A DNA stretch of 61,542 bases, counting the filler, from a bacterium (lineage in GTDB: Bacteria; UBA9089; CG2-30-40-21; SBAY01), in the NCBI GenBank assembly GCA_040757115.1. It is 5 parts of 5 records of this genome, joined end to end, with 100 filler letters (N's around TTAATTAATTAA, not from the genome) between each part and the next. Parts side by side here need not be neighbours in the genome. Positions count along the whole stretch, not along the records: positions 49,972 to 61,542 come from JBFLYA010000120.1; 4 more parts are not named here. One strand, written 5' to 3'. This document shows, one piece after another, positions 1-61,542 of the stretch. Positions within the stretch are counted from its first letter, which is position 1. Each line of letters opens with the position of its first letter. The translations under genes and the position numbers were made by a program. The notes under the pieces are model-generated. The model was not told the DNA's origin, searched no databases, and saw nothing but the letters and a program-made list of their open reading frames with translations.

Positions 1-414
1 TGAGAAAATCAGGATGAAGGAACATAACCGTATAGGAGGTAGTCAAAGATGTCCATTTAATACGCTCTTCAGGTATAACTACTGATAATCTGAACAAAAG
101 CGGTAACCTCTGCCGTATCAGAAGTATCAGAAGGGGTAAACTGGGGAAACACGGTTGATAAATGGACAATTCGGAGACTATCCAGAAGGAAAGTTTAAAG
201 AGATGCATAAGTGGCATTCATTAAGGGACAAGGTATTCAGAATTCCTTAAGGTATGTGCTTGTGTATAAATAGAAACTTCTCTCTACCATAGAGCAACTA
301 TACGGGGTCGCTAACTACGAGAAAGACGTATGGTTTAAAAGAATTTGTTATGTTATCTAACAAATTTGGCGACGATTGGGGGTTGGAGGCGTTGCCCTCC
401 AGCCTACCAGCTAC
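1..414 (+). mobile_element. Insertion interrupting intI copy 1; 3' part resembles group II intron domains 5/6
   Basis: IntI similarity stops after NQALNAIV at about 412. Stem AACTATACG(296-304)/CGTATGGTT(327-335) resembles D5. Stem 376-410 with bulged A406 resembles D6. No long ORF in 1-290. Confidence 0.45.
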
Positions 415-633
415 AATAGCATTAAGAGCTTGATTTTGTGTACTTGCAGAAACATTCTGTTTAGTTGCCAGGTAAGAAAGATACTGCGAGATTTCCTTCT
501 CTCCCATATATTTTGGATGCTTTTTGTTATGGAAAAGTACAAATCGTTTTATCCATTCAATATAACTCTGCTCAGTACGAATAGAATAGTGCTTTTTACA
601 CATCACTTCACTGGTCTGCTCAAGAAGATTCAC
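412..633 (-). pseudogene. intI: Integron integrase N-terminal fragment (copy 1), interrupted
   Basis: HYSIRTEQSYIEWIKRF...HP...YLSYLA...VSASTQNQALNAI is the IntI N-terminus. Likely GTG start at 633 after AAGGAGG. Divergent from an attC array. Confidence 0.9.
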
Positions 634-687
634 CCCGTTAGACCTCCTTTCAGCATTTTTCGGTTTCAATATTACATGCATTTTAAC

Positions 688-716
688 TATAATACACTAT
701 TTATCAGATAATTGCA
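688..716 (-). promoter_or_regulatory. PintI promoter (copy 1)
   Basis: Minus strand TTGCAA-17 bp-TATTAT upstream of intI. Confidence 0.55.
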
Positions 717-820
717 AGAAAAAAAATTTATAATGCAGTAAAATAAAAACCGCTAATAGGCAGGATAATACTTAGGATGGTATTTTTCAGTATTTTCTAA
801 TTTTGATATTAAAATTTTTC

Positions 821-849
821 TTGACAGAATATTTTATTTATGCTACTCT
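821..849 (+). promoter_or_regulatory. Cassette promoter Pc (copy 1)
   Basis: TTGACA-17 bp-TACTCT with a TGn extension, facing the array; conserved in copy 2. Confidence 0.75.
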
Positions 850-863
850 GTAAATAGCCTAAC

Positions 864-916
864 TTATAATGCAGTAATATAAAACTGCTAATAGGCAGTA
901 TAATCTAATGTTAGAA
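864..916 (+). other. attI site (copy 1), crossover G/TTAGAA at 910
   Basis: Similarity with platform 2 ends just after GTTAGA. Palindrome GCAGT-N8-ACTGC, with a direct-repeat copy at about 729-770. Confidence 0.75.
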
Positions 917-1377
917 TAAAAAAATAATCACACAAAGGCACAAAGTCACAATGGAATTGAATAAAAACAATAAATCTTTGTGTACTTTGAGGCTCTGTGT
1001 GAGGATATAAAAGAAAAATTCTAACCAGTCGCTGCACCTGACTGCGGGGGGCTGTGCCGTAATTAGAGTTTTGTGGTATCTCAAGCTTTTATCTTGTTTA
1101 CAAAGTTTGGTGGTAATCCTCCCCGCAGCAGGTGAGCTCTATCGTTAGAATAAAAAAATAATCACACAAAGGCACAAAGTCACAATGGAATTGAATAAAA
1201 ACAATAAATCTTTGTGTGCTTTGAGGTTCTGTGTGAGGATATAAAAGAGAAATTCTAACCCTTCGCTGCACCTGACTGCGAGGGGCTGTGCCGTAATTAG
1301 AGTTTTGTGGTATCTCAAGCTTTTATCTTGCTTACAAGTTTAGTGGTAATTCCCCCTCGCAGCAGGTGAGCTCAATC
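910..1377 (+). mobile_element. Two tandem ORF-less cassettes, type A (234 bp each including attC)
   Basis: GTTAGAAT...ATTCTAAC matched cores, internal inverted repeat, no ORF; third copy at 3039-3271. Confidence 0.85.
1019..1150 (+). repeat. attC site, type 1
   Basis: TTCTAAC...CACCTGAC/GCAGGTG...GTTAGAA imperfect palindrome. Confidence 0.9.
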
Positions 1378-1384
1378 GTTAGAT
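1253..1384 (+). repeat. attC site, type 1
   Basis: TTCTAAC...GTTAGAT, same family. Confidence 0.9.
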
Positions 1385-1406
1385 GTTTGAGAAAAGGGGG
1401 GCACAA

Positions 1407-2015
1407 ATGGCGTATTATTCTCCACCATATGAGAGTCCAATAGAAGATAAGTTTGCCTATAACCTCGTGAAGTATTTGGCAGATGACATAACTTTTGAAG
1501 CGCAAGTGGAAATTAACACCATTTGCGGCCGATTTCGTCTTGATTTTGTTGCCTCAACTGCAAATGGCAAGAAAGTTGCGTTCGAGTGCGACGGTAAAGA
1601 CTTTCATGAGGAATCTAGGGATGAGTGGCGGGATGCAATGATTTTGGGAGGCGGAGAGATGGATACTATTTATAGGTTCAGAGGATCTGATATTACTTAT
1701 CATTTGGAAGACCTTCTTTATTTCGTATCCAGATGCGATCCAGAGTTATTTTCTCATAGAGGGTTTATAAATTTAGAAAGGCTATCTTCCAATGAATCGC
1801 ATAATATGAGAATAAATGCGGATAGCGACCATTTTCATATTACTTATGTGAATCGCGAGAAAAACATGATTACAATAGCAGCGATAGAACGAAGACATAA
1901 GAACATCCCTGAAGGGAGTCGACAGTTTTGGCAAGCAGCATACAGATTCGCTTCGCAAAGTGGTGGAGGTTCACTTGATTCCGTTATTTCTGCTTATCGA
2001 AGCAAAAACATCTAA
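1407..2015 (+). CDS. Cassette: DUF559/Vsr-like PD-(D/E)XK endonuclease
   Basis: ESPIE...Q...FRLDF...AFECDGKDFH...RD...IYRFRGSDI motifs. Stop TAA lies inside the attC inverse core. Confidence 0.7.
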   Translation: MAYYSPPYESPIEDKFAYNLVKYLADDITFEAQVEINTICGRFRLDFVASTANGKKVAFECDGKDFHEESRDEWRDAMILGGGEMDTIYRFRGSDITYHLEDLLYFVSRCDPELFSHRGFINLERLSSNESHNMRINADSDHFHITYVNREKNMITIAAIERRHKNIPEGSRQFWQAAYRFASQSGGGSLDSVISAYRSKNI

Positions 2016-2141
2016 CCCTTCGCTGCACCTGACTGCGAGGGGCTGTGCCGTAATTAAAGTTTTGTGGTATCTCAAGATTTTATCTTGTTTACAAAGTTTG
2101 GTGGTAATCCGCCCCGCAGCAGGTGAGCTCTATCGTTATGT
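2010..2141 (+). repeat. attC site, type 1
   Basis: ATCTAAC...GTTATGT. Confidence 0.9.
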
Positions 2142-2160
2142 TTCTATCAAGGAATAATTC

Positions 2161-2895
2161 ATGCAACAAAAAATTGACACCGAAAGGATAACAAGAGATA
2201 ACTTGAATAATGATGGTTTTAGCCAGATTATTTCAGATGAAACTATCTGGGGTAATAAAAAATACAACCAATGGAAGATGGAATTGCTATGGTGGCTTGT
2301 AAAATATGGCAATATAAGTAGTGTCAAAGAAAATGAAGTTGTTTTACTGTTAAATAGATTCTCTGATGAACATATACCAGTTTATTTTAAAATTATCCTT
2401 GAAATGGTAGTTTTTCATTACAAAGTACTCCCAACAAATACGACGGAGTTAGCTGTAAAGATTCTTTCTGAAAGGGATCTACGACTTAATTTTGACGAGC
2501 ATAAAAGAATAGTTAATAAATCCAAAGAATTACCTGACCATCTTAATAAGAAAATTAAGAATCTGCTTAGTGATGTTCAGCTTTATGCACCGTCAAAGCC
2601 AAGGATGGCATCAACTGCCTCAATAGGAGACCTATTTACTCCAGATAATATTACAATTCTTACTGCATTAATTTCAGCTACTATAGGAATTACAACAACA
2701 ACAATAAAGGGAATTAAACTTTGGCTTGATGAGCGAGCATCACGAAGAATCAAAATAAAGCATAAAGACTTTGAAGTGGAGATACAAGGAGCCATTAGTG
2801 AGGAAGAATTACGCAAAAAACTTGCTATAGCTAAAGAAATAAGAGAAGAGCTAAATAAAGATAATGTACAAATTATTGTATCAAAAGATAAATAA
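2161..2895 (+). CDS. Cassette: hypothetical protein with a C-terminal hydrophobic, EACC1-like region
   Basis: 244-aa ORF with RBS between attCs. Hydrophobic helix followed by WL..R..RIKIK..FEVEIQG. Confidence 0.55.
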   Translation: MQQKIDTERITRDNLNNDGFSQIISDETIWGNKKYNQWKMELLWWLVKYGNISSVKENEVVLLLNRFSDEHIPVYFKIILEMVVFHYKVLPTNTTELAVKILSERDLRLNFDEHKRIVNKSKELPDHLNKKIKNLLSDVQLYAPSKPRMASTASIGDLFTPDNITILTALISATIGITTTTIKGIKLWLDERASRRIKIKHKDFEVEIQGAISEEELRKKLAIAKEIREELNKDNVQIIVSKDK

Positions 2896-2911
2896 TCCAA
2901 AGAATGAAAAA

Positions 2912-3045
2912 ACATAACTATTCACTGCACCTGATAGCAGGGGCTGGACGTGATTGAGATAGTTTTGTAGTTTACCAGAATTTTATCTTGCTTATGAAAG
3001 TTTAGTGGTAATTCTCCCTGCTGCAGGTGAGCTCTATCGTTAGAA
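2912..3045 (+). repeat. attC site, type 1 variant
   Basis: ACATAAC...GTTAGAA. Confidence 0.9.
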
Positions 3046-3271
3046 TAAAAAAAATAATCACACAAAGTCACAAATGAATTGAATAAAAAGAATAAATCTT
3101 TGTGTGCTTTGAGGCTCTGTGTGAGGATATAAAAGAGAAATTCTAACCCTTCGCTGCACCTGACTGCGAGGGGCTGTGGCGTGATTGAGATAGTTTTGTA
3201 GTTTACCAGAGTTCTATCTTGCTTATGAAAGTTTAGTGGTAATTCCCCCCTCGCAGCAGGTGAGCTCTATC
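3039..3271 (+). mobile_element. ORF-less cassette type A, third copy
   Basis: Same sequence as 910-1143 with one 9-mer unit of the left arm missing. Confidence 0.85.
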
Positions 3272-3278
3272 GTTAGGG
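3141..3278 (+). repeat. attC site, type 1 variant
   Basis: TTCTAAC...GTTAGGG. Confidence 0.9.
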
Positions 3279-3314
3279 CGATTAATTCCACAACCTAAAG
3301 GTCGATTAGTATAT

Positions 3315-3446
3315 GCCTAACAATTCGTTGCAGTTGACGGCGGGGGACTGTGCCGTGGTCAAAGTTTTGTGGTCTCTCAAAGTTTTATCTTGCTATCAAA
3401 CTTTTGTGGTAATTCTTCCCGCCGCACCTGAACTTTATCGTTAGGC
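3315..3446 (+). repeat. attC site, type 2, closing a mini cassette of about 43 bp
   Basis: GCCTAAC...CAGTTGACGGCGG/CCGCCGCACCTG...GTTAGGC. Confidence 0.9.
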
Positions 3447-3468
3447 TACTGAATTATTAAGGATTATC

Positions 3469-4353
3469 ATGAAAACAACTTTAGATCATCTTCCTTTCAG
3501 AAAACAAAGGGAATTGGAGACTATTACCAAGCTTATCTCTCATGCCACCAAGGTGGAGATGATTATTCTTTTTGGCAGCTATGCCAGGGGAGACTTTGTT
3601 GACTCTGACTTTCGCTATGATAGAGAAGAGGGGCACTTTACCAGCTATGAGTCTGACTTTGACATTATGGTGATCGTAAAGGATGAGAAAAAGCCTGAGG
3701 ATTTTAAGATCTGGGGAAAGGTAGAGAATCAGATCAGCCGTAAAATCCCTACCCCTGTAAGCTTAATCATTGAGGATATTGAGCATGTCAATGAACAACT
3801 GTCGGTTGGCAGATACTTCTATGCTGACATCAAAAAAGAAGGCATTCTCCTCTATGACTCAAAGAGGTTCCAATTAGCCAGGGCAAGAAAGCTTACTCCT
3901 GGAATAAAGAAGAAGCTGGCAGAGGAGGATTTTGATCTTTGGTTTCCAAAAGCAAAAGACTACTTTGAATTTTATGAAATTGGTGTTTCACGAAAAAAAT
4001 GGAACATAGCTGCCTTCCACCTCCATCAGACCACCGAATTTCTATACACTGGCACTTCCCTTGTTCTTACCTCCTACAAACCCAGAACCCGTGATTTAGA
4101 GAAACTGACCAAGCGGATAGAGAAGATTGACCAGGATTTTTGTAAGATCTTTCCAAGAAAAGAAGGTGAAGAAAAGAGATTGTTTGAACTCCTCAAGAAA
4201 GCCTATGTTGATGCAAGATACAGCAAGAATTATAAAATAACAAAACAAGAACTTGAATACCTTGCTGAGCGAGTGAAAAAACTACGCAGATTATCATTGA
4301 AAAAATGTCGTGAGAAGTTTAAGCAATTTGAACAGGAAATTAAAAAAGCCTAA
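3469..4353 (+). CDS. Cassette: fused nucleotidyltransferase (MNT)-HEPN protein
   Basis: ILFGSYARGD...SDFDI and AAFHLHQ...AYVDARY motifs. Confidence 0.9.
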   Translation: MKTTLDHLPFRKQRELETITKLISHATKVEMIILFGSYARGDFVDSDFRYDREEGHFTSYESDFDIMVIVKDEKKPEDFKIWGKVENQISRKIPTPVSLIIEDIEHVNEQLSVGRYFYADIKKEGILLYDSKRFQLARARKLTPGIKKKLAEEDFDLWFPKAKDYFEFYEIGVSRKKWNIAAFHLHQTTEFLYTGTSLVLTSYKPRTRDLEKLTKRIEKIDQDFCKIFPRKEGEEKRLFELLKKAYVDARYSKNYKITKQELEYLAERVKKLRRLSLKKCREKFKQFEQEIKKA

Positions 4354-4407
4354 CCCATCGCTGCAGACGACCTCGCTTTGCTCGGCGGCTGAGCTCTATC
4401 GTTAGAC
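4348..4407 (+). repeat. Short attC site (60 bp)
   Basis: GCCTAAC...GTTAGAC; last site of array 1. Confidence 0.85.
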
Positions 4408-4417
4408 TTATAAAAAA

Positions 4418-4895
4418 GAGCCATTGATATACACAGATGGAACACGGATATAAAAATGGGTTTAAAAGATGAAGGAATAACAGAAGATATAATTCTGTGT
4501 TTTATCCGTGTTAATCTGTGGCTGAATAAAATATGGGGTGGAAATTTCCTACACGGGCAGAGAATCAAGAAGGATAGAAGATAAAAGTCAGAAGGAGAAA
4601 AACCCTTTAGCCTTTAGCCTAATTACGGACACGGATACCGGACACGATTCACAAATTTTCCACCTGTGCGGTTAAATGTAAAATGGATAATGTAAAATGA
4701 GAAATGTCCAATGAAAATGTATAACTGAAAGGTAATGAGTCTTGCGAAGGACTAAAATTTCCCATTTTTCATTTTCTATTTTACATTTATTTTTCCTTTG
4801 CGTCTCTGCGATGAATTAGTCTAATCGCACAGGTCGCGAATTTTCAGTGTTTCATCCGTGTCCATCTGTGGCTGAATAATTACCTAAATAGTTAC
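4418..4895. mobile_element. Nested MITE/hairpin cluster, including an ACCTGTGCG-ended MITE at 4662-4834 and GTAA-type ends at 4870-4895
   Basis: Terminal inverted repeat ACCTGTGCGGTTA/TAATCGCACAGGT; partial copy at 31342-31450; CACGGAT-type periodic inverted repeats. Confidence 0.7.
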
Positions 4896-6547
4896 CTTAA
4901 TTGTGCACGGACGGCACTTTTTCGTTTAATTTGATGATGATAAGCGATTGCAAATCTATGTGCAGAGTTACGAATTTGTTGAATTAAATGTAAGACATTA
5001 GAATCCGGAGGTGGAATCAGACAGGAAGAATGCGTAAATATCTTCTCCCTTTCTCCTTTTTTCTGAGGTTTGGCAAGACTTATTAATGGTATATTTGAAA
5101 TGCCTAAGGAAGATAATACTTTAAAGGCTATATTTAATTGCTGTCTGCCGCCATCAACTAATATTAAATCCGGAAGCGGTTTCTTCTCATTCAAGACGCG
5201 GGTATATCTTCGTCTGATTACTTCTTCTAACATCGCGACATCGCCAGCTAAATCCGCTCCTTTAATTTTAAATCTTCGATATTCACTTTTTTTGGGCTGT
5301 GCCTCTTCAAAGACAACTAAAGAACCTACGGCATCCTTACCCGTTAAACAAGATATATCAAATGCCTCAATCCGCTTTGGTAATATAGGTAGATGGAGAT
5401 AATTCTGGAGCAAGATAAGTATTTTTATATTTTCTTCTGCTTTTTGAGATAAAAGATTTACAGCCGCATTTTTTGTCGCCAGGTCAATGAGATATTTTTT
5501 TTCGCCCCGTTTTGGAACAGAAATTTTAACCTTTGCCCCTTTTTTTTCATTCAGCCATTCCTTAATGGTATTTTCTTCTTCTATTCTACCAGGCAAAATT
5601 AATTCTTTTGGGATAAATGTCTTTCGTGAATAATATTGTTTGAGAAAAGCAGTTAGTATTTCGCCTACGGATTCTGTTAAGTCTATTTTCAGGAAGTAAT
5701 GTTCATCTCCAATCAATCTTCCAGCCCTGATTAAGAAAACAACGGCACATATTTGTTTGGGTTCACTCAATTCGGCAATACCAATGATATCCTGGTCAAC
5801 CTGTGATAGAGAGACAACCTGTTGCCTGGTCATTACATTTTTCAGGGCAAAGATTTGGTCACGAATTATAGCCGATTTCTCAAACCGTAACGCCTGTGCC
5901 TCATTCTTCATCTTTATTTTTAGTTCATTGATTAATTCTTCAACCCGACCATTTAAAAACAGGCATACCTGCTCAACCATCTTTTGATAATCTTCTTTGC
6001 TAACATTTCCACAACAGGGTGCAAGACATCTTTTAATATCAAAATTAAGGCAGGGTCTTTGCAGTTTTTTACCGGCATTAAGTTTATATTTACAAGTTCT
6101 AATCTGGAATATTTCCTGGATTAATTTTAATGTTTGACGCAGATTACCGCTATGAGTATAGGGACCAAAATATTTTGCCCCATCATCCGAAGCTCTCCTT
6201 GTGGTGAAAATTCCCGGGAACTCTTCCTGTGTTGTAATTTTAAGGAGCGGATAGGTTTTATCGTCTTTGAAAGTAACATTATATCCTGGTTTATATGTTT
6301 TAATCAAATTATTTTCTAATATCAACGCCTCTACTTCAGAATTAGCCACGATATAATCAAAATCCGCAATTTTAGCTCTGAGAATTAAATCTTTGGGCAA
6401 GGCAGGTCTTTTTTTCTGGAAATATGACCTGACCCGCTTCGAGAGACAGGTGGCTTTACCAACATAAATTATCTTACCAGCCTTATCCTTAAACAGATAT
6501 ACACCAGGTTCTTGAGGTAAAGATTTAAGTTTAGACTTTAAAGTCAT
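4892..6547 (-). CDS. uvrC: Excinuclease ABC subunit C, lacking the C-terminal HhH domain
   Basis: GIY-YIG N-terminus (PGVYLF...YVGKA), RIEAFDIS, LILVDGG motifs. Confidence 0.95.
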   Translation of the reverse strand: MTLKSKLKSLPQEPGVYLFKDKAGKIIYVGKATCLSKRVRSYFQKKRPALPKDLILRAKIADFDYIVANSEVEALILENNLIKTYKPGYNVTFKDDKTYPLLKITTQEEFPGIFTTRRASDDGAKYFGPYTHSGNLRQTLKLIQEIFQIRTCKYKLNAGKKLQRPCLNFDIKRCLAPCCGNVSKEDYQKMVEQVCLFLNGRVEELINELKIKMKNEAQALRFEKSAIIRDQIFALKNVMTRQQVVSLSQVDQDIIGIAELSEPKQICAVVFLIRAGRLIGDEHYFLKIDLTESVGEILTAFLKQYYSRKTFIPKELILPGRIEEENTIKEWLNEKKGAKVKISVPKRGEKKYLIDLATKNAAVNLLSQKAEENIKILILLQNYLHLPILPKRIEAFDISCLTGKDAVGSLVVFEEAQPKKSEYRRFKIKGADLAGDVAMLEEVIRRRYTRVLNEKKPLPDLILVDGGRQQLNIAFKVLSSLGISNIPLISLAKPQKKGEREKIFTHSSCLIPPPDSNVLHLIQQIRNSAHRFAIAYHHQIKRKSAVRAQLR

Positions 6548-6850
6548 AGCAAGATAAATTTAACATAATAAAGTGATTTTGTAAAGTGTAATTTTTCATT
6601 GACCAGAGAGTGAGAATATAGTGGTTACTTGATATTCCTACCTCTGTTTCTTCAAAATGCGAAAGTTAGGATATAATAGAATTTCTGCTAAAGTATTCTT
6701 AGAAGATGCAAAAATGAATGAACAGTCCAAAAGCCCCAAAAAGCGAGAGTGTTGCAAATGGTTTTTAGTTATGGTGCGGGTTGAGAAGAATTTTGGGTGA
6801 TAAAAGATGCCAAAGATATAAAAAAAATTTCCTATCAATTAAAAAAAATG

Positions 6851-6879
6851 TTGACAAAATAAATAGTTTAATGTATAAT
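6851..6879 (+). promoter_or_regulatory. Consensus sigma70 promoter
   Basis: TTGACA-17 bp-TATAAT. Confidence 0.85.
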
Positions 6880-6890
6880 TATTACAACAA

Positions 6891-7120
6891 TAGAAGGTTC
6901 TCGGATAAAAAGGTTAGGAAGCAGGTATAGAAGTTGGGTTAGAAAGTTGGTGATAGTTGGTTACTTGGACAAATTTCAAGGGGAAAACACTAACTTCCTA
7001 ACCCCTAAACCAAACGAGCCTTTTAACTTTAATCTCTTTACCCCAAAACGGGGTGAAGAAAAGTTACCTGCTTGAAAAGACTAATAAAATCAACGCTAAA
7101 TTTTATCCGAGAGCGTTCTA
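6891..7120. mobile_element. MITE in the 5' UTR
   Basis: 18/20 inverted repeat TAGAAGGTTCTCGGATAAAA / TTTTATCCGAGAGCGTTCTA; right end recurs at about 38022. Confidence 0.65.
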
Positions 7121-7143
7121 AAACTAAAAGGAGGAATAAAAAA

Positions 7144-8580
7144 ATGAGTAAGGTATTGACAATGGGCATCACAATAATGGTAGTTTCATTATTTATGCTC
7201 TTGACAGTAAGTCTATCCTATGGTGGAAGTGGATTACCATGTCAAAAATGGCAATGTCAGGACTGTGGAAAGATATGGGAATGTGCTAAAAACACATGCC
7301 CTAATAGAAACTGTAAAGGATACGGTAAGGGACGAGGATTACCATGTCAAAAATGGCAATGTCAGGATTGTGGAGAGATATGGGAATGTGCTAAGAACAC
7401 ATGCCCTAATAGAAACTGTAAAGGATACGGTAAGGGACGAGGATTACCATGTCAAAAATGGCAATGTCAGGATTGTGGAGAGATATGGGAATGTGCTAAG
7501 AACACATGCCCTAATAGAAACTGTAAAGGATACGGTAAGGGACGAGGATTACCATGTCAAAAATGGCAATGTCAGGATTGTGGAGAGATATGGGAATGTG
7601 CTAAGAACACATGCCCTAATAGAAACTGTAAAGGATACGGTAAGGGACGAGGATTACCATGTCAAAAATGGCAATGCCAGGACTGTGGAAAGATATGGGA
7701 ATGTGCTAAAAACAAATGCCCTGTGCCTACATGTGTTGCTCTGCCACCCTTTGAAGAAGAAAAAAGCGTTTGCAGTATTCCATTCACTGCTTTGGAGGGA
7801 GAGACAGCAATTAATACAAAGTATACGGGTAAGATTACAAGTATCAAATTTACTGCTGTTGATGGTAAAGAACTTACCTCAGAAGATGTACCAGGTGTAA
7901 AGGTAAAAGAGCGTGATGGTTGGACTATTCTGGATATCCCTAAAGGAATAGTAATTGTTGGAGGAATAATAACAGGAGTAGATAGAATCATAAAGATTCT
8001 CTCACCAAAGGAAAAAACAGAGGTTACCACCACTCCTCCAAAAGATAAAATTATACCAACTGACGGAGAAATTGAGGTTACAAATGGTAATATTGATGAA
8101 ACAATAACTGGAGAAGATATCTTTGATATTACTAAGCCAGGAGAGAATATAGTTTCTATAGTTAAGCCAGAGACTAATGGAGAATACCCAATAGACATAA
8201 TTGCCGCAAGAATGGATGAAATTAAAGTAGTAGGTACTGATATACCCTTAGATGTGATAGGTCCAGAGGGGATATGTAAGGTTAAAGTGACAAAACCGGA
8301 TGCTCCTTCAATTAGTTCAGATGTTCCTTCCTGGGGATATAACCTTTCTATGCCACCAGTTACTCAAACAGGAATGCCAGTGCCAATTACTGCATATGTC
8401 TGTGGTGTTAAAGGTAAAAAAGTAGAGTTTAAATTCATCCCTGAGGAAGGTCAGACTATTGAACCACTAATGGTTACCTTATCTACGGAGGAACTTGGAA
8501 AACCTATTCCTATCGCTAAATTAACTACCACTAAGATTGGACCACAAACACTAAATTGTGAAGTTGTTATTATAAAATGA
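7144..8580 (+). CDS. Secreted protein with tandem 35-aa Cys-rich repeats
   Basis: AGGAGG RBS, hydrophobic signal-like N-terminus, four full and one partial repeat. Confidence 0.8.
   Translation: MSKVLTMGITIMVVSLFMLLTVSLSYGGSGLPCQKWQCQDCGKIWECAKNTCPNRNCKGYGKGRGLPCQKWQCQDCGEIWECAKNTCPNRNCKGYGKGRGLPCQKWQCQDCGEIWECAKNTCPNRNCKGYGKGRGLPCQKWQCQDCGEIWECAKNTCPNRNCKGYGKGRGLPCQKWQCQDCGKIWECAKNKCPVPTCVALPPFEEEKSVCSIPFTALEGETAINTKYTGKITSIKFTAVDGKELTSEDVPGVKVKERDGWTILDIPKGIVIVGGIITGVDRIIKILSPKEKTEVTTTPPKDKIIPTDGEIEVTNGNIDETITGEDIFDITKPGENIVSIVKPETNGEYPIDIIAARMDEIKVVGTDIPLDVIGPEGICKVKVTKPDAPSISSDVPSWGYNLSMPPVTQTGMPVPITAYVCGVKGKKVEFKFIPEEGQTIEPLMVTLSTEELGKPIPIAKLTTTKIGPQTLNCEVVIIK
7231..7721 (+). repeat. 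105-bp coding tandem repeat, about 4.7 copies
   Basis: Units start at 7231, 7336, 7441, 7546 and 7651 and are nearly identical. Confidence 0.95.
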
Positions 8581-8671
8581 GGGGAGTAAGATGAAATTCG
8601 CAGAGAACTATTGGGGAAACAAACCTGAATGGTGGTAATGAAAATTTAGATTTAAAAGTTTGAGAGTCTCT

Positions 8672-9493
8672 ATGCTATCAAAGAAGTTGTATCATTTGAT
8701 TATTCTCTTCTTAATTGTTTCATTTCAATCTCCTGTTGATATTTTTGCCCAGGAGGAAACAGAAGTAGTAACCCTTCCATTTTTGGCTGTAAGGGAGAAG
8801 GACACTGCCCCAGAAAAGAAAATAGTAACCCTCCATTTCTTATCAATCGAGTCTGAAAAACCACAGTTAAAAAAGATAACCTTAATGGGTGAAACAGGCT
8901 ATTTTATCCCTACTGATGATAAAATAAAGGATATATACGGAAAAGGAATAATTTTCTCGGGAGGGGCAAAATATAATATCCCTCCAAATTTATCCATAGG
9001 AATTGCCCTTGATTATTGGGATAAGAGTGGAGATGTAAGGAAGATAGAGGAAATGACACGGAAGATAGACGAAATAGTGAAGGAGTTTCAAGATAACTAC
9101 CCAATGGCAGAGATTAAAGTAGTAACCGGGGAGACGACGATGAGAATTATCCCTGTAATTGTCACAGTGATATACAATATTCCAATCCGGGGTATAAGAA
9201 AATCTTTATTTTATTTTGGCGGTGGCCCCAGTTGGTATATGGCAAAGAAGAAGATAGATAATACGACTATATCTGCTATTGAAGATAAAGTTGTCGCCTC
9301 AGAAATAATTTTAGGAAAGGATGAATCAAAGAATATCTTTGGTTTTCATACCTTAATGGGGACGAATTATTTCCTCTCCAGGAGATTTTCTGTAACCTTA
9401 GAGGCAAAATATTCTTATACTAAAAAAGTATCTAACTGGGATATGAAATTAGGTGGACTTGCCCTCGCAGGTGGTTTTAATTATACATTCTAA
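8672..9493 (+). CDS. Outer-membrane beta-barrel protein
   Basis: Signal peptide, alternating beta strands, C-terminal GFNYTF. Confidence 0.75.
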   Translation: MLSKKLYHLIILFLIVSFQSPVDIFAQEETEVVTLPFLAVREKDTAPEKKIVTLHFLSIESEKPQLKKITLMGETGYFIPTDDKIKDIYGKGIIFSGGAKYNIPPNLSIGIALDYWDKSGDVRKIEEMTRKIDEIVKEFQDNYPMAEIKVVTGETTMRIIPVIVTVIYNIPIRGIRKSLFYFGGGPSWYMAKKKIDNTTISAIEDKVVASEIILGKDESKNIFGFHTLMGTNYFLSRRFSVTLEAKYSYTKKVSNWDMKLGGLALAGGFNYTF

Positions 9494-9545
9494 AAATATA
9501 GATTTACTTTATGGTTACCTTATACCATTTCCCTCAACGGTTTTC

Positions 9546-10631
9546 TTACACTTCTGCAGGGTGACAACAAATTTTCCTTAATTCTTCTATAAAATTTTTT
9601 ATATCATCTGTTGAAATTAACCCTACGGTGCCTATTCTAAAAACTTTACCTTTTAGATGTCCCTGGCTATTGTAAATGACAAATCCTTTTAATTTTAAAA
9701 GATGATGAAGTTTTTCAAAGGAAAAGCCTGCTGGTAGATAAACTGAGGTCATTGTATTAGAGAAAAGGCTTTCGTTAAGGAAAAATTTTAGACCTATTTC
9801 TTTTAATCCCTTTCTTAATAATTCAGCGATGTGTTTATAATGAGCAATTCTATTTTCTACCCCTTCTTCTAACAGTTCTAACAGTGCCGTTTTAAAGGCA
9901 TAAAAAACCTGAACCGCAGGCGTAAAAGGTGTCTCCTCGAGGTTTTCTTCGGATTCAAGATGAGTTAAAAGGTCATTATAAGATGCTTTTTTGCCGCCTT
10001 TTTTAATTTTTTCAATAAATCTTTCGCTTACAATCACAAAAGCCGCCCCCGGAACCCCTCTTATACATTTATGCCCCGAGCCCATAAGCACATCTATGGT
10101 TAACTGATTCAAATCTATTTCCTCGCCACCAATACTACTAATCGCATCAACTAATAGGAGTGTCTCATATTTCTGAGCTAAACAGGAGATTTCTTTTAGG
10201 GGATTTAAAAGTCCGGTTGAAGTTTCATGATGAACAATATAAATGGCATCGACATTGGTCGTTTTCAACCTTTCTTCTATGACTGTTAAATCCGGTAGAT
10301 TCCCCCAACCAAAATTTATCTCTTGAAAATTAACTTTATAAGTTATAGCAATATTTCTTGCTCTTTCTCCATAAACGCCATTAGAGATGATTAATAGATT
10401 TTTGATATTATCTGTTAGAGAGGCTATAACACTATCTATGGCTAATGTTCCAGAGCCAGTTAAAACTACACTCTTATACCCATTTTTAGCCTTGCCAACC
10501 TGGAGAAGAAGTTGGCGAATATCTGATAGAATCTGAGATGCCTCACTATCACGATGGCATATATCTGGTAGGGTTAGAGATTTTCTCACCCTTTCTGAAA
10601 TATTAGCCGGTCCTGGGGAAAAAATTATCAT
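9546..10631 (-). CDS. Class V PLP aminotransferase (PhnW/serine-pyruvate transaminase-like)
   Basis: PGP, GSGT, VHHETSTG, DAISS, GSGHKCI motifs. Confidence 0.85.
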   Translation of the reverse strand: MIIFSPGPANISERVRKSLTLPDICHRDSEASQILSDIRQLLLQVGKAKNGYKSVVLTGSGTLAIDSVIASLTDNIKNLLIISNGVYGERARNIAITYKVNFQEINFGWGNLPDLTVIEERLKTTNVDAIYIVHHETSTGLLNPLKEISCLAQKYETLLLVDAISSIGGEEIDLNQLTIDVLMGSGHKCIRGVPGAAFVIVSERFIEKIKKGGKKASYNDLLTHLESEENLEETPFTPAVQVFYAFKTALLELLEEGVENRIAHYKHIAELLRKGLKEIGLKFFLNESLFSNTMTSVYLPAGFSFEKLHHLLKLKGFVIYNSQGHLKGKVFRIGTVGLISTDDIKNFIEELRKICCHPAEV

Positions 10632-10652
10632 ATTTTATTTCTTTTTCATCCT

Positions 10653-10936
10653 GTAACTATTCACCCTGTAGGAAAGTAGGAGAGTAGGGAAGTAGGAAAG
10701 GGAAAGAAAATGAATGAGAAGTTATAAGGGAAAAGGGGAAAAACAGGGGAAAATGGGAAAAGAAAAAAGGAAATCACTTTTACCCTTTTCCCCAATTTTC
10801 CATTTTCCCTTTATTACACACTGAGCACTTACAAAATCTTAATTTATGCCGTTGTTGAGTATAGTATGAAGTATTTTCCCCTCTTCCTACTTCCTACTTT
10901 CCTACTTCCTACTTGCTTGGTATGCTGAATAGTTAC
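10653..10936. mobile_element. IS66-type MITE with perfect 8-bp target site duplication
   Basis: Ends GTAACTATTCA/TGAATAGTTAC, flanked on both sides by TTCATCCT. Confidence 0.85.
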
Positions 10937-11018
10937 TTCATCCTTTGAAAGACTTTATGTTGTCTTAGATTAAAGAGGTATAGAATTGATGTATTGCCTG
11001 AAGGGTTACGAATTAATA

Positions 11019-11885
11019 TTATCTCCACTCTAAGACCGCGGTTTCTTTTTTAGTCCCTTTATAAACATCTATCTGTTTAATTAGTTTTGATTCTACCTCA
11101 ATTGTTGGTGTTGGAGTGCCTGTTTTGATAACAATAGTATCTTTTGGTTTTTCTGGTGGTAAGTCAATTACTTCCGGTGGTGTTGCCCCATCGGTCCAGA
11201 CCAATGATTTAGAAGTTGGATGTCTAAGCGAGAGTCTAAGTTTTGAGGCTTTATCTGCGCCTAAAGCTAATTCTTCTGCCTCGCGTGGATAAACGGCTAA
11301 AGTCACGGTATCAAAAGCAAGGGGTGGTTTTTCCTCCGCCGTAACTTTCTTAGGTATAAATTGTTGACCCGTAGCTAAAACTATGGCTGATTGGACAATG
11401 GTCTTACTCACTAATTTTCCGGCAAAATCTGATTCAAATGTGCCAATAACATCTACCCTATCTCCTGGTGTGATTAAATAAGAAATAGCGCCCGGATTGT
11501 CAATCAGCAAAGTAATGGCTCTTCTTTCGGGTGGCACAATATACGCCAGCCTGCCAACCCCAAAGTAAATTTGTGAGGATAAAACTGGCGAGTTAGGATG
11601 GATGTTAACCTTTGCAATACCGCCCACCACACTCGTTAAAGAAGTAATTGCCTCTTTTGACACAGTTTCAGGTTCTAATTCCTTCAATGTCACCATGCCG
11701 GTATCAATCACCGTCTGAGCAGGAATTTCACCTACAGCAAAAACTACGCCGACCTTTTTCGGCTCTGGAACAGGTTCTTCTTTAACCACCGGCGGTTTTT
11801 TTTCTAAAGTCTTGAAATAAAATAATACCACCCCGCAGGTAATTAATCCTAATATAATCCCTATAATTATAAGCCTTGTACCCAT
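11019..11885 (-). CDS. cpaB: Flp pilus assembly protein
   Basis: N-terminal TM, SAF domain, RAITL...PGDRVDV...VTLAV..EA..L. Confidence 0.85.
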   Translation of the reverse strand: MGTRLIIIGIILGLITCGVVLFYFKTLEKKPPVVKEEPVPEPKKVGVVFAVGEIPAQTVIDTGMVTLKELEPETVSKEAITSLTSVVGGIAKVNIHPNSPVLSSQIYFGVGRLAYIVPPERRAITLLIDNPGAISYLITPGDRVDVIGTFESDFAGKLVSKTIVQSAIVLATGQQFIPKKVTAEEKPPLAFDTVTLAVYPREAEELALGADKASKLRLSLRHPTSKSLVWTDGATPPEVIDLPPEKPKDTIVIKTGTPTPTIEVESKLIKQIDVYKGTKKETAVLEWR

Positions 11886-11895
11886 TATCTTCCTC

Positions 11896-12200
11896 TCTCC
11901 TGAAAATAGACTACAGACCCTAGACTATAGACCAGGTAACCAATGAAAAGCAAGTTTATTTCCTCCTTAACAAAGGGGGTTAGGGGGTTGTCCTTCTCCC
12001 ATTTTCATTGCCCTTTGTGAGCCCTGGCTCATGTCCGTTTCCCCTGAAAATAGGTTATGGGACGCAGATTTTCGCAGATTATCAGGATGTATATTTAAAA
12101 ATCCTGAAAATCTGCGTTTATCTGCGTCCTATACTTTCCCGAACCACGAATCCCGAATCCCTTTTTTCGTATCTTAGTGATTTAGTGGCTGAATAGTTAC
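11896..12200 (-). repeat. Structured-repeat array X1 (full repeat 12001-12051, half repeat 11896-11907)
   Basis: Reverse complement ATTTTCAGGGGAAACGGACATGAGCC-AG-GGCTCACAAAGGGCAATGAAAAT. Confidence 0.8.
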
Positions 12201-12261
12201 GACTGATTCTATTATATCATAAACAGGTAATGGTTGTCAAGAAACTTTTGTAGGAAATTTT

Positions 12262-12515
12262 GGTGGTGTCTGAAAATAGCTAATCTCCTCTAACTGGATA
12301 GGTAAACCATTTCTCTATACTCCAAAGATGGTCAGTTAGTCCAGCAGCCATGGCCGAAGTTCGCTTCTGCCAGCATTCCTCTATGTCTTTTATTCGTAAT
12401 GTTCGCACTATCCAACAAAAATTGTAGCTGAATCCAATGAAGTAAGAGATTGCATTATGCAGATTCCACTCCTTCGAAAAGCAATAACTCTTACGCTTCT
12501 TTCGTGAGTTCTTCC
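12262..12515 (-). pseudogene. IS1-family transposase C-terminal remnant with terminal repeat
   Basis: Minus strand encodes KRTSAMAAGLTDHLWSIEKW. End GGTGGTGTCTGAAAATA recurs at 42120. Confidence 0.65.
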
Positions 12516-12615
12516 NNNNNNNNNNNNNNNNNNNNNNNNNNNNNNNNNNNNNNNNNNNNTTAATTAATTAANNNNNNNNNNNNNNNNNNNNNNNNNNNNN
12601 NNNNNNNNNNNNNNN
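12516..12615. other. Artificial contig linker
   Basis: N-run/TTAATTAATTAA/N-run, 100 bp. Confidence 0.98.
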
Positions 12616-12724
12616 ACTAATAATTAATTTTTTAATTTTATTTTCAACCCCCACCCCCCAATCTTGGGGGCTTTAATAAGGAATTAGGATTGTGGCATTC
12701 AAAATGACCAACAATATATATTAT

Positions 12725-13183
12725 ACGAGGACGATGAAAATTAATAGGACGCAGATTTACAGGATTAACAGGATTTTAAAGAAAAACAAAACATCAAGAA
12801 ACAATAAGGAAATAACTATAGAAATACAATAATAAAAAATTAATTTTAATCCTGTTCATCTGCGAAAATCTGCGTCCCATAACCTATTTTCAGGAGAAAC
12901 CAGGTATAAACCTGCGGTTCACAAACGAGGATGAAAATTGAGCATAGAGATTAGAGATTGGAGATTAGAGATTAGCAAGAGTGCAGGTTCTAATTCACTA
13001 ATTCTCTAATCTCTAATTAACTATTTTCAGGAGAACCGGGCATGAACCTACGGCTCACAAAGGAAGATGAAAATAGTGATAGGAGATAGAAGGTAGGAAG
13101 TAAGGAGATAGGCGTGAGGAGTGATGTTTTCTTTACTTTCTACTTTCTACTCTCTACTTTCTACTTCCTATTTTCAGGAGAAA
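12725..13183 (+). repeat. Structured-repeat array X2 (full repeats 12886-12938 and 13023-13074, half repeats at both ends)
   Basis: Same consensus as X1 and X3; spacers of 144, 84 and 95 bp. Confidence 0.85.
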
Positions 13184-13185
13184 TA

Positions 13186-14352
13186 ATGACTATATTTCTT
13201 GAAGTAGGGCTAATTCTGATATTAGTCAAGATTTTAGGTGAATTATTTGAGCGGATAAAACTTCCTTCTATCTTTGGGGAAATCACCTTAGGCATAATTC
13301 TGGGGCCTGTTCTGGGTCTAATTATTCTTAATGATAAGACTTTTTCCGCAGCCATAATTAAACTTTTAGGTGAGATAGGGGCAGTATTTTTGTTATTTTC
13401 TATTGGGTTCACCCGTGTAGATTTCAAAAAGGTTACTGTATCTATAAAAAGGATTTTCCCGGTATCAATTTTCGGGGCGATGTTTCCTTTTTTAGCTGGA
13501 TTTTTTATTGGCTATATTTTTTTTAGTTCGGTAAAAGTGGCGTTATTACTCGGGACAGCGTTAGCCTCGACAAGTATTGGCGTAAGTGTTCGCACCTTAA
13601 TGGATGTAAAATATATTGCGACAATGGTAGGAGCAACTATTTTATTTGCCGCTGTTTTAGATAATTTCCTCTCGATGGGCACATTAGGGATAGTTACCGG
13701 AATTATCCAGAGAGAAAAGGTCTGGTATATTTCTATGGGAATAACCATTACCGAATTAGTCGGTTTTATCGCGGTGGTCTATCTAATGAGGAGATTCATT
13801 TTCCCTTTACTTACAAAATTAACGGATAAGATGATTGTTGAAGAAGCCACGCTGGGAATTATTATTGGCACGCTTTTTGTCTTTGCATACCTGACGCATA
13901 TCTTTGGGTTGAGTGTGATAATAGGTGCATTTTTGTTTGGGGCAGGAATATCAATCATCCCAAGATTAAAAACAGAGGTTGTCGTTCATAAGGTTAGAGG
14001 GATAGCCGATGGATTTTTTGTCCCATTTTTCTTCTTGAATATGGGGCTGATGTTTGATTTTAAAGGGATTGGGAATGTAGGGATATTTGCCAGCATCCTT
14101 CTTGTGGCACTAATTGTCAGTCAAATTATCGGTGGTTTCCTTGGAGGAAAAATAGGTAGGTTTAACTTTAAAGATTCCCTTATTATTGGCACCGCACTTA
14201 TCCCCAGAAATGAACTTGCCCTGGTTGTTTCTACCATTGGTTTAGAAATAGGGTTGTTAGGAAGTGAAGTCTTTTCGGCATTAATATTAATTTCATTAGT
14301 AACAACCATCATCACGCCTTTATTGCTCAGGTTAATAATTAAAGCCAGATAA
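13186..14352 (+). CDS. CPA2 (Kef/NapA-type) cation:proton antiporter
   Basis: Many TM helices; TSIGVS, FFVPFFF, IPRNE motifs. Confidence 0.9.
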   Translation: MTIFLEVGLILILVKILGELFERIKLPSIFGEITLGIILGPVLGLIILNDKTFSAAIIKLLGEIGAVFLLFSIGFTRVDFKKVTVSIKRIFPVSIFGAMFPFLAGFFIGYIFFSSVKVALLLGTALASTSIGVSVRTLMDVKYIATMVGATILFAAVLDNFLSMGTLGIVTGIIQREKVWYISMGITITELVGFIAVVYLMRRFIFPLLTKLTDKMIVEEATLGIIIGTLFVFAYLTHIFGLSVIIGAFLFGAGISIIPRLKTEVVVHKVRGIADGFFVPFFFLNMGLMFDFKGIGNVGIFASILLVALIVSQIIGGFLGGKIGRFNFKDSLIIGTALIPRNELALVVSTIGLEIGLLGSEVFSALILISLVTTIITPLLLRLIIKAR

Positions 14353-14357
14353 AGAAG

Positions 14358-14399
14358 AAGGCTGAAGGCTGAATCCAATTTCCTTCAGCCTTCAGCCTT
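14358..14399. terminator. Hairpin between convergent genes
   Basis: AAGGCTGAAGG...CCTTCAGCCTT built from GAAGGCT heptamers; contains the nadB stop. Confidence 0.5.
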
Positions 14400-15957
14400 T
14401 AAATTCAATATGCCTTTTGAATCGGGCATCATCTTTGGCAGGGAAATCCTGGCGGTAATGAACGCCCCTTGATTCTTCACGCATAAGTGCTGCTTTCTGA
14501 ATAAGTTTTCCGATGATTAACATATTTTGTAATTCAAAACCATCCGAGGTTGAAAATTCTTTAGCCAGAACATACGAAGACCAAAAGTCTATTTCTTTTC
14601 CTGCATCGACGAGTTTATCCTTTTCTCGTTCAATACCCACATCTCGCCACATTAAACTTTTGAGTGCATTGCGGACATCTTCTACATCTAAGTCTTTCAG
14701 GTATTTACCTTCAAAGATATAAGAGATATGTGGAAATGATTTTATCTTATTTTTTGAACACCCGGCTCTATATCCAAAAACCAAACATTCTAAAAGCGAA
14801 TTGCTGGCTAAACGATTTGCACCATGGATACCAGGGTTGGCACACTCACCGCAAGCATATAATCCTTCAATGTTAGTCTTGCCCTCTAAATCTGTTTTAA
14901 TCCCACCAATGGTATAATGAGCCGTAGGTCTAACAGGTATCAAGTCTTTCTTTATATCAATGTCGAAGGAATGGCAGGTTTTCATTATATTTGGAAACCT
15001 ATTTTGCAGGAATTCATCATCTAAGTGGGTCACATCTAAATATACATGGGTATCATTGGTTAATTTCAATTCAGTCAGGACACTTCTGGAGACGACATCC
15101 CTTGGGGCTAATTCTAAAGCGGGATGATATTTAGCCATAAATCTTTCGCCGTATTTATTTTTTAATATTCCGCCTTCTCCCCGGACGGCTTCTGAGATTA
15201 ATGCCCTGGCCGCACCGGCAATATAAAGTGTTGTTGGATGAAATTGGATAAACTCCATATCCATTAAACTTGCACCAGCACGATAAGCCGCCGCCATCCC
15301 ATCGCCAGTGGCAATAATGGAATTAGTTGTCTCACGATAAATCTGACCAACCCCACCAGTTGCCAGAATTGTTTGACTGGCAAAGATTATTTCTCTCTTC
15401 TTACCTTTTGACTGGACAATTGCTCCGTAACAGATATTATCTTCGGTTAGTAAGTCTATGAGAAAGGTATTTTCTAAAATAGAGATATTTTTTTTGAGTT
15501 GAACCTTTGCGAGGAGTATTCGTTCAAGTTCTGTGCCAGTGGCATCACCTCTGGCATGGATTATTCTTCGGGTAGAGTGTCCTGCTTCCTGGGTAAATAG
15601 TAGTTTTCCTTCTTTGCAGTCGAAATTTGCTCCCCAATCAATTAAATTCTGTATTTGTTGAGGACCTTCTTCAACTAATACTCTAACTGCTTCCTCATTA
15701 CACAGCCCATCACCTACTTCTATGGTATTCTGTAAATGGCTTTCATAGGTATCATTTTCAGTTAAAACTGCGGCGATACCGCCTTGAGCAATCTCGGTAT
15801 TACACTGTTTCAATTTATCCTTAGTAATGATTAGCACCTGACCTTCATCAGCGGCTTCAATTGCCGCCCGGAGCCCCGCCGCACCACTACCAATGATTAA
15901 AATGTCTGTTTTGATAATTGGTAATTTGTTGGTATCAAAACTGACTAAATATCTCAC
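14392..15957 (-). CDS. nadB: L-aspartate oxidase
   Basis: GSGAAG, AQGGIA, QFHPT, HGANRLASNSL, ESRGVHYR. Confidence 0.95.
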   Translation of the reverse strand: MRYLVSFDTNKLPIIKTDILIIGSGAAGLRAAIEAADEGQVLIITKDKLKQCNTEIAQGGIAAVLTENDTYESHLQNTIEVGDGLCNEEAVRVLVEEGPQQIQNLIDWGANFDCKEGKLLFTQEAGHSTRRIIHARGDATGTELERILLAKVQLKKNISILENTFLIDLLTEDNICYGAIVQSKGKKREIIFASQTILATGGVGQIYRETTNSIIATGDGMAAAYRAGASLMDMEFIQFHPTTLYIAGAARALISEAVRGEGGILKNKYGERFMAKYHPALELAPRDVVSRSVLTELKLTNDTHVYLDVTHLDDEFLQNRFPNIMKTCHSFDIDIKKDLIPVRPTAHYTIGGIKTDLEGKTNIEGLYACGECANPGIHGANRLASNSLLECLVFGYRAGCSKNKIKSFPHISYIFEGKYLKDLDVEDVRNALKSLMWRDVGIEREKDKLVDAGKEIDFWSSYVLAKEFSTSDGFELQNMLIIGKLIQKAALMREESRGVHYRQDFPAKDDARFKRHIEFKG

Positions 15958-17540
15958 TATAATTTCACCACTGTTGTTTCTAAAATCTCTTCCTGAGCAT
16001 TAATCTCTTGTAAAACTGTTTGGGGTATAGGCTCATCGACATTTAAAACGATTAATTGTTTACCACCAATAGTTTTTCTACCCATTTGTAGTCCGGCAAT
16101 ATTGATGTTATTTTTGCCCAGAATGGTGCTGATTTTGCCCAGAACCCCGGGTTTATCAATATTTGAGATAACAAGCATATTACCTTGAGGTATAGCATCG
16201 ATTCTAAAACCGTCAATTGCTACGATTCTGGCATCATTCTTTTGGAAGATACTGCCGGCAATTTGAGATGTCTTTTTATCTGTTTTTAGCGTCACGGTAA
16301 TGAGGTTGACAAAATCTTCTTCTTTTGCCTCTTTGTTTTCAACAATATTTATCCCTCGTTCTTTAGCGATAAAAGGTGCATTGACATAATTGACGACAGG
16401 CTCTTTAAGGATAGTTGCCAGCATCCCTTTAAGCACCGCAACTTTAAAAGGCGTAACCTCATACTCAGCAATTTCACCTGAAATCTTTATTTCGACTTCT
16501 TGTATTCCCTCGACGGTCAATTGAGTATGGAGAGAACCTATTTTTTCGGCTAAAGTTAAATATGGGGCGATTTCCTGGAATACCTCTGGAGCGACCTGCT
16601 GGATATTAACGGCGTTTCTAATTACCCCACTGGTTAATGCATCTACGACCTGCTGAGCCATTTCTATGCCGACATTTATCTGTGCATCAATCGTCGAGGC
16701 ACCAAGATGCGGCACTAAAACGCAGTTATCGAATGTCAGAAGCGGACTATCCACTGGCGGTTCGGTTTCATAGACATCTAAAGCCGCACCCGCAACCTTA
16801 CCCAACTTAAGCCCCTCATAAAGTGCCTGTTCGTCAATTAATCCACCTCTGGCGCAGTTAATTATCCGCACACCATCCTTCATCTTATCAATTTCTGCTT
16901 TAGAAATCATCTTTTTCGTCTCATCAGATTTAGGTACATGCAGGGTAATATAATCTGAGCGGCGATAGAGTTCGTCCAGTTCAGATAATTCTACCCCCAT
17001 TCGTTTTGCCTTTTCCTGTGAAATATAAGGGTCATAAGCCAGAACCTTCATATTGAAGGCTAATCCGATTTGAGCAACATAGGAGCCAATTCTTCCCAGT
17101 CCAACAACACCTAATGTTTTTCCGCATAATTCTACACCCATATATTTTTTGCGGTCCCATTTCCCTTCTTTCATAGATTTATCTGCCTGTGGTATATTTC
17201 GTGATAGGGCTAAAATCATCCCAATTGTGTGTTCAGCGGTAGAAACCGTATTGCCGCCTGGGGCATTCATTACAATAATCCCTTTTTTCGTGGCAGATGG
17301 AACATCAATATTGTCCACACCTACCCCGGCTCGACCAATGACCTGTAATTTTTTGCTTGCCTCGATGACTTCTTTAGTCACCTTTGTTTCACTTCTCACA
17401 ATCATCCCATCGTAATCACCAATACACGCCACTAATTCTTCTGGTTTAAGTCCTGTCTTGACATCTACTTCAATGGATTCTGCTTTCTCTAAAATCTCTA
17501 ATCCTTGCTTTGATAACGGGTCACTAACTAATACCTTCAT
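15957..17540 (-). CDS. serA: D-3-phosphoglycerate dehydrogenase
   Basis: GRAGVGVDNID, GLGRIG, PHLGAST, C-terminal ACT domain. Confidence 0.97.
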   Translation of the reverse strand: MKVLVSDPLSKQGLEILEKAESIEVDVKTGLKPEELVACIGDYDGMIVRSETKVTKEVIEASKKLQVIGRAGVGVDNIDVPSATKKGIIVMNAPGGNTVSTAEHTIGMILALSRNIPQADKSMKEGKWDRKKYMGVELCGKTLGVVGLGRIGSYVAQIGLAFNMKVLAYDPYISQEKAKRMGVELSELDELYRRSDYITLHVPKSDETKKMISKAEIDKMKDGVRIINCARGGLIDEQALYEGLKLGKVAGAALDVYETEPPVDSPLLTFDNCVLVPHLGASTIDAQINVGIEMAQQVVDALTSGVIRNAVNIQQVAPEVFQEIAPYLTLAEKIGSLHTQLTVEGIQEVEIKISGEIAEYEVTPFKVAVLKGMLATILKEPVVNYVNAPFIAKERGINIVENKEAKEEDFVNLITVTLKTDKKTSQIAGSIFQKNDARIVAIDGFRIDAIPQGNMLVISNIDKPGVLGKISTILGKNNINIAGLQMGRKTIGGKQLIVLNVDEPIPQTVLQEINAQEEILETTVVKL

Positions 17541-17557
17541 TTTTTTATCATCCTCCT

Positions 17558-18745
17558 TTATTCTAATTTAGCCATTGCCTTTTCTATTCTATCTAATCCT
17601 TTTTCAATATTTTTTAGAGAAGTAGCGTAGGAGAGTCTGATGTAATTTGGTGCGCCAAAGGCATCTCCTGGGACGACCGCTACCCGTGCCTCATCTAATA
17701 AAAACTCAGTTAAGCCAAAGGAATTATTAATCATTTTTCCATTAAATTTTGTCCCATAAATACAGGAGACATCAGGAAAGGCATAAAATGCGCCCTTTGG
17801 GGTTTTACAGGTAAATCCTTTAATCCCATTTAGCCGTTGGACAATAAACTTGCGTCTTTTATCAAATTGTGCCACCATCTCGGCAATACATTCTTGAGGT
17901 CCCTGTAATGCGGCTAAAGCGGCTTTTTGGGAAATAGATGTTGGATTAGAGGTAGAATGTGATTGAACATTTGACATCGCCAGGATAATCTCTTTAGTCC
18001 CGGCGGCATAACCAATTCGCCAGCCAGTCATCGAATACGCCTTTGAGACACCATTAATGGTAATGGTTAACTCCTTGACCGCTGGATTTAAACTGGCAAT
18101 GCTAAAATGCCTTTGACCATCATAGATTAGATACTCATAAATTTCATCGGAGATAATGTAAATTCCATTTTCTACAGCTATCTCCGCCAGAGCCTCTAAT
18201 TCATCCTTTTCATAGACTGCCCCGGTTGGATTACAGGGGGAATTAAGAATAAGTAGTTTAGTTTGAGGTGTTATCGCCTTTTCAAATAATTCTGGAGTTA
18301 ATTTAAAGTCATCATTGGTCTGAACAATAGTTGGTGTCGCACCTGCCATTTTCACCTGCTCTTCATAACTTACCCAGTAAGGAGCCGGGATGATAACCTC
18401 ATCTCCCTCATCAGCAAGCACAAATATAGCGTTAAAGAGTGAATGTTTTGCCCCACTTGAAATCAGGATTTGAGATGGCTCATAAATCAGGTTATTATCT
18501 TTTTTAAACTTTTCACAGACCGCTTTCTTTAACTCTATTATCCCGGAATCTTGCGTATATTTCGTAAAACCGGATTTGATGGCGGTAATTCCTGCCTCTT
18601 TAATTAGTTCTGGGGTATCGAAATCAGGCTCACCAGCCCCAAAGCCAATGACATCAATTCCATCTGCTTGCATCTGTTTAGCCTTAGCACTTATGGCTAA
18701 TGTAATCGATGGCGAGAGATTAGAGGCTCGTTTAGATAATATCAT
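17558..18745 (-). CDS. aspC: Aspartate aminotransferase (class I)
   Basis: GEPDF, NSPCNPTG, SKAYSMTGWRIG. Confidence 0.9.
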   Translation of the reverse strand: MILSKRASNLSPSITLAISAKAKQMQADGIDVIGFGAGEPDFDTPELIKEAGITAIKSGFTKYTQDSGIIELKKAVCEKFKKDNNLIYEPSQILISSGAKHSLFNAIFVLADEGDEVIIPAPYWVSYEEQVKMAGATPTIVQTNDDFKLTPELFEKAITPQTKLLILNSPCNPTGAVYEKDELEALAEIAVENGIYIISDEIYEYLIYDGQRHFSIASLNPAVKELTITINGVSKAYSMTGWRIGYAAGTKEIILAMSNVQSHSTSNPTSISQKAALAALQGPQECIAEMVAQFDKRRKFIVQRLNGIKGFTCKTPKGAFYAFPDVSCIYGTKFNGKMINNSFGLTEFLLDEARVAVVPGDAFGAPNYIRLSYATSLKNIEKGLDRIEKAMAKLE

Positions 18746-18957
18746 ATTTAATCACCCTCCTTTTGGGATATAAAGTATACAAAAAGAGATTAAAAAAGTC
18801 AAGAAAAAAGTATAAAGTTCAGTATTTCTCCTTCTTGTAAAAAAACGCTTGCAATCTTTGATATTTTGTGATATGATAATCTGAGTGCAGTGTCCGTGAC
18901 GCTGCAGGCATTGACAGGGTCAATGTACTCCATAGTTATTCAGGAGGTTTAGAAAGA

Positions 18958-20544
18958 ATGAGTAATATCGCGGTAATTGGAGGGGGATATTGGGGGAAAA
19001 ATCTTATCCGCAATTTTGCACAACTGGGGGCACTTCATACTATTTGTGATGCTGATGAAGGTAGATTAAAACAACTGGGAAAGGATTATCCACTTGTAAA
19101 TAAAACTATGGCATTTGCCGAAGTTTTAAGCAATAAAGAGATTGATGCTATAGTTATCTCTGCACCGGCAGAATTACATTATCAATTAACCATGGAGACT
19201 TTATCTGCAGGTAAAGATGTATTTTGTGAAAAACCATTAGCCTTAACGGCAGAACAGGGAATAGAATTAACTACCATCGCCCAGGAAAATAAAAGGATAT
19301 TGATGGTTGGGCATTTATTAGAATATCATCCAGCAATCTTGAAACTAAAAGAGCTGGTTGATAAAGGAGAGTTAGGCAAGATTAATTATATTTATTCAAG
19401 TCGGTTAAATCTTGGGAAAATAAGACGGGAGGAAAATATCCTGTGGAGTTTTGCACCACACGATATTGCGGTTATCTTGCTTTTATTAGGTGAAATACCA
19501 GATAGGGTTTGTGCTCTGGGTGGAAATTATTTACATTCTCAAATTGCTGATATTACGGTAACTCACCTGAACTTTAAAAGTGGTGTCCGGGCACATATCT
19601 TTGTCTCCTGGCTTCATCCCTACAAGGAACAAAAACTTATTGTTATTGGCGATAAGAAAATGGCGGTATTCGATGATGTTTTAGCCGAAGATAAACTACT
19701 TCTTTATCCTCATAAAATTGATTGGATTGACCGCGTGCCAATTCCAAAGAAAGAAAATGCCGAAAAGGTCGATTTTGAAATGAAAGAACCTTTACAAGAA
19801 GAATGCCGGCATTTTTTAGATTGTATCAACACGAGGCAAACTCCAAGAACAGATGGAAATAACGGTGTTCGGGTTTTAAGGATTTTACAAGCTTCTCAAT
19901 TCTCATTAGAAAATAATGGTCTGGTGGTAAATATTGAAGAACCAGCAAAAGCACAAAAATATTTTGCCCATCCGACGGCTATCATTGATACTCCCTCTGA
20001 GATTGGTGATGGAACTAAAATCTGGCATTATTCTCATATTATGGCAAAGGCAAAGATTGGGCAGAATTGTAATATTGGCCAGAATGTAGTTATAAGTCCA
20101 GATGTAGTTATTGGTAACGGCGTAAAGATTCAAAATAATGTCTCAGTTTATACTGGAGTTACTTTAGAAGATGATGTTTTTTGTGGGCCTTCAATGGTAT
20201 TTACCAATGTTATCACCCCACGAAGTCATATCTCTCGCAAGAACGAATACCGCAATACATTAATTAAAAAAGGAGCAACTATCGGTGCTAATGCCACTAT
20301 TGTTTGTGGAGTGACGATAGGCAATTATGCCTTCATCGGTGCAGGAGCAGTGGTCACGAAGGATGTCTTACCGTATTCATTAGTCATTGGTAATCCTGCC
20401 AGACAGGTTGGGTGGATGTGCCAATGTGGCGAAAAACTGAATTTTATCGAACAAATTGCTGAATGTGATAGATGTGGAAATCAATATACGCTACAAGAGG
20501 GTAAAATAAATTGTAACCGTTCAGGTATAGATAAAAATATGTAA
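18958..20544 (+). CDS. Fused Gfo/Idh/MocA dehydrogenase and hexapeptide N-acetyltransferase (WbpB/WbpD-like)
   Basis: CEKP motif, then HPTA...KIQNNVSVY...[10 protein letters not shown]...GNPAR and a Zn ribbon. Confidence 0.85.
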
Positions 20545-20631
20545 CTATAACTCAAATCTCAAAACGCAAAACTCAAAACTACAACTTAAAACTAAAAAAG
20601 CGTTGATAGTAGATAGTTGATAGTTGAAGGA

Positions 20632-20800
20632 CTATAAACTATACACTATAAACTATAAACCATAAACTATAAACTATAAACCATAAACTATAAACCATAA
20701 ACTATAAACTATAAACCATAAACTATAAACCATAAACTATAAACCATAAACTATAAACTATAAACCATAAACTATAAACTATAAACCATAAACTATAAAC
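20632..20800 (+). repeat. Heptamer tandem repeat AC(T/C)ATAA, about 24 copies
   Basis: Seen directly; preceded by complementary GATAGTT units. Confidence 0.95.
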
Positions 20801-20886
20801 GAGTTTTGCATTTTTAGTTTTAAATTTTAAGTTTTTTCCTGCCCTCTCTTATTTTTTGCCAAAGTGGGGTTAGGTATAGATTGGCT

Positions 20887-22044
20887 ATGTCAGAAGTTTC
20901 CATTGTTAAATGTGCTGAATATCAGTTTGAAGAGGTCGCCAGAGCTGTTAGGAACAGTATTGACCTTATTGGTGGGATGGGCAGGTTTGTCAAAAAAGGA
21001 ATGCGGGTGTTGATAAAACCTAACCTTTTATCTGATAAACCACCCGAAAAAGCGGTTAATACCCATCCAACGATTATCAAGGCAGTTGTGGATTTGGTTA
21101 TTGAATATGGTGGTATTCCTTTAATCGGCGATAATCCAGGAATTCATAGTCTGACAAAGGTGATACAAAAATCGGGTCTGAACGAATTTATTAAGAATGA
21201 AGGTGTTTTTTTGTCTGATTTTAGCCAATACCTTTCCACACAATCCCCAAAAGATTATACTTTCAAAGAATTCAATATTGCCAAAGAAGTACTCGATGCA
21301 GATTTGGTCATTAACTTGCCTAAACTAAAAACTCATGGCCATATGATACTCACATTAGGGGTAAAAAATCTATACGGATGTCTTTCCAAACATGAGCGGA
21401 TACAATGGCATTTGAGAGCGGGTATTAACCGCGATTTTTTTGCCACAATGCTGGTTGAATTATATACCCTTATTCAACCTGGTTTGACGATTGTCGATGG
21501 AATTGTTGGTATGGAAGGTAATGGACCCAGCAATGGAACACTACGAAATATTGGACTAATTATCAGTGGTATTGATTGTCTGGCAATTGATACGGTTATT
21601 TGTCATCTCCTTAACATTAATAGCCAGCAGATATACACTATTCGGGTAGCAAAGGAAAAGAATATTGGAAAAACTTCGCTTGATGAAATAAATGTTGTTA
21701 GCAAAAATTTGAACCAATTTAAAATTAAGAATTTTCAACTACCACCAGAATTAACAGAAGATACAGTATGGGGGGTGTATATTCCTAAAAAACTCCGCAC
21801 ACCTTTAAAACAACATCTTATCCCTAAACCTGTTATAGATACTTTTAGATGTAATCTTTGTCATACCTGCGTTGACTTCTGTCCGGCAAAAGTTATAAAG
21901 GTAGAGAAAAAAAGAGTAATTATCGACTCTATGAAATGCATTCGTTGTTTTTGCTGTCAGGAATTTTGCCCACAAGGGGCAATTATTATCAAGGAAAACT
22001 GGCTTTATAAAATTAATCCATTAAAACTTATTGATAGTTTGTAG
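20887..22044 (+). CDS. DUF362 protein with C-terminal 2x[4Fe-4S] domain
   Basis: IKPN, NLPKLKTH, GVKN, EGNGP and two CxxCxxCxxxCP motifs. Confidence 0.9.
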   Translation: MSEVSIVKCAEYQFEEVARAVRNSIDLIGGMGRFVKKGMRVLIKPNLLSDKPPEKAVNTHPTIIKAVVDLVIEYGGIPLIGDNPGIHSLTKVIQKSGLNEFIKNEGVFLSDFSQYLSTQSPKDYTFKEFNIAKEVLDADLVINLPKLKTHGHMILTLGVKNLYGCLSKHERIQWHLRAGINRDFFATMLVELYTLIQPGLTIVDGIVGMEGNGPSNGTLRNIGLIISGIDCLAIDTVICHLLNINSQQIYTIRVAKEKNIGKTSLDEINVVSKNLNQFKIKNFQLPPELTEDTVWGVYIPKKLRTPLKQHLIPKPVIDTFRCNLCHTCVDFCPAKVIKVEKKRVIIDSMKCIRCFCCQEFCPQGAIIIKENWLYKINPLKLIDSL

Positions 22045-22092
22045 GCATTCCGAAGTCAGTGAAGATAGACTTCTACACTGCTCACTTACTTT

Positions 22093-22571
22093 GTATGTGT
22101 TTAGCGTGTTCCAAATTGCGTTGATTTGAGAAGTAACTCTTTGTTAAACAATAGGATACCGGTGCGAAATATTCCACAAGGAGTTTAATGCAAATATCAA
22201 AATGTAAAAATCAAAAGGACAAAGCAAAATGCAAAAATATACCCAAATAAATTGAGTTTGCAAATATTTTGCTCTAAAAAGGGATCAAGGATTTCGAGGG
22301 GGCAAGGATTCAAGGGAGGTGAAAAATAAGGTGTTCACTCGACCCCTGGATCCCTTGACCCCTTGAATCCTTTCAAGAAAGTTTTTGCAAACCTGTATAC
22401 TTGTAAGGCAATAAATTAAACACGAAGTCAAGATTTTTGATATTTGATATGTCATTTTGCATTTTAATATTTAATTTTTGATTTTGTATTACACAACTTG
22501 TTATGTTTGAAGTAGGTTCGCACTAAGTCAGTACCATTCATTTGTGCTCTCTGACCACGCTAAACAGGTAG
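22093..22571. mobile_element. GTA-ended MITE with 8-bp TSD and a nested insertion
   Basis: Ends GTATGTGTTTAGCGTG/CACGCTAAACAGGTAG, TSD CTTACTTT; copies at 43505-43867 and partial at about 37731-37981. Confidence 0.85.
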
Positions 22572-22579
22572 CTTACTTT

Positions 22580-23569
22580 TTACGGCACTTCAATTTTATT
22601 TAAAATCTTTCTGACAATATCTTCCGTAGTCATTTCTTCTGCCTCTGCCTCGTAGGAAATAATAATTCTATGTCGTAAAACTTCCATTGCCATTGCTCGA
22701 ACATCTTCTGGAATAACATAACCTCGTCTTCGTAAAAAGGCATGTGCCTTAGCGGTTAATGACAGATAAATAGATGCCCTTGGCGAAGCACCCCATTCAA
22801 TTAAAGGTTTTAAGTCATCTAAATCATATCTTTCTGGATAACGGGTAGCAAAGACGATATCTAAGATATATTGTTCTATCTTTTCATCCATATAGACATC
22901 TTTAACTACTTCTCGTGCTTTTATAATACTTGCTGGTGAGATAACTGGTTGTATTTGAGGATGTTCTTTTCTCGTCATTCGACGCATTATCTCTAATTCC
23001 TCGTTTTTATTTGGGTAGTCAATTTTTAGTTTTAACATAAACCTATCCAGTTGGGCTTCTGGTAAAGGATAAGTTCCTTCCTGCTCAATCGGGTTTTGAG
23101 TGGCTAGGACCAAAAATGGCTCTTCTAAAGGATAGGAGGCTTCGCCAATGGTTACTTGTTTTTCTTGCATTGCCTCAAGGAGTGCACTCTGGACTTTAGC
23201 CGGGGCACGATTTATCTCATCGGCTAAAATCAGGTTAGCAAAGATAGGACCTTTTTTAACCTTGAATTCCCCAGTTTTTTGTTCATAAATCATTGTCCCG
23301 ATTAAATCTGCGGGTAAAAGGTCTGGGGTAAATTGTAGTCGTTGAAATTTAGTTTGAATAGTCGCAGATAATGTTTTAATCGCCAATGTCTTGGCTAATC
23401 CTGGAACTCCCTCTAATAAAATATGTCCATTAGCCAGAAGTCCAATCAGTAACCTTTCTAAAATAGACCTCTGTCCAACAATTATCTTGCCTATCTCACT
23501 CAAAATTTCATCCACAAATGCACTTTCTTTATTAATTCTTTCATGCAATATCTTGATGTTTTCATCCAT
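22580..23569 (-). CDS. moxR: MoxR-family AAA+ ATPase
   Basis: EGVPGLAKT, FTPDLLPAD, DEINRAPAKVQSALLEAMQE. Confidence 0.95.
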   Translation of the reverse strand: MDENIKILHERINKESAFVDEILSEIGKIIVGQRSILERLLIGLLANGHILLEGVPGLAKTLAIKTLSATIQTKFQRLQFTPDLLPADLIGTMIYEQKTGEFKVKKGPIFANLILADEINRAPAKVQSALLEAMQEKQVTIGEASYPLEEPFLVLATQNPIEQEGTYPLPEAQLDRFMLKLKIDYPNKNEELEIMRRMTRKEHPQIQPVISPASIIKAREVVKDVYMDEKIEQYILDIVFATRYPERYDLDDLKPLIEWGASPRASIYLSLTAKAHAFLRRRGYVIPEDVRAMAMEVLRHRIIISYEAEAEEMTTEDIVRKILNKIEVP

Positions 23570-23591
23570 TTTTAATATACACTTTGTCTTT

Positions 23592-24749
23592 CTATATAAG
23601 GTCTATTAGAGACCCAATAATAAACTTTAGTTCATCTTTTTTGTCTCCTAATCCATCCGAGTCACAAAACCAGGAGACAAAAATAGTATTTTTGAATTTT
23701 GTCTTATAAATAGGTAAGAATCCTTCGATTTTTAACCGTTGTTCTTCCTTATCGCTAAAATTTTCACTTCTGCCCATGCCAATATCTAAGTATGCTCCAT
23801 TAAGTTTATGCCCAATATTTAAGAATCTAATTCCATAAAAAGTCCTGACGAAAATATTGGTTATAGAATCATCTACATTTACACCCCCGGCTCGCAGTAA
23901 TAATCCAAGACTTACGCTATGACGCTCATTATTAAGTGAGTTTTTATTAAAAACAGAAAATCTATACAATTCAAATAAAAAACCCAGACTATACTCGAGG
24001 GATTTTTGAACTAATTCGCTTGATGATGATTGAGAAGCCGCAATGGTACTGGATAATTGGAAATTGGTTAATAAACTCAATCTTTCATTCAATCTATTAT
24101 GTGTTTTTAATCCAATAAGCGGAAATATATCTGTAAATTTAGTTTTACTCATCGCATATTCACAGCCAACTATAAATTTTATTGTCTGAGGAATATCCGT
24201 ATCTTCTAATTTAAAGGTTGTGCAGTTTGCTATTTTGGATAATGGAGACCAATTTGATGCTTCATCTGAGGTTTTAATCGCAAAGTAGTAGGTAGTTTGA
24301 GGAGATAAATTTCCTATCGTCCATCGCTCAAGGGTTCCTGAACTCCCTGGTTTTGGCTCTTTTTCTACCTGGATAGTATCATCCCAATTCTCATCTGTAA
24401 TTGGAACAAGGGAATAGCGAATATCATAGGTCGTCACACTTCCTCCTGGAGTAGTCCAGGTTAAGGAAATAGAATCCTGTCTTTTATGGACAACCGTTAA
24501 ATCTTTAATAGAAGTAGGCGGGACTATCTCTTTAAGAGCTGGCGTCAAGATACCTTCTGAAGTTTGATTAAAAATGTCCTCAAAAGACAGCGTAGATGAA
24601 GTAGAAGGAAGAGAGGATGTGCTTGAAACAGTTGTCGTTGGTAGAGTTATAGTTAACTCATCTAATTCTAACTTATCCGCCGCATAAGTATAAAAGTCCC
24701 CACCTAAATAAATAGCAATAACTAATCTTATGATATTTTTTAACATCAT
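23592..24749 (-). CDS. Secreted fibronectin type III domain protein
   Basis: SISLTWTTPG...YDIRYS...LSPQTTYYFAIKT.DE..NWS.LS. Confidence 0.75.
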   Translation of the reverse strand: MMLKNIIRLVIAIYLGGDFYTYAADKLELDELTITLPTTTVSSTSSLPSTSSTLSFEDIFNQTSEGILTPALKEIVPPTSIKDLTVVHKRQDSISLTWTTPGGSVTTYDIRYSLVPITDENWDDTIQVEKEPKPGSSGTLERWTIGNLSPQTTYYFAIKTSDEASNWSPLSKIANCTTFKLEDTDIPQTIKFIVGCEYAMSKTKFTDIFPLIGLKTHNRLNERLSLLTNFQLSSTIAASQSSSSELVQKSLEYSLGFLFELYRFSVFNKNSLNNERHSVSLGLLLRAGGVNVDDSITNIFVRTFYGIRFLNIGHKLNGAYLDIGMGRSENFSDKEEQRLKIEGFLPIYKTKFKNTIFVSWFCDSDGLGDKKDELKFIIGSLIDLI

Positions 24750-24766
24750 TATTAACCCCCTGAAAG

Positions 24767-24839
24767 GTAAGCATTCAGCGGTCAGCCATCAATTGTCAGC
24801 ATTTAGCCATCTTTCAAAAACTGAATGCTGAACGCTTAC
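24767..24839. mobile_element. Minimal IS66-type MITE
   Basis: GTAAGCATTCAGC...GCTGAACGCTTAC. Confidence 0.7.
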
Positions 24840-25017
24840 ATATTTTTATATTATACCTTAAATTAAGATTAATTGCAAGTATTTTTTTACTTGAACCTTC
24901 AATTCAGACATAAAAAAGAAGATATAAGGGGTAATAAAAAAAAGATTATTATTTTGGATAAGGAAGATAGGGTTGATAAAAATGAGATATGTTAGTTTCT
25001 CTGATGGTGAGATTGTA

Positions 25018-25117
25018 NNNNNNNNNNNNNNNNNNNNNNNNNNNNNNNNNNNNNNNNNNNNTTAATTAATTAANNNNNNNNNNNNNNNNNNNNNNNNNNN
25101 NNNNNNNNNNNNNNNNN
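25018..25117. other. Artificial contig linker
   Basis: N/TTAATTAATTAA/N. Confidence 0.98.
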
Positions 25118-25435
25118 TTAGACTAATAAAAATAATCACACAGAGACACAAAGTCACAAAGGAATTGAATAAAACAATAAACCTTTGTGTTCTTTGTGGC
25201 TTTGTGTGAGAAAATAAAAAGGAGATATTTTAGGGTCAAACCGTAAATGTGGAATGCACAATAATTCGGTGAGGCAGAGGAAAAGGAAAAGACAGCGAAT
25301 CAAAGCTTTTGTCTAACCCTGCGTTGCAGTTGACGGCGGGGGACTGTGCCGTGGTCAGAGTTTTGTGGTCTCTCAAAGTTTTATCTTGCTATCAAACTTT
25401 TGTGGTAATCCTCCCCGCAGCAGGTGAGCTCAATC
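25118..25435 (+). mobile_element. ORF-less cassette type B (hairpin, 80-bp leader, attC)
   Basis: Copies at 37041-37358 and 37359-37508. Confidence 0.85.
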
Positions 25436-25442
25436 GTTAGGC
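25311..25442 (+). repeat. attC site, type 2/type 1 hybrid
   Basis: GTCTAAC...GTTAGGC; left arm type 2, right arm type 1. Confidence 0.9.
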
Positions 25443-25465
25443 AAAAACAACTTTGGAGAGTATCT

Positions 25466-25783
25466 ATGATTTCTGAAAAAATAATTAAAAAAGCAATAGA
25501 ACGATTGATAGAAGTAGCAAATCCACAAAAGATATATCTATTTGGCTCTTATGCACGTGGTGATGCTCGAGAGCAATCTGATTTAGACCTTTTGGTCGTT
25601 GAACAAACGATAAAAAGCCAACGAAAGGAAATGGTTTATCTCCATGATGCAATTCGTTCAATGTGTATTCCTGTAGACATTATACCTGTAAGCGAAGCTA
25701 CTTTTAACGAATGGTCCAATGTACCAGGTACTGTCATTCATAAAGCCAAAACTGAAGGACGATTATGCTATGAAAAATCGTAA
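25466..25783 (+). CDS. Cassette: MNT nucleotidyltransferase antitoxin
   Basis: LFGSYARGD...SDLDLLV. Confidence 0.9.
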   Translation: MISEKIIKKAIERLIEVANPQKIYLFGSYARGDAREQSDLDLLVVEQTIKSQRKEMVYLHDAIRSMCIPVDIIPVSEATFNEWSNVPGTVIHKAKTEGRLCYEKS

Positions 25784-26165
25784 ACTTGCAGAACGGTTTC
25801 TGAGTAAAGCAAATCAAGATATGATTGTTATCGAGAAGTGGCGGCAAGACAAGGAGATTCCTGATGAGATTTTAGGCTTTCATGCTCAACAAGCGGCTGA
25901 GAAAATGCTTAAAGCGGTTTTGGCCTATCAAGGGATCGAATTTCCATTTACTCATCGATTGGCTGACTTGATAGACTTAAGCAAAAAGCAAGGTATCGTT
26001 TTACCAGAGAGATTGGAAGAGGTACGTTTTTTGACTCCTTTTGCTGTTAAGTTTCGTTATGACCTTTATTATGAAGAGGATAAAGAACCTATTGATTTTA
26101 AAGAAATATTCACCTTGCTTATCGAATTACGCAACTGGGTGAATACAATAATCTCTCAGGAGTGA
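25770..26165 (+). CDS. Cassette: HEPN domain toxin
   Basis: GFHAQQAAEKMLKA...THRL...RY; overlaps the MNT gene. Confidence 0.9.
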   Translation: MKNRKLAERFLSKANQDMIVIEKWRQDKEIPDEILGFHAQQAAEKMLKAVLAYQGIEFPFTHRLADLIDLSKKQGIVLPERLEEVRFLTPFAVKFRYDLYYEEDKEPIDFKEIFTLLIELRNWVNTIISQE

Positions 26166-26171
26166 TAATTT

Positions 26172-26227
26172 GCCTAACGAATCGTTGCAGCGGACGGCGG
26201 GGGATTGTGCCGTGATTAAAAGTTTTG
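26172..26227 (+). repeat. Truncated native attC (left half)
   Basis: TTTGCCTAAC matches the cassette's own 5' core GTTAGGCAAA, then breaks off. Confidence 0.8.
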
Positions 26228-26323
26228 AAACCGGGAAAGATATTAGGGTCAAACCGTGAATGTGGAATGCACAATAATTCGGTGAGGCAGAGGAAAAGGA
26301 AAAGACAGCGAATCAGAGTTTTT

Positions 26324-26455
26324 GTCTAACCCTGCGTTGCAGTTGACGGCGGGGGACTGTGCCGTGGTCAGAGTTTTGTGGTCTCTCAAAGTTTTATCTT
26401 GCTATCAAACTTTTGTGGTAATTCTCCCCGCCGCACCTGAACTTTATCGTTAGAC
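26324..26455 (+). repeat. attC site, type 2
   Basis: GTCTAAC...GTTAGAC. Confidence 0.9.
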
Positions 26456-26540
26456 ACTTGAGTTTTAAGATATTTCGGCTGTGCGATGTTATAAGGTTTG
26501 CTGATTAAAGGCAAATATAATTTAAAAGGAGTATGTATAA

Positions 26541-26753
26541 ATGAAGATAAAAGAAAAAGCCATGAAGGAATTGAAGGCAATGACACCGTTAGAAATTATC
26601 ACGATTTATGAGATAATGCTTTCGTTAAAAATCAAAACAAAGAAGAAACTTCCAAATCATTCAAAAGCCTATATCAAAGTGAGAGAGGCATTAAGTAAAT
26701 GCGACGGGTCGTTAAGCAATGACATACTTATGGAAAGAGAGGATAAAATTTGA
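26541..26753 (+). CDS. Cassette: putative antitoxin
   Basis: Small gene overlapping a PIN gene; ends LSNDILMEREDKI. Confidence 0.7.
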   Translation: MKIKEKAMKELKAMTPLEIITIYEIMLSLKIKTKKKLPNHSKAYIKVREALSKCDGSLSNDILMEREDKI

Positions 26754-27202
26754 AACTGTTCATTGATAGTTCCGCACTTGTTAAATTCTTTCATAAAGAA
26801 GAAGGCTCTCAGAGAGTTACGGAATTAATAGTTTCGGAAGACAATGAGATATGGATTTCCGAAATTGCCGGAGTTGAATTTCTCTCTGCGGTAACAAGAA
26901 GATTTAGGAATAAAGAAATAGATGAGGAGAATTTGAATAATGCCATTTCGGGTTTTGAAGAACAGTTAAGCACTTTCAATGTAGAGCCTGTAGGACATGC
27001 GATAATTAAAGAAACTGAATCTTTAATCAAACAACATGGAAAGTCACAAGGACTTAGAACACTTGACGCACTACACCTCGGAACATTTAATCTGATTGCT
27101 GAAAAAGACTGGGTATTTGTAGCAGCAGACGAAACTCTCTGTAAAGCAGTTCACCAAATGGGATACAGTTTTATAAATCCTCTTGAAGATCAGAGACAAT
27201 AA
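26750..27202 (+). CDS. Cassette: PIN-domain (VapC) toxin
   Basis: FIDSSALVK...E...LRTLDALHL...AAD. Confidence 0.9.
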   Translation: MKLFIDSSALVKFFHKEEGSQRVTELIVSEDNEIWISEIAGVEFLSAVTRRFRNKEIDEENLNNAISGFEEQLSTFNVEPVGHAIIKETESLIKQHGKSQGLRTLDALHLGTFNLIAEKDWVFVAADETLCKAVHQMGYSFINPLEDQRQ

Positions 27203-27310
27203 CAAGTTGAATACCAAGAGGAGGATAGATTAGGTTCAAACCTCGAAGATAGAATTTACAAAAAACCGAAGATTAAGAAAAGAAGAAAAAGACGGCGGAG
27301 CAAGTCTTTT

Positions 27311-27442
27311 ACCTAACAAATCGTTGCAGCGGACGGCGGGGGACTGTGCCGTGGTCAGAGTTTTGTGGTCTCTCAAAGTTTTATCTTGCTATCAAACTTT
27401 TGTGGTAATCCTCCCCGCCGCACCTGAACTTTATCGTTAGCA
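27311..27442 (+). repeat. attC site, type 2
   Basis: ACCTAAC...GTTAGCA. Confidence 0.9.
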
Positions 27443-27461
27443 TCAAACATTTTCAGAAGAG

Positions 27462-27665
27462 GTGAATTATACCATGCGAAGAAAAGATTATATTCAACTT
27501 CAGAGAAAATACGGTGGTAATTTTATTGCCACTATGAATGACCAGATAGTTGCTGTAGCAAAAACTCAGAAAGAGTTAACCTATAAAATAACCGAAAAAA
27601 AATTAAAGAGAAAAGATGTCATCTATGAATATATCGAACCGAAAGGAGCTATCTGTGTCTATTGA
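27462..27665 (+). CDS. Cassette: small DUF5678-like protein
   Basis: KYGGNFIA...IVA pattern, coupled to a protease gene. Confidence 0.6.
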   Translation: MNYTMRRKDYIQLQRKYGGNFIATMNDQIVAVAKTQKELTYKITEKKLKRKDVIYEYIEPKGAICVY

Positions 27666-28065
27666 ATTCCCGCTTAGAGAAAAAAGAACACATTTAGGAG
27701 TTATCCCTGACCCTAAAATAGATATCCTGATATTGGAAAAATCTGGCTATGCTCCTTACAGATTTCTCCTCGATACAGGTGCTGACTGTACAATGATGCC
27801 TTCCTCATCAGCGGAAGACTTAGGCATTGATTTAGAGCAGTGTCCTATTGATCGTTCTTATGGTATTGAAGGAGATGGTGTAAAAGTTTATCTTAGTCCG
27901 ATAACAGTTAAAATCGGAAGTCATAACCTAACTATTAAATGCCTCTTCTCAGAGAAGGAAAATACTCCTTATTTACTGGGACGGATGGATATTTTCTCTC
28001 ATTTTAATATCACCTTTGATAATGAACAGAAGAAACTAATTCTTACACATATTCCTACTGATTAG
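27655..28065 (+). CDS. Cassette: retropepsin-like aspartyl protease
   Basis: FLLDTGA and LLGR motifs; GTG start after AAGGAG. Confidence 0.85.
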   Translation: MSIEFPLREKRTHLGVIPDPKIDILILEKSGYAPYRFLLDTGADCTMMPSSSAEDLGIDLEQCPIDRSYGIEGDGVKVYLSPITVKIGSHNLTIKCLFSEKENTPYLLGRMDIFSHFNITFDNEQKKLILTHIPTD

Positions 28066-28190
28066 CCCTACTGTGGAGAAAGATATTATTAGTTAGGGTC
28101 AATTATTAGTTAGGGTCAAACCGTGAATGTGGAATGCACAATAATTCGGTGAGGCAGAGGAAAAGGAAAAGACAGCGAATCAAAGCTTTT

Positions 28191-28322
28191 GTCTAACCCT
28201 GCGTTGCAGTTGACGGCGGGGGACTGTGCCGTGGTCAGAGTTTTGTGGTCTCTCAAAGTTTTATCTTGCTATCAAACTTTTGTGGTAATTCTCCCCGCCG
28301 CACCTGAACTTTATCGTTAGCA
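28191..28322 (+). repeat. attC site, type 2
   Basis: GTCTAAC...GTTAGCA. Confidence 0.9.
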
Positions 28323-28359
28323 TATAATACAAGCATTGAATAACACGACATAAGGAGGA

Positions 28360-31284
28360 ATGATTTATATGCCTAAAATTAGAATTCATTATAACAATGA
28401 GTATGCCTATTCTCAGCCAGAATTATATGTTTGGGCAGATAAGATGAAACCCATAAAACAGAAGCCGGATGGAAATGATTCCTTTGGACCTTATTTTGAT
28501 TTTGATCTTATTGGTTTCCATGATAATCTCCATTTTAAGTTCAAAGATGGAGAAGTGTATGAACCAAATAGCGACAATCGTCTCCTAAAAATCGATAGCC
28601 CCAATAATATCTGGACATTTGCTGGAAGTAATGGGGTATTCTATGAAGACCAGATAAAATTAGATATAACCACCCTCAAAATTCACCTGAGAACAGCTAA
28701 TAAATATGTCAATAGTAAATTATATATTTGGTCCTTGGCTGGCAACAAAATAGGTGATATTGAAAAATCAGGCAATGATGATTTTGGTCCATATTGGGAA
28801 GTCCCATTAAAGACGGATAAAGAACGGACTTCTATATGTTTTAAATTTCACAAAGATGATTTATGGGAACCTGACAGGGCTAATAAGTTATGGTTATGTG
28901 TTTATGGGAATGAGGTTTGGACAAAAAGTGAAACTAATCTGGTCATTAGTAAAAAACCTGAGATGCTCAACATCAAGGTAAAATTTAAAACTAAAAAACT
29001 ATCCCCAATAATGCATATCTGGCAGCAGGATGATTTTATTAAAGATATTCCATCCAGATCTAAAGATAAATTTGGGTTTATCTATACGGTGTCGCTATAT
29101 ACCGGTTTACCGTATAATTTTATGTTTTATGAGAATGGGAACTGGGAGATGGAAAGTTGTATAAAGACATTTACCCCAGAAAAAGATAACAGCTATATCT
29201 GGGCATTTGATGGCGTCACCCAGTTATTTAACCAAAAGCCATTAAAAAACAAGATACTTACGGTCTCTATGCAAAGAGAACCTAAGAGTCTATTGGATGA
29301 TTCGACGAGGATGCATATCTGGGCTGGGAATGCGATTAAAGAGGATATTGCTCCTCGTTATGTATCGACTAACGGTCGGCTTGTTTATAAATTGAAGGTC
29401 TATTCAGGACTACCCTACAGAATGATGTTTCATAAAGGAGATAATTGGGAGAGAAGCAGTGAAAGAAGTGTTGTCTTAGAGAAAAGTAAAGCGGTCTGGG
29501 TTATTGAAAATAATCTTTCTATACTTAACTCACCGCCTCCTTATAACTTGTTCCAAAATCCTGACTTCTGGATAAAAAGACCCGGGGTATATAAAGAGAA
29601 CGGGTTCTACCGATTTGTCCTACATGCCCCTCATGCTGGTCGGGTAAGAGTCATTGGTGAGTTTACAGACTGGGAGAAAAATGCCTATGATCTGAGACTT
29701 ACCGAGGATAAACGCTACTGGTGGGTATCAATTCCGGCTAATAAGATAAGGCATGGGCAGAAATACAAATATTTACTCAATGATGATTGGTATTCTCAGG
29801 ATCCAGCGGCAAGTTGGGTTGAGAATTCGTCATATTCAGCCTGTTCCCAGATTCTTGTTTCTGATAATTATAAATGGAATGATAGTCAGTGGCGAACACC
29901 TGGTTTTGAATATCTAATCATCTATCAATGTCATATCCGAAGATTTACTAATCGTAATGGGAATCAGCGGACATATTCTCAATTGATTGAAGAAATAAAG
30001 GAAAATGCCAAAAACAATTACCTGAAAGACCTGGGGATTACCGTCATTGAGTTATTACCTATCCAGGAGTTTCCTATGGATAAATCATGGGGATACAATC
30101 CATCTTTCTTCTATGCCCCGGAGTCGGCCTATGGTAAGCCTGATGAATTAAAAGAATTTGTTGATATTTGCCATCAGAATGGGATAGCTGTTATCCTGGA
30201 TGTCGTCTTTAATCATGTTGGAGGGGATTGTGCCTTGTGGAATTTAGCTCAGGAGACCTATTTTGATGGTGATACTAAATGGGGGGCAATGATTAATTAC
30301 GATAATGAAATAACCCAGCAATTTTTTACCCAAAATGTCTTATATTTAAGAGAAGAATACCACATCGATGGATTCAGATTTGATTGCACGGATGCAATTA
30401 TCCATTCTACGGCTAAGAATGATTTGATAAAGAAACCAGGCAGTGATGGTGGCGGGAATTTCTTGCATAAGATAAGAAAAGCTGTCAAAGGTGTGGATAA
30501 TAATATCATCTTGATTGCGGAACAATTACCTAATGATTTCAGCTTGACTAATTACGGTGGTCCAATGGATACCCAATGGTTTGACGACTTCCATGATATC
30601 CTGAAAAAGTCACTTTGTGGTGTTCATAATATGGATGACCTGGCACAGGCGTTTACCCTGGGTTATAAGCGTTGTAATGAGTGGAATGATGTGGTCAATT
30701 ATTCTGAGAGTCATGATGAAGTAGGGAATACAGATGATAGAATCGCTCGCGTTGGGGCAGATTTTAAAGGATACAATATGTGCAAAATAGCGGCTACGGC
30801 TACATTAATGGCCAGAGGGATCCCCATGTTGTTTATGGGACAGGAAAGTGGTGAATCTAAGCAGTTTAAGGTAGATAACGATGATGTGCTTGACCTGGAT
30901 GATTATGAAAAGGACATAAACAAAACTAAGATTCGAGAATGGACAAAGGCAATGATTGCCTTGCGTAAAAATAATCCTTTTATCCAAAATGGGGCAGATT
31001 TGACCATAAAATATACCTATAACCAGGATAAAATTATTGCCTTTACCAGAGGTGGAGATAAATATTTTGTCGTTATGAACTTTGGAGGTTGGCATGGCTA
31101 TCGTTATCTGGGTGAGATGAATTTGCCTTATGGCGACTATAAAGAGATTTATAACTCTACCTGGCCATATTATGCCTTTGACTTTGAAGATGAACATACC
31201 AATGGTGGTTATAATGCTTGCTTAAATGCTAATCATAGTTTAAATATCCCTGATTATGGTGTAGTTATACTTGAAAAACGGTAA
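28360..31284 (+). CDS. GH13 alpha-amylase/branching-enzyme-like protein with repeated N-terminal carbohydrate-binding-like modules
   Basis: SWGYNP, DVVFNH, DGFRFD, IAE, ESHDE conserved regions; about four YVW/HIW...FKF..W repeats. Confidence 0.85.
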   Translation: MIYMPKIRIHYNNEYAYSQPELYVWADKMKPIKQKPDGNDSFGPYFDFDLIGFHDNLHFKFKDGEVYEPNSDNRLLKIDSPNNIWTFAGSNGVFYEDQIKLDITTLKIHLRTANKYVNSKLYIWSLAGNKIGDIEKSGNDDFGPYWEVPLKTDKERTSICFKFHKDDLWEPDRANKLWLCVYGNEVWTKSETNLVISKKPEMLNIKVKFKTKKLSPIMHIWQQDDFIKDIPSRSKDKFGFIYTVSLYTGLPYNFMFYENGNWEMESCIKTFTPEKDNSYIWAFDGVTQLFNQKPLKNKILTVSMQREPKSLLDDSTRMHIWAGNAIKEDIAPRYVSTNGRLVYKLKVYSGLPYRMMFHKGDNWERSSERSVVLEKSKAVWVIENNLSILNSPPPYNLFQNPDFWIKRPGVYKENGFYRFVLHAPHAGRVRVIGEFTDWEKNAYDLRLTEDKRYWWVSIPANKIRHGQKYKYLLNDDWYSQDPAASWVENSSYSACSQILVSDNYKWNDSQWRTPGFEYLIIYQCHIRRFTNRNGNQRTYSQLIEEIKENAKNNYLKDLGITVIELLPIQEFPMDKSWGYNPSFFYAPESAYGKPDELKEFVDICHQNGIAVILDVVFNHVGGDCALWNLAQETYFDGDTKWGAMINYDNEITQQFFTQNVLYLREEYHIDGFRFDCTDAIIHSTAKNDLIKKPGSDGGGNFLHKIRKAVKGVDNNIILIAEQLPNDFSLTNYGGPMDTQWFDDFHDILKKSLCGVHNMDDLAQAFTLGYKRCNEWNDVVNYSESHDEVGNTDDRIARVGADFKGYNMCKIAATATLMARGIPMLFMGQESGESKQFKVDNDDVLDLDDYEKDINKTKIREWTKAMIALRKNNPFIQNGADLTIKYTYNQDKIIAFTRGGDKYFVVMNFGGWHGYRYLGEMNLPYGDYKEIYNSTWPYYAFDFEDEHTNGGYNACLNANHSLNIPDYGVVILEKR

Positions 31285-31455
31285 CCATTCAGGATGTAAT
31301 GAAGGGAAAAGGGGAAATAGGGGGGAATAGGAAATTTAGCCACCTGGGCGATTAGACTAATTCATCGCAGAGACGCAAAGGAAAAATAAATGGAAAATAG
31401 GAAATGAAAAATGGGAAATTTTAGTAATTCGCAAGACTCATTACCTTTTTCATCG
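31281..31455. mobile_element. MITE fragments replacing the intI 3' end
   Basis: GTAACCATTCAGG end at 31281; 31342-31450 is the reverse complement of part of the 4662-4834 MITE. Confidence 0.8.
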
Positions 31456-32445
31456 CAGTGGTGTCGTCGTATCTTACCACTGCGAGGATCGCTGGATATT
31501 CGGCTGGATGGAAAAACATATTGCCATCCCCATTCCTTAGAGGCATTAGGATATTTCCGTTCTAAGGCAAAAGGCAGATAGACCTCTCCCAACCCCTTTT
31601 GAAGATCCTCTTCGTGCAATATCTTAACTCGGCGTAAATGTTCTAACAATGCTGGTTTTAATGTTTCAGGCAGCATCGTTGAACGGTCTTTCCTCCCTTT
31701 TCCCTCACGCACAATGACTTGATTTCGTTCAAAGTCAATATCTTTAACCCGCAAACGAATACATTCCATCAACCGTAGTCCACAGCCGTAAATAAGTTTT
31801 GCCATCAATCCATATAGCGGTTATTAACTGGAAGTTTACATAGGATAATACCCATAAATAAGGTATGAGAATAATCGTTCCGTTAGGAACATAATATTGG
31901 TAGAAATAGATAGACAAATCAATCAGTTCCGTAGGAACGATATATTGGTAGAAAATTTATGGAAAGCCATTTACCGATATATTGTCCCTCTGGGACATTA
32001 TTTGTATGATATTTATTTCTACCGATATGTTGTCCCTCTGGGACATTATTTGTATTTCTAAGTAAAGTTTTGAATAATAACTGCCATAAGTCCCTGACAT
32101 AGCTGACAGAACACGACTAACTTCTGCTTTTGTCAAAACTGTGGGTAACTTTTCAGGCTTCTTAGCTCGCTGGATATGCCCAAAATCTCCCAGTTCAATC
32201 TGAAGAATATGTTTATAAAGAAAGACGATAGCATTGAGCGCCTGATTTTGGGTGCTTGCCGAAACCTTCTGATTGGTTGCCAGGTAAGAAAGATACTGAG
32301 AGATTTCCTTTTCTCCCATATATTTTGGATGCTTTTTGTTATGGAAGAGAACAAATCGTTTTATCCATTCAATATAACTTTGCTCAGTACGAATAGAATA
32401 GTGCTTTTTACGCATCACTTCACTGGTCTGCTCAAGAAGATTCAC
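31456..32445 (-). pseudogene. intI: Integron integrase (copy 2), split by a MITE and 3'-truncated
   Basis: [10 protein letters not shown]...GKGRKDR plus the IntI-specific [24 protein letters not shown]...DPRSG.IRRHH. Catalytic HxxR and Tyr region absent. Confidence 0.95.
31815..32086. mobile_element. TA-targeting MITE (IS630/Tc1-like) inside intI
   Basis: Ends TAGCGGTTATTA/TAATAACTGCCA with TA duplication; removal restores SGTYGLMAKL. Confidence 0.9.
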
Positions 32446-32630
32446 CTCATTAGACCTCCTTTCAGCATTTTTCGGTTTCAATATTACATGCATTTTAACT
32501 ATAAAACACTATTTATCAGCTAATTGCAAGAAAAAAATTTATAATGCAGTAAAATAAAAACCGCTAATAGGCAGTATAATATCAGGATGTTATTTTTCAG
32601 TATTTTCTAATTTTGATATTAAAATTTTTC

Positions 32631-32659
32631 TTGACAGAATATTCTATTTATGCTACTCT
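32631..32659 (+). promoter_or_regulatory. Cassette promoter Pc (copy 2)
   Basis: TTGACA-17 bp-TACTCT with a TGn extension. Confidence 0.75.
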
Positions 32660-32673
32660 ATAAATAGCCTAAC

Positions 32674-32726
32674 TTATAATGCAGTAATATAAAACTGCCA
32701 ATAGGCAGTATAATCTAAGGTTAGAC
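32674..32726 (+). other. attI site (copy 2), crossover at G32720
   Basis: Homologous to 864-916. Confidence 0.75.
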
Positions 32727-33077
32727 ATGCCAGACAGACAAGAAGGAGAAGGAGGAGAGTTATTCCTGTTGGAAGTTTCGGTGAGAATATTTGCTCCTTA
32801 GCGGACTATACCAGGCCTGCGAGATTGATGCTTTTCGGAAAGAGTTGCTTATCCCTCAGAAGCAACAGGGGGAGGCTAAGAGGGTCTACTGAAAAGTGAT
32901 AGTTAGGTAAGATAGAGGAAGCAAGAAGAAAGAGACGGCAAAGTGCAGCTTTTTCTAACCATTCGCTGCACCTGACTGCGGGGGGCTGTGCCGTAATTAG
33001 AGTTTTGTGGTATCTTAAGCTTTTATCTTGTTTACAAAGTTTGGTGGTAATCCGCCCCGCAGCAGGTGAGCTCTATC
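32720..33077 (+). mobile_element. Non-coding cassette type C
   Basis: Second copy at 36680-37040; no conserved start-to-stop ORF. Confidence 0.75.
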
Positions 33078-33084
33078 GTTAGCT
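32953..33084 (+). repeat. attC site, type 1
   Basis: TTCTAAC...GTTAGCT. Confidence 0.9.
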
Positions 33085-33124
33085 TTCGAACCGAAACTCT
33101 AAACAATCGCGAAAGAAGCGAAGA

Positions 33125-33643
33125 ATGGAGGAACCAATGACTCAAAATGAAGAAAGAAAAGGAGTGCTTTCTCAAATCATTGTCGCCGTCGTTGTCACTT
33201 TACTAGTTGGCGGTACTGCTCCATGGTGGTGGGACATAATCGCTCCGGAAAAATCTCAGGAAAAACCTGATGGCATTCCAACTTGGGATGGGCAGATTCA
33301 GGAAAAACCTGATGGCATTCCAACTCGGGATGGGCAGATTCAGGTTCGGTGTACTGCCAGTCCCCATTCAATTCCCGCTGGCGGACAGGTCGGAATCACG
33401 GTTCTGGCCTTCACAGAGCAGAGTTCTCCGGTCAGTAGCGCAAATGTTCGTATTGAAGCAGGCGGAGGATGGTTCTCCAGAAGCGGAACCACTATCGAGG
33501 TCGGACAGACGGACGCTGGTGGTGTATTCATGACCCAGTGGAGGTCTCCGAACCCAGCCGCGGGGGCATATGGAATGAACGTAACAGTGACCAAAGATGG
33601 TTTTACCGAGGGCAGGGATGAGTGCAATATCCCCATACAATAG
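33125..33643 (+). CDS. Cassette: membrane-anchored protein with an Ig-like domain
   Basis: TM helix, 14-aa duplication, beta-rich GQTDAGGVF...Y...VTVTKDGF. Confidence 0.65.
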   Translation: MEEPMTQNEERKGVLSQIIVAVVVTLLVGGTAPWWWDIIAPEKSQEKPDGIPTWDGQIQEKPDGIPTRDGQIQVRCTASPHSIPAGGQVGITVLAFTEQSSPVSSANVRIEAGGGWFSRSGTTIEVGQTDAGGVFMTQWRSPNPAAGAYGMNVTVTKDGFTEGRDECNIPIQ

Positions 33644-33663
33644 AAGAAGCTACATACGGGATC

Positions 33664-33795
33664 ATCTAACCATTCGCTGCACCTGACTGCGGGGGGCTGT
33701 GCCGTAATTAGAGTTTTGTGGTATCTCAAGCTTTTATCTTGTTTACAAAGTTTGGTGGTAATCCGCCCCGCAGCAGGTGAGCTTGATCGTTAGCA
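33664..33795 (+). repeat. attC site, type 1
   Basis: ATCTAAC...GTTAGCA. Confidence 0.9.
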
Positions 33796-33830
33796 CCAGA
33801 TTGAACTAACCACCAGAAGGAGGAAGAGAC

Positions 33831-34112
33831 ATGGGAAAATGTCCGAAATGTGAAAATCTTATTACAACCGTCAACATTGAAGACGTTACTGTAAATCATC
33901 TTTTTCAGCCTGGTTGGAAAGGAATTTCATATCTTTGCCCATTTTGTAATTCTGTTCTGAGTGTACAGATTGATCCGATTGCGGTACGCACTGACATTTC
34001 AGACCATGTAGATCAGGCAGTTGCTCCTGTTTCGCAGGAGGTTGTTACCTTGCGTAGTCAAGTCACTCGGTTGGAGCAACTTTTAGCGCAGTTGTTGCAG
34101 CCACGGCGCTAG
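33831..34112 (+). CDS. Cassette: Zn-ribbon plus coiled-coil protein
   Basis: CPKC...CPFC with a strong RBS. Confidence 0.7.
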   Translation: MGKCPKCENLITTVNIEDVTVNHLFQPGWKGISYLCPFCNSVLSVQIDPIAVRTDISDHVDQAVAPVSQEVVTLRSQVTRLEQLLAQLLQPRR

Positions 34113-34219
34113 GGTTGCGTGGGTTCAGATGTCTGTCTGGTTCAGGAGGAAGTAAGTTAGGGTCGGAACCTGATTATTAGGAAATAGAGGAAATAGGGGG
34201 ACATTTCCCCTATTTATTG

Positions 34220-34252
34220 ACCTAACAAATTGTTGCAGCGGACGGCGGGGGC
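34220..34252 (+). repeat. Truncated attC (left part)
   Basis: ACCTAACAAATTGTTGCAGCGGACGGCGGGGG, followed by the leader module. Confidence 0.75.
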
Positions 34253-34345
34253 TGCGGGGATATTTTAGGGGCAAACCGTGAATGTGGAATGCACAATAAT
34301 TCGGTGAGGCAGAGGAAAAGGAAAAGACAGCGAATCAAAGCTTTT

Positions 34346-34477
34346 GTCTAACCCTGCGTTGCAGTTGACGGCGGGGGACTGTGCCGTGGTCAGAGTTTTG
34401 TGGTCTCTCAAAGTTTTATCTTGCTATCAAACTTTTGTGGTAATTCTCCCCGCCGCACCTGAACTTTATCGTTAGCC
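34346..34477 (+). repeat. attC site, type 2
   Basis: GTCTAAC...GTTAGCC. Confidence 0.9.
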
Positions 34478-34514
34478 ACTCAACAAATAAAACTTGATAT
34501 AGGAGGGAGAAATT

Positions 34515-34904
34515 ATGGGACGAATTGTAGCACAAGTTGAAATATCGAATCCACAAGATGAGGGGAAGAATTTGACATGCAGTATATTTGTTGATACTGG
34601 TGCTGCTGGATTAATTCTTCCAATGGCATGGAAAGAACGCTTGGGGAAATTTGCAAGCAGTGAAGTTGTAGATCTTGTGTTAGCGAACAATGAAGTAGTT
34701 AAAGGTGAAGCGTGTGGACCTGCAGGAATTCAAATAGAAGGATTCCGAAAAGTCTTTAACGAAGTAACCTTTATGGAGATGGAAAAAGCAGAAAATGGTG
34801 AATACGAACCCCTTTTAGGATATATAATTCTGGAACAAACACAAGTAGCCGTTGATATGCTTGGACATCGTCTTGTACCTGTGAAATATATCGATTGCAG
34901 ATAA
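34515..34904 (+). CDS. Cassette: clan AA aspartyl protease
   Basis: FVDTGA and EPLLG..ILE motifs. Confidence 0.85.
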   Translation: MGRIVAQVEISNPQDEGKNLTCSIFVDTGAAGLILPMAWKERLGKFASSEVVDLVLANNEVVKGEACGPAGIQIEGFRKVFNEVTFMEMEKAENGEYEPLLGYIILEQTQVAVDMLGHRLVPVKYIDCR

Positions 34905-35006
34905 ATTAAACAATAAGATTTATCGTTAGGGTCAAACCGTGAATGTGGAATGCACAATAATTCGGTGAGGCAGAGGAAAAGGAAAAGACAGCGAATCAAA
35001 GCTTTT

Positions 35007-35138
35007 GTCTAACCCTGCGTTGCAGTTGACGGCGGGGGACTGTGCCGTGGTCAGAGTTTTGTGGTCTCTCAAAGTTTTATCTTGCTATCAAACTTTTGTG
35101 GTAATCCTCCCCGCCGCACCTGAACTTTATCGTTAGGC
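35007..35138 (+). repeat. attC site, type 2
   Basis: GTCTAAC...GTTAGGC. Confidence 0.9.
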
Positions 35139-35185
35139 AATGATGCTTTATAGTTTTATGGCATACTAATAAGTGGAGGAAGAAA

Positions 35186-35401
35186 ATGGTTAAAACATTA
35201 GAAGCAGTATTTGATGGCAAAGTATTGCATCCTGAGGGACCGATAGATTTACAGCCAAACATACGCGTCCGCATAACAATCCAGACCATCACTACACGGA
35301 AAACAAAAGCGCGTTCATTCCTTTGTACTGCTCGATCACTTAATTTGGAAGGCCCTTCTGACTGGTCAACACGGATAGAAGAATACCTATATGGAAGGTA
35401 A
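35186..35401 (+). CDS. Cassette: AF2212/DUF104-like antitoxin
   Basis: EAVFDGKVLHP...RVRITI...DWS....YLY. Confidence 0.8.
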   Translation: MVKTLEAVFDGKVLHPEGPIDLQPNIRVRITIQTITTRKTKARSFLCTARSLNLEGPSDWSTRIEEYLYGR

Positions 35402-35405
35402 AGTG

Positions 35406-35828
35406 ATGCCAATGAGTAAAGTTTTTCTTGATACCGCATATGCTATTGCACTATCTTCGCCCAACGATGAGCAACACAAAAAAGCCGTGCAGATTGCAGA
35501 ACAATTGGAAGCGGATGCAACTAAGTTGGTTACAACGCGAGCTGTCATATTGGAAATTGGAAATGCATTAGCTAAGTTACGGTATCGTAAAGCTGCAGTC
35601 GAATTATTGGACTCACTCGAACAAGACCCAAATGTTGAAATCATCCCAATTTCGGAAGAATTGTATAAGCGTGCATTCCAGTTTTATCGTGAGCGACCAG
35701 ATAAGGAATGGGGAATTACAGATTGTATATCTTTTGTTATTATGCAGGAGCAAAGGTTGACAGCGGCACTGACAACAGATGAACACTTCCAACAGGCTGG
35801 CTTTCAAGCACTCCTAATGGATAATTAG
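35406..35828 (+). CDS. Cassette: PIN-domain (VapC) toxin
   Basis: FLDTAY...E...TDCISF...TTDEHF.QAG. Confidence 0.9.
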   Translation: MPMSKVFLDTAYAIALSSPNDEQHKKAVQIAEQLEADATKLVTTRAVILEIGNALAKLRYRKAAVELLDSLEQDPNVEIIPISEELYKRAFQFYRERPDKEWGITDCISFVIMQEQRLTAALTTDEHFQQAGFQALLMDN

Positions 35829-35919
35829 GGTCAAACCTTGAATATTGAATTTACTTTTTGCATAACTTATTGATAACAAAAGAGATAAGAAAAGAAAAAG
35901 ATGGCAAAGCATAGTTTTT

Positions 35920-36051
35920 ACCTAACAAATCGTTGCAGTTGACGGCGGGGGACTGTGCCGTGGTCAGAGTTTTGTGGTCTCTCAAAGCTTTATCTTACTA
36001 TCAAACTTTTATGGTAATCCTCCCCGCCGCACCTGAACTTTATCGTTAGGT
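35920..36051 (+). repeat. attC site, type 2
   Basis: ACCTAAC...GTTAGGT. Confidence 0.9.
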
Positions 36052-36080
36052 GGATTGAAGATAAGTGGATTGAAGATAAC

Positions 36081-36629
36081 ATGATAAGTGGGTTTAAGGT
36101 TTCGCTTCGAGCAGCAAAGGAATCTGATCGTCGGCAGGTGTATAAATGGTTAGCTTGCTCTGACTTGACGCCATCAATGATGGGTCCTCCAGACTTTCCC
36201 GACCATCCGGTTCCAACCTGGGAAGAGTTTTGTTCAGATTACAAAGCACATTACTTTGATGACTCTGCCATATATTCTGGCAGGTGCTTCATTATCACGG
36301 TTGCACATGAAGGCGTTGGTGTGGTAAGCTATAATCAGATTAACCAGAACAGAAGAGAAACCGAATTAGACATCTGGCTTCGCTCAGAATCTGATTGTGG
36401 AAAGGGATACGGCTCTGATGCTTTGAAAACGCTATGTGATTATCTACATACCACTTACGGCATTGAAAGCTTTATCCTCAGGCCGTCTGCAAGAAACCAA
36501 CGAGCTATTGCCGCATATCAACGAGCGGGTTTTAAATTATTGTCTCTTTCGTCTGGTAAACAAAGAGCCGAATATGGTCCAGGAGACTACGTTGATACAG
36601 TGGTACTTTGCAAGCATATGTCCACCTAA
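36081..36629 (+). CDS. Cassette: GNAT N-acetyltransferase
   Basis: GKGYGS and N.RAI..Y.RAGF motifs; stop lies inside the attC core. Confidence 0.85.
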   Translation: MISGFKVSLRAAKESDRRQVYKWLACSDLTPSMMGPPDFPDHPVPTWEEFCSDYKAHYFDDSAIYSGRCFIITVAHEGVGVVSYNQINQNRRETELDIWLRSESDCGKGYGSDALKTLCDYLHTTYGIESFILRPSARNQRAIAAYQRAGFKLLSLSSGKQRAEYGPGDYVDTVVLCKHMST

Positions 36630-36686
36630 CCAATCGCTGCACCTGACCACGGCTATCGCTCGGGCAGGTGAGCTCAATCGTTAGAC
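36624..36686 (+). repeat. Short attC site (63 bp)
   Basis: ACCTAAC...GTTAGAC. Confidence 0.85.
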
Positions 36687-37040
36687 AGGCCGGGGGCAGA
36701 CAAGAAGAAGAAGAAGGAGGAGTTATTCCTGTTGGAAGTTTCAGGGAGAATATTTGCTCCTTAGTGGCCTATACCAGGCCTGCGAGATTGATGCTTTTCG
36801 CAAAGAGTTGCTTATCCCTTAAAAGCAACAGGGGGGAGTCTAAGAGGGCTTACTGAAAAGTGATAGTTAGGTAAGATAGAGGAAGCAAAAAGAAAGAGAC
36901 GGCGAAGTGCAGCTTTTTCTAACCATTCGCTGCACCTGACTGCGGGGGGCTGTGCCGTTTTCAAAGTTTTGTGATTTATCAAGCTTTTATCTTGCTTACA
37001 AGGTTAGTGGTAATTCACCCCGCAGCAGGTGAGCTCAATC
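36680..37040 (+). mobile_element. Non-coding cassette type C, second copy
   Basis: Homologous to 32720-33077. Confidence 0.75.
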
Positions 37041-37047
37041 GTTAGGC
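36917..37047 (+). repeat. attC site, type 1
   Basis: TTCTAAC...GTTAGGC. Confidence 0.9.
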
Positions 37048-37508
37048 TAATAAAAATAATCACACAGAGACACAAAGTCACAAAGGAATTGAATAAAACA
37101 ATAAACCTTTGTGTTCTTTGTGGCTTTGTGTGAGAAAATAAAAAGGAGATATTTTAGGGTCAACCGTGAATGTGGAATGCACAATAATTCGGTGAGGCAG
37201 AGGAAAAGGAAAAGACAGCGAATCAGAGCTTTTGTCTAACCCTGCGTTGCAGTTGACGGCGGGGGACTGTGCCGTGGTCAGAGTTTTGTGGTCTCTCAAA
37301 GTTTTATCTTGCTATCAAACTTTTGTGGTAATTCTTCCCGCCGCACCTGAACTTTATCGTTAGACTAATAAAAATAATCATACAGAGACACAAAGTCACA
37401 AAGGAATTGAATAAAACAATAAACCTTTGTGTTCTTTGTGGCTTTGTGTGAGAAAATAAAAAGGAGATATTTTAGGGTCAAACCGTGAATGTGGAATGCA
37501 CAATAATT
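37041..37508 (+). mobile_element. Two tandem ORF-less type B cassettes (second cut by the contig end)
   Basis: Homologous to 25118-25435. Confidence 0.85.
37234..37365 (+). repeat. attC site, type 2
   Basis: GTCTAAC...GTTAGAC. Confidence 0.9.
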
Positions 37509-37608
37509 NNNNNNNNNNNNNNNNNNNNNNNNNNNNNNNNNNNNNNNNNNNNTTAATTAATTAANNNNNNNNNNNNNNNNNNNNNNNNNNNNNNNNNNNN
37601 NNNNNNNN
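37509..37608. other. Artificial contig linker
   Basis: N/TTAATTAATTAA/N. Confidence 0.98.
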
Positions 37609-38040
37609 TGTGGAAAACAACAAATTTCCATAAATTTCTATTAGTTTCTATTAATTTCAATTTTTTTAATAATATCTCCCTATCTCCTTAATCTCCACAT
37701 CTCCTTTTGTTACACCACCTGAACGCTTACAAATATTAAAATGCAAAATGACATATCAAATATCATATCAAAAATCAAAGAGCAAATATCAAAATTAAGG
37801 AATTCTTTTATTCTTATTTTTGATTTTTAATATTTGATTTTTTTTATTGCCTTACAAGTACTTTTGCATTTTACTTTGTCATTTTGCTTTTTACATTTTG
37901 ATATTTGCATTAAACTCCTTGTGGAATATTTCGCACCGGTATCCTATTGTTTAACAAAGAGTTACTTCTCAAATCAACGCTCAATTCCTGAATCCTTGAT
38001 TTAATCAGGGACAGGAACAGGTTTTATCCGAGAGCATTCA
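37609..38040. mobile_element. Stack of partial MITEs
   Basis: 37609-37730 is the reverse complement of part of the 42379 element; 37731-37981 of the 43505 element interior; 38022 matches the right end of the 6891 element. Confidence 0.8.
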
Positions 38041-38060
38041 AAATTAAGGAGGAGGTAAAA

Positions 38061-38246
38061 ATGTCTATAGTAGAAGAAAAAAGAAAAGAGGAACCTATTT
38101 ATGAACGATTAGGTCCAGATGAGTGTTTTATCCTGAATAAAAACGATGAAGGGATATTAGTAGTGTGTAATAAAGGTGGGAAACCTAAAATCCAACGTAT
38201 CACTATTCCCCCTAAAAGTGAAAGGAAAACAAAACCAAAGCAATGA
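38061..38246 (+). CDS. Small protein, putative antitoxin partner
   Basis: Strong RBS; ATGA overlap with a PIN gene. Confidence 0.55.
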   Translation: MSIVEEKRKEEPIYERLGPDECFILNKNDEGILVVCNKGGKPKIQRITIPPKSERKTKPKQ

Positions 38247-38674
38247 CAAATTATTTGTTTGACACAATGATATTAGTTGCGATTATATGCCAAAAGAAAG
38301 TGCCTGAAAAGTGGTATTGTATATGGCAACAGATACAAGAAAAAACAAAAAAGTTATTATTGTTTGAACCACTGATAGCTGAGGTTTTTTATCAATTGAT
38401 TAAAATAAAACAAGAACACTTTGTTAAGCAAGATATTTTAAAGATAAAAGGACTCCCTTGTACTTCCATAATTAAATTAGACGATAATCTTTCTTTTAAG
38501 GCAGGCAAAATTCATTACCAATCCCAAAATATTAGTTTGGTTGATGCTTTTTCACTCTGTATAGCAGAAAGATATAAAGCGATAATTTTTACAACAGATT
38601 ATTCCTTAAAAAAATCTGCAGAGAAATTAAATATCAAAACAAGTTATTTACCTAAAGAAGAATTAGGTTACTAA
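38243..38674 (+). CDS. PIN-domain protein
   Basis: LFDT...AEV...SLVDAF...TTD. Confidence 0.85.
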   Translation: MTNYLFDTMILVAIICQKKVPEKWYCIWQQIQEKTKKLLLFEPLIAEVFYQLIKIKQEHFVKQDILKIKGLPCTSIIKLDDNLSFKAGKIHYQSQNISLVDAFSLCIAERYKAIIFTTDYSLKKSAEKLNIKTSYLPKEELGY

Positions 38675-38707
38675 GGAGGCTTTGGGGTCTGACCCCACCA
38701 TCTTGCT

Positions 38708-41700
38708 ATGATAAAAAATGGTGAATTAAAAAAACTTTTTAATAAATTTGTGAAAAGCGAAGAATGGGAAAAAATTAAGAGTGTCATTCTGGACAAGATA
38801 GGCTCTACCTCTTGCTGGCTAATTGACATAGAAGGTCATTACAACTTTAAAAAACAGGATGATAAGAATTTTTGCCAGATGATTAAATCCACTCCCGGCG
38901 GGGCAAATAGATGTGAGAAGTCTTTCCTGTTCACCTTACAGCAGGCAAGACGGACTAAAATGCCTGTTTGTATTATGTGTGATGCGGGTCTATTAGGATT
39001 TGCCTGCCCAATATTAGTTGGGAAAGAAGTAGTTGGAACCATCGGCGGCTGTCAGATTGCTAACTCGGATGTGGGTTATTCAGCCTATCAAGAAATAGCC
39101 AGAAAGTTTAATCTCCCGGCAGATGATTTTATAACCATTCTTCAAAAAGAAGACCACCTTATCTCAATGGATGTCCTTGAAATAGAAGTAGAATTGATTA
39201 CCTTGCTGGCACAATCAGCCATAGAATTGGTTTTTAAACGCGAGCAGTTACTCGAAAGAGAAGAAGAAATAAAAGGAATATCCGAATCTTACCAATTATT
39301 TGGTTCAAATCGTGAATCTATCCTTAATCTCGGTAAGGAGAATATTTACTCTTTAATTGTTAATATGGTTGCCCGAGCTATGGGTGCGGAGATATGTTCA
39401 TTAATGTTAGTGGATGAAGATACTAAAGAATTAATAATGAAAGCCGCAGTGGGATTGGAAATACCTATTGTTTCGAAGACTAAAGTGAAAGCTGGCGAAG
39501 GCGTAGTGGGATATGTCATCAATACAGGTAAATCTTTATTAGTTGAGGATATTGACAATGACCCGCGTTTTACCAGAACTTTTCACTCAAATAGATATTA
39601 CACCAAATCACTTCTTACCTGTCCTTTGCGTGTTAAAGATGAAGTCGTAGGCGTGATTAGTGTTAATAATAAATATACCCACGGACCTTTTAATCAAAAG
39701 GACTTAGAACTATTGGAACAAATATCTCATCATATTAACCAGGCTTTGACGAACTTATCCCCATATCCTTCAGAAGAGGAAAAGATAAAAGAACTCAAAG
39801 CCGCCGAGGTCGCCCGATTACGCTCTGAGGCAGAACAATTAGAATTACTTTGTAATGTTAAACGAGAAGAGATAAAGGAACTTGAACGCCAGGCAGAGGA
39901 ATCGGGCAAAGCCAGAGTTCAACCTCCAGAAGAATTACTCACACAGATTGAAGAACAAAAGACAGTGCTCGAGGAATTAAATAAAAAAATAGCGAGTTAT
40001 GAGGAAGAATTAACCAGAAGACCTAAACTTGAAGAAATGAATGAGATAAAGATTAAACTTGAGGCAGACGCATTAAAACTAAAAGATTATGAAACTGAGA
40101 TAGGAAAATTAAACGCAACCATTGCTGAAATAACCACAAGACCCCAAATAGAAGATATTGAGATGCTTCGAGCCCAGTCAATAATCGCCGAAGAGGCTAA
40201 ATTAGCCAGCGAAGAATTGAAGGCTAAACTGGAAGAAGAATCTATGAAGTCCCAACTCCAGGTTGAAGAAATAGAGAGATTAAAAGCCGAACTTGAGTCG
40301 ATGAAAGAATCTGTCTCGAGAGCAGAAGAGTATAAAGTCAAGGCTGAGGCTGAAAATTTGAAGGTTTTAGCCCTGACAGAGCAAATTCAAGAATTTACAA
40401 CTCAAGTTGGTGAGATGGAAATGCTTAAATCACAAGTAACGGAATTGAAGGAAAAGGTTAAGGTTGAATTGCCGGCTGGTGTTGAACCAAAAGACTTCGA
40501 AGCATATTCCAGGTCATTAAAAACTAAATTAGAGGCTGAAGAAACAAAGACAAAAACCTTGACTGCCCAGATAAATGAACTTAAGACACAAATCCAGGAC
40601 CAACGACTAAAAAGACAGATAGAGGAATTAGAGAGGTTAAAAAAAGAACGTTCGACTTTAGAACAATTACGGGCTCAAACCGCTTTAATTACAGAGTTAA
40701 GGGTTGAGGCAGAAAAGGCAAAAGAAAAAACAAGAACGGAACATACGGAGTTAGAAGAGTTGAAGGCTCAGCAGGCAAAGTTAAACCTTTTGTATCAGGT
40801 TAAGCAAGAGATTAAAGAGACATTACGCCAGGAGGCAGAGGCAAAAAGAGCTGAGGATACCAAAGGACAAACTGAAGCACAAGAAAGATTAAAAGAATTA
40901 CGCGCCCAGGCTGAAGAATTAGAAAAACTTCGCGCCCAAACACGAGAACTTAATTTCTTATTCCGTATGACTAAAGAATTATCTCAAATGATGGAAAAGG
41001 AAAAAATTCTTGAATTAATCCTCAATGAAACATATACATATCTTGATTATCATCTGGGCGCCTATCTGATTATAAAAGATGAAAAACTTCAGGGAATCCT
41101 GCGACGAAATTGTCAGGTTAATGAAAAAATAATCGAAGATTTAAAGCAAAAGATGTTAAATCAATGGCTACAATGGAATCCACGACGCAAAAAGGATGCA
41201 AAAAGACTAATTTCTCTGGAGGTTATTGGTGAGGTAGTAAAATCTGTCTCTCAACAAGAGGACCGTCTCCCTGCCTTCATCAGTGCTCCGATTAAAGAAG
41301 GAAATAAAATTATTGGCATCCTGAGTGTTTGTAGTTTTACTAAAGATGAGTTTTCTCCAATAGAAAAAAGACTCCTGACCATCATTGGCGACCAAATATC
41401 TGTTGCCTTAGAGCGGGGTAGATTATTTGGCGAAATGAAGGATTCTGCAGAACGGGATGAATTAACTAAAGTCTATAATTTTAGATATTTTGAGAAGTTT
41501 TTTGATAAAGAATATGAGTTAGCCCTGCGATATAATCAACCACTTTCTTTAATCGTCTTAGATTTTGACCATTTGAAATACTTTAATGATACTTATGGGC
41601 ATCAGGCAGGAAATCGGTTGATAAAGATTATTGCTCAATTAATCCAGCGTAAAGTTCGCAAGACAGACTGGGTAACAAGATTTGGCGGTGATGAGTTCAC

Positions 41701-42025
41701 CATTGTTTTGCCGCAAACAAGTCAATCTGCGGCAATGTTGGTCGCAGAAAAAATACGCAGTGAAATTGCCAAACACCAGATGGTATTTGAAGGTAAATCT
41801 TTCAATTTAACTGCCAGTCTGGGGGTATCGACCTGCTATAAAGAAGACGATAAGTCATTTAATGCCAAGATGTTAGTTTCAAGGGCAGACCAGGCACTTT
41901 ATTGGGCAAAGGAAGCTGGTAGAAACCGCGTCTGCCTGTATCAAACCGGTATGGAACAAAAACCCATCAAACCCCACTATCAATGGAAAGATGTCATCCT
42001 CGCCCTGATGAGACCTTTATCTTAA
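38708..42025 (+). CDS. Diguanylate cyclase: PocR-GAF-long coiled coil-GAF-GGDEF
   Basis: PocR cysteines (FC...C...CDAGL), GAF, RKTD I-site, RFGGDEF. Confidence 0.9.
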   Translation: MIKNGELKKLFNKFVKSEEWEKIKSVILDKIGSTSCWLIDIEGHYNFKKQDDKNFCQMIKSTPGGANRCEKSFLFTLQQARRTKMPVCIMCDAGLLGFACPILVGKEVVGTIGGCQIANSDVGYSAYQEIARKFNLPADDFITILQKEDHLISMDVLEIEVELITLLAQSAIELVFKREQLLEREEEIKGISESYQLFGSNRESILNLGKENIYSLIVNMVARAMGAEICSLMLVDEDTKELIMKAAVGLEIPIVSKTKVKAGEGVVGYVINTGKSLLVEDIDNDPRFTRTFHSNRYYTKSLLTCPLRVKDEVVGVISVNNKYTHGPFNQKDLELLEQISHHINQALTNLSPYPSEEEKIKELKAAEVARLRSEAEQLELLCNVKREEIKELERQAEESGKARVQPPEELLTQIEEQKTVLEELNKKIASYEEELTRRPKLEEMNEIKIKLEADALKLKDYETEIGKLNATIAEITTRPQIEDIEMLRAQSIIAEEAKLASEELKAKLEEESMKSQLQVEEIERLKAELESMKESVSRAEEYKVKAEAENLKVLALTEQIQEFTTQVGEMEMLKSQVTELKEKVKVELPAGVEPKDFEAYSRSLKTKLEAEETKTKTLTAQINELKTQIQDQRLKRQIEELERLKKERSTLEQLRAQTALITELRVEAEKAKEKTRTEHTELEELKAQQAKLNLLYQVKQEIKETLRQEAEAKRAEDTKGQTEAQERLKELRAQAEELEKLRAQTRELNFLFRMTKELSQMMEKEKILELILNETYTYLDYHLGAYLIIKDEKLQGILRRNCQVNEKIIEDLKQKMLNQWLQWNPRRKKDAKRLISLEVIGEVVKSVSQQEDRLPAFISAPIKEGNKIIGILSVCSFTKDEFSPIEKRLLTIIGDQISVALERGRLFGEMKDSAERDELTKVYNFRYFEKFFDKEYELALRYNQPLSLIVLDFDHLKYFNDTYGHQAGNRLIKIIAQLIQRKVRKTDWVTRFGGDEFTIVLPQTSQSAAMLVAEKIRSEIAKHQMVFEGKSFNLTASLGVSTCYKEDDKSFNAKMLVSRADQALYWAKEAGRNRVCLYQTGMEQKPIKPHYQWKDVILALMRPLS

Positions 42026-42378
42026 TTTGTCCGTAACCGTTCAGGTAGTCCTTTACCGCAGAGACGCAGAGAAACCAGAGAGGAAAATATCTTTTTTTTC
42101 GCGTTTTTCGGTGTTTAAAGGTGGTGTCTGAAAATAACGCTAATAGTGAAATCTATGCAGATTTGGTGTCCAAAAGGGGATAAGGAGATAAAGGAAGATA
42201 TGGAGATTATTCATTGTCCTTTCCAAAATTTTAGAATGAATTTATCTCCTAATCTCCATAATCCCCATATCTCCTTTTCTTACACTATGTTAACCTTTAT
42301 GCTAGTGCTCCGTCGCTGATAATTTGATAGATTGTTTTTCTACCTGTTATTCCCGCACAAGCGGGAATCCAAATTTTA

Positions 42379-42615
42379 GTAAGCGTTCAGGTGGTGTAAC
42401 AAAAGGAGATGTGGAGATTAAGGAGATAGGGAGATATTATTAAAAAAATTGAAATTAATAGAAACTAATAGAAATTTATGGAAATTTGTTGTTTTCCACA
42501 ATCAATTTCTACCTATTTCTATAAATTTCAATCTATTTCTATTATCTTATCTCCATATCACTCTTATCTCCTTATCCCCTTTCTTACACTTTTGATATAT
42601 AGCCTGAACGGTTAC
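42379..42615. mobile_element. 237-bp IS66-type MITE
   Basis: GTAAGCGTTCAGG...CCTGAACGGTTAC; apparently identical copy at 59186-59422. Confidence 0.9.
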
Positions 42616-42681
42616 TAATTCTTGGTATAGTGATTTTCAACCAGCATAAGGACATCTGGGATAATTTTAACCTTTGGTTAT

Positions 42682-42891
42682 ATGGTTATTCCTGCTCTAA
42701 GTGCTCTTATAGCAGTGAGGAATCTCAAAAAGGCATTCTTAATCTCGGTAATCTTTGGGTTAATAGCGACCCTCTTGGGATTGCATCTCTCCTTCCTATT
42801 AGATTTACCTTCAGGACCAACTATTGTAACTGTTTTATGTATCTTATTAGCGTTGAGTTGGTTAAGCAAGAAAGATTCGTTTTTTATATGA
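42682..42891 (+). pseudogene. C-terminal remnant of a ZnuB-like metal ABC permease
   Basis: VIPA...GLHLSFLLDLPSGPTIV; the 5' part is replaced by MITEs. Confidence 0.7.
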
Positions 42892-43006
42892 GCATTACCA
42901 CCACATCTGGTGTCCATAGCAGTTCGCCAACTGCTCAAAAAATGCTTAAGTCAGTGCCATTCGAACGCTCCCCTATTTATTACATGCACCCAAAATAAAA
43001 AAATAT

Positions 43007-43059
43007 TTGACAAAATGAATGCTTTCTGTTACAATTCTAATTGAGATTAAATCTTAATT
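43007..43059 (+). promoter_or_regulatory. Promoter with an adjacent Fur-box-like palindrome
   Basis: TTGACA-17 bp-TACAAT; AATTGAGATTAAATCTTAATT at 43039-43059, upstream of fur-feoAB. Confidence 0.7.
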
Positions 43060-43075
43060 ACAATTGAGGATTAAA

Positions 43076-43501
43076 ATGAGCACCAAAGAAAAAGTTTTTA
43101 GGGATTATTTAAAACAAAAGGGACTAAAATTTACCCCTGAGCGTCAATTAGTTCTAAAATATGCCTTTGAAATCCATAGTCATTTTGAGGCAGAAGACCT
43201 GTTTCTCAAGATAAGAAAAAGTGGCAATAGGGTTTCTAAAGGCACCATTTATAGAACCTTGCCTTTATTAATCGATTGTAACCTTATTAGAACCGTAGAA
43301 TTTGTTGAGCAGCATTTACATTATGAACATGTCCTGGGACATAAACATCATGAGCATTTAGTCTGTTTGAAATGTGGTCAGGTTATTGAGTTTTACAATG
43401 GTATCATTGAAGATGAATTAGAAAGGATATGCAGTAAAAATAAATTTAGATTAAACGGTCACAAGATAGAAGCTACTGGCTATTGTGAAAAGTGCCAATA
43501 A
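43076..43501 (+). CDS. fur: Fur-family regulator
   Basis: TIYRTL, HHEHLVCLKCG, CEKC. Confidence 0.9.
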   Translation: MSTKEKVFRDYLKQKGLKFTPERQLVLKYAFEIHSHFEAEDLFLKIRKSGNRVSKGTIYRTLPLLIDCNLIRTVEFVEQHLHYEHVLGHKHHEHLVCLKCGQVIEFYNGIIEDELERICSKNKFRLNGHKIEATGYCEKCQ

Positions 43502-43504
43502 AGG

Positions 43505-43867
43505 GTACGTGTTTAGCGTGTTCCAAATTGCGTTGATTTGAGAAGTAACTCTTTGTTAAACAATAGGATACCGGTGCGAAATATTCCACAAGGAGTTTAA
43601 TGCAAATATCAAAATGTAAAAATCAAAAGGACAAAGCAAAATGCAAAAATACTTGTAAGGCAATATAAAAAATCAAATATTAAATATTAAAAATCAAAAA
43701 TAAGAATAAAAGAATTCCTTAATTTTGATATTTGCTCTTTGATTTTTGATATGATATTTGATATGTCATTTTGCATTTTTTGTATTACACAACTTGTTGT
43801 GTTTGAAGTGGTTTCGCACTAAGTCAGTACCATTCATTTGTGCTCTCTGAGCACGCTAAACAGGTAC
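43505..43867. mobile_element. GTA-ended MITE between fur and feoA
   Basis: GTACGTGTTTAGCGTG/CACGCTAAACAGGTAC; homologous to the 22093 element. Confidence 0.85.
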
Positions 43868-43886
43868 AATATAAGGAGGGTATTTT

Positions 43887-44159
43887 ATGTGGAAAAGAAT
43901 CTTTCTTGTTCAGATGGAGATAGGAGAAAGAGGAAGAATAATAGAGATTCAGGGCGGAGCAAGAATGAGTTTAAGATTAGAGAATTTGGGAATTAGAGTT
44001 GGTGAAGAGATAAAAAAGATAAGTCAACAAGCGATGCGTGGTCCAGCGGTAGTTGAGGCAGGAAAAAGCCAGGTAGCAATTGGATTTGGGATAGCATCAA
44101 GGATATTGGTAGAAGTAGAGGAGGGGAAAGAAATCAATGAAAATTCTTCTAATGGGTAA
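43887..44159 (+). CDS. feoA: Ferrous iron transport protein A
   Basis: RLENLGIRVG...GP...VAIG, upstream of feoB. Confidence 0.9.
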   Translation: MWKRIFLVQMEIGERGRIIEIQGGARMSLRLENLGIRVGEEIKKISQQAMRGPAVVEAGKSQVAIGFGIASRILVEVEEGKEINENSSNG

Positions 44160-45867
44160 TCCCAATGTAGGTAAAAGTGTAGTTTTTTCAAGACTTACCG
44201 GTGTTCATGTCATTACCTCTAATTATCCTGGCACTACCGTAGAATTTACTAAAGGCGTTATGCATCTACCAGAGGAATTAGGGTTTAGTGGAGAGACGGC
44301 TGAGGTTATCGATGTGCCGGGAGTGTATTCTTTAGAGCCTATCTCCAGAGCCGAAGAGGTTGCTATTGAGATGCTTAAGGAAGGGGATATGGTTATCAAT
44401 GTGGTTAACGCCACCAATCTTGAAAGGAGTTTGAATCTCACACTTCAATTGCTTAAAAAGAGAATTCCTATCATTGTTGCCCTCAACCTCTGGGATGAAG
44501 CCCAGCATACCGGGATAAAGATTAATGTGGAAAAACTCGAACAATCACTTGGAGTTCCTTGCATTCCTACCTGTGCCATAACTGGCGAGGGGTTTAAAGA
44601 ATTGGTATCCAAAATAAAAGAAGCAAAGATAGCAGAGTATGACTATGAGGAGGTAGAGAGATGGCATGAGGTTGGTAATATTACTGCCAGGGTAGAAGAA
44701 ATAAGCCATCGGCATCATATGTTTAGAGAAAGACTACAAGACGCCTCAATATCTTTCTGGACAGGCATCCCCATAGCATTAATAGTCCTCTTTGCCACAT
44801 TCCAGATAATTAGATTTATTGGTGAGGGATTGATAGGTTATGTATGTGAGCCATTTTTTGAGAATTTATGGGCGCCATTGATCTTAAAACTCTCAAATAT
44901 TTTAGGTGGTGATAGATTCATTCACAACATATTGATTGGTAGATTGGCAGATGGGAAGGTAGATTTTGGCGAGTCATTTGGACTTCTTACCACCGGGCTT
45001 TATGTTGAGTTTGGGGCAGTGCTTCCCTATGTTTTTGCCTTCTATCTTATTCTCTCTTTCTTAGAGGATTCAGGTTATTTGCCCAGGTTAGCCGTGTTAG
45101 TTGATAACATTATGCACCGTTTAGGATTGCACGGCATGGCAATAATCCCAATGATGCTTGGCTTTGGGTGTAATGTGCCAGGTGTTTTAGCCACAAGAAT
45201 TATGGAGACAAAGCGAGAAAGGTTTATTGCCGCAACATTAATGGCTATTGCTATCCCTTGTATGGCAAAAACAGCAATGCTCATTGGACTGATAGGCAAA
45301 TATGGAGCATTGGGTTTAGGGATAGTATTTGGCACACTGTTTATTGTTTTAATTATTTCTGGAGTGTTCTTAAACAAAATTACAAAAGGTGAATCAATGG
45401 AGATATTTCTTGAAATACCTCCATATCGATTTCCATATTTTCGACTGTTGGTAAAAAAAATCTGGATGAGAATCTGGTGGTTTATTCGAGAAGCAACCCC
45501 CTGGTTATTATTGGGCGTATTGATTGCCAATATATTGTATGCCTTTAGAATAATTGATGTTGTTGGAAATTTCACTGCCCCTCTAATTTCAGGAGTTTTT
45601 GGTTTGCCTGAGGAAGCGGTTGGTGCCCTTTTGCTTGGGTTTTTGCGAAAGGATGTCGCGGTAGGAATGCTTATTCCATTAAATCTTACATTTTCTCAAA
45701 CGGTCGTTGCCGCTGTGGTCCTGGGTATGTATTTTCCCTGTGTGGCTACCTTTGCTATCATGGTAAAGGAACTTGGGGTAACAGGCATGCTCAGAGCTAC
45801 AATATTCATGATTATTTCTACCTTGCTGGTAGGTGGAATACTTAATTTGGTGATTGGTAAATGGTAA
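44137..45867 (+). CDS. feoB: Ferrous iron transport protein B
   Basis: GNPNVGKS, NYPGTTV, DVPG, LEDSGYLPR, GFGCNVP. Confidence 0.95.
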   Translation: MKILLMGNPNVGKSVVFSRLTGVHVITSNYPGTTVEFTKGVMHLPEELGFSGETAEVIDVPGVYSLEPISRAEEVAIEMLKEGDMVINVVNATNLERSLNLTLQLLKKRIPIIVALNLWDEAQHTGIKINVEKLEQSLGVPCIPTCAITGEGFKELVSKIKEAKIAEYDYEEVERWHEVGNITARVEEISHRHHMFRERLQDASISFWTGIPIALIVLFATFQIIRFIGEGLIGYVCEPFFENLWAPLILKLSNILGGDRFIHNILIGRLADGKVDFGESFGLLTTGLYVEFGAVLPYVFAFYLILSFLEDSGYLPRLAVLVDNIMHRLGLHGMAIIPMMLGFGCNVPGVLATRIMETKRERFIAATLMAIAIPCMAKTAMLIGLIGKYGALGLGIVFGTLFIVLIISGVFLNKITKGESMEIFLEIPPYRFPYFRLLVKKIWMRIWWFIREATPWLLLGVLIANILYAFRIIDVVGNFTAPLISGVFGLPEEAVGALLLGFLRKDVAVGMLIPLNLTFSQTVVAAVVLGMYFPCVATFAIMVKELGVTGMLRATIFMIISTLLVGGILNLVIGKW

Positions 45868-45891
45868 TCATTTACAAAAATGTGTGTCCTC

Positions 45892-46932
45892 TTATTCCCG
45901 AATCATGTTAGTCAAGTCAAATGTTGTCTTCAAGATTCTTTCGGTAATATCTTCAGATAAAGAACCCATTCCACAACTTGGTGTGATAAATAGATTTTTT
46001 AATAATAGGTCTTTTGGAATATCCTGACTGACTAACTTACTGGCTAAAAGCTCTATCCCTTCGTTGAATCTTCTAAATAAAGGATGAACATTCTCATTCA
46101 GAATTTCTTCAGAACTTGGAACAATTCCCCAGGCAAGCATTCCCCCTCTATTTAAAAATACGGTTAATTCTTCCGGGTATAAAGCAAGATTCAAAATGAA
46201 CTCGTAGGCATCAAAATTAACAATATCTACGCTTGTTTCCATAAGCACTGACCAATCGGTATTACCACAGCAATGAATACCAACTAAGGCATTACTATTT
46301 TCTTTAATAGTTTTAATTACTTCATTTAAAGAAGAAACTATTGTTTCCTTACTTAAACTAATATAGGCAGAACCAAAGGCAGATAAATATGGTTCATCAA
46401 TGAAGATGATTATTGGTAGATTCAGGTCTTTAAGTTTTGTGATTTGCCAGACTGATTTCATTGCCAATCCCTTAATTATCGTGTCAAATAATTGCTCATT
46501 ATAGATAATTGCCCTTTTTGTTTCATCAGGAACCGTCAAACCAAAACTAATAGGTCCGGTGATTTGTCCTTTGATAAATTTAATTCCGGCAGGCATCTGT
46601 TTTTTTAAATACCCGAGCATAGCATAAAATCCCGCCGCATAATCCTCGCCTATTTTAAAATACTCTATTTCCTTATCAAGATAGTTTTGATAGAATTTTT
46701 CTAATTGGGATTCTACATCTTTAGTTGTATCGAAGAAAATCCTCTGGTTTTCTTCATCCCATATCAGACAGGGCAAATTCTCACTATATTGGAGATACAT
46801 ATTTTCTTTAAAAGACAACTGTGGTAATTGGGGCCAGATAGGCACATCTGGCAGGTTATCTAATATGAGCGTGATAGTTTTTTCAATATCTCTATGTGGC
46901 AGACTGCCAATAGCTGTGGCAAAACAATTCAT
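45892..46932 (-). CDS. Core (MetE C-terminal-like) methionine synthase family protein
   Basis: IGSLPH, KGQITGP, IDEP, GIHCCG, ITPSCG. Confidence 0.8.
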   Translation of the reverse strand: MNCFATAIGSLPHRDIEKTITLILDNLPDVPIWPQLPQLSFKENMYLQYSENLPCLIWDEENQRIFFDTTKDVESQLEKFYQNYLDKEIEYFKIGEDYAAGFYAMLGYLKKQMPAGIKFIKGQITGPISFGLTVPDETKRAIIYNEQLFDTIIKGLAMKSVWQITKLKDLNLPIIIFIDEPYLSAFGSAYISLSKETIVSSLNEVIKTIKENSNALVGIHCCGNTDWSVLMETSVDIVNFDAYEFILNLALYPEELTVFLNRGGMLAWGIVPSSEEILNENVHPLFRRFNEGIELLASKLVSQDIPKDLLLKNLFITPSCGMGSLSEDITERILKTTFDLTNMIRE

Positions 46933-47267
46933 TTTGCTTCCCTCCTTTTCATTTGGTAATTGGTGAATGGTAATTAGTTAAATGGTTTCGTCGTGAGCTC
47001 AGCCGAATGGTATTTAATTACCAACAGTTACCAGAATCAAATTCCGCGTCTTATTTGTTCAACACTTTTATTATACCAAAGTCTTCAATTAAATGCAAGA
47101 AAAAAAGTAAAATGGCTGGGTGTAATAATTTTTTTAACAAATTTCTCTTGAAAAATTATATCATAAATGTTATAATAATAGGGCTTTACGAAATTAAAAG
47201 TAAGTAATCGGTTAATTGGTAACTAATTACCAGTTACCATTTACCAAATATAAGGAGTTGTCCCAAA

Positions 47268-48563
47268 ATGATAGAACGATATACATTACCACAAATGGCA
47301 GGTATCTGGACATTGGAAAATAGATACCAAAAAATTCTTGATGTTGAGATTTGTGCCTGCGAGGCACAGGCAGAATTAGGATATATTCCAGAGGAAGCAG
47401 TTAGGGTCATAAAAGAGAAGGCAAAATTTGATGTCAAACGAGTCCAGGAGATAGAAAAAACAACCCAGCATGATGTTATTGCTTTGTTAACCAATGTCGC
47501 TGAGTATGTTGGAGAAGAATCACGATTTATTCATTTTGGGCTTACTTCTTATGATGTGGTTGATACTGGATTATCTCTGATGATAATAGAGGCTCTTGGT
47601 ATTATCGAAGATGACTTAATAAAATTAAGTGAAACATTATTCGCCGGGGCGATAAAATATAAAAAAACCATAATGATAGGTCGCACTCATGGAGCCCATG
47701 CGGAACCTATTACCTTTGGTTTAAAATTAGCCTTATGGTATAAAGAGACTCAACGCAATCTACTCAGAATTAGAGAGGCAAAGGAATGTATCAGGGTGGG
47801 TAAACTATCCGGTGCCGTGGGCACATACTCCCAGATTGACCCAAAGGTAGAAGAATATGTTTGTCATAAACTTGGATTAACACCAGCAGAAGTTTCAACT
47901 CAAGTTATTCAACGAGACCGACATGCCCAGGTTTTGACGACATTAGCCATCATTGCCTCATCATTAGATAAATTTGCTACAGAGATTAGAAATCTGGCAC
48001 GCACAGATATACGAGAGGTAGAGGAGGCTTTTGGAGAGGGACAAAAAGGTTCTTCCGCGATGCCGCATAAACGCAATCCCATTACTTGCGAGCGAATTTC
48101 TGGGTTAGCCCGAATTGTCCGAGCAAACGCCCTCGCCTCATTAGAAAATATCCCGCTGTGGCATGAACGCGATATCACTCATTCCTCAGTTGAACGAATA
48201 ATCCTGCCTGATTCCTTTACCTTAGTCAACTATATGCTGGTTAAATTCAGGGATGTGGTTAAAAATTTAGTCATTTATCCTGAAAATATGCGGAAAAATA
48301 TTGACAAAACGCATGGCTTAATTCACTCTCAACGGGTTTTATTAGCATTGGCATACAAAGGACTCTCAAGAGAAAACGCATATAAATTAGTCCAGCGAAA
48401 TGCGATGAAGTCTTTGGATGAAGGAATTGAATTTAAAGATTTGCTTAAAAAAGACCGCGAAATATTAAAGGTTTTGAAGGCTAAAGAAATAGAGGCTTGC
48501 TTTGATTTAGGCTATTTTATTCGACATATTGATTATATCTTTGAGAGATTAGAAATATCGTAA
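47268..48563 (+). CDS. purB: Adenylosuccinate lyase
   Basis: GRTHG and GSSAMPHKRNP. Confidence 0.97.
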   Translation: MIERYTLPQMAGIWTLENRYQKILDVEICACEAQAELGYIPEEAVRVIKEKAKFDVKRVQEIEKTTQHDVIALLTNVAEYVGEESRFIHFGLTSYDVVDTGLSLMIIEALGIIEDDLIKLSETLFAGAIKYKKTIMIGRTHGAHAEPITFGLKLALWYKETQRNLLRIREAKECIRVGKLSGAVGTYSQIDPKVEEYVCHKLGLTPAEVSTQVIQRDRHAQVLTTLAIIASSLDKFATEIRNLARTDIREVEEAFGEGQKGSSAMPHKRNPITCERISGLARIVRANALASLENIPLWHERDITHSSVERIILPDSFTLVNYMLVKFRDVVKNLVIYPENMRKNIDKTHGLIHSQRVLLALAYKGLSRENAYKLVQRNAMKSLDEGIEFKDLLKKDREILKVLKAKEIEACFDLGYFIRHIDYIFERLEIS

Positions 48564-48700
48564 CCGTTCAGGTAGTCCTTTACCGCAGAGACGCAGAGGA
48601 ACAGAGAAGACATAGAAATAAAGTAACTATTCAGCCATTGATTAACACGGATTAGCACGGATAAAAAAATAAAATCAGTATTTCATCTGTGTCCCTCTAA

Positions 48701-49579
48701 TTATTTATTACTGTTTAATTCCAATCCACTTATGATTGTTTGAAGATTAAAGTTCTCTTTCAATTCATCTGCCTTACTGCCGGCAACCTTTTTATTCATG
48801 TAACGGCGATAATAGCCCGCCTTGTTTGTCGAGTAATGATAGGGATTGATATTAAAGGGTATTTCCGAGACTTCTCCCTTAAAATATTTTTCCCAAAACC
48901 AGATTCCAACACCATGCTCAAAATAGGGTTTTGCATCTATAACACGCTTTGTTGTATTCGGATGGTCTTCGATATGACGCCACCATCCACAGCCATTTTG
49001 AAACTGGCTGAGAGATGCCCCTTTGGTAGTGCATCCAATCATTTCAAACCAACGTTTGTAAAAAAGAGGGGTACCGTTGATTAATCTATTTATTCGTTGC
49101 ATGAAGCCCACTTTGGCTCGAACTCCGATATATTGCCCTTCCCTGATTCTGGAAAATTCCATATCAATTTTCCTCATTAATGAGACGGGAATGAGAACAT
49201 CCGAATGCCAAAAAGCGAGGATGTTAGAGAAGAGATGGGCAAACTCCAAAGGGAAATGCATCCACATGAGCGGTAACTTCAGCCTATTGTTGAAGTCAAT
49301 AAATATTGAGCGGGAAGTAAGTCTTGGGGTTGGATATCTGCCGTCTGTTCCGACAACAGGCGTCCATCCGATAGCATTGACAAGTTGTTGTTGAACAAAG
49401 CACCATTCCTCATCCAAACACCAGCATAGCCAAGGTTTGGAAACGCCCTGAAGTTGTTTTTTCCAATCATCTGCTGAAAGAAAAACTAATTCCAAATACT
49501 CTTTCGGAAAGAACTTCCAATTTCCGGTACCGATAATTCCCTCATTCCTTGAAAGAATCCAATCCATTTCACTCTCCAA
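48701..49579 (-). CDS. Hypothetical protein
   Basis: 292-aa open frame; no confident family; start uncertain. Confidence 0.6.
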   Translation of the reverse strand: MESEMDWILSRNEGIIGTGNWKFFPKEYLELVFLSADDWKKQLQGVSKPWLCWCLDEEWCFVQQQLVNAIGWTPVVGTDGRYPTPRLTSRSIFIDFNNRLKLPLMWMHFPLEFAHLFSNILAFWHSDVLIPVSLMRKIDMEFSRIREGQYIGVRAKVGFMQRINRLINGTPLFYKRWFEMIGCTTKGASLSQFQNGCGWWRHIEDHPNTTKRVIDAKPYFEHGVGIWFWEKYFKGEVSEIPFNINPYHYSTNKAGYYRRYMNKKVAGSKADELKENFNLQTIISGLELNSNK

Positions 49580-49748
49580 TTAATTTATCTATTTGTCAGT
49601 CAGGTGCTATAGCAGTTATTAGTCAAAATTTTACTCACAGTGGATAAGTAAAAAATCCCAAATCCCAAGCACCAAATCTCAAATAAACACCAAATTCCAC
49701 ATACCAAAAAGCGAATTAGAGATTAGTGAATTAGAGATTAGATCTTAT

Positions 49749-49871
49749 GTAACCGTTCAGGCTATATATCAAAAGTGTAAGAAAGGGGATAAGGAGATAA
49801 GAGTGATATGGAGATAAGATAATAGAAATAGATTGAAATTTATAGAAATAGGTAGAAATTGATTGTGGAAA
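49749..49871. mobile_element. Partial reverse copy of the 237-bp MITE at the contig end
   Basis: Reverse complement of the 3' half of 42379-42615. Confidence 0.85.
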
Positions 49872-49971
49872 NNNNNNNNNNNNNNNNNNNNNNNNNNNNN
49901 NNNNNNNNNNNNNNNTTAATTAATTAANNNNNNNNNNNNNNNNNNNNNNNNNNNNNNNNNNNNNNNNNNNN
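49872..49971. other. Artificial contig linker
   Basis: N/TTAATTAATTAA/N. Confidence 0.98.
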
Positions 49972-50674
49972 AGGATGATGAAAATGAATAGCACACGGAT
50001 GACACGGATCGGATGAACGCTGATTTTATTTATTTCAGTTTTTTTCGTGTTTATTCGTGTTCATTCGTGGACTATTTTCAGGAGAAACGGTCATGTCCCG
50101 CTGGGGCACAAACGAGGATGAAAATGTGTGGAGTGCGGTAGCGAGCTTTCGCTTTCTTCGGACAAAGCGAAAGCAAGCTTTCGCACTCCAAAGGCTATTT
50201 TCAGGGGAAACGGGCATGTCCACAGGGTGGACACAAATGAGGATGAAAATAGTAGGTAGGAGATAGAAGGTAGGAGGTAGGCTTAAGGAGTGATGTTTTC
50301 TTTACTTTCTACTTTCTACTCTCTACTTTCTACTTCCTCATTTTCAGGAGAAACGGTCATGAGTCTGCGACTCACAAATGACGATGAAAATAAAGGAAGG
50401 ATGCGGGCGGGAATGCTGAAGTCGAGCAACGCAGGCTAAAGCCTGCGGCTACCAGCCTTCTCGAGTCCCGAACCCTGAGTCCCGAGTCCCTATTTTCAGG
50501 AGAAACGCTCATGCCCACAGGGAGTGGGCACAAAGGAAAATGAAAATTAAGGGACTCGGGGCTCGGGATTCGGGAATAAAAAATCCCCTAACCCCTTAAT
50601 CCCCCGCCAGCGGGGAGATAAAAAAATAAAAATCTGTGTAATCTGCGAAATCTGCGGATTATTTTCAGGAGAAA
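49972..50674 (+). repeat. Structured-repeat array X3 (full repeats 50074-50125, 50197-50250, 50340-50391, 50492-50547; half repeats at the ends)
   Basis: Conserved flanks, covarying inner hairpin, spacers of 88, 71, 89, 100 and 113 bp. Confidence 0.9.
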
Positions 50675-50778
50675 TCTCTTACAGAACTTTCTCCTTGACA
50701 AAAGAATAAAAATTTGATATTCGTTACCTAAAAGAAGGATAAATTATGTTCCCCAAAGAAAGACTCAAAGAAATCATA

Positions 50779-51173
50779 TAGCGGTTATTAACTGGAAGTT
50801 TACATAGGATAATACCCATAAATAAGGCATGAGAATAATCGTTCCGTTAGGAACATAATATCGGTAGAAATAGATAGACAAATCAATACAGTTCCGTAGA
50901 TGGTAGAAAATTTATGGAAAGCCATTTACCGATATGTTGTCCCTATGGGACATTAAATGAAGGATGAGGTAGAATTTTTCACATTCCATTTTTTCCCATT
51001 TTATCATAAGAAAATGGAGGAAGGCAAGCCAAATGGACATAATTGTCTAAAAATATAGAGAGTTATAGCCCTAATTTGACATAGTGTAGTAATGGTTCAC
51101 GCATAACTTGTTAATTCACTACGAGTAGTTACGAGTATTTAATTCTAAGTAAAGTTTTGAATAATAACTGCTA
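50779..51173. mobile_element. TA-targeting MITE, same family as 31815-32086
   Basis: Same ends and TA duplication, different interior. Confidence 0.85.
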
Positions 51174-51190
51174 TAAGCACTATTTCCCTG

Positions 51191-51292
51191 GTTACCATAC
51201 AAATATATATTTCAAGGTTATTGTATGGTAACAAAATGCGCTTGACAAAAGTTACCATACATGGTATCATTTTTACAAGACTGTATGGTAAC
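51191..51292 (+). promoter_or_regulatory. Promoter with two GTTACCATAC-N22-GTATGGTAAC operators
   Basis: Operators at 51191-51232 and 51251-51292; TTGACA(51242)-17 bp-TATCAT. Confidence 0.8.
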
Positions 51293-51302
51293 AGGAGCGT
51301 AG

Positions 51303-51632
51303 GTGATGAAAGTTATAAAAGGTGTATTAGAAGAAGAGCTTGAAAATTCTCTTAGAATGAAAGAAAAATATGAGGATGTTCTGTCGAATTTGTCCAAAGG
51401 AAGCCTGGTGGAAAAAGAGATAAAGGGACATAGATATTACTATATAGTCTTGAGGGAACATGGAAGGGTCAAGTTTATCTACAAAGGTAAACTTTCTAAA
51501 GAAGAAATAGAGAAATACCTTGAAATTAAAGAGTTAAGGCTTAAATATAAAAAGCTTCTTTCCCAGGTGAAAAAGCAAATAGCCTTTTTAGAGAGGTCAT
51601 TAAGTGGAAAAGAAATACGAGCTGTGTCTTGA
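51303..51632 (+). CDS. Small basic protein, putative regulator/antitoxin
   Basis: KGSL..K.IKG.RYYY...KFIY.G pattern; overlaps the next gene. Confidence 0.65.
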   Translation: MMKVIKGVLEEELENSLRMKEKYEDVLSNLSKGSLVEKEIKGHRYYYIVLREHGRVKFIYKGKLSKEEIEKYLEIKELRLKYKKLLSQVKKQIAFLERSLSGKEIRAVS

Positions 51633-52281
51633 AGTATTAAGAAGACTCCAAAAAGAAAGGGTGTTAGAAGAGATTATAATTGTTGGTAGTTGGTGTATCT
51701 ATTTTTACCGGGAATATTTCTCAAAGACTAACTATTCTTCTTCTATAAGGACAAGAGACATTGACTTTTTGGTTCCTCTGCCATTACACCTTAAGAAAAA
51801 AGTAGATATCCCTGAACTATTGAAGGATATGGGTTATATTATCGACTTTCATAGAAGTGGTTATATCAGGCTTTTGCATCCGGAACTCATCATAGAATTT
51901 TTAGTGCCGGAAAAAGGCAGGGGAGTGGATAAACCATATCCTTTACCCCAGTTAGGGGTGAATGCTCAAAGGCTACGATTTTTGGATTTTCTTGCACAGA
52001 ATACAATAGTCCTTAAAACAGAAGAACTCACTTTAAATCTTCCCCATCCTGCTGCCTTTGGATTGCATAAACTTATTGTTTCTTCCCGAAGAACTAAAGA
52101 GGAGAAACGAATCAAAGAAAGGGAAGAAGCAGTAAAGGTCTTAAATGCTCTAATAGACCAGGGTGAAGAAAAGTTGATAAAGGATTTGTTTGATTCTATG
52201 CTCGCAGGCTGGAAAAAGAAGATACTAAATATCCTGAAGAAATTCGGAGGAGAAAGGATATTAAACATCTTAGAGGAGTAA
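51604..52281 (+). CDS. Nucleotidyltransferase-fold protein (GSU2403/AbiEii-like)
   Basis: IVGSW...RTRDIDF...P.PAAF.LHKL. Confidence 0.75.
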   Translation: MEKKYELCLEVLRRLQKERVLEEIIIVGSWCIYFYREYFSKTNYSSSIRTRDIDFLVPLPLHLKKKVDIPELLKDMGYIIDFHRSGYIRLLHPELIIEFLVPEKGRGVDKPYPLPQLGVNAQRLRFLDFLAQNTIVLKTEELTLNLPHPAAFGLHKLIVSSRRTKEEKRIKEREEAVKVLNALIDQGEEKLIKDLFDSMLAGWKKKILNILKKFGGERILNILEE

Positions 52282-52314
52282 AATCCATTAAGTGTGGAGG
52301 AGAAATAGAATACC

Positions 52315-54878
52315 ATGAACCACAGTAAAGCATATCCATATTTAAAAGCAACCCTGGATGCATTGATTGAGGCGGCACCAGGTTGGGCAAAAGCTCCGGC
52401 TAAGTTCTGGTCCTCTTTATCCGAACAACTGAAGGATAAATCCAAAGAGAAAATCAAACAGTTAGAACAGGAGATAAAAGGGATTTCTAAAGATGATCTG
52501 GAGACAATGATCAAGGAGACTGGATGCGAGCAGAAGGAAGATATTGAGCTTATAATCGGAGCAGTGTCGTTAATCCCTGGACTTTGCCAGAAGATGGATT
52601 ATCGGTTTGATAGAGTAGATAGTGTGCTTGAGGAAATGAGCGGGAAGCTGGATGAACTTTTGAGGAAACCAACATCTGAAAAACCCCTCCAGTTCCCTCT
52701 TCCATCCAGCTTGCACAACCAAACCCCGCCTGAGCCGAATTTTGTGGGTAGGGTTGAAATGCTTAAGGCAATCACAGATTGGTATAAATCCCTTGAGGTA
52801 AAGATTGGGGCATTAGTCGGCTGGGGTGGGGTGGGAAAATCGGCATTAGTCAGAAAGTGGTTTGATAGCTTGAAAGAAAATAACATCCAGCCTGATGGCA
52901 TATTCTGGTGGGGATTCTATCGCAATGCCTTTCTTGAGCGTTTCCTTGAGGCGCTATTTGGTTATCTCTCCCAGGATAGATTTAAGCTTGATGACTACAA
53001 GACCTCCTGGCAGAAGATAGACAAAATAAAAGAGCTTCTTTTGGGAAGGGAATATCTCATTATCTTAGATGGACTTGAAGAGATGCAGAAATCACAAACA
53101 GGCGAAGAATTTGGTAAGCTGCAACATTCAGAGTTCACAGACTTACTCAAATACATTGCTGATGCAGATTTTAAAGGCTTATGCCTGATAACCACAAGGT
53201 TCCCTTTAACTGACATTGAGAAATACCCAAGCTATCAAAGGCTTGAGATAGAGGAGTTACTAAGAGAGGATACCCGGCTACTGTTTCAAAAGATTGGTGT
53301 AAGAGGAAAAGAAGATGAGATAGATACATCTGGGAAGAATTTAAAGGCCATACCCTAAGCCTTGTCCTCTTAGCAAATTATTTAGGCACGGGGGGTGATA
53401 TTAAGAGAGCAAAGGAAATACCGCCATTCTATTCTGACCAAGAGGCAGGTGGAAAGGCACATAGAATCCTCCTCTGGTATGATAAGCAATTAAATGAAGA
53501 ACAAAGAGACTTTATGAAGATATTCTCTTTATTTAGAGGTGCTGTCTCGGAAAGGGAGTTTAGGGAGGTATTCCAAACCAGGGTAGATTTCCATTTCCAG
53601 AGAATGGTAGATAACCTTTGCCAAAGAAGGCTCATTACCAAAGGCTCTGATAATACCTACACCACCCATCCCTTAATCAAGGGCTACTTTGAGTCTATAT
53701 TTGATAAAAAAGAAAAGAAGCTAACCCATAAGGCAATCTATGAATACTTTGGAAAGATAGCAAAAGATAAACCAGAGACCTTAGAAGAGATGCAGCCTTT
53801 GTTTGAGCAGGTGCATCATGGATGTTCTGCCAGGCTTTATGATGAGGTGTGGAAGGATGTTTATCGGGATAAAATTGGAGGGTATCCATGCGGATATAAA
53901 CTCCAACATAAGCTTGGTGCCTGGGAGACCGACCTATCCCTTGCCAGAACCTTCTTCCCGGATGGTAACCTTTCACAGATGCCGCAGGTAAGTGAGAAGA
54001 GCGACCAGGGCTGGTTGCTCAATGAAGCAGGACTGGCACTTCTTTCTACAGGACGGCCAAAAGAGGCAGAAGAACCATTGAAAACAGCAATCGGGTTATA
54101 TGTTGAAGACAAAGAACTTGCTTATGCCTCTGCAGGTTATCAAAACTTGGCTAACCTTCAGTTTCGAGTAGGTAGGCTCAAGGAGGCAGATGAGAGTGCA
54201 AAAAAGGCACATGATGTAGCAGAGAAGGCAGGGTCTGAGAAGAATATCCGCAATTCAAAAGCCTATCTTGCCTGGATACTTCATCTTGCGGGCAAGGATG
54301 AGGAGGCAGAAAAGGGGTTTCAGCAGGCAGATGAGCTTCAAAGAAAGATCAGTGGGGATCGGTTTTACAGTATAACTGGAGTTTTCTATGCTGACTTCCT
54401 CCTCTCAATCAAGCAGATTGATGAGGCTTTTGAACTTACCAAAGCAAACCTTGAGATCTGCCAGAGGAATAATTTTGTAAACAGCATCTCCCGCTGTCAC
54501 CGCTGCTTAGCTGCCATTGAAAGGCTAAAGGGAAACCAGAAGGAAGCCAAGGCCCATCTTCAGCAGGCCCTTGAGATTGCCAGAAAGGTTGGTATGCCTT
54601 ATCTTGAAATAGAAGCCTTGCTTGAGTTGAGCAGGTTGTGGTTGGATATGAAGAAATATAAAGAGGCTATCTCTCAGGCAAACCAGGTCCTGAAGCTATG
54701 TGAAAGAACAGGCTTTTTACTCTACGAACCCGAGGCAGAGCTAATCTTAGCCAGGGCATATTTATCCCAGGGAAACCTACAGGAAGCAAAACCCCTTGCC
54801 CAATCATCTTACGAAAAAGCCAAAACTATGGGTTATTATTGGCCACAAAAGGAGGCAGAAAGGATTTTTAAAAAATGA
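52315..54878 (+). pseudogene. STAND NTPase-TPR (NLR-like) protein split by a 1-nt frameshift near 53326
   Basis: FVGR, GWGGVGKS, LIILDGLE, LITTR; continues in another frame as IWEEFKGHTLSL...HPLI...TPR repeats. Confidence 0.8.
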
Positions 54879-55390
54879 AACACATCTTTATTACGGGCAA
54901 ACCCAAATCAGGTAAGACCACCCTTTTTAAAGAGCTAATCCCTTATTTGAAAGATGAGGGTGGATTTTATACCCAAGAAGTCCTTTACCAAGATAAGCGC
55001 ATAGGTTTTGAGATTATCACCCTGGATGGAAGAAGGGGTTTATTGGCAAGGAAAGGGTTAAGCTCACCATTTAACCTGGGAAGCTATGGAGTAGATGTAA
55101 AGGACTTAGATGAGATTGGTGTAGCGGCAATAGAGGAAGCAATAGAGAACAAAAAGGTTATTGTGATTGATGAGATTGGGAAGATGGAATTATACTCAAA
55201 GAGATTTAAAGAAGTAGTACTTAAAGCCCTGGATAGTGGTAAATTTCTCCTGGGGATAATTCACCAGGCTAATCTTCCATTTTTAGAGAGAATCAAAAAG
55301 AGGGATGATGTCTTAATCTTAGAGTTAACTTCAGAAAATAGAGGAGAAGTCTTCAAAACCATAAAGGGTATTATAGACTCCTGGTTATGA
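54875..55390 (+). CDS. Nucleoside triphosphatase (THEP1/NTPase_1 family)
   Basis: ITGKPKSGKTT, GFYT, IDEIGKMEL. Confidence 0.9.
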   Translation: MKHIFITGKPKSGKTTLFKELIPYLKDEGGFYTQEVLYQDKRIGFEIITLDGRRGLLARKGLSSPFNLGSYGVDVKDLDEIGVAAIEEAIENKKVIVIDEIGKMELYSKRFKEVVLKALDSGKFLLGIIHQANLPFLERIKKRDDVLILELTSENRGEVFKTIKGIIDSWL

Positions 55391-55442
55391 GAAAAAAGTC
55401 TGTTGCTATACTAAATATAATAAGTTAGACTAAAAGAGATTA

Positions 55443-55689
55443 AACCACGAAGGACACGAAGGGCACGAAGTGAAATTTGACACATTATCAAATAAACTCA
55501 TTGTAGAACTCAAAAGTGTTGAGAGAACATTATCTATTCATGAAGCTCAAATATTGACATATATGAAGTTAGCAAATATCAAAGTTGGTCTATTGATAAA
55601 TTTCAATGTAGAAAGATTGAAAGAAAACATAAAAAGATTTGTCTTGTCCAATCTTCGTGACCTTCGTGCTCTTCGTGGTGAATAGTTAC
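55443..55689 (+). pseudogene. Internally deleted GxxExxY gene between 9-mer periodic inverted repeats
   Basis: IVELKSV...HEAQILTYMK...GLLINFN; arms CACGAAG x3 / CTTCGTG x3; ends TGAATAGTTAC. Confidence 0.8.
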
Positions 55690-55829
55690 AAAAGAAAGTA
55701 GATGATATTCTAAATTCAATATTCAGGTTTGCCCCCAATACTTCACTCGGTTGGTCCTTTTGAGGACAAAAACAACTTTTTCGTTATCCTGTGAGATAGA
55801 TTAGTGGTAGAACGGAATCTGAGCTCGGT

Positions 55830-56780
55830 CTAAATAAGATAACAGGCGACGAGGTGCTGATTACCAATATTTTTAAGTTTGGGTATCTGTTTTTTGCAAA
55901 TATCTTTTACCAGAGGACATCGTGGTGTAAACCGACATTCGGGCAATGGATTAATTGGCGCCGTAATTCGTCCTTTTATATCTACGCGTGGTCGTTGGTA
56001 GTCTGGGTCTGGTATGGGCACAGCAGACAATAACGCCTTTGTATATGGATGTTGTGGATTTTTAATTATCTCTTCCGTTTGCCCCATCTCAATTATTTTC
56101 CCCAGATACATTACCGCTAATTCATCACACATATAACGCGCTACCGCCAGGTCATGGGTAATGAATAAATAGGTTAAATTAAATTCATCCTTCAAATGCA
56201 GGAGTAAATTCATTATTCCTACCCTGATTGAGGCATCTAACATTGATACCGGCTCATCCGCAACAATAAATTCAGGTTCAACAACTAATGTGCGGGCGAT
56301 AGAGACCCGTTGTCGCTGACCACCACTTAATTCATGGGGAAAACGGTGTATAAATTCCTGTGGTGGCGTAAGTTCTACTACCTCTAAAGCCTTAAAAATC
56401 TTCTCTTCTCTATCTCCAATATGCTGAATTATTAATGGCTCAAGCAAAGTATCCATTACCGTCATTCTGGGATTTAATGATTCATACGGGTCTTGAAATA
56501 TCATCTGCACTATCTTGCGGAACTCCCTTAATTGCCTTCCTTCAAGATGCTCAATATCTTTACCGTTAATAAAAACATTGCCCGCGGTAGCGTTATGCAA
56601 TCTGACCATCAATTTCCCGCAAGTGGTTTTACCACTGCCACTTTCCCCAACTAATCCAAGCGTCCTTCCTTTATTAATTGAAAAACTTATTTCATCTACC
56701 GCATAGACGAATTTATGGCATTTTCCCCAAAATCGCGGTTGTAATGGAAATAATTTCGTTAACTTCTCTACTTTAACCAT
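55830..56780 (-). CDS. Oligopeptide ABC transporter ATP-binding protein (OppF/AppF-like)
   Basis: GESGSGKT, LSGGQRQR, HPYTKALL, C-terminal Cys cluster. Confidence 0.92.
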   Translation of the reverse strand: MVKVEKLTKLFPLQPRFWGKCHKFVYAVDEISFSINKGRTLGLVGESGSGKTTCGKLMVRLHNATAGNVFINGKDIEHLEGRQLREFRKIVQMIFQDPYESLNPRMTVMDTLLEPLIIQHIGDREEKIFKALEVVELTPPQEFIHRFPHELSGGQRQRVSIARTLVVEPEFIVADEPVSMLDASIRVGIMNLLLHLKDEFNLTYLFITHDLAVARYMCDELAVMYLGKIIEMGQTEEIIKNPQHPYTKALLSAVPIPDPDYQRPRVDIKGRITAPINPLPECRFTPRCPLVKDICKKQIPKLKNIGNQHLVACYLI

Positions 56781-56867
56781 ATTATTTATATCATATCATA
56801 AAACTATTCTTTTATCAAGTTTTTTTACATTGACAGAACATAGAATTTGTGATAAAATATATAAAAA

Positions 56868-58121
56868 ATGATACCATATCTTATCATTAGTATTATTATA
56901 ATATTAATGTGCGTTTTATTAGCTGGATTTTTCTCGGGAATGGAGATGGGATTTATTTCTATTAATAAGATTAGATTGAGGCATTTAGTCGAAAAAAAAT
57001 ATCACCGGGCATTAATTGCCCACGATTTATTAAAAGATACTCCACTCCTTTTAGCGACATTATTAGTTGGTATCAATATGGCGATTATTACCGCCTCTTG
57101 TGTGACGACTTCTATGAGCCATTTACACAAGATAAATCCAATTTATACGGAGATAATCTTAACCTTTGTCATCCTTTTAATTGGTGAGATAATTCCAAAG
57201 AGCATATTTCGTTCGCATTCAACGAAATTAATCTTAAGTTTAATTTATCCCTTGAAATTAATCTATTCGCTTCTTTTACCCGGCGTAAATTTAATGACAA
57301 AGATAACTAATCCGGTCATTAATCTCTGGAAAGGTTCTGATTTAAAGACAAAAAGCCCATTTGTGACTAAAGAAGAATTACGATTATTAATTTCAGAAGG
57401 AGAAGAGGTCGGGAGTTTAGATGAGGATGAAGAAGAGATGTTAGATGGGGTTTTTAGCTTATCGACGAGGCGGGTAAAAGAGGTAATGACCCCAAGGACT
57501 GATATGGTTTGTTTCAATATTGAGGATAATATCTCTGACATATTAAAGGAATTTGAAAAACATCCTCATTCTCGAATACCTGTTTATGATGAAACTATTG
57601 ATAATATTATTGGCATCATATTTATTAAAGACATCTTTAAGTTTTATGAGAAAGGATTTGAAGAGACATCGGTTATTGAACTTATCCGATTTCCTTATTT
57701 TGTGCCAACAAGCAAAAGGATAGATAAGCTCCTGCAAGAATTTCAAGCCAATCATACTCAAATTGCTATTGTTGTCGATGAGTATGGTGGCACCGCAGGT
57801 TTGGTGACATTAGAAGATTTATTAGAAGAGATTGTTGGTGAAATTCGGGATGAATATGAGACAAAGGAAATTTTTATCAAGGCATTAGTTGATGGCATCT
57901 ATCTTGTGGATGCCCGAACCTCTATCGAAATGTTAAATGAAGAATTAGATTTGAATTTGCCACAAGATGATTTTGAAACTATATCAGGATTTATTTTAGA
58001 TTTATTAGGAAGAATACCCGCACCTGGCGAGATAATTAACTATAACAACCTAAATATGACTATTACTGAGGCAGATGAAAGGAGTATTCTTAAGGTTAAG
58101 ATTTTTAAAAAGGAGAGATAA
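56868..58121 (+). CDS. CNNM/hemolysin-family (DUF21-CBS-CorC) protein
   Basis: GEIIPK, VMTPR, HSRIPVY, VDEYGGTAG. Confidence 0.92.
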   Translation: MIPYLIISIIIILMCVLLAGFFSGMEMGFISINKIRLRHLVEKKYHRALIAHDLLKDTPLLLATLLVGINMAIITASCVTTSMSHLHKINPIYTEIILTFVILLIGEIIPKSIFRSHSTKLILSLIYPLKLIYSLLLPGVNLMTKITNPVINLWKGSDLKTKSPFVTKEELRLLISEGEEVGSLDEDEEEMLDGVFSLSTRRVKEVMTPRTDMVCFNIEDNISDILKEFEKHPHSRIPVYDETIDNIIGIIFIKDIFKFYEKGFEETSVIELIRFPYFVPTSKRIDKLLQEFQANHTQIAIVVDEYGGTAGLVTLEDLLEEIVGEIRDEYETKEIFIKALVDGIYLVDARTSIEMLNEELDLNLPQDDFETISGFILDLLGRIPAPGEIINYNNLNMTITEADERSILKVKIFKKER

Positions 58122-58127
58122 CTAACA

Positions 58128-59108
58128 ATGATTAATTTATTTTTGTTGACCCGGGAGAAAAAACTTATTACTGATTTTAAAGAAATCAATCTAACAGAGA
58201 TTTTGAAGAATAATGACCATCTTTTATGGATTGATTTAATTGACCCGACAGATGAAGAAATTGGTATTTTGAGTGAAGATTTTAAATTTCATGAATTAGC
58301 CATTGAAGACTGTTTATTTCCACAAAGTCAACCTAAGGTAGATGATTTTGGGGATTACATCTTCATTGTTATTCAAGGGGTTAAAAAATATAGAGAGAAT
58401 GGTGAGGAAGAATTAAAGACAGAAGACTTAAACATCTTTTTTGGTAAAAATTTTGTCGTAACCGTCCAGGAAGAACCATTTAAAAGTATTGCCAACCTCG
58501 CAAGTCGTTGTAAGCAAAATCCTATGTTTTTGGATAAAGGGTCTGATTTCCTGTTGCACGCGATTATTGATGGAGTAATTGATAGTTATCTGCCTTTTTT
58601 AGAAGAAATAGATGATAAAATTGAACAGGTAGAGGATGAAGTGCTGGTAAAACCAGGCAAGCAAGCGATAATGAATGAGATATTCTCGTTAAAAAAGCAA
58701 ATTTTAGCCATTCGCAAGATAATTGGCCCACAACGGGCGGTGATAGGGTTGCTCTCAAGAAGGGATATACCGTTCATTAAACCTAATACACTTATTTATT
58801 ATCGAGATATTTATGACCATTTAGTTCGCATCGGTGATACGATTGATATGTATCGAGACCTGACAACCAATATTTTAGAAATATATTTTTCCTGGACATC
58901 CAGTCGCTTAACCGAGGTAATGAAGGTATTGACATTAATTGCCACCATTATGATGCCACTGACCTTAATTACCAGTTATTACGGAATGAATATCAAACTA
59001 CCAGAGTTTACCTGGGGATGTATTCGAAGTATGCCATTTGTCTGGGCATTACTAATTGGGACGACATTAGGATTATTAATGTTTTTTAGACATAGAAAAT
59101 GGATATGA
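58128..59108 (+). CDS. corA: Magnesium/cobalt transporter
   Basis: YGMN signature with two C-terminal TM helices. Confidence 0.95.
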   Translation: MINLFLLTREKKLITDFKEINLTEILKNNDHLLWIDLIDPTDEEIGILSEDFKFHELAIEDCLFPQSQPKVDDFGDYIFIVIQGVKKYRENGEEELKTEDLNIFFGKNFVVTVQEEPFKSIANLASRCKQNPMFLDKGSDFLLHAIIDGVIDSYLPFLEEIDDKIEQVEDEVLVKPGKQAIMNEIFSLKKQILAIRKIIGPQRAVIGLLSRRDIPFIKPNTLIYYRDIYDHLVRIGDTIDMYRDLTTNILEIYFSWTSSRLTEVMKVLTLIATIMMPLTLITSYYGMNIKLPEFTWGCIRSMPFVWALLIGTTLGLLMFFRHRKWI

Positions 59109-59185
59109 ACAGTGATAGGGAGGGATGTCCTTGTTTCCTGAATTCACTTTCTCCCTGTAAATATAGCACTTATTAATCGAAATTT

Positions 59186-59422
59186 GTAAGCGTTCAGGTG
59201 GTGTAACAAAAGGAGATGTGGAGATTAAGGAGATAGGGAGATATTATTAAAAAAATTGAAATTAATAGAAACTAATAGAAATTTATGGAAATTTGTTGTT
59301 TTCCACAATCAATTTCTACCTATTTCTATAAATTTCAATCTATTTCTATTATCTTATCTCCATATCACTCTTATCTCCTTATCCCCTTTCTTACACTTTT
59401 GATATATAGCCTGAACGGTTAC
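59186..59422. mobile_element. 237-bp IS66-type MITE
   Basis: Copy of 42379-42615. Confidence 0.9.
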
Positions 59423-59440
59423 AAAAATTAGGATTTAAAA

Positions 59441-60238
59441 ATGCCATTATATGCCACTAAAGGGATAGTCTTGCGAAATCAAGACTTAGGTGAAGCGGAT
59501 AAAATAATTACCTTGTTCACTGAAAAATTTGGGAAATTAAAGGGAGTGGCTAAAGGTGTCCGCAAAACAACCAGTAAATTTGGGAGTAGTGTTGAGATTT
59601 TTACCTGCGCTGATTACCTGCTTTATGGAAAAGAAGGTAAAGACCTTGATATTATTACCCAGGCACAGATTATTCAATCATTTAAGGAAATCCGCGAGGA
59701 TTTGAGTAAAATTACAACTGGCTCTTTTATTATTGAGTTGGTAGATACATTAGTGGCAGGCAGAGAAAAAGACCCATTATTATTTTCCCTTATCTTACAA
59801 ACACTTACCTGGCTAAAAGACGAACAAAATGAGATGATAATACCTGCTTTTACCTTAAAAATAATGACCCTTGCAGGATTAAAACCACACTTTGGCGAAA
59901 CTTGCGTTTTATGCCATAACTTAATTAATAATGATAAATTACAATTCAGCTCAAGTCAAGGAGGGGTAATTTGTTCTGGACATCAGATTAAAGATGGGAT
60001 AATGCTAACAGGTAGTCTTAACAGTCTAATAAATCAATTACTTAAATTGGATATTTCCCGTCTAAAAAAGATTCAAGTGGCTAAAAATTTATTATCCACA
60101 ATCACAGAGTTAATGTTTGATTATCTTAACTATCATCTTCACAAACCACTCAAGTCTATGAATACAATGAAATTAGGTAACCGTTCAGGTAGTCCTTTAC
60201 CGCAGAGACGCAGAGGAACAGAGAAGATATGGAAATAA
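59441..60238 (+). CDS. recO: DNA repair protein RecO (last about 20 aa come from an inserted element)
   Basis: GEADKI..LFT..GK...AKG, Zn-finger CxxC...GG.IC. Confidence 0.92.
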   Translation: MPLYATKGIVLRNQDLGEADKIITLFTEKFGKLKGVAKGVRKTTSKFGSSVEIFTCADYLLYGKEGKDLDIITQAQIIQSFKEIREDLSKITTGSFIIELVDTLVAGREKDPLLFSLILQTLTWLKDEQNEMIIPAFTLKIMTLAGLKPHFGETCVLCHNLINNDKLQFSSSQGGVICSGHQIKDGIMLTGSLNSLINQLLKLDISRLKKIQVAKNLLSTITELMFDYLNYHLHKPLKSMNTMKLGNRSGSPLPQRRRGTEKIWK

Positions 60239-60648
60239 ATTAGATAACAGAAAAGATTATTGGTGCAGCCATTGAAATACATAAAACATTGGGAGCAGGT
60301 TTGTTGGAATCTGCCTATGAAGAATGTTTATGTTATGAGTTATCAATATTAGGGTTACATTTTAAAAGGCAGGTTGAATTACCTGTAAGATACAAAGGAG
60401 TTAGATTAGATTGTGGCTATCGGTTAGATCTTTTTGTTGAAGAAGAAGTTGTTGTAGAATTAAAAACTGTGGAGCAATTACTTCCAATTCATGAGGCATA
60501 GCTTTTAACCTACTTAAAAATGATAAATAAAAGGGTAGGTTTGTTGATCAATTTTAATGTTCCTGTCCTCAGGGATGGGATTAAGCGTATCGTCCATAAA
60601 TTTTAATTTTCTTCTCTGCGTCTCTGTGTCTCTGCGGTGAACGGTTAC
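60177..60648 (+). mobile_element. IS66-type ends enclosing an inverted-repeat-flanked GxxExxY gene
   Basis: GTAACCGTTCA...TGAACGGTTAC; inner arms ACCGCAGAGACGCAGAG / CTCTGTGTCTCTGCGGT. Confidence 0.85.
60229..60606 (+). pseudogene. GxxExxY PD-(D/E)XK family protein with two in-frame TAG stops
   Basis: GLLESAYE...RLDL...VELK...HEA*LLTYL...GLLINF; stops at 60241 and 60499. Confidence 0.88.
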
Positions 60649-60681
60649 AGAAATCGGATAAAATTGACCAGTGATTTTATT

Positions 60682-61542
60682 TTACCTGATTATCCCTAAT
60701 TTCCCTCTCTTCATATTGCCAATCCTATCTGTCAGGATATAAATGTATATTCCAGAGGCAACTCTTTCATTAGCAGAATTCCGACAGGTCCAGGTTATCT
60801 TACCTGCGCTATTAGATTCTCTTTCTTCTTCATAAACCAACTCACCAACAATGTTGAATATTCTTATTTTTATCAGTCTATTTTGAGGCAAATTAGCAAA
60901 GGTTATTTCACCTTTCTTTGTCGGATTAGGATAACAATAGACAGATTGGAAATCGGTTATTTGAATTTGAGGTGTGGGTGGAGGTAATTTAATCTCTGTA
61001 TTTTGTTGTTGCTCTGTTTTTACTATTGGTCCAACCATCTCTAAAGTCGCAGGTCCGACCGCAGAAACTCCATCTGTCCAGTCTACCATAATTAACTCAT
61101 CTTCCCCTAAATCACCAAATATATCAACTTGTGAAGGGGAAAATTCCCCGACCAAACTCGGGTCTCCAATTGCTTCTAAAGTAGCCGTTTTTGCAGATGG
61201 TGACTCACTCCCTATCTCTAAAGGATTAAGATTGATTCCAGGTTTCTCTTTTGCCTCTATCAAATAAGTGTAAGTGCCTGACTCTGTAAAACTAATGTTA
61301 GCATAATAATCTCCATCGGCTAAATTTCCACTCGTCGGAACAAACCCCATTGGAAAGGGACTACCAAAAACTCTTTTCCCATCTTTATATATCCACAGGT
61401 GAACATATTTTGGCAGATTCCCATCCGCATCATAATATCGAACTTTATAAGTAAATAAAGTTACATTTACTGTGCCATAATCAGGGTCAACTGCATCAGA
61501 TGTAAATCCCGACTCACCTGTCCAGGTAAGTATTGGAGCATT
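60682..61542 (-). CDS. 3' part of a large secreted protein with a T9SS/FlgD-like C-terminal domain (runs off the window)
   Basis: YPNP...I.IFN..GELV...W...N..VASGIY...GK..IIR; frame is open to the window edge. Confidence 0.8.
   Translation of the reverse strand, partial: NAPILTWTGESGFTSDAVDPDYGTVNVTLFTYKVRYYDADGNLPKYVHLWIYKDGKRVFGSPFPMGFVPTSGNLADGDYYANISFTESGTYTYLIEAKEKPGINLNPLEIGSESPSAKTATLEAIGDPSLVGEFSPSQVDIFGDLGEDELIMVDWTDGVSAVGPATLEMVGPIVKTEQQQNTEIKLPPPTPQIQITDFQSVYCYPNPTKKGEITFANLPQNRLIKIRIFNIVGELVYEEERESNSAGKITWTCRNSANERVASGIYIYILTDRIGNMKRGKLGIIR

Follow-up and report, generated by a model that had tools for sequence, protein, structure and literature searches.

How did one non-coding tail come to sit behind many unrelated genes? 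In this groundwater bacterium, many unrelated mobile cassettes bear a 225-base non-coding tail, made of a leader and an attC, that replaces their original sites. The window, by which we mean the whole stretch of DNA analysed (61,542 nt), consists of five contigs with N spacers between them. An earlier note had described an 80-bp leader plus attC grafted onto unrelated cassettes, as a possible view of attC acquisition or replacement. Together, leader and attC form a composite tail of about 225 nt at the 3' end of integron cassettes.

Contig 3 carries six full, near-identical copies of the leader with a 132-nt attC, one cut copy, two diverged copies and two short forms (leaders at 32899-32958 and 36863-36922). 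The 39-nt start of the leader was present at 25231, 26244, 28111, 34266, 34927 and 37473 with 0 to 3 mismatches, against an expectation of 0 from shuffles. One nucleotide is deleted from the leader at 37155, and the copy at 37473 meets the N spacer at 37509. All of these positions had been listed before, and the variants noted near 27231 and 35826 are genuine diverged copies, scoring 66.7 and 63.7 bits. Three parts make up the leader: a REP-like palindrome of which one arm is kept and the other has decayed, a polypurine tract, and a conserved box (window sequence GACAGCGAA) whose end lies 10 to 16 nt ahead of the attC R''. The short leader is the long one minus its palindromic part. In this organism and a near relative (G001), the young dominant tail allele is 93-100% identical and its R'' always reads GTCTAAC.

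Coordinates of features in the window (contig 3 unless stated otherwise)
Feature	Position	Strand	Remarks
ORF-less "hairpin" cassette body	25118-25229	+	fold z -6.85
Hairpin cassette, further copies	37050-37153 and 37368-37471	+	
Leader copy	25230-25317	+	leader model
Recombinant attC	25311-25442	+	type-A 5' arm, type-B 3' arm
MNT-HEPN (nucleotidyltransferase plus HEPN) cassette body	25442-26171	+	5' core TTAGGC
Native attC stump of MNT-HEPN cassette	26172-26226	+	R'' GCCTAAC pairs 7/7 with 5' core
Reference ("master") leader copy	26241-26330	+	leader model
Master attC, 132 nt	26324-26455	+	R'' GTCTAAC; fold z -3.83
Diverged leader, VapB-like/PIN cassette	27228-27317	+	identical cassette in G001
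Mosaic attC	27311-27442	+	own R''/spacer (ACCTAAC...), master-like from 5' arm to 3' end
17-nt tandem duplication, module left end	28085-28119	+	behind DUF5678 plus aspartyl-protease cassette
Leader (28109-28197) and attC (28191-28322)	28109-28322	+	
Integron integrase pseudogene	31362-32493	-	broken gene
attI region, two direct repeats	32494-32722	+	crossover point GGTTAGAC at 32721
Short leader (32899-32958) and type-B attC (32953-33084)	32899-33084	+	leader model positions 36-91
Type-B attC without leader	33664-33795	+	
Leader-like start (TTAGGGTCGGAACC...), then older-attC stump (34220-34257)	34142-34257	+	stump R'' ACCTAAC
Leader (34265-34352) and attC (34346-34477)	34265-34477	+	
Leader (34925-35013) and attC (35007-35138)	34925-35138	+	
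Diverged leader (35823-35926) and mosaic attC (35920-36051)	35823-36051	+	
Short, leaderless attC of GNAT cassette	36624-36686	+	10-nt core complementarity
Short leader and type-B attC, second copy	36863-37047	+	
Leader with 1-nt deletion, and attC	37154-37365	+	
Leader cut by contig end	37472-37508	+	
Contig 1: cassette array behind second attI copy	910-4407	+	seven attCs, no leader
Contig 1: attCs	1019, 1253, 2010, 2912, 3141, 3315, 4348	+	all leaderless
Outside contig 3: solitary REP-like arm, outside integron	55705-55740	-	model positions 3-39

The integrase pseudogene keeps its N-terminal 135 aa intact, after which about 270 nt are inserted; its 3' end is removed by a repeat before the catalytic region, with high read depth. 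The PIN gene in front of the 35823 leader has as its stop codon the TAG that opens this leader, and the left-end variant GATTTATCGTTAGGG of the 34925 copy is common to G001 locus L026. The contig-1 array, which as a second array had escaped the earlier note, like the short leader forms and the five-contig make-up of the window, includes three copies of a leaderless form of the hairpin cassette.

Leaderless cassettes at 1379, 2136, 3441 and 36046 showed complementary core runs of 11, 9, 8 and 10 nt, against 5 to 6 nt in the six contig-3 gene cassettes with a full or diverged leader, which reproduces a contrast drawn previously. The mismatch persisted in a wider census of 58 cassettes lying between two detected attCs, taken from contigs 1 and 3 of the window and from 32 contigs or loci of G001; leaving out six with bodies >2.5 kb and one exact duplicate gave 51. 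Perfect 7/7 R'-R'' pairing was seen in 15 of 26 leaderless cassettes but in just 2 of 21 that carry the full leader; for the short leader the count was 2 of 4. Shuffling gives 0.17; Fisher p = 0.00075, with kin not independent. By the evidence of these cores, the tail is a secondary addition on its cassettes.

Remains of older sites were found in front of the leader. The native attC at 26172, reported earlier as cut in half, was confirmed: its R'' pairs 7/7 with the 5' GTTAGGC of its cassette, and the stump covers attC model positions 2-55. The truncated attC at 34220 likewise spans positions 2-38. Neither stump folds as an attC does (fold z -0.4 and -1.2; the full attC scores -3.8). Among 37 distinct contexts of the full-length leader, five still hold the 5' part of an older attC as a stump and one has a complete attC directly upstream, with the leader starting 8 nt on; this last locus (L015) is also the only case of an "empty" module cassette. 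Native attCs were broken at R'' +6, +38 and +55, and all three join the identical module end. Random deletion is insufficient to give a common end from several break points unless the partner cassette begins there.

Relatives of the MNT-HEPN cassette retain what the window copy has lost. At three metagenome loci (L128-L130), whose HEPN protein is 74% identical to that of the window, the cassette starts with the same G|TTAGGCAAAAACAA and finishes with the same TTTGCCTAAC, after which comes an attC of about 60 nt that is intact and has no leader. The 5' core TTAGGC and R'' GCCTAAC are those of the window cassette. Orthologues of the one module-bearing cassette that could be compared thus bear a different, native attC. 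The grafting claim stands in so far as the module is secondary and replaces an attC, as core mismatch, stumps and these orthologues indicate; it does not stand as a view of first attC acquisition. The varied 5' cores of the recipients, together with the native-attC orthologues of one, show that they were already cassettes, and native-attC remains persist in several.

Most junctions retain no sign of an earlier tail. In 17 of the 37 contexts, all stumpless, the leader begins 3 to 42 nt past the stop codon of an ORF that is 60 aa or longer, and conversion of an older leader-bearing tail or direct joining of gene to module fits these equally well. At least seven independent small tandem duplications lie exactly at the module left end, which suggests an end-specific process that recombination does not predict. 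One is the 17-nt duplication at 28085-28119, which had been noticed before and which an independent contig of run X1 also carries. The X1 contigs cover 26427-27341 and 27414-28139 with zero differences, so the spanned junctions are not assembly artefacts.

The tails themselves were compared by aligning 76 long attCs to the master. About 19 were master-like along their full length. Seven were master-like only from the 5' arm on, having an R'' and spacer of their own and lacking the master leader; five had a different 3' arm behind the master leader and 5' half, and in four of these five a type-A arm was joined to a type-B arm. In four more, the REP arm was master-like and the remainder different. 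On this alignment the tails are recombinant mosaics, and we therefore read them, with moderate confidence, as the product of attC replacement on existing cassettes, by homologous recombination or gene conversion among tails together with cassette fusion. The hairpin cassette is the commonest module carrier. In 11 of its 14 distinct contexts it comes after a proper R' or attI, and three arrays have it first behind attI; it is abundant, ORF-less and recently mobile, and the array has recently been active.

We infer the recombination route and its direction as follows. The young allele, borne by the hairpin cassette, would have written over the tails of many cassettes that already existed. Concerted evolution, through ordinary homologous recombination or gene conversion among the similar tails of the array, would yield a uniform R'', unchanged 5' cores and many partly converted mosaic attCs, and the left end would be sharp because tail-to-tail homology begins there. 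Along a further route, cassette fusion, the native attC would be partly or wholly lost before a module-bearing ORF-less cassette, leaving stumps.

Leader-type tails extend well beyond this organism. In G001 the 225-nt query found 44 matches, and 85 of 150 candidates scored there matched the leader model. A sequence-only model (R1) matched 17 of 24 genomes of the candidate phylum, nine of which had contributed nothing to it. In 15 other genomes (28 loci), 32 leader matches extend into the 3' part, and a hairpin closing on R''/R' boxes follows 20 of them; by length and sequence these hairpins can be sorted into four classes (about 132, 62, 57 and 50-54 nt). Leader-type tails are old and precede four structural attC classes across the phylum. 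Mean column identity of the leader is 66% across families and orders, beside mutually unalignable attCs; such conservation goes beyond recombination alone and suggests a function. Selection might then keep the leader beside the attC, with its spread a by-product, as an accessory protein-binding site, as an unwinding- or triplex-prone polypurine tract aiding attC strand folding, or as a 3'-UTR element of cassette mRNAs. The polypurine tract is kept more in composition than in exact sequence, the distance from conserved box to R'' is fixed, and we read the hairpin and T-run at the end of the short attC classes as terminator-like. Nevertheless, no conserved RNA structure was found in the leader (0 pairs predicted, fold z -0.55), nor an Rfam match, nor a promoter-like site on its + strand; Hfq was found in none of the 24 genomes, and about half of the attCs in the same array do without a leader (9 of 19 complete attCs in the window). 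We regard retention of the leader as a functional extension of attC as an improbable explanation.

Equally doubtful is that the lineage uses the leader plus attC as a template for cassette genesis, attaching it to genes and so making or re-making cassettes. A module molecule with a defined 5' end would be linked to gene copies whose 3' ends vary, for instance by a reverse transcriptase that copies module RNA to its 5' end and jumps to an mRNA 3' end. A fixed module left end facing varying donor ends (including the three native-attC break points), the many junctions shortly past stop codons and the restriction of duplications to the left end all fit this reading. So do the phylum homologues (49-58% identity) of the 129-aa protein of cassette 34515-34904, which lie beside ordinary chromosomal genes, with no attC visible, at at least five of the ten loci listed, and the sense group II introns with reverse transcriptases at or beside attC R'' in arrays of two sister genomes (G004 and G008). 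However, the recipients were already cassettes. Neither the window nor 13 G001 integron contigs yielded a group II intron or any other Rfam family, the two reverse-transcriptase loci of G001 lack both leader and intron RNA, and recombination explains mosaic tails with no RNA step needed. Less probable again is a REP-like transposition, in which a RAYT-like transposase inserts the leader or its palindromic part beside an attC and drags or marks it. The part of this earlier proposal that held is the match of roughly the first 25 nt of the leader, its first third, to an arm of palindromes dispersed in sister genomes. There the first 23 nt form both arms of palindromes of about 56-60 nt (43 arm matches in G003, 42 in G002 and 22 in G005, against 0 for a reversed control pattern), some of them in intergenic DNA outside arrays. 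The short leader's lack of just this part, the duplications at the arm and the Y1 transposase genes in 17 of 24 genomes agree with it. A transposase link was not found: none of the eight best Y1_Tnp loci has an arm within about 1.5 kb. Also against this reading, the whole window has one solitary arm outside the integron, and the copied unit here is the whole 225 nt with its attC, about 60 nt of the module being absent from the palindromes. Recombination of a circular leader-attC cassette by the integrase at a secondary site, G|TTAGGG, as the earlier note had also suggested, seems very improbable. The TTAGGG start does resemble the 3' six bases of the R' box, an attC-3'-end-like ...TTTATCG|TTAGGG occurs in two contexts (window 34917 and L026), and the complete attC at L015 precedes a leader. 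Yet ten to twenty bases upstream of TTAGGG (AAGGAGATATT and variants) are conserved in unrelated contexts and so belong to the unit rather than to its targets. The base directly before TTAGGG is T, A or G, with G in a minority of contexts only; many diverged copies lack the TTA, reading TATTG|GGGTC, and the window's integrase gene is broken. The join thus lacks the conserved GTT that such a crossover would require. Replacement of attCs on existing cassettes remains the reading we prefer.

An intron-based model of cassette formation has been proposed for group IIC-attC introns, and those described lie in antisense orientation. The sister-genome introns lie instead in sense orientation. They resemble the group IIC-attC introns described in PMC3001079 in being group II introns with reverse transcriptases at attC R''. 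Unlike in those systems, group II introns were not found in the window or the G001 contigs searched, and the insertion point of the introns does not coincide with the module junctions. With REP elements (RAYT/TnpA-REP; PMC8266576) the palindromes share a dispersed, short, intergenic form and numbers of tens per sister genome; in contrast to them, transposase linkage was not found at the eight best Y1_Tnp loci, and the integron leader keeps one intact arm fused to a polypurine tract and attC.

ORF-less cassettes with promoter activity are known (PMC6557892), unlike which the leader showed no promoter-like site. The hairpin cassette and cassette 32723-33086 more closely resemble the paralogous non-coding cassettes of Vibrio, which are gene-less, present in many copies per array and conserved between related species (PMC1382264). 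Unlike in known gene-less cassettes, the conserved part here also serves as the tail of gene-bearing ones. Published fused cassettes have a truncated, non-functional first attC and move together by the second, which matches what is seen at 26172 and 34220; here, however, a leader plus attC with no gene takes the place of the second "cassette", and the outcome is a change of tail recurring on many cassettes rather than a two-gene operon.

A further close parallel is with the VCRs of Vibrio sedentary chromosomal integrons, which likewise form large arrays with sites far more alike within than between hosts and with many paralogous non-coding cassettes, and for whose uniformity recombination between repeats has been invoked (PMC1382264). 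Gene conversion has been proposed to homogenise 59-be sites (PMC1382264). In the portions of the published integron work drawn on here, we found no description of a leader-type element common to attC classes across a phylum. The present system differs from VCRs in that the leader is common to several attC classes across a phylum, that the homogenised unit runs about 95 nt past the attC into the leader, and that overwriting is visible directly as core mismatch, stumps and mosaics.

By every sequence criterion tested, the cassette array is an ordinary sedentary chromosomal integron. Judged against inverse core boxes of the form RYYYAAC (R'') and GTTRRRY (R'), 18 of 18 listed attCs start with NNYTAAC and end with GTTAKNN; a 19th attC in the window, at 2912, starts with ACATAAC. 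Window attCs are imperfect palindromes that fold as single strands with unpaired stem bases. The bottom strand of 26318-26466 folded at -23.2 kcal/mol (z -3.83) with bulges in the stem, and the short attC at 36621-36689 had a fold z of -2.25. The attCs were found at cassette 3' ends, in an array that adjoins intI and attI. The 61.5-kb window comprises five contigs, each of roughly 12 kb; contig 3 spans 25118-37508. Comparisons were made with the nearest genome (G001), which has 28% of the window's sampled words in common, and with 23 further genomes of the phylum, all of which are fragmented metagenome bins in which repeats are therefore under-assembled. One groundwater metagenome run contained 86% of the words of the queried window stretch. 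Two DNA runs, from one groundwater study, and no RNA runs were listed for this stretch.

Features of the window and of related arrays. Positions count along the window unless a contig of another genome is named; (-) marks the minus strand.
Feature	Source	Position	Observation
N runs around ttaattaattaa spacer	window joints	12516-12615; 25018-25117; 37509-37608; 49872-49971	neighbourhood across the joints is meaningless
First group of cassettes	contig 3	25118-28325	followed by pullulanase gene
Integron integrase, broken	contig 3	31362-32493 (-)	between pullulanase gene and attI
Second group of cassettes	contig 3	32723 to contig end	array start, behind attI
Second copy of integrase 5' end and attI	contig 1	contig start	93-96% identical to contig 3 copy; then seven cassettes
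Module, master copy	contig 3	leader 26241; attC 26324	R'' GTCTAAC
Short leaders	contig 3	32899; 36863	
Solitary leader piece	outside integron	55705	
Hairpin cassette with leader and type-A attC	contig 3	25118-25229; 37050-37153; 37368-37471	
Leaderless relatives of hairpin cassette	contig 1	910-1018; 1145-1252; 3040-3140	end directly in type-B attC
Second gene-less cassette	contig 3	32723-33086; 36683-37047	body about 230 nt; copies 91-94% alike
Tiny cassette	contig 1	3273-3446	36-nt body starting TTAGGG; attC master-like from 5' arm on, own R'', without leader
Repeat with ends ...CCGCAGAGACGCAGAG... and ...CTGAACG(C/G)TTAC	window	31340-31400; 42025-42098; 48552-48625; 60169-60242	also in nearest genome (loci L006, L028)
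7-nt units (ACTATAA, ACCATAA)	contig 2	20589-20833	long run; unrelated to integron
105-nt unit	contig 1	7225-7749	four in tandem; unrelated to integron
Group II intron	G004 contig C26 (L126)	about 4325-5915	starts 12 nt after R'' box
Group II intron	G008 contig C351 (L125)	2634-4366 (-)	3' exon is last 8 nt of leader plus complete attC
Third intron, 5' fragment	G008 contig C351	about 1740-1800 (-)	likewise 12 nt after R''

The integrase of contig 3 is a pseudogene. Its N-terminal 135 aa, with a SAM-like N-terminal domain, are intact. Residue 135 is followed by about 270 nt of inserted DNA that contains an internal duplication, and a repeat cuts the 3' end at about 31448, ahead of the catalytic tyrosine region. 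Depth over 31328-32155 was 20- to 80-fold that over the pullulanase gene in two groundwater metagenome runs (X1 and X2), indicating that the pieces inserted in the integrase are high-copy repeats. The repeat with the CCGCAGAGACGCAGAG end adjoins the truncated integrase in the window and both a truncated leader and a truncated hairpin cassette in the nearest genome; it resembles a small insertion element with cassette tails among its landing sites. Truncated leaders in two loci of the nearest genome were considered as deletion end points, a reading that was rejected since both abut the other repeat's end and represent insertions.

The commonest carrier of the module is a gene-less cassette of about 320 nt whose body is a long hairpin (fold z -6.85). 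In 11 of its 14 distinct contexts this hairpin cassette stands behind a proper R' box or attI, and at three different attI copies it occupies the first position. These contexts suggest that cassettes moved recently, despite the dead integrase of the window. Its two subfamilies are 81-89% alike, and the 5' cores of each pair with their own R''. Behind the hairpin, on the minus strand, comes a T-rich run, an arrangement that resembles a terminator directed against antisense transcription. The second gene-less cassette recurs in at least five contigs of the nearest genome and is first behind attI in contig 3.

All copies of the leader-plus-attC module reported in the earlier note were present, with 0 expected by chance, and both of its diverged copies were also real. 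The duplication that it had described at 28085 proved genuine as well, being contained in an independently built X1 contig that spans 27414-28139. A sequence-only leader model, built from an alignment of 11 diverse copies from eight genomes (mean column identity 66%), added the two short forms and the solitary piece. In the nearest genome the 225-nt unit had 44 matches, mostly at 94-99% identity, and the leader model had 85, with only 150 candidates scored. Its attCs and leaders were mapped on 20 whole contigs and 12 additional loci. One copy of the young module, 92% identical and with the same 132-nt attC, was found in a genome of another family of the phylum (G018 contig C27, loci L032/L044) and looks like a cassette passed between lineages.

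The leader consists of three blocks. Block 1, of about 35 nt, begins GGGTCAAACC in the window and is preceded by a looser G/A/T-rich run, which in young copies is AAGGAGATATT and a few T/A. Block 2 is a polypurine tract of 25-35 nt, conserved more in composition than in sequence. Block 3, a box that reads GACAGCGAA in the window, stops 10-16 nt short of R''. Block 1 also occurs by itself. Sister genomes have near-perfect palindromes, about 56-60 nt long and spread over many contigs, in which each arm is a block 1; arm matches numbered 43 in G003, 42 in G002 and 22 in G005, against 0 for a reversed control pattern. The examples inspected lie in ordinary intergenic DNA. These three genomes have dispersed intergenic palindromes of the REP kind; outside the array, the window has a single solitary REP-like arm. 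In our reading of the alignment the second palindrome arm probably survives in the leader only as a decayed remnant. The short leader corresponds to the long leader minus its palindromic part. Another repeat, ...CATTCCGAACAGTATTG..., occurs in inverted pairs in sister genomes (L041, L120, L208, L226), often directly beside GGGTCAAACC palindromes, of whose repeat family it may be the outer portion.

Judged from its distribution, the leader is much older than the source genome. The model, searched against the 24 phylum genomes, found matches in 17, nine of which had given it no sequence. BLAST with the leader alone extended its range to other families and orders within the phylum, where matches were weaker (72-79% identical) and lay directly before R'' boxes. 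At 28 loci of 15 genomes, excluding the nearest, 32 leader matches reach the 3' part, and 20 of the 32 are then followed by a hairpin closing on R''/R' in a crude test of our own; attC detection in these other genomes was likewise crude. The attCs that follow the leader fall into four classes (about 132, 62, 57 and 50-54 nt) that are mutually unalignable outside the core boxes, which indicates that the leader is better conserved than the attC behind it. Short classes of 50-57 nt in sister genomes (L045-L072) have a G+C-rich stem, then TTATTTT right before the R' box, and look in sequence like intrinsic terminators on the sense strand. In a small sample of nine integrase relatives from other phyla (Desulfobacterales, Brocadiia, Arcobacter and others), no leader was detected within 3 kb.

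Several possible identities for the leader were assessed. It is not part of the attC palindrome: it lies outside R'', shows no consensus pairing, and is lacking from nine of the 19 complete window attCs, the others having a near-identical (6), diverged (2) or short (2) form. A structured RNA was rejected, as RNAalifold gave 0 pairs over 11 diverse leaders and single-sequence folds were no better than shuffles. Rfam gave no match at E up to 1 save chance microRNA matches on the hairpin cassette, and none at gathering score. Promoter scanning found no site on the plus strand of the leader and one weak minus-strand site, in hairpin context only. ORFs of 43 to 48 aa over attC and leader were rejected by inspection, since the polypurine block varies by 1 and 2 nt among aligned members, as was a 9-codon frame within the REP arm that is broken in several members. 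Hfq binding of an A-R-N rich tract was also rejected; Hfq was found in 0 of 24 genomes, with control genomes positive.

A cassette keeps its own first six bases through excision and insertion, and the R'' of its native attC therefore pairs with them. In agreement with the earlier note, four leaderless gene cassettes showed 8 to 11 nt of complementarity between 5' core and own R'', compared with 5 to 6 in the leader-bearing gene cassettes of contig 3. The contrast also held in a larger census. This comprised 58 cassettes bounded by two detected attCs in window contigs 1 and 3 and in contigs of the nearest genome; one exact duplicate was excluded, as were six cassettes with bodies above 2.5 kb, in which non-cassette DNA or missed sites are likely to be hidden. 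Pairing at 7/7 positions was seen in 15 of 26 leaderless cassettes, 2 of 21 with a full leader and 2 of 4 with a short leader, against an expectation of 0.17 from shuffling R'' among cassettes. The direction of the contrast is clear (Fisher p 0.00075, a value overstated since cassettes are kin). The R'' was GTCTAAC in 13 of the 21 full-leader cassettes, whatever the 5' core.

Remnants of older sites were also found ahead of the module. The truncated attCs noticed previously at 26172 and 34220 cover attC model positions 2-55 and 2-38, respectively, and neither folds like an attC any more. Among 37 distinct contexts upstream of a full-length leader, five retain a 5' remnant of an earlier attC and one has a complete attC directly ahead. 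For these stumps the term fused cassette is the better description, meaning two contiguous units of which the first has lost its attC in part or in full and the second has an intact one; at 26172 and 34220 a truncated attC is followed by the module. Three further cases were found in the nearest genome. Fused cassettes are a known result of losing part of the first attC, according to a passage in PMC4670013.

The comparison with orthologues that the earlier note had proposed was made once, for the MNT-HEPN cassette, and its relatives in public metagenomes carry an intact, leaderless native attC. In the closest relatives the HEPN protein is 74% identical to that of the window, and the cassette start is G|TTAGGCAAAAACAA, as in the window. 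Both have TTTGCCTAAC at equal distance from the stop codon; in the relatives an intact attC of about 60 nt, lacking a leader, begins with this sequence. This match identifies the stump at 26172 as the native site and the module behind it as an addition. Two joints in contigs of the related strain X2 were set aside as evidence, the amount of unique sequence per contig being uncertain: one leads from 26203 to an attC centre and could represent an intact native attC on the MNT-HEPN orthologue, and the other connects position 25219, in the hairpin body, with a leaderless attC of the short kind. DNA search of the nearest genome found no orthologues of cassettes 25448-26170 and 27451-28084. The protein at 27616-28062 has an 87% identical orthologue in G004, on a contig that ends about 170 nt past the gene and shows another repeat and no attC in that stretch. 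The 129-aa, aspartyl-protease-like protein of 34515-34904 has homologues in 12 of the 24 phylum genomes (L218-L227); those inspected adjoin ordinary genes (for example, ribosomal protein L27 and acetolactate synthase small-subunit frames) and no attC. Being 49-58% identical, these ordinary chromosomal homologues say little on recent capture.

The composition of individual tails suggests how the module spread. When 76 long attCs, each with 100 nt upstream, were aligned to the copy at 26236-26463, about 19 were master-like over their full length. Seven were master-like from the 5' arm to the 3' end only, with their own R'' and spacer and without the master leader (including 27311, 35920 and, on contig 1, 3315). 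Five had the master leader and 5' half but a different 3' arm, and four of these five combine arms of two types that now pair poorly (25311 is an example); a further four were master-like in the first block only. Break points at many places in the repeat family point to homologous recombination or gene conversion between array members, and spread by such exchange among tails is, on these sequences, the most likely mechanism. Cassettes of the phylum often already bear a leader, so that tail homology would begin at the left end of the leader and the converted tract would stop there. Homology starting at this point would give the module its sharp left end. The 5' core would lie outside the converted tract and stay unchanged, producing the mismatch between core and R''. 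A passage in PMC1382264 suggests gene conversion for the homogenisation of 59-be sites in Vibrio.

Both routes of spread put forward in the earlier note fit less well. Recombination by IntI at a secondary site, G|TTAGGG, is unlikely, as the unit extends 10-20 nt upstream, the preceding base is usually not G, and diverged members lack TTA. The suggested REP/RAYT-like reaction held up in one respect, the arm of the leader being a REP-like repeat. The arm motif was present at 0 of the 8 best Y1_Tnp (HUH transposase) loci, and the copied unit is the whole tail.

Exchange among tails leaves some junctions unexplained. The leader starts 3-42 nt past a stop codon, without trace of an older tail, in 17 of the 37 upstream contexts, and three stumps with differing break points all meet one module end. 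Small tandem duplications, at least seven of them independent, sit precisely at the left end of the module and occur nowhere else in the unit. Such junctions would also fit a model in which leader and attC act as a dedicated 'tailing' unit whose 5' end is defined and which becomes attached to the 3' ends of gene copies, perhaps by way of an RNA copy and a template-jumping reverse transcriptase. Two sister genomes (G004 and G008) do have group II introns with reverse-transcriptase ORFs at the R'' boxes of attCs in their arrays; these introns belong to Rfam families RF02005 and RF00029 and are oriented as the cassettes are. However, such introns were present in arrays of these two genomes only, the window and 13 array contigs of the nearest genome holding neither an intron nor any other known RNA, and the recipients were clearly cassettes beforehand. 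We consider joining of this kind improbable. If it did occur, the junctions would be footprints of cassettes being made or re-made, with a fixed module end, a variable donor end (often within an attC hairpin or just past a stop codon) and small end duplications, and the origin of attC-bearing cassettes could be tested with a known template sequence.

It is an open question how cassettes gain attCs and why attCs resemble each other so closely within a single chromosomal integron. In this array the copied unit extends beyond the recombination site, and overwriting of attCs can thus be read from mismatched cores, stumps and mosaics and checked by orthologues. If the leader aids recombination or expression, it would be a new part of the integron tool kit; if not, it would still be a convenient tracer of tail turnover in arrays. 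A full-text literature search, limited in depth, found no published description of a leader accompanying attCs or of tail overwriting. Within-host homogeneity of attCs is already known from other integrons, as are paralogous non-coding cassettes and cassette fusion. What appears new to us is a conserved element of about 90 nt, of REP-like origin, fixed before unrelated attC classes across a phylum, together with direct evidence at the sequence level that a dominant tail has overwritten native attCs.

Follow-up and report, generated by a model that had tools for sequence, protein, structure and literature searches.

Repeat arrays at bacterial gene starts are probably head-to-tail insertions of miniature derivatives of an IS110-family insertion sequence

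Results and discussion

Organization of the arrays

The window, by which we mean the whole 61,542-nt stretch of bacterial DNA analyzed here, consists of five contig pieces of about 12.4 kb each, separated by N linkers. Three of these pieces carry arrays in which a structured repeat alternates with non-coding cargo. The array on the fifth piece lies on the plus strand, and the contig begins inside the left end (LE) of its first unit, of which the 3' end, ..GATGAAAAT, is present (49972-49985). This is followed by cargo 1, a non-coding hairpin of 88 nt with arms made of short repeats (49986-50073), and by a junction repeat (50074-50125) composed of the right end (RE) ATTTTCAGGAG (50074-50084), the crossover dinucleotide AA (50085-50086) and an LE hairpin with the stem TGTCCC/GGGGCA. 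Thereafter come cargo 2, a 71-nt hairpin whose 27-nt arms are 85% complementary (50126-50196); a second junction of RE, AA and LE with the stem TGTCCAC/GTGGACA (50197-50250); cargo 3, an 89-nt hairpin of the TACTTTC-heptamer family (50251-50339); a third junction with the stem TGAGTC/GACTCA (50340-50391); cargo 4, a hairpin of 100 nt (50392-50491); a fourth junction with the stem TGCCCAC/GTGGGCA and the 3' box AATGAAAAT (50492-50547); and cargo 5, a hairpin module of 113 nt (50548-50660). The array closes with a terminal right end, ATTTTCAGGAG plus AA (50661-50673), after which unique flank follows, with no long ORF starting here. The right flank enters another abundant repeat, and for this reason the contig-5 array offered no selectable orthologous locus.

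The second array, also on the plus strand, starts with a truncated LE remnant, GAGGACGATGAAAAT (12727-12741). It comprises a 144-nt hairpin of the GGACGCAGAT family (12742-12885), a degenerate junction repeat with ATA in place of ATG (12886-12938), an 84-nt hairpin of the GAGATTA-heptamer family (12939-13022), a further junction repeat (13023-13074) and a 95-nt hairpin of the TACTTTC family (13075-13169), a family that also occurs many times in the nearest genome used for comparison (G001, 4.7 Mb). Its terminal segment (13170-13188) holds the RE ATTTTCAGGAG, AA (13181-13182), ATA and then the ATG (13186) of a cation-antiporter-like gene, whose Shine-Dalgarno sequence is supplied by the terminal RE of the array. 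In the public runs, which are three in number, all from one groundwater study and used as assembled contigs, the assembly graph branches at 13182/13183, right after the AA. The third array lies on the minus strand, between a sigma-70-type promoter with 12 of 12 consensus positions (12211-12240) and the start codon of a gene encoding MGTRLII... It has a ragged left edge of partial cargo modules (12052-12165), one full junction repeat with the stem TGAGCC/GGCTCA (12001-12051), a 93-nt cargo module (11908-12000) and a terminal segment (11883-11907) in which the RE (11907-11896) is followed by GAGGAAGATA and the ATG (11885-11883).

A sequence search of the window recovered all seven full repeats where the original prediction had placed them, on three contigs, and with them the listed inner stems, the spacers of 71-144 nt, the common direction of all units within each array and the three terminal half-sites ATTTTCAGGAGA (11896-11907 on the minus strand, 13170-13181 and 50661-50672). 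The 17-mer ATTTTCAGGRGAAACGG has 11 matches in the window at up to three mismatches, against a mean of 0.45 and a maximum of 2 in 100 shuffles. As the repeat varies in length from 50 to 57 nt and its ATG is ATA in several copies, we rejected the idea that its Shine-Dalgarno-like box and ATG encode small peptides.

Covariation and phyletic spread of the repeat

The claim that the repeat is structured, with a covarying inner hairpin, was borne out in a set of 37 distinct copies (seven from the window and 30 from G001), in which both bases have changed in three of the five inner-stem pairs (pair types AU/CG/UG/UA, GC/CG/AU and CG/UA). The double-change cells number 38, compared with 13.7 +/- 2.8 upon shuffling (none of 500 shuffles reached 38), and pairing is lost when the 3' partner of the stem is shifted. 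The outer stem ATTTTCA/TGAAAAT is invariant, as had been stated, and because it never varies it is neutral on covariation either way.

A 15-mer from the repeat has 163 matches in G001 at up to one mismatch, its reversed control having none. Searches with a covariance model established that the repeat recurs outside the assembly, with at least 150 copies in G001, 30 in G009, 10 in G008 and one or two in each of five others; the remaining 16 of the phylum's 24 genomes had no copy. No Rfam family was matched in the whole window at the gathering score.

The 106 cargos examined are of 39-160 nt apart from one of 426 nt. The original prediction had asked whether some spacers hold whole genes; none of the 106 is coding. 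They fall into about ten families that recur between arrays of one to seven units. The alternation of conserved repeats with variable spacers is reminiscent of a CRISPR-like or TIGR-like guide array, a reading to which we give practically no credence: the spacers are a few recurrent hairpin families common to several arrays, the dozens of arrays are short and sit at gene starts, the centre of the repeat varies, and no Rfam family was matched. The original prediction had likewise set CRISPR aside.

The repeat as a junction of transposon ends

The approximately 52-nt repeat is not one element; it arises where a unit's right end meets the left end of the unit that follows. A unit spans from just after one crossover AA to the next AA: its left end reads AC-N3-5-CATG, followed by a 6-7-bp hairpin of variable sequence and CACAAA..GATGAAAAT; its middle is a non-coding hairpin cargo of 39-160 nt; and its right end is ATTTTCAGGRG. 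The inverted repeat ATTTTCA/TGAAAAT, of 7-8 bp, is sub-terminal, with its left arm about 38 nt from the left end and a right extension beyond it of 4 nt plus the core.

The connection to a transposase comes from a metagenome contig, L156. Here a unit bounded on the left by ATTTTCAGGGG-AA-AC..hairpin..GATGAAAAT and on the right by ATTTTCAGAGG-AA contains an ORF with matches to PF01548 (9e-31) and PF02371 (3e-10), the two domains of an IS110-family DEDD transposase; its best PDB match is the IS621 transposase (1e-10), and the ORF is split by a frameshift in a run of nine A's. In G001, contig C572 starts in the last 14 codons of a transposase gene; a non-coding region homologous to the one in L156 comes next and leads into a four-unit array. 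These 14 codons are all that is seen of the transposase in G001: neither the window nor the fetched stretches of G001 nor any of the 24 metagenome-assembled genomes of the phylum yielded a transposase of this IS110 lineage. A search of five genomes of the family with the L156 transposase gave one unrelated IS110 member, with no repeat alongside, and a search of five genomes with the non-coding region at the right end of the insertion sequence (IS) gave C572 itself as the sole match. A metagenome scan with the IS left-end pattern returned no matches, and positions 1-1800 of L156 had none in Rfam at E-values up to 1. From contig-end fragments and this one partial copy we infer that an autonomous partner is present in the organism.

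The contig ends of G001 are informative in this regard. Ten of ten ends of the form tttgcttgaatt.. carry the same left-end variant (nine identical and one with one change); the preceding cargo differs, and the R of GGRG is A in six and G in four. All seven contig ends with ..acttacatac end in ATTTTCAGGGG, and what follows is either a gene start or a left end that differs from case to case. These patterns imply that the element takes its left-end core along when it moves and that crossover takes place 3' of GGRG. Both in L156 and in the G001 copies, the GGRG of either junction is succeeded by AA, and the flanks diverge directly thereafter, in support of the fixed crossover point that had been proposed at the half-site.

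Taken together, we consider it likely that the arrays consist of non-autonomous miniatures, derived from an IS110-family insertion sequence, that have inserted head to tail. The original prediction had offered head-to-tail junctions of a self-targeting element as its second option, and this is the one that the evidence supports; it had also raised the prospect that the repeat might equal the abutted ends of a known IS or MITE, which holds in kind, with no match to a catalogued IS. One 39-nt cargo family ends in the same ~21 nt as the IS right end and, compared with a 29-nt right-end pattern, has two copies at two mismatches and a third at one; judged by this resemblance, it may be read as an internal-deletion derivative of the IS. 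Three observations sit less well with the miniature IS110 explanation. The long cargo hairpins of heptamer repeats lie outside what it explains. Secondly, the R of GGRG is linked to the number of following A's in the G001 junctions (55 with G and three A's, 20 with A and two, 15 with A and three, and one with G and two), a linkage that would not be expected of one fixed AA crossover if the two assorted freely and that counts against this explanation. Thirdly, the left arm of the inverted repeat is about 38 nt from the end, against the roughly 7 nt reported for IS1111-type elements (PMC11187229).

A candidate guide RNA and a related lineage

The full-length unit of L156 also carries a non-coding RNA downstream of tnp, in which two segments of 9-10 nt match the left- and right-end junctions of the element itself. 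In the homologous RNA scaffold the guide occupies the position ..TGGTGG..ACCCCG.A-guide-CTG... In L156 the guides are AGGGGAAAC and CAGAGGAAAT, identical to the left and right junctions of this element, and the corresponding segments of C572 are AGGAGAAAC and CAGGAGAAAT. In relatives whose transposases are 49-51% identical, the guides are AAAATAAAC and ACAGAAAAA, equal to their own junctions, CAAAATAAA followed by C and CACAGAAAA followed by A. The guide segments thus change together with the junctions across the three lineages covered, for which the loop structure was predicted from two sequences; the other halves of the predicted loops gave no convincing match to the junctions.

In the 50%-identical relative the homologous RNA lies upstream of tnp, and at least three copies stand head to tail in L172. 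Just inside its left end there is again a covarying hairpin (AGTCCCACCC/GGGTGGGACT versus AGTCACACCC/GGGTGTGACT), and the boundaries of the relative, which could be fixed from several copies, are such that the homologous CATG-hairpin falls within the IS.

These observations bear on the possibility that the repeats belong to the host, comparable to intergenic REP/BIME-like or NIME-like repeats mobilized by something else, for instance a RAYT-type Y1 transposase, with the IS110 element merely targeting them as IS621 and ISPpu9 target REPs. The BIMEs of enterobacteria and the dRS3-flanked NIMEs of Neisseria are intergenic mosaics in which short structured repeats alternate with variable modules drawn from a limited set, and the modular make-up of the present arrays may resemble theirs. 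Repetitive elements are, moreover, often targeted by IS110-family elements (PMC11208160), the miniatures vastly outnumber any visible IS, and G001 has nine matches to Y1 (IS200-like/RAYT) transposases. Nevertheless, we regard host ownership as unlikely. The same left-end core variant in all ten IS left ends, amid resident array cores that vary, indicates that the core moves with the IS; the copy boundaries of the relative put the CATG-hairpin within the element; and the 5' half of the repeat is absent from the fetched flanks of all six Y1 loci examined, so that we rejected Y1 enzymes as mobilizer. Further, unlike BIMEs and NIMEs, the arrays have defined transposon ends, an identifiable transposase family and co-oriented units tied to gene starts.

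Position at gene starts and turnover

Dozens of arrays are scattered at gene starts in G001. In a census of 83 stretches of G001 (330 kb), the start of an ORF of at least 60 aa follows within 20 nt after 35 of 59 array ends, the corresponding figure for random positions being 1994 of 20000. The census yielded 127 distinct left ends, 87 of them after a full right end and 40 forming the left edges of arrays. At these edges, GGRGAA precedes AC exactly in 24 of the 40 (23 GGAGAA and one GGGGAA) and with a match of at least five of six positions in another 11, five matching less well; the ATTTTCA part is not conserved there. At internal junctions, in comparison, R is G in 56 and A in 36 cases (Fisher p = 4.5e-6, with the left edges entering the test as 22 and 2).

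Upstream of the antiporter-like and MGTRL genes, the window and G001 have entirely different arrays, the proteins of the two being 98-99% identical. The array is absent from the antiporter orthologue of G009, which belongs to another genus, and from the MGTRL orthologues of G008 and G011, of other genera. The MGTRL promoter is retained ahead of the orthologous gene in all four related genomes, array or no array.

Such turnover speaks against a further alternative, namely that the arrays are selected cis-regulatory RNA leaders, with GGA or Shine-Dalgarno-like boxes between hairpins serving, for example, as a ribosome stand-by site or as a sponge for a CsrA-like protein, and that mobility is secondary. 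In keeping with it, the arrays lie on the sense strand between promoter and start codon, each unit offers two GGRG boxes between hairpins, no terminator-like site was flagged on the sense strand within arrays, and the sense-strand fold is the more stable one in 49 of 68 spacers. However, this asymmetry comes mostly from one cargo family, so that the attempt to assign the structure to a strand from G-U asymmetry does not distinguish RNA from DNA. The choice of target accounts for position and orientation, and unit content is not conserved even where the proteins are nearly identical. We therefore think it very unlikely that selected leader function is primary; an effect on expression is nonetheless likely, but as a consequence.

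As its first option, the original prediction had offered folded single-stranded recombination sites of an integron-like system with an unknown recombinase; in the form considered here, the spacers would be the cassettes and the recombinase a dedicated one of integrase type. Like attC arrays, they have co-oriented units, sites whose stems vary in sequence yet remain paired, a fixed crossover point and a terminal half-site, and unit content is shuffled between near-identical strains. What they do not have is an attI platform or coding cassettes: no platform gene was found beside arrays in the stretches examined, the 106 cargos are non-coding, and there are many small arrays at gene starts in place of a single platform. 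The repeat also has no GTTRRRY/RYYYAAC cores, and the original statement that the sites are not attC was correct. As the ends are accounted for by a known family of RNA-guided recombinases, the IS110 DEDD enzymes with their bridge or seek RNA, an integron-like system with an unknown recombinase is unsupported as stated, and we judge this reading highly improbable. The arrays probably represent a known kind of mobile DNA in an unusual variant and not a new cassette system.

Comparison with known IS110-family elements

The unit shares several features with IS110/IS1111 elements, such as IS621 and ISEc11, as described in PMC11208160 and PMC11187229: a DEDD transposase with PF01548 and PF02371; ends that lack terminal inverted repeats and have sub-terminal ones instead (here 7-8 bp); a short core on both sides (here AA), with insertion specific for site and orientation; a long non-coding region, parts of which match the target and the element end; and mini-IS that would be movable in trans. 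According to the latter account, a mini-IS is mobile if its ends are intact and both transposase and non-coding region are provided in trans, and IS1111-type elements have a left extension of about 7 nt, a right one of 3 bp, inverted repeats of 7-17 bp and the non-coding region downstream of tnp (PMC11187229). The present elements differ in that ~38 nt separate the left inverted repeat from the end, and the covarying hairpin sits between this repeat and the crossover; that donor junction and target are almost identical in sequence, which makes units pile up head to tail; that the seed target would be a Shine-Dalgarno sequence; and that visible full copies are far fewer than gene-less miniatures, of which one genome has at least 150.

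The mycobacterial IS110 members of the IS900/IS901 type are said to insert downstream of the ribosome-binding site and ahead of the start codon, and would thus likewise land in a translation-initiation region in one orientation. To our knowledge, neither miniature derivatives nor tandem arrays of these have been reported. The hed ORF of IS900 has no ribosome-binding site or start codon of its own (PMC8141618). A closer parallel to the non-coding units is offered by ISPpu9 of Pseudomonas putida, whose non-coding ssr9 module is flanked by the end sequences of the IS, occurs beside the IS or alone, and forms circles of its own with the ISPpu9 transposase (PMC12288879). In that account there is one module type with few copies, located in REP sequences, in contrast to the ~10 cargo families, arrays of up to seven units and ribosome-binding sites seen here. 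The hairpin has a counterpart in the "sequence-structure dual match" described for ISPpu10, in which a stem-loop beside the base-paired target is a second specificity feature (bioRxiv 10.64898/2026.03.19.712850). Here too a paired hairpin of variable sequence lies 8-9 nt from the crossover, and by analogy it is probably a structural recognition feature, though the ISPpu10 stem-loop is part of a host intergenic repeat and the present one, with its inferred role, belongs to the left end of the element itself. We found no IS110 miniatures or tandem arrays at ribosome-binding sites in the literature; supplementary target tables might list similar sites.

Proposed mechanism

We propose that the transposase and its bridge or seek RNA would recombine a circular donor junction, ATTTTCAGGRG-AA-AC.., with a near-identical target. 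Since donor junction and target resemble each other, each inserted unit would recreate the target at its right end, and arrays would grow as units pile up head to tail. GGAGAA corresponds to the left half of the target, which would allow native ribosome-binding sites to seed the arrays. A unit would insert between the Shine-Dalgarno sequence and the start codon, and as its right end provides a new GGRG at native spacing, translation could continue. Units are probably excisable as well.

A bolder version, which we put forward as a tentative possibility, is that of an RNA-guided cassette shuffler, wherein the donor and target specificities of the bridge RNA would have converged on ATTTTCAGGRG-AA-AC, such that any stretch between two sites could be excised and reinserted, giving dozens of fast-changing arrays between Shine-Dalgarno sequence and start codon.

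Conclusions

If the cassette shuffler were true, the 5' leaders, and hence the translation or mRNA stability, of about 100 genes would vary by cell or strain, and integron-like logic would be realized by a DEDD recombinase acting on non-coding regulatory cassettes. Bridge-RNA recombinases are under development as programmable genome-writing tools, and natural cases of coinciding donor and target specificity are therefore informative; the present case would illustrate self-targeting with array growth, mobilization of gene-less units in trans and use of a hairpin beside the crossover. For the annotation of metagenomes, such sites would explain the breakup of assemblies into hundreds of contigs and the absence of the transposase from bins. 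As for the biology of the element, this would be a striking transposon that picks a ribosome-binding site and repairs it with its own end, which would explain how at least 150 copies are tolerated before genes in a 4.7-Mb genome.

The 52-nt repeat and its distribution

The seven full repeats and three terminal half-sites of the original prediction were all found at their predicted places in the window, whose make-up is five ~12.4 kb contig pieces with N linkers between them. The 17-mer head of the repeat has 11 matches at up to 3 mismatches, against a mean of 0.45 in 100 shuffles. In an alignment of 37 distinct copies (the window contributed 7, and G001, the nearest related genome compared, 30), three of the five inner-stem pairs show changes on both sides with pairing kept. 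Double-change cells in this stem number 38, against 13.7 +/- 2.8 upon shuffling (0 of 500 shuffles as high), and slid controls of the pairing collapse. The outer stem has zero variation across the 37 copies; the predicted covarying inner hairpin and invariant outer stem were thus accurately described.

G001 has 28% of sampled 31-mers in common with the window, and proteins of the two are 98-99% identical in two genes. A 15-mer of the repeat has 163 matches in G001 at up to 1 mismatch (reversed control, 0), many of them ~110 nt from contig ends, indicating that the G001 assembly breaks at the repeats. When a covariance model of the 37 copies was run on the phylum's 24 genomes, it recovered at least 150 copies in G001, 30 in G009, 10 in G008, 2 in G011 and 1 in G010, and the repeat is therefore present in 5/5 genomes of one family. 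There were single matches in three further genomes of the phylum and no copy in the remaining 16. A strict-pattern scan of public genomes and metagenomes yielded just a handful of extra contigs.

Association with an IS110-family transposase

Ten G001 contig ends carry the same variant of the core (the part with CATG and the hairpin) and then 'tttgcttgaatt..'; they are preceded by differing cargo, and at the R (A or G) of GGRG 6 have A and 4 have G. Seven other contig ends have '..aattacaacaacttacatac' followed by ATTTTCAGGGG, with R being G in 7/7; 3' of these lie different cores, or in one case directly a gene start. The first set gives the left end, and the second the right end, of a multicopy element occupying the place of one unit; they place the core in this element's left end and the crossover 3' of GGRG.

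The whole arrangement is visible in L156, a contig from a metagenome, which has in order one short unit, ATTTTCAGGGG-AA, a core, an ORF, a ~215-nt non-coding region, ATTTTCAGAGG-AA and unique DNA. The ORF matches PF01548 (9e-31) and PF02371 (3e-10), and its best solved relative is the IS621 transposase. In this copy, the sole full-length one seen, the ORF is split where the reading frame shifts within an A9 run (L156 1120-1140), which may represent sequencing error, decay or programmed frameshifting. In G001, contig C572 opens in the last 14 transposase codons and continues with the homologous non-coding region and a four-unit array. The transposase of this lineage was absent from the window, the fetched G001 DNA and the 24 MAGs searched, a weak point of the IS110-type reading; that interiors of multicopy IS are often missing from bins may excuse this absence but does not count as evidence.

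The L156 non-coding region holds AGGGGAAAC and CAGAGGAAAT, the same sequences as at the left (CAGGGG-AA-AC) and right (CAGAGG-AA-AT) junctions of this element, and C572 has AGGAGAAAC and CAGGAGAAAT at the corresponding places. IMG/VR contigs supplied relatives with 49-51% identical transposases, whose boundaries, set by several copies, give a target left half ..CAAAATAAA and a right end ..CACAGAAAA. Their non-coding RNA aligns with that of L156 and C572 over the blocks TGGTGG, ACCCCG.A and CTG, and its two variable places, AAAATAAAC and ACAGAAAAA, are those of their own junctions. Thus, across three lineages, the segments and the DNA sites change together, as would be expected of the two left guides (target and donor) described for bridge/seek RNA (PMC11208160, PMC11187229). 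A two-sequence consensus fold places both segments on the 3' sides of internal loops, two sequences being weak evidence. L156 (1490-1612) and C572 have the homologous RNA downstream of the transposase gene, and the ~50%-identical relatives have it upstream (L169 2335-2465), so the RNA gene has moved between ends within one sub-lineage; this discrepancy is a further weak point. In the relatives, too, the left end begins with AAAC-AATCATGAC and then a covarying hairpin, the arrangement in the window/G001 element being AAAC-NNNCATG-hairpin. At one of their loci (L172 2235-5924), a related full-length IS110-family element stands head to tail in at least three copies, joined by a junction at which ..CACAGAAAA abuts CAATCATGAC; this locus is a natural case of insertion beside a resident copy.

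Taken together, the element ends, the transposase and the guide RNA argue that the 52-nt repeat is a junction comprising one unit's right end (ATTTTCAGGRG), the crossover AA and the next unit's left end. The invariant outer stem is a pair of sub-terminal inverted repeats, and the inner hairpin is a structural feature of the left end. The integron-like cassette array of the original prediction is hence displaced by the alternative offered alongside it, namely head-to-tail junctions of a self-targeting element, whose ends can now be tied to an IS110-family transposase. A weak point is the left inverted repeat, which is much further in here than in the IS1111 elements described.

Three runs of one groundwater study were examined as assembled contigs, two with the contig 2 stretch (array near 12727-13188) and the third with next to none. 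Against the window, many different continuations branch right after 13182/13183, i.e. after ATTTTCAGGAG-AA, which fits the crossover position. At internal junctions of G001, R is linked to the following A run (G with three A's, 55; A with two, 20; A with three, 15; G with two, 1). This linkage, another weak point, is not what one fixed crossover and free assortment would give; there are hints of two element sub-lineages with slightly different guides, which would account for it.

Array anatomy, cargo and neighbors

Our G001 sample comprised 83 stretches (330 kb), with right-end sites in 97 clusters of 1-7 sites each. All 106 cargos in it are non-coding; they span 39-160 nt, apart from a single one of 426 nt. 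The spacers fall into ~10 recurring families of long hairpins, with arms made of short tandem, often heptamer, repeats, e.g. TACTTTC, GAGATTA and CCCGAGT (window 49986-50660 and 12742-13169; G001 arrays); the second arm is a complementary repeat, often via G-T pairs on the sense strand. These heptamer-repeat hairpins are a weak point of the IS110-type reading, which leaves them unaccounted for. One 39-nt cargo family agrees at 18 of the 21 nt that close the IS right end (manual count), and in sequence looks like an internal-deletion derivative of the IS.

Other repeats were seen as well. Directly after the contig 5 array (near 49972-50673) is a ~400-nt repeat (window 50777-51175) with ~28-nt terminal inverted repeats (TATAGCNGTTATTA..), one arm of which recurs at 49608-49635; it has 66 matches in G001 at 79-100% identity and looks like a second, unrelated MITE family. 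Further downstream (51303-52281 and 52315-53358) are a pair of small ORFs that overlap (109 and 225 aa) and a P-loop ORF with GWGGVGKS and a STAND/NB-ARC appearance. Another multicopy element end (..agaggg TTGGACCTATTAACTCCAG..) occurs at 13 or more G001 contig ends in varied contexts (e.g. L129-L137; L123 1590-1707), once directly 3' of the IS110-type element's left end. G001 arrays in L064, L082 and L098 all end in ATCC(T/C)CCATTTCA(C/G)TGAC.., possibly yet another repeat family abutting arrays.

Insertion at gene starts

All array units are co-oriented with the downstream gene, and the start codon usually lies within a few bases 3' of the last half-site. In the G001 sample an ORF start (at least 60 aa) follows within 20 nt of 35/59 true array ends, compared with 1994/20000 random positions. 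The first unit of arrays is missing ATTTTCA. The sample has 127 distinct left ends, 40 of them array left edges; exact GGRGAA precedes 24 of these edges (23 GGAGAA and 1 GGGGAA, manual count), 11 have a match of at least 5/6 and 5 have neither, with the ATTTTCA part at chance level. Of the internal junctions, 56 have G at R and 36 have A (Fisher test run with 22 and 2, p = 4.5e-6). The prevalence of GGRGAA, mostly GGAGAA, at left edges indicates that these retain the native Shine-Dalgarno sequence. On the right side, the native spacer and start codon come after the element's GGRG-AA, the most common distance from GGRGA being 4-5 nt.

The contig 1 array (near 11883-12165) sits between a perfect sigma-70-type promoter and a start codon. 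This promoter is kept upstream of orthologues in four related genomes. An array is missing from two of these (G008 and G011), and those of the other two differ in content. The contig 2 array, before an antiporter gene, is wholly unlike that of G001, and G009 has none there. Thus, the arrays are recent, fast-changing insertions in 5' leaders rather than conserved leaders.

A proposed mechanism for array growth

The IS110 family and its RNA-guided mechanism are already known; in the literature searched we found no report of donor/target convergence, of a gene-less miniature swarm in tandem arrays, or of ribosome-binding sites being chosen and repaired. We infer that GGAGAA, as a half-match to the target guide, would seed arrays; off-target insertion at half-matching sites is reported for IS621 (bioRxiv 10.64898/2026.08.31.748434). 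Since the right end is similar to the target's left half, every insertion would rebuild a target, and units would pile up in tandem. The role of the hairpin beside the crossover may be analogous to that of the target stem-loop in ISPpu10 (bioRxiv 10.64898/2026.03.19.712850). According to the respective reports, a mini-IS of ISEc11 was moved in trans (PMC11187229), and mobilization in trans was shown for the non-coding ssr9 module of ISPpu9 (PMC12288879). The window units lack a gene and have both ends as in the IS; they should therefore be mobilizable in trans.
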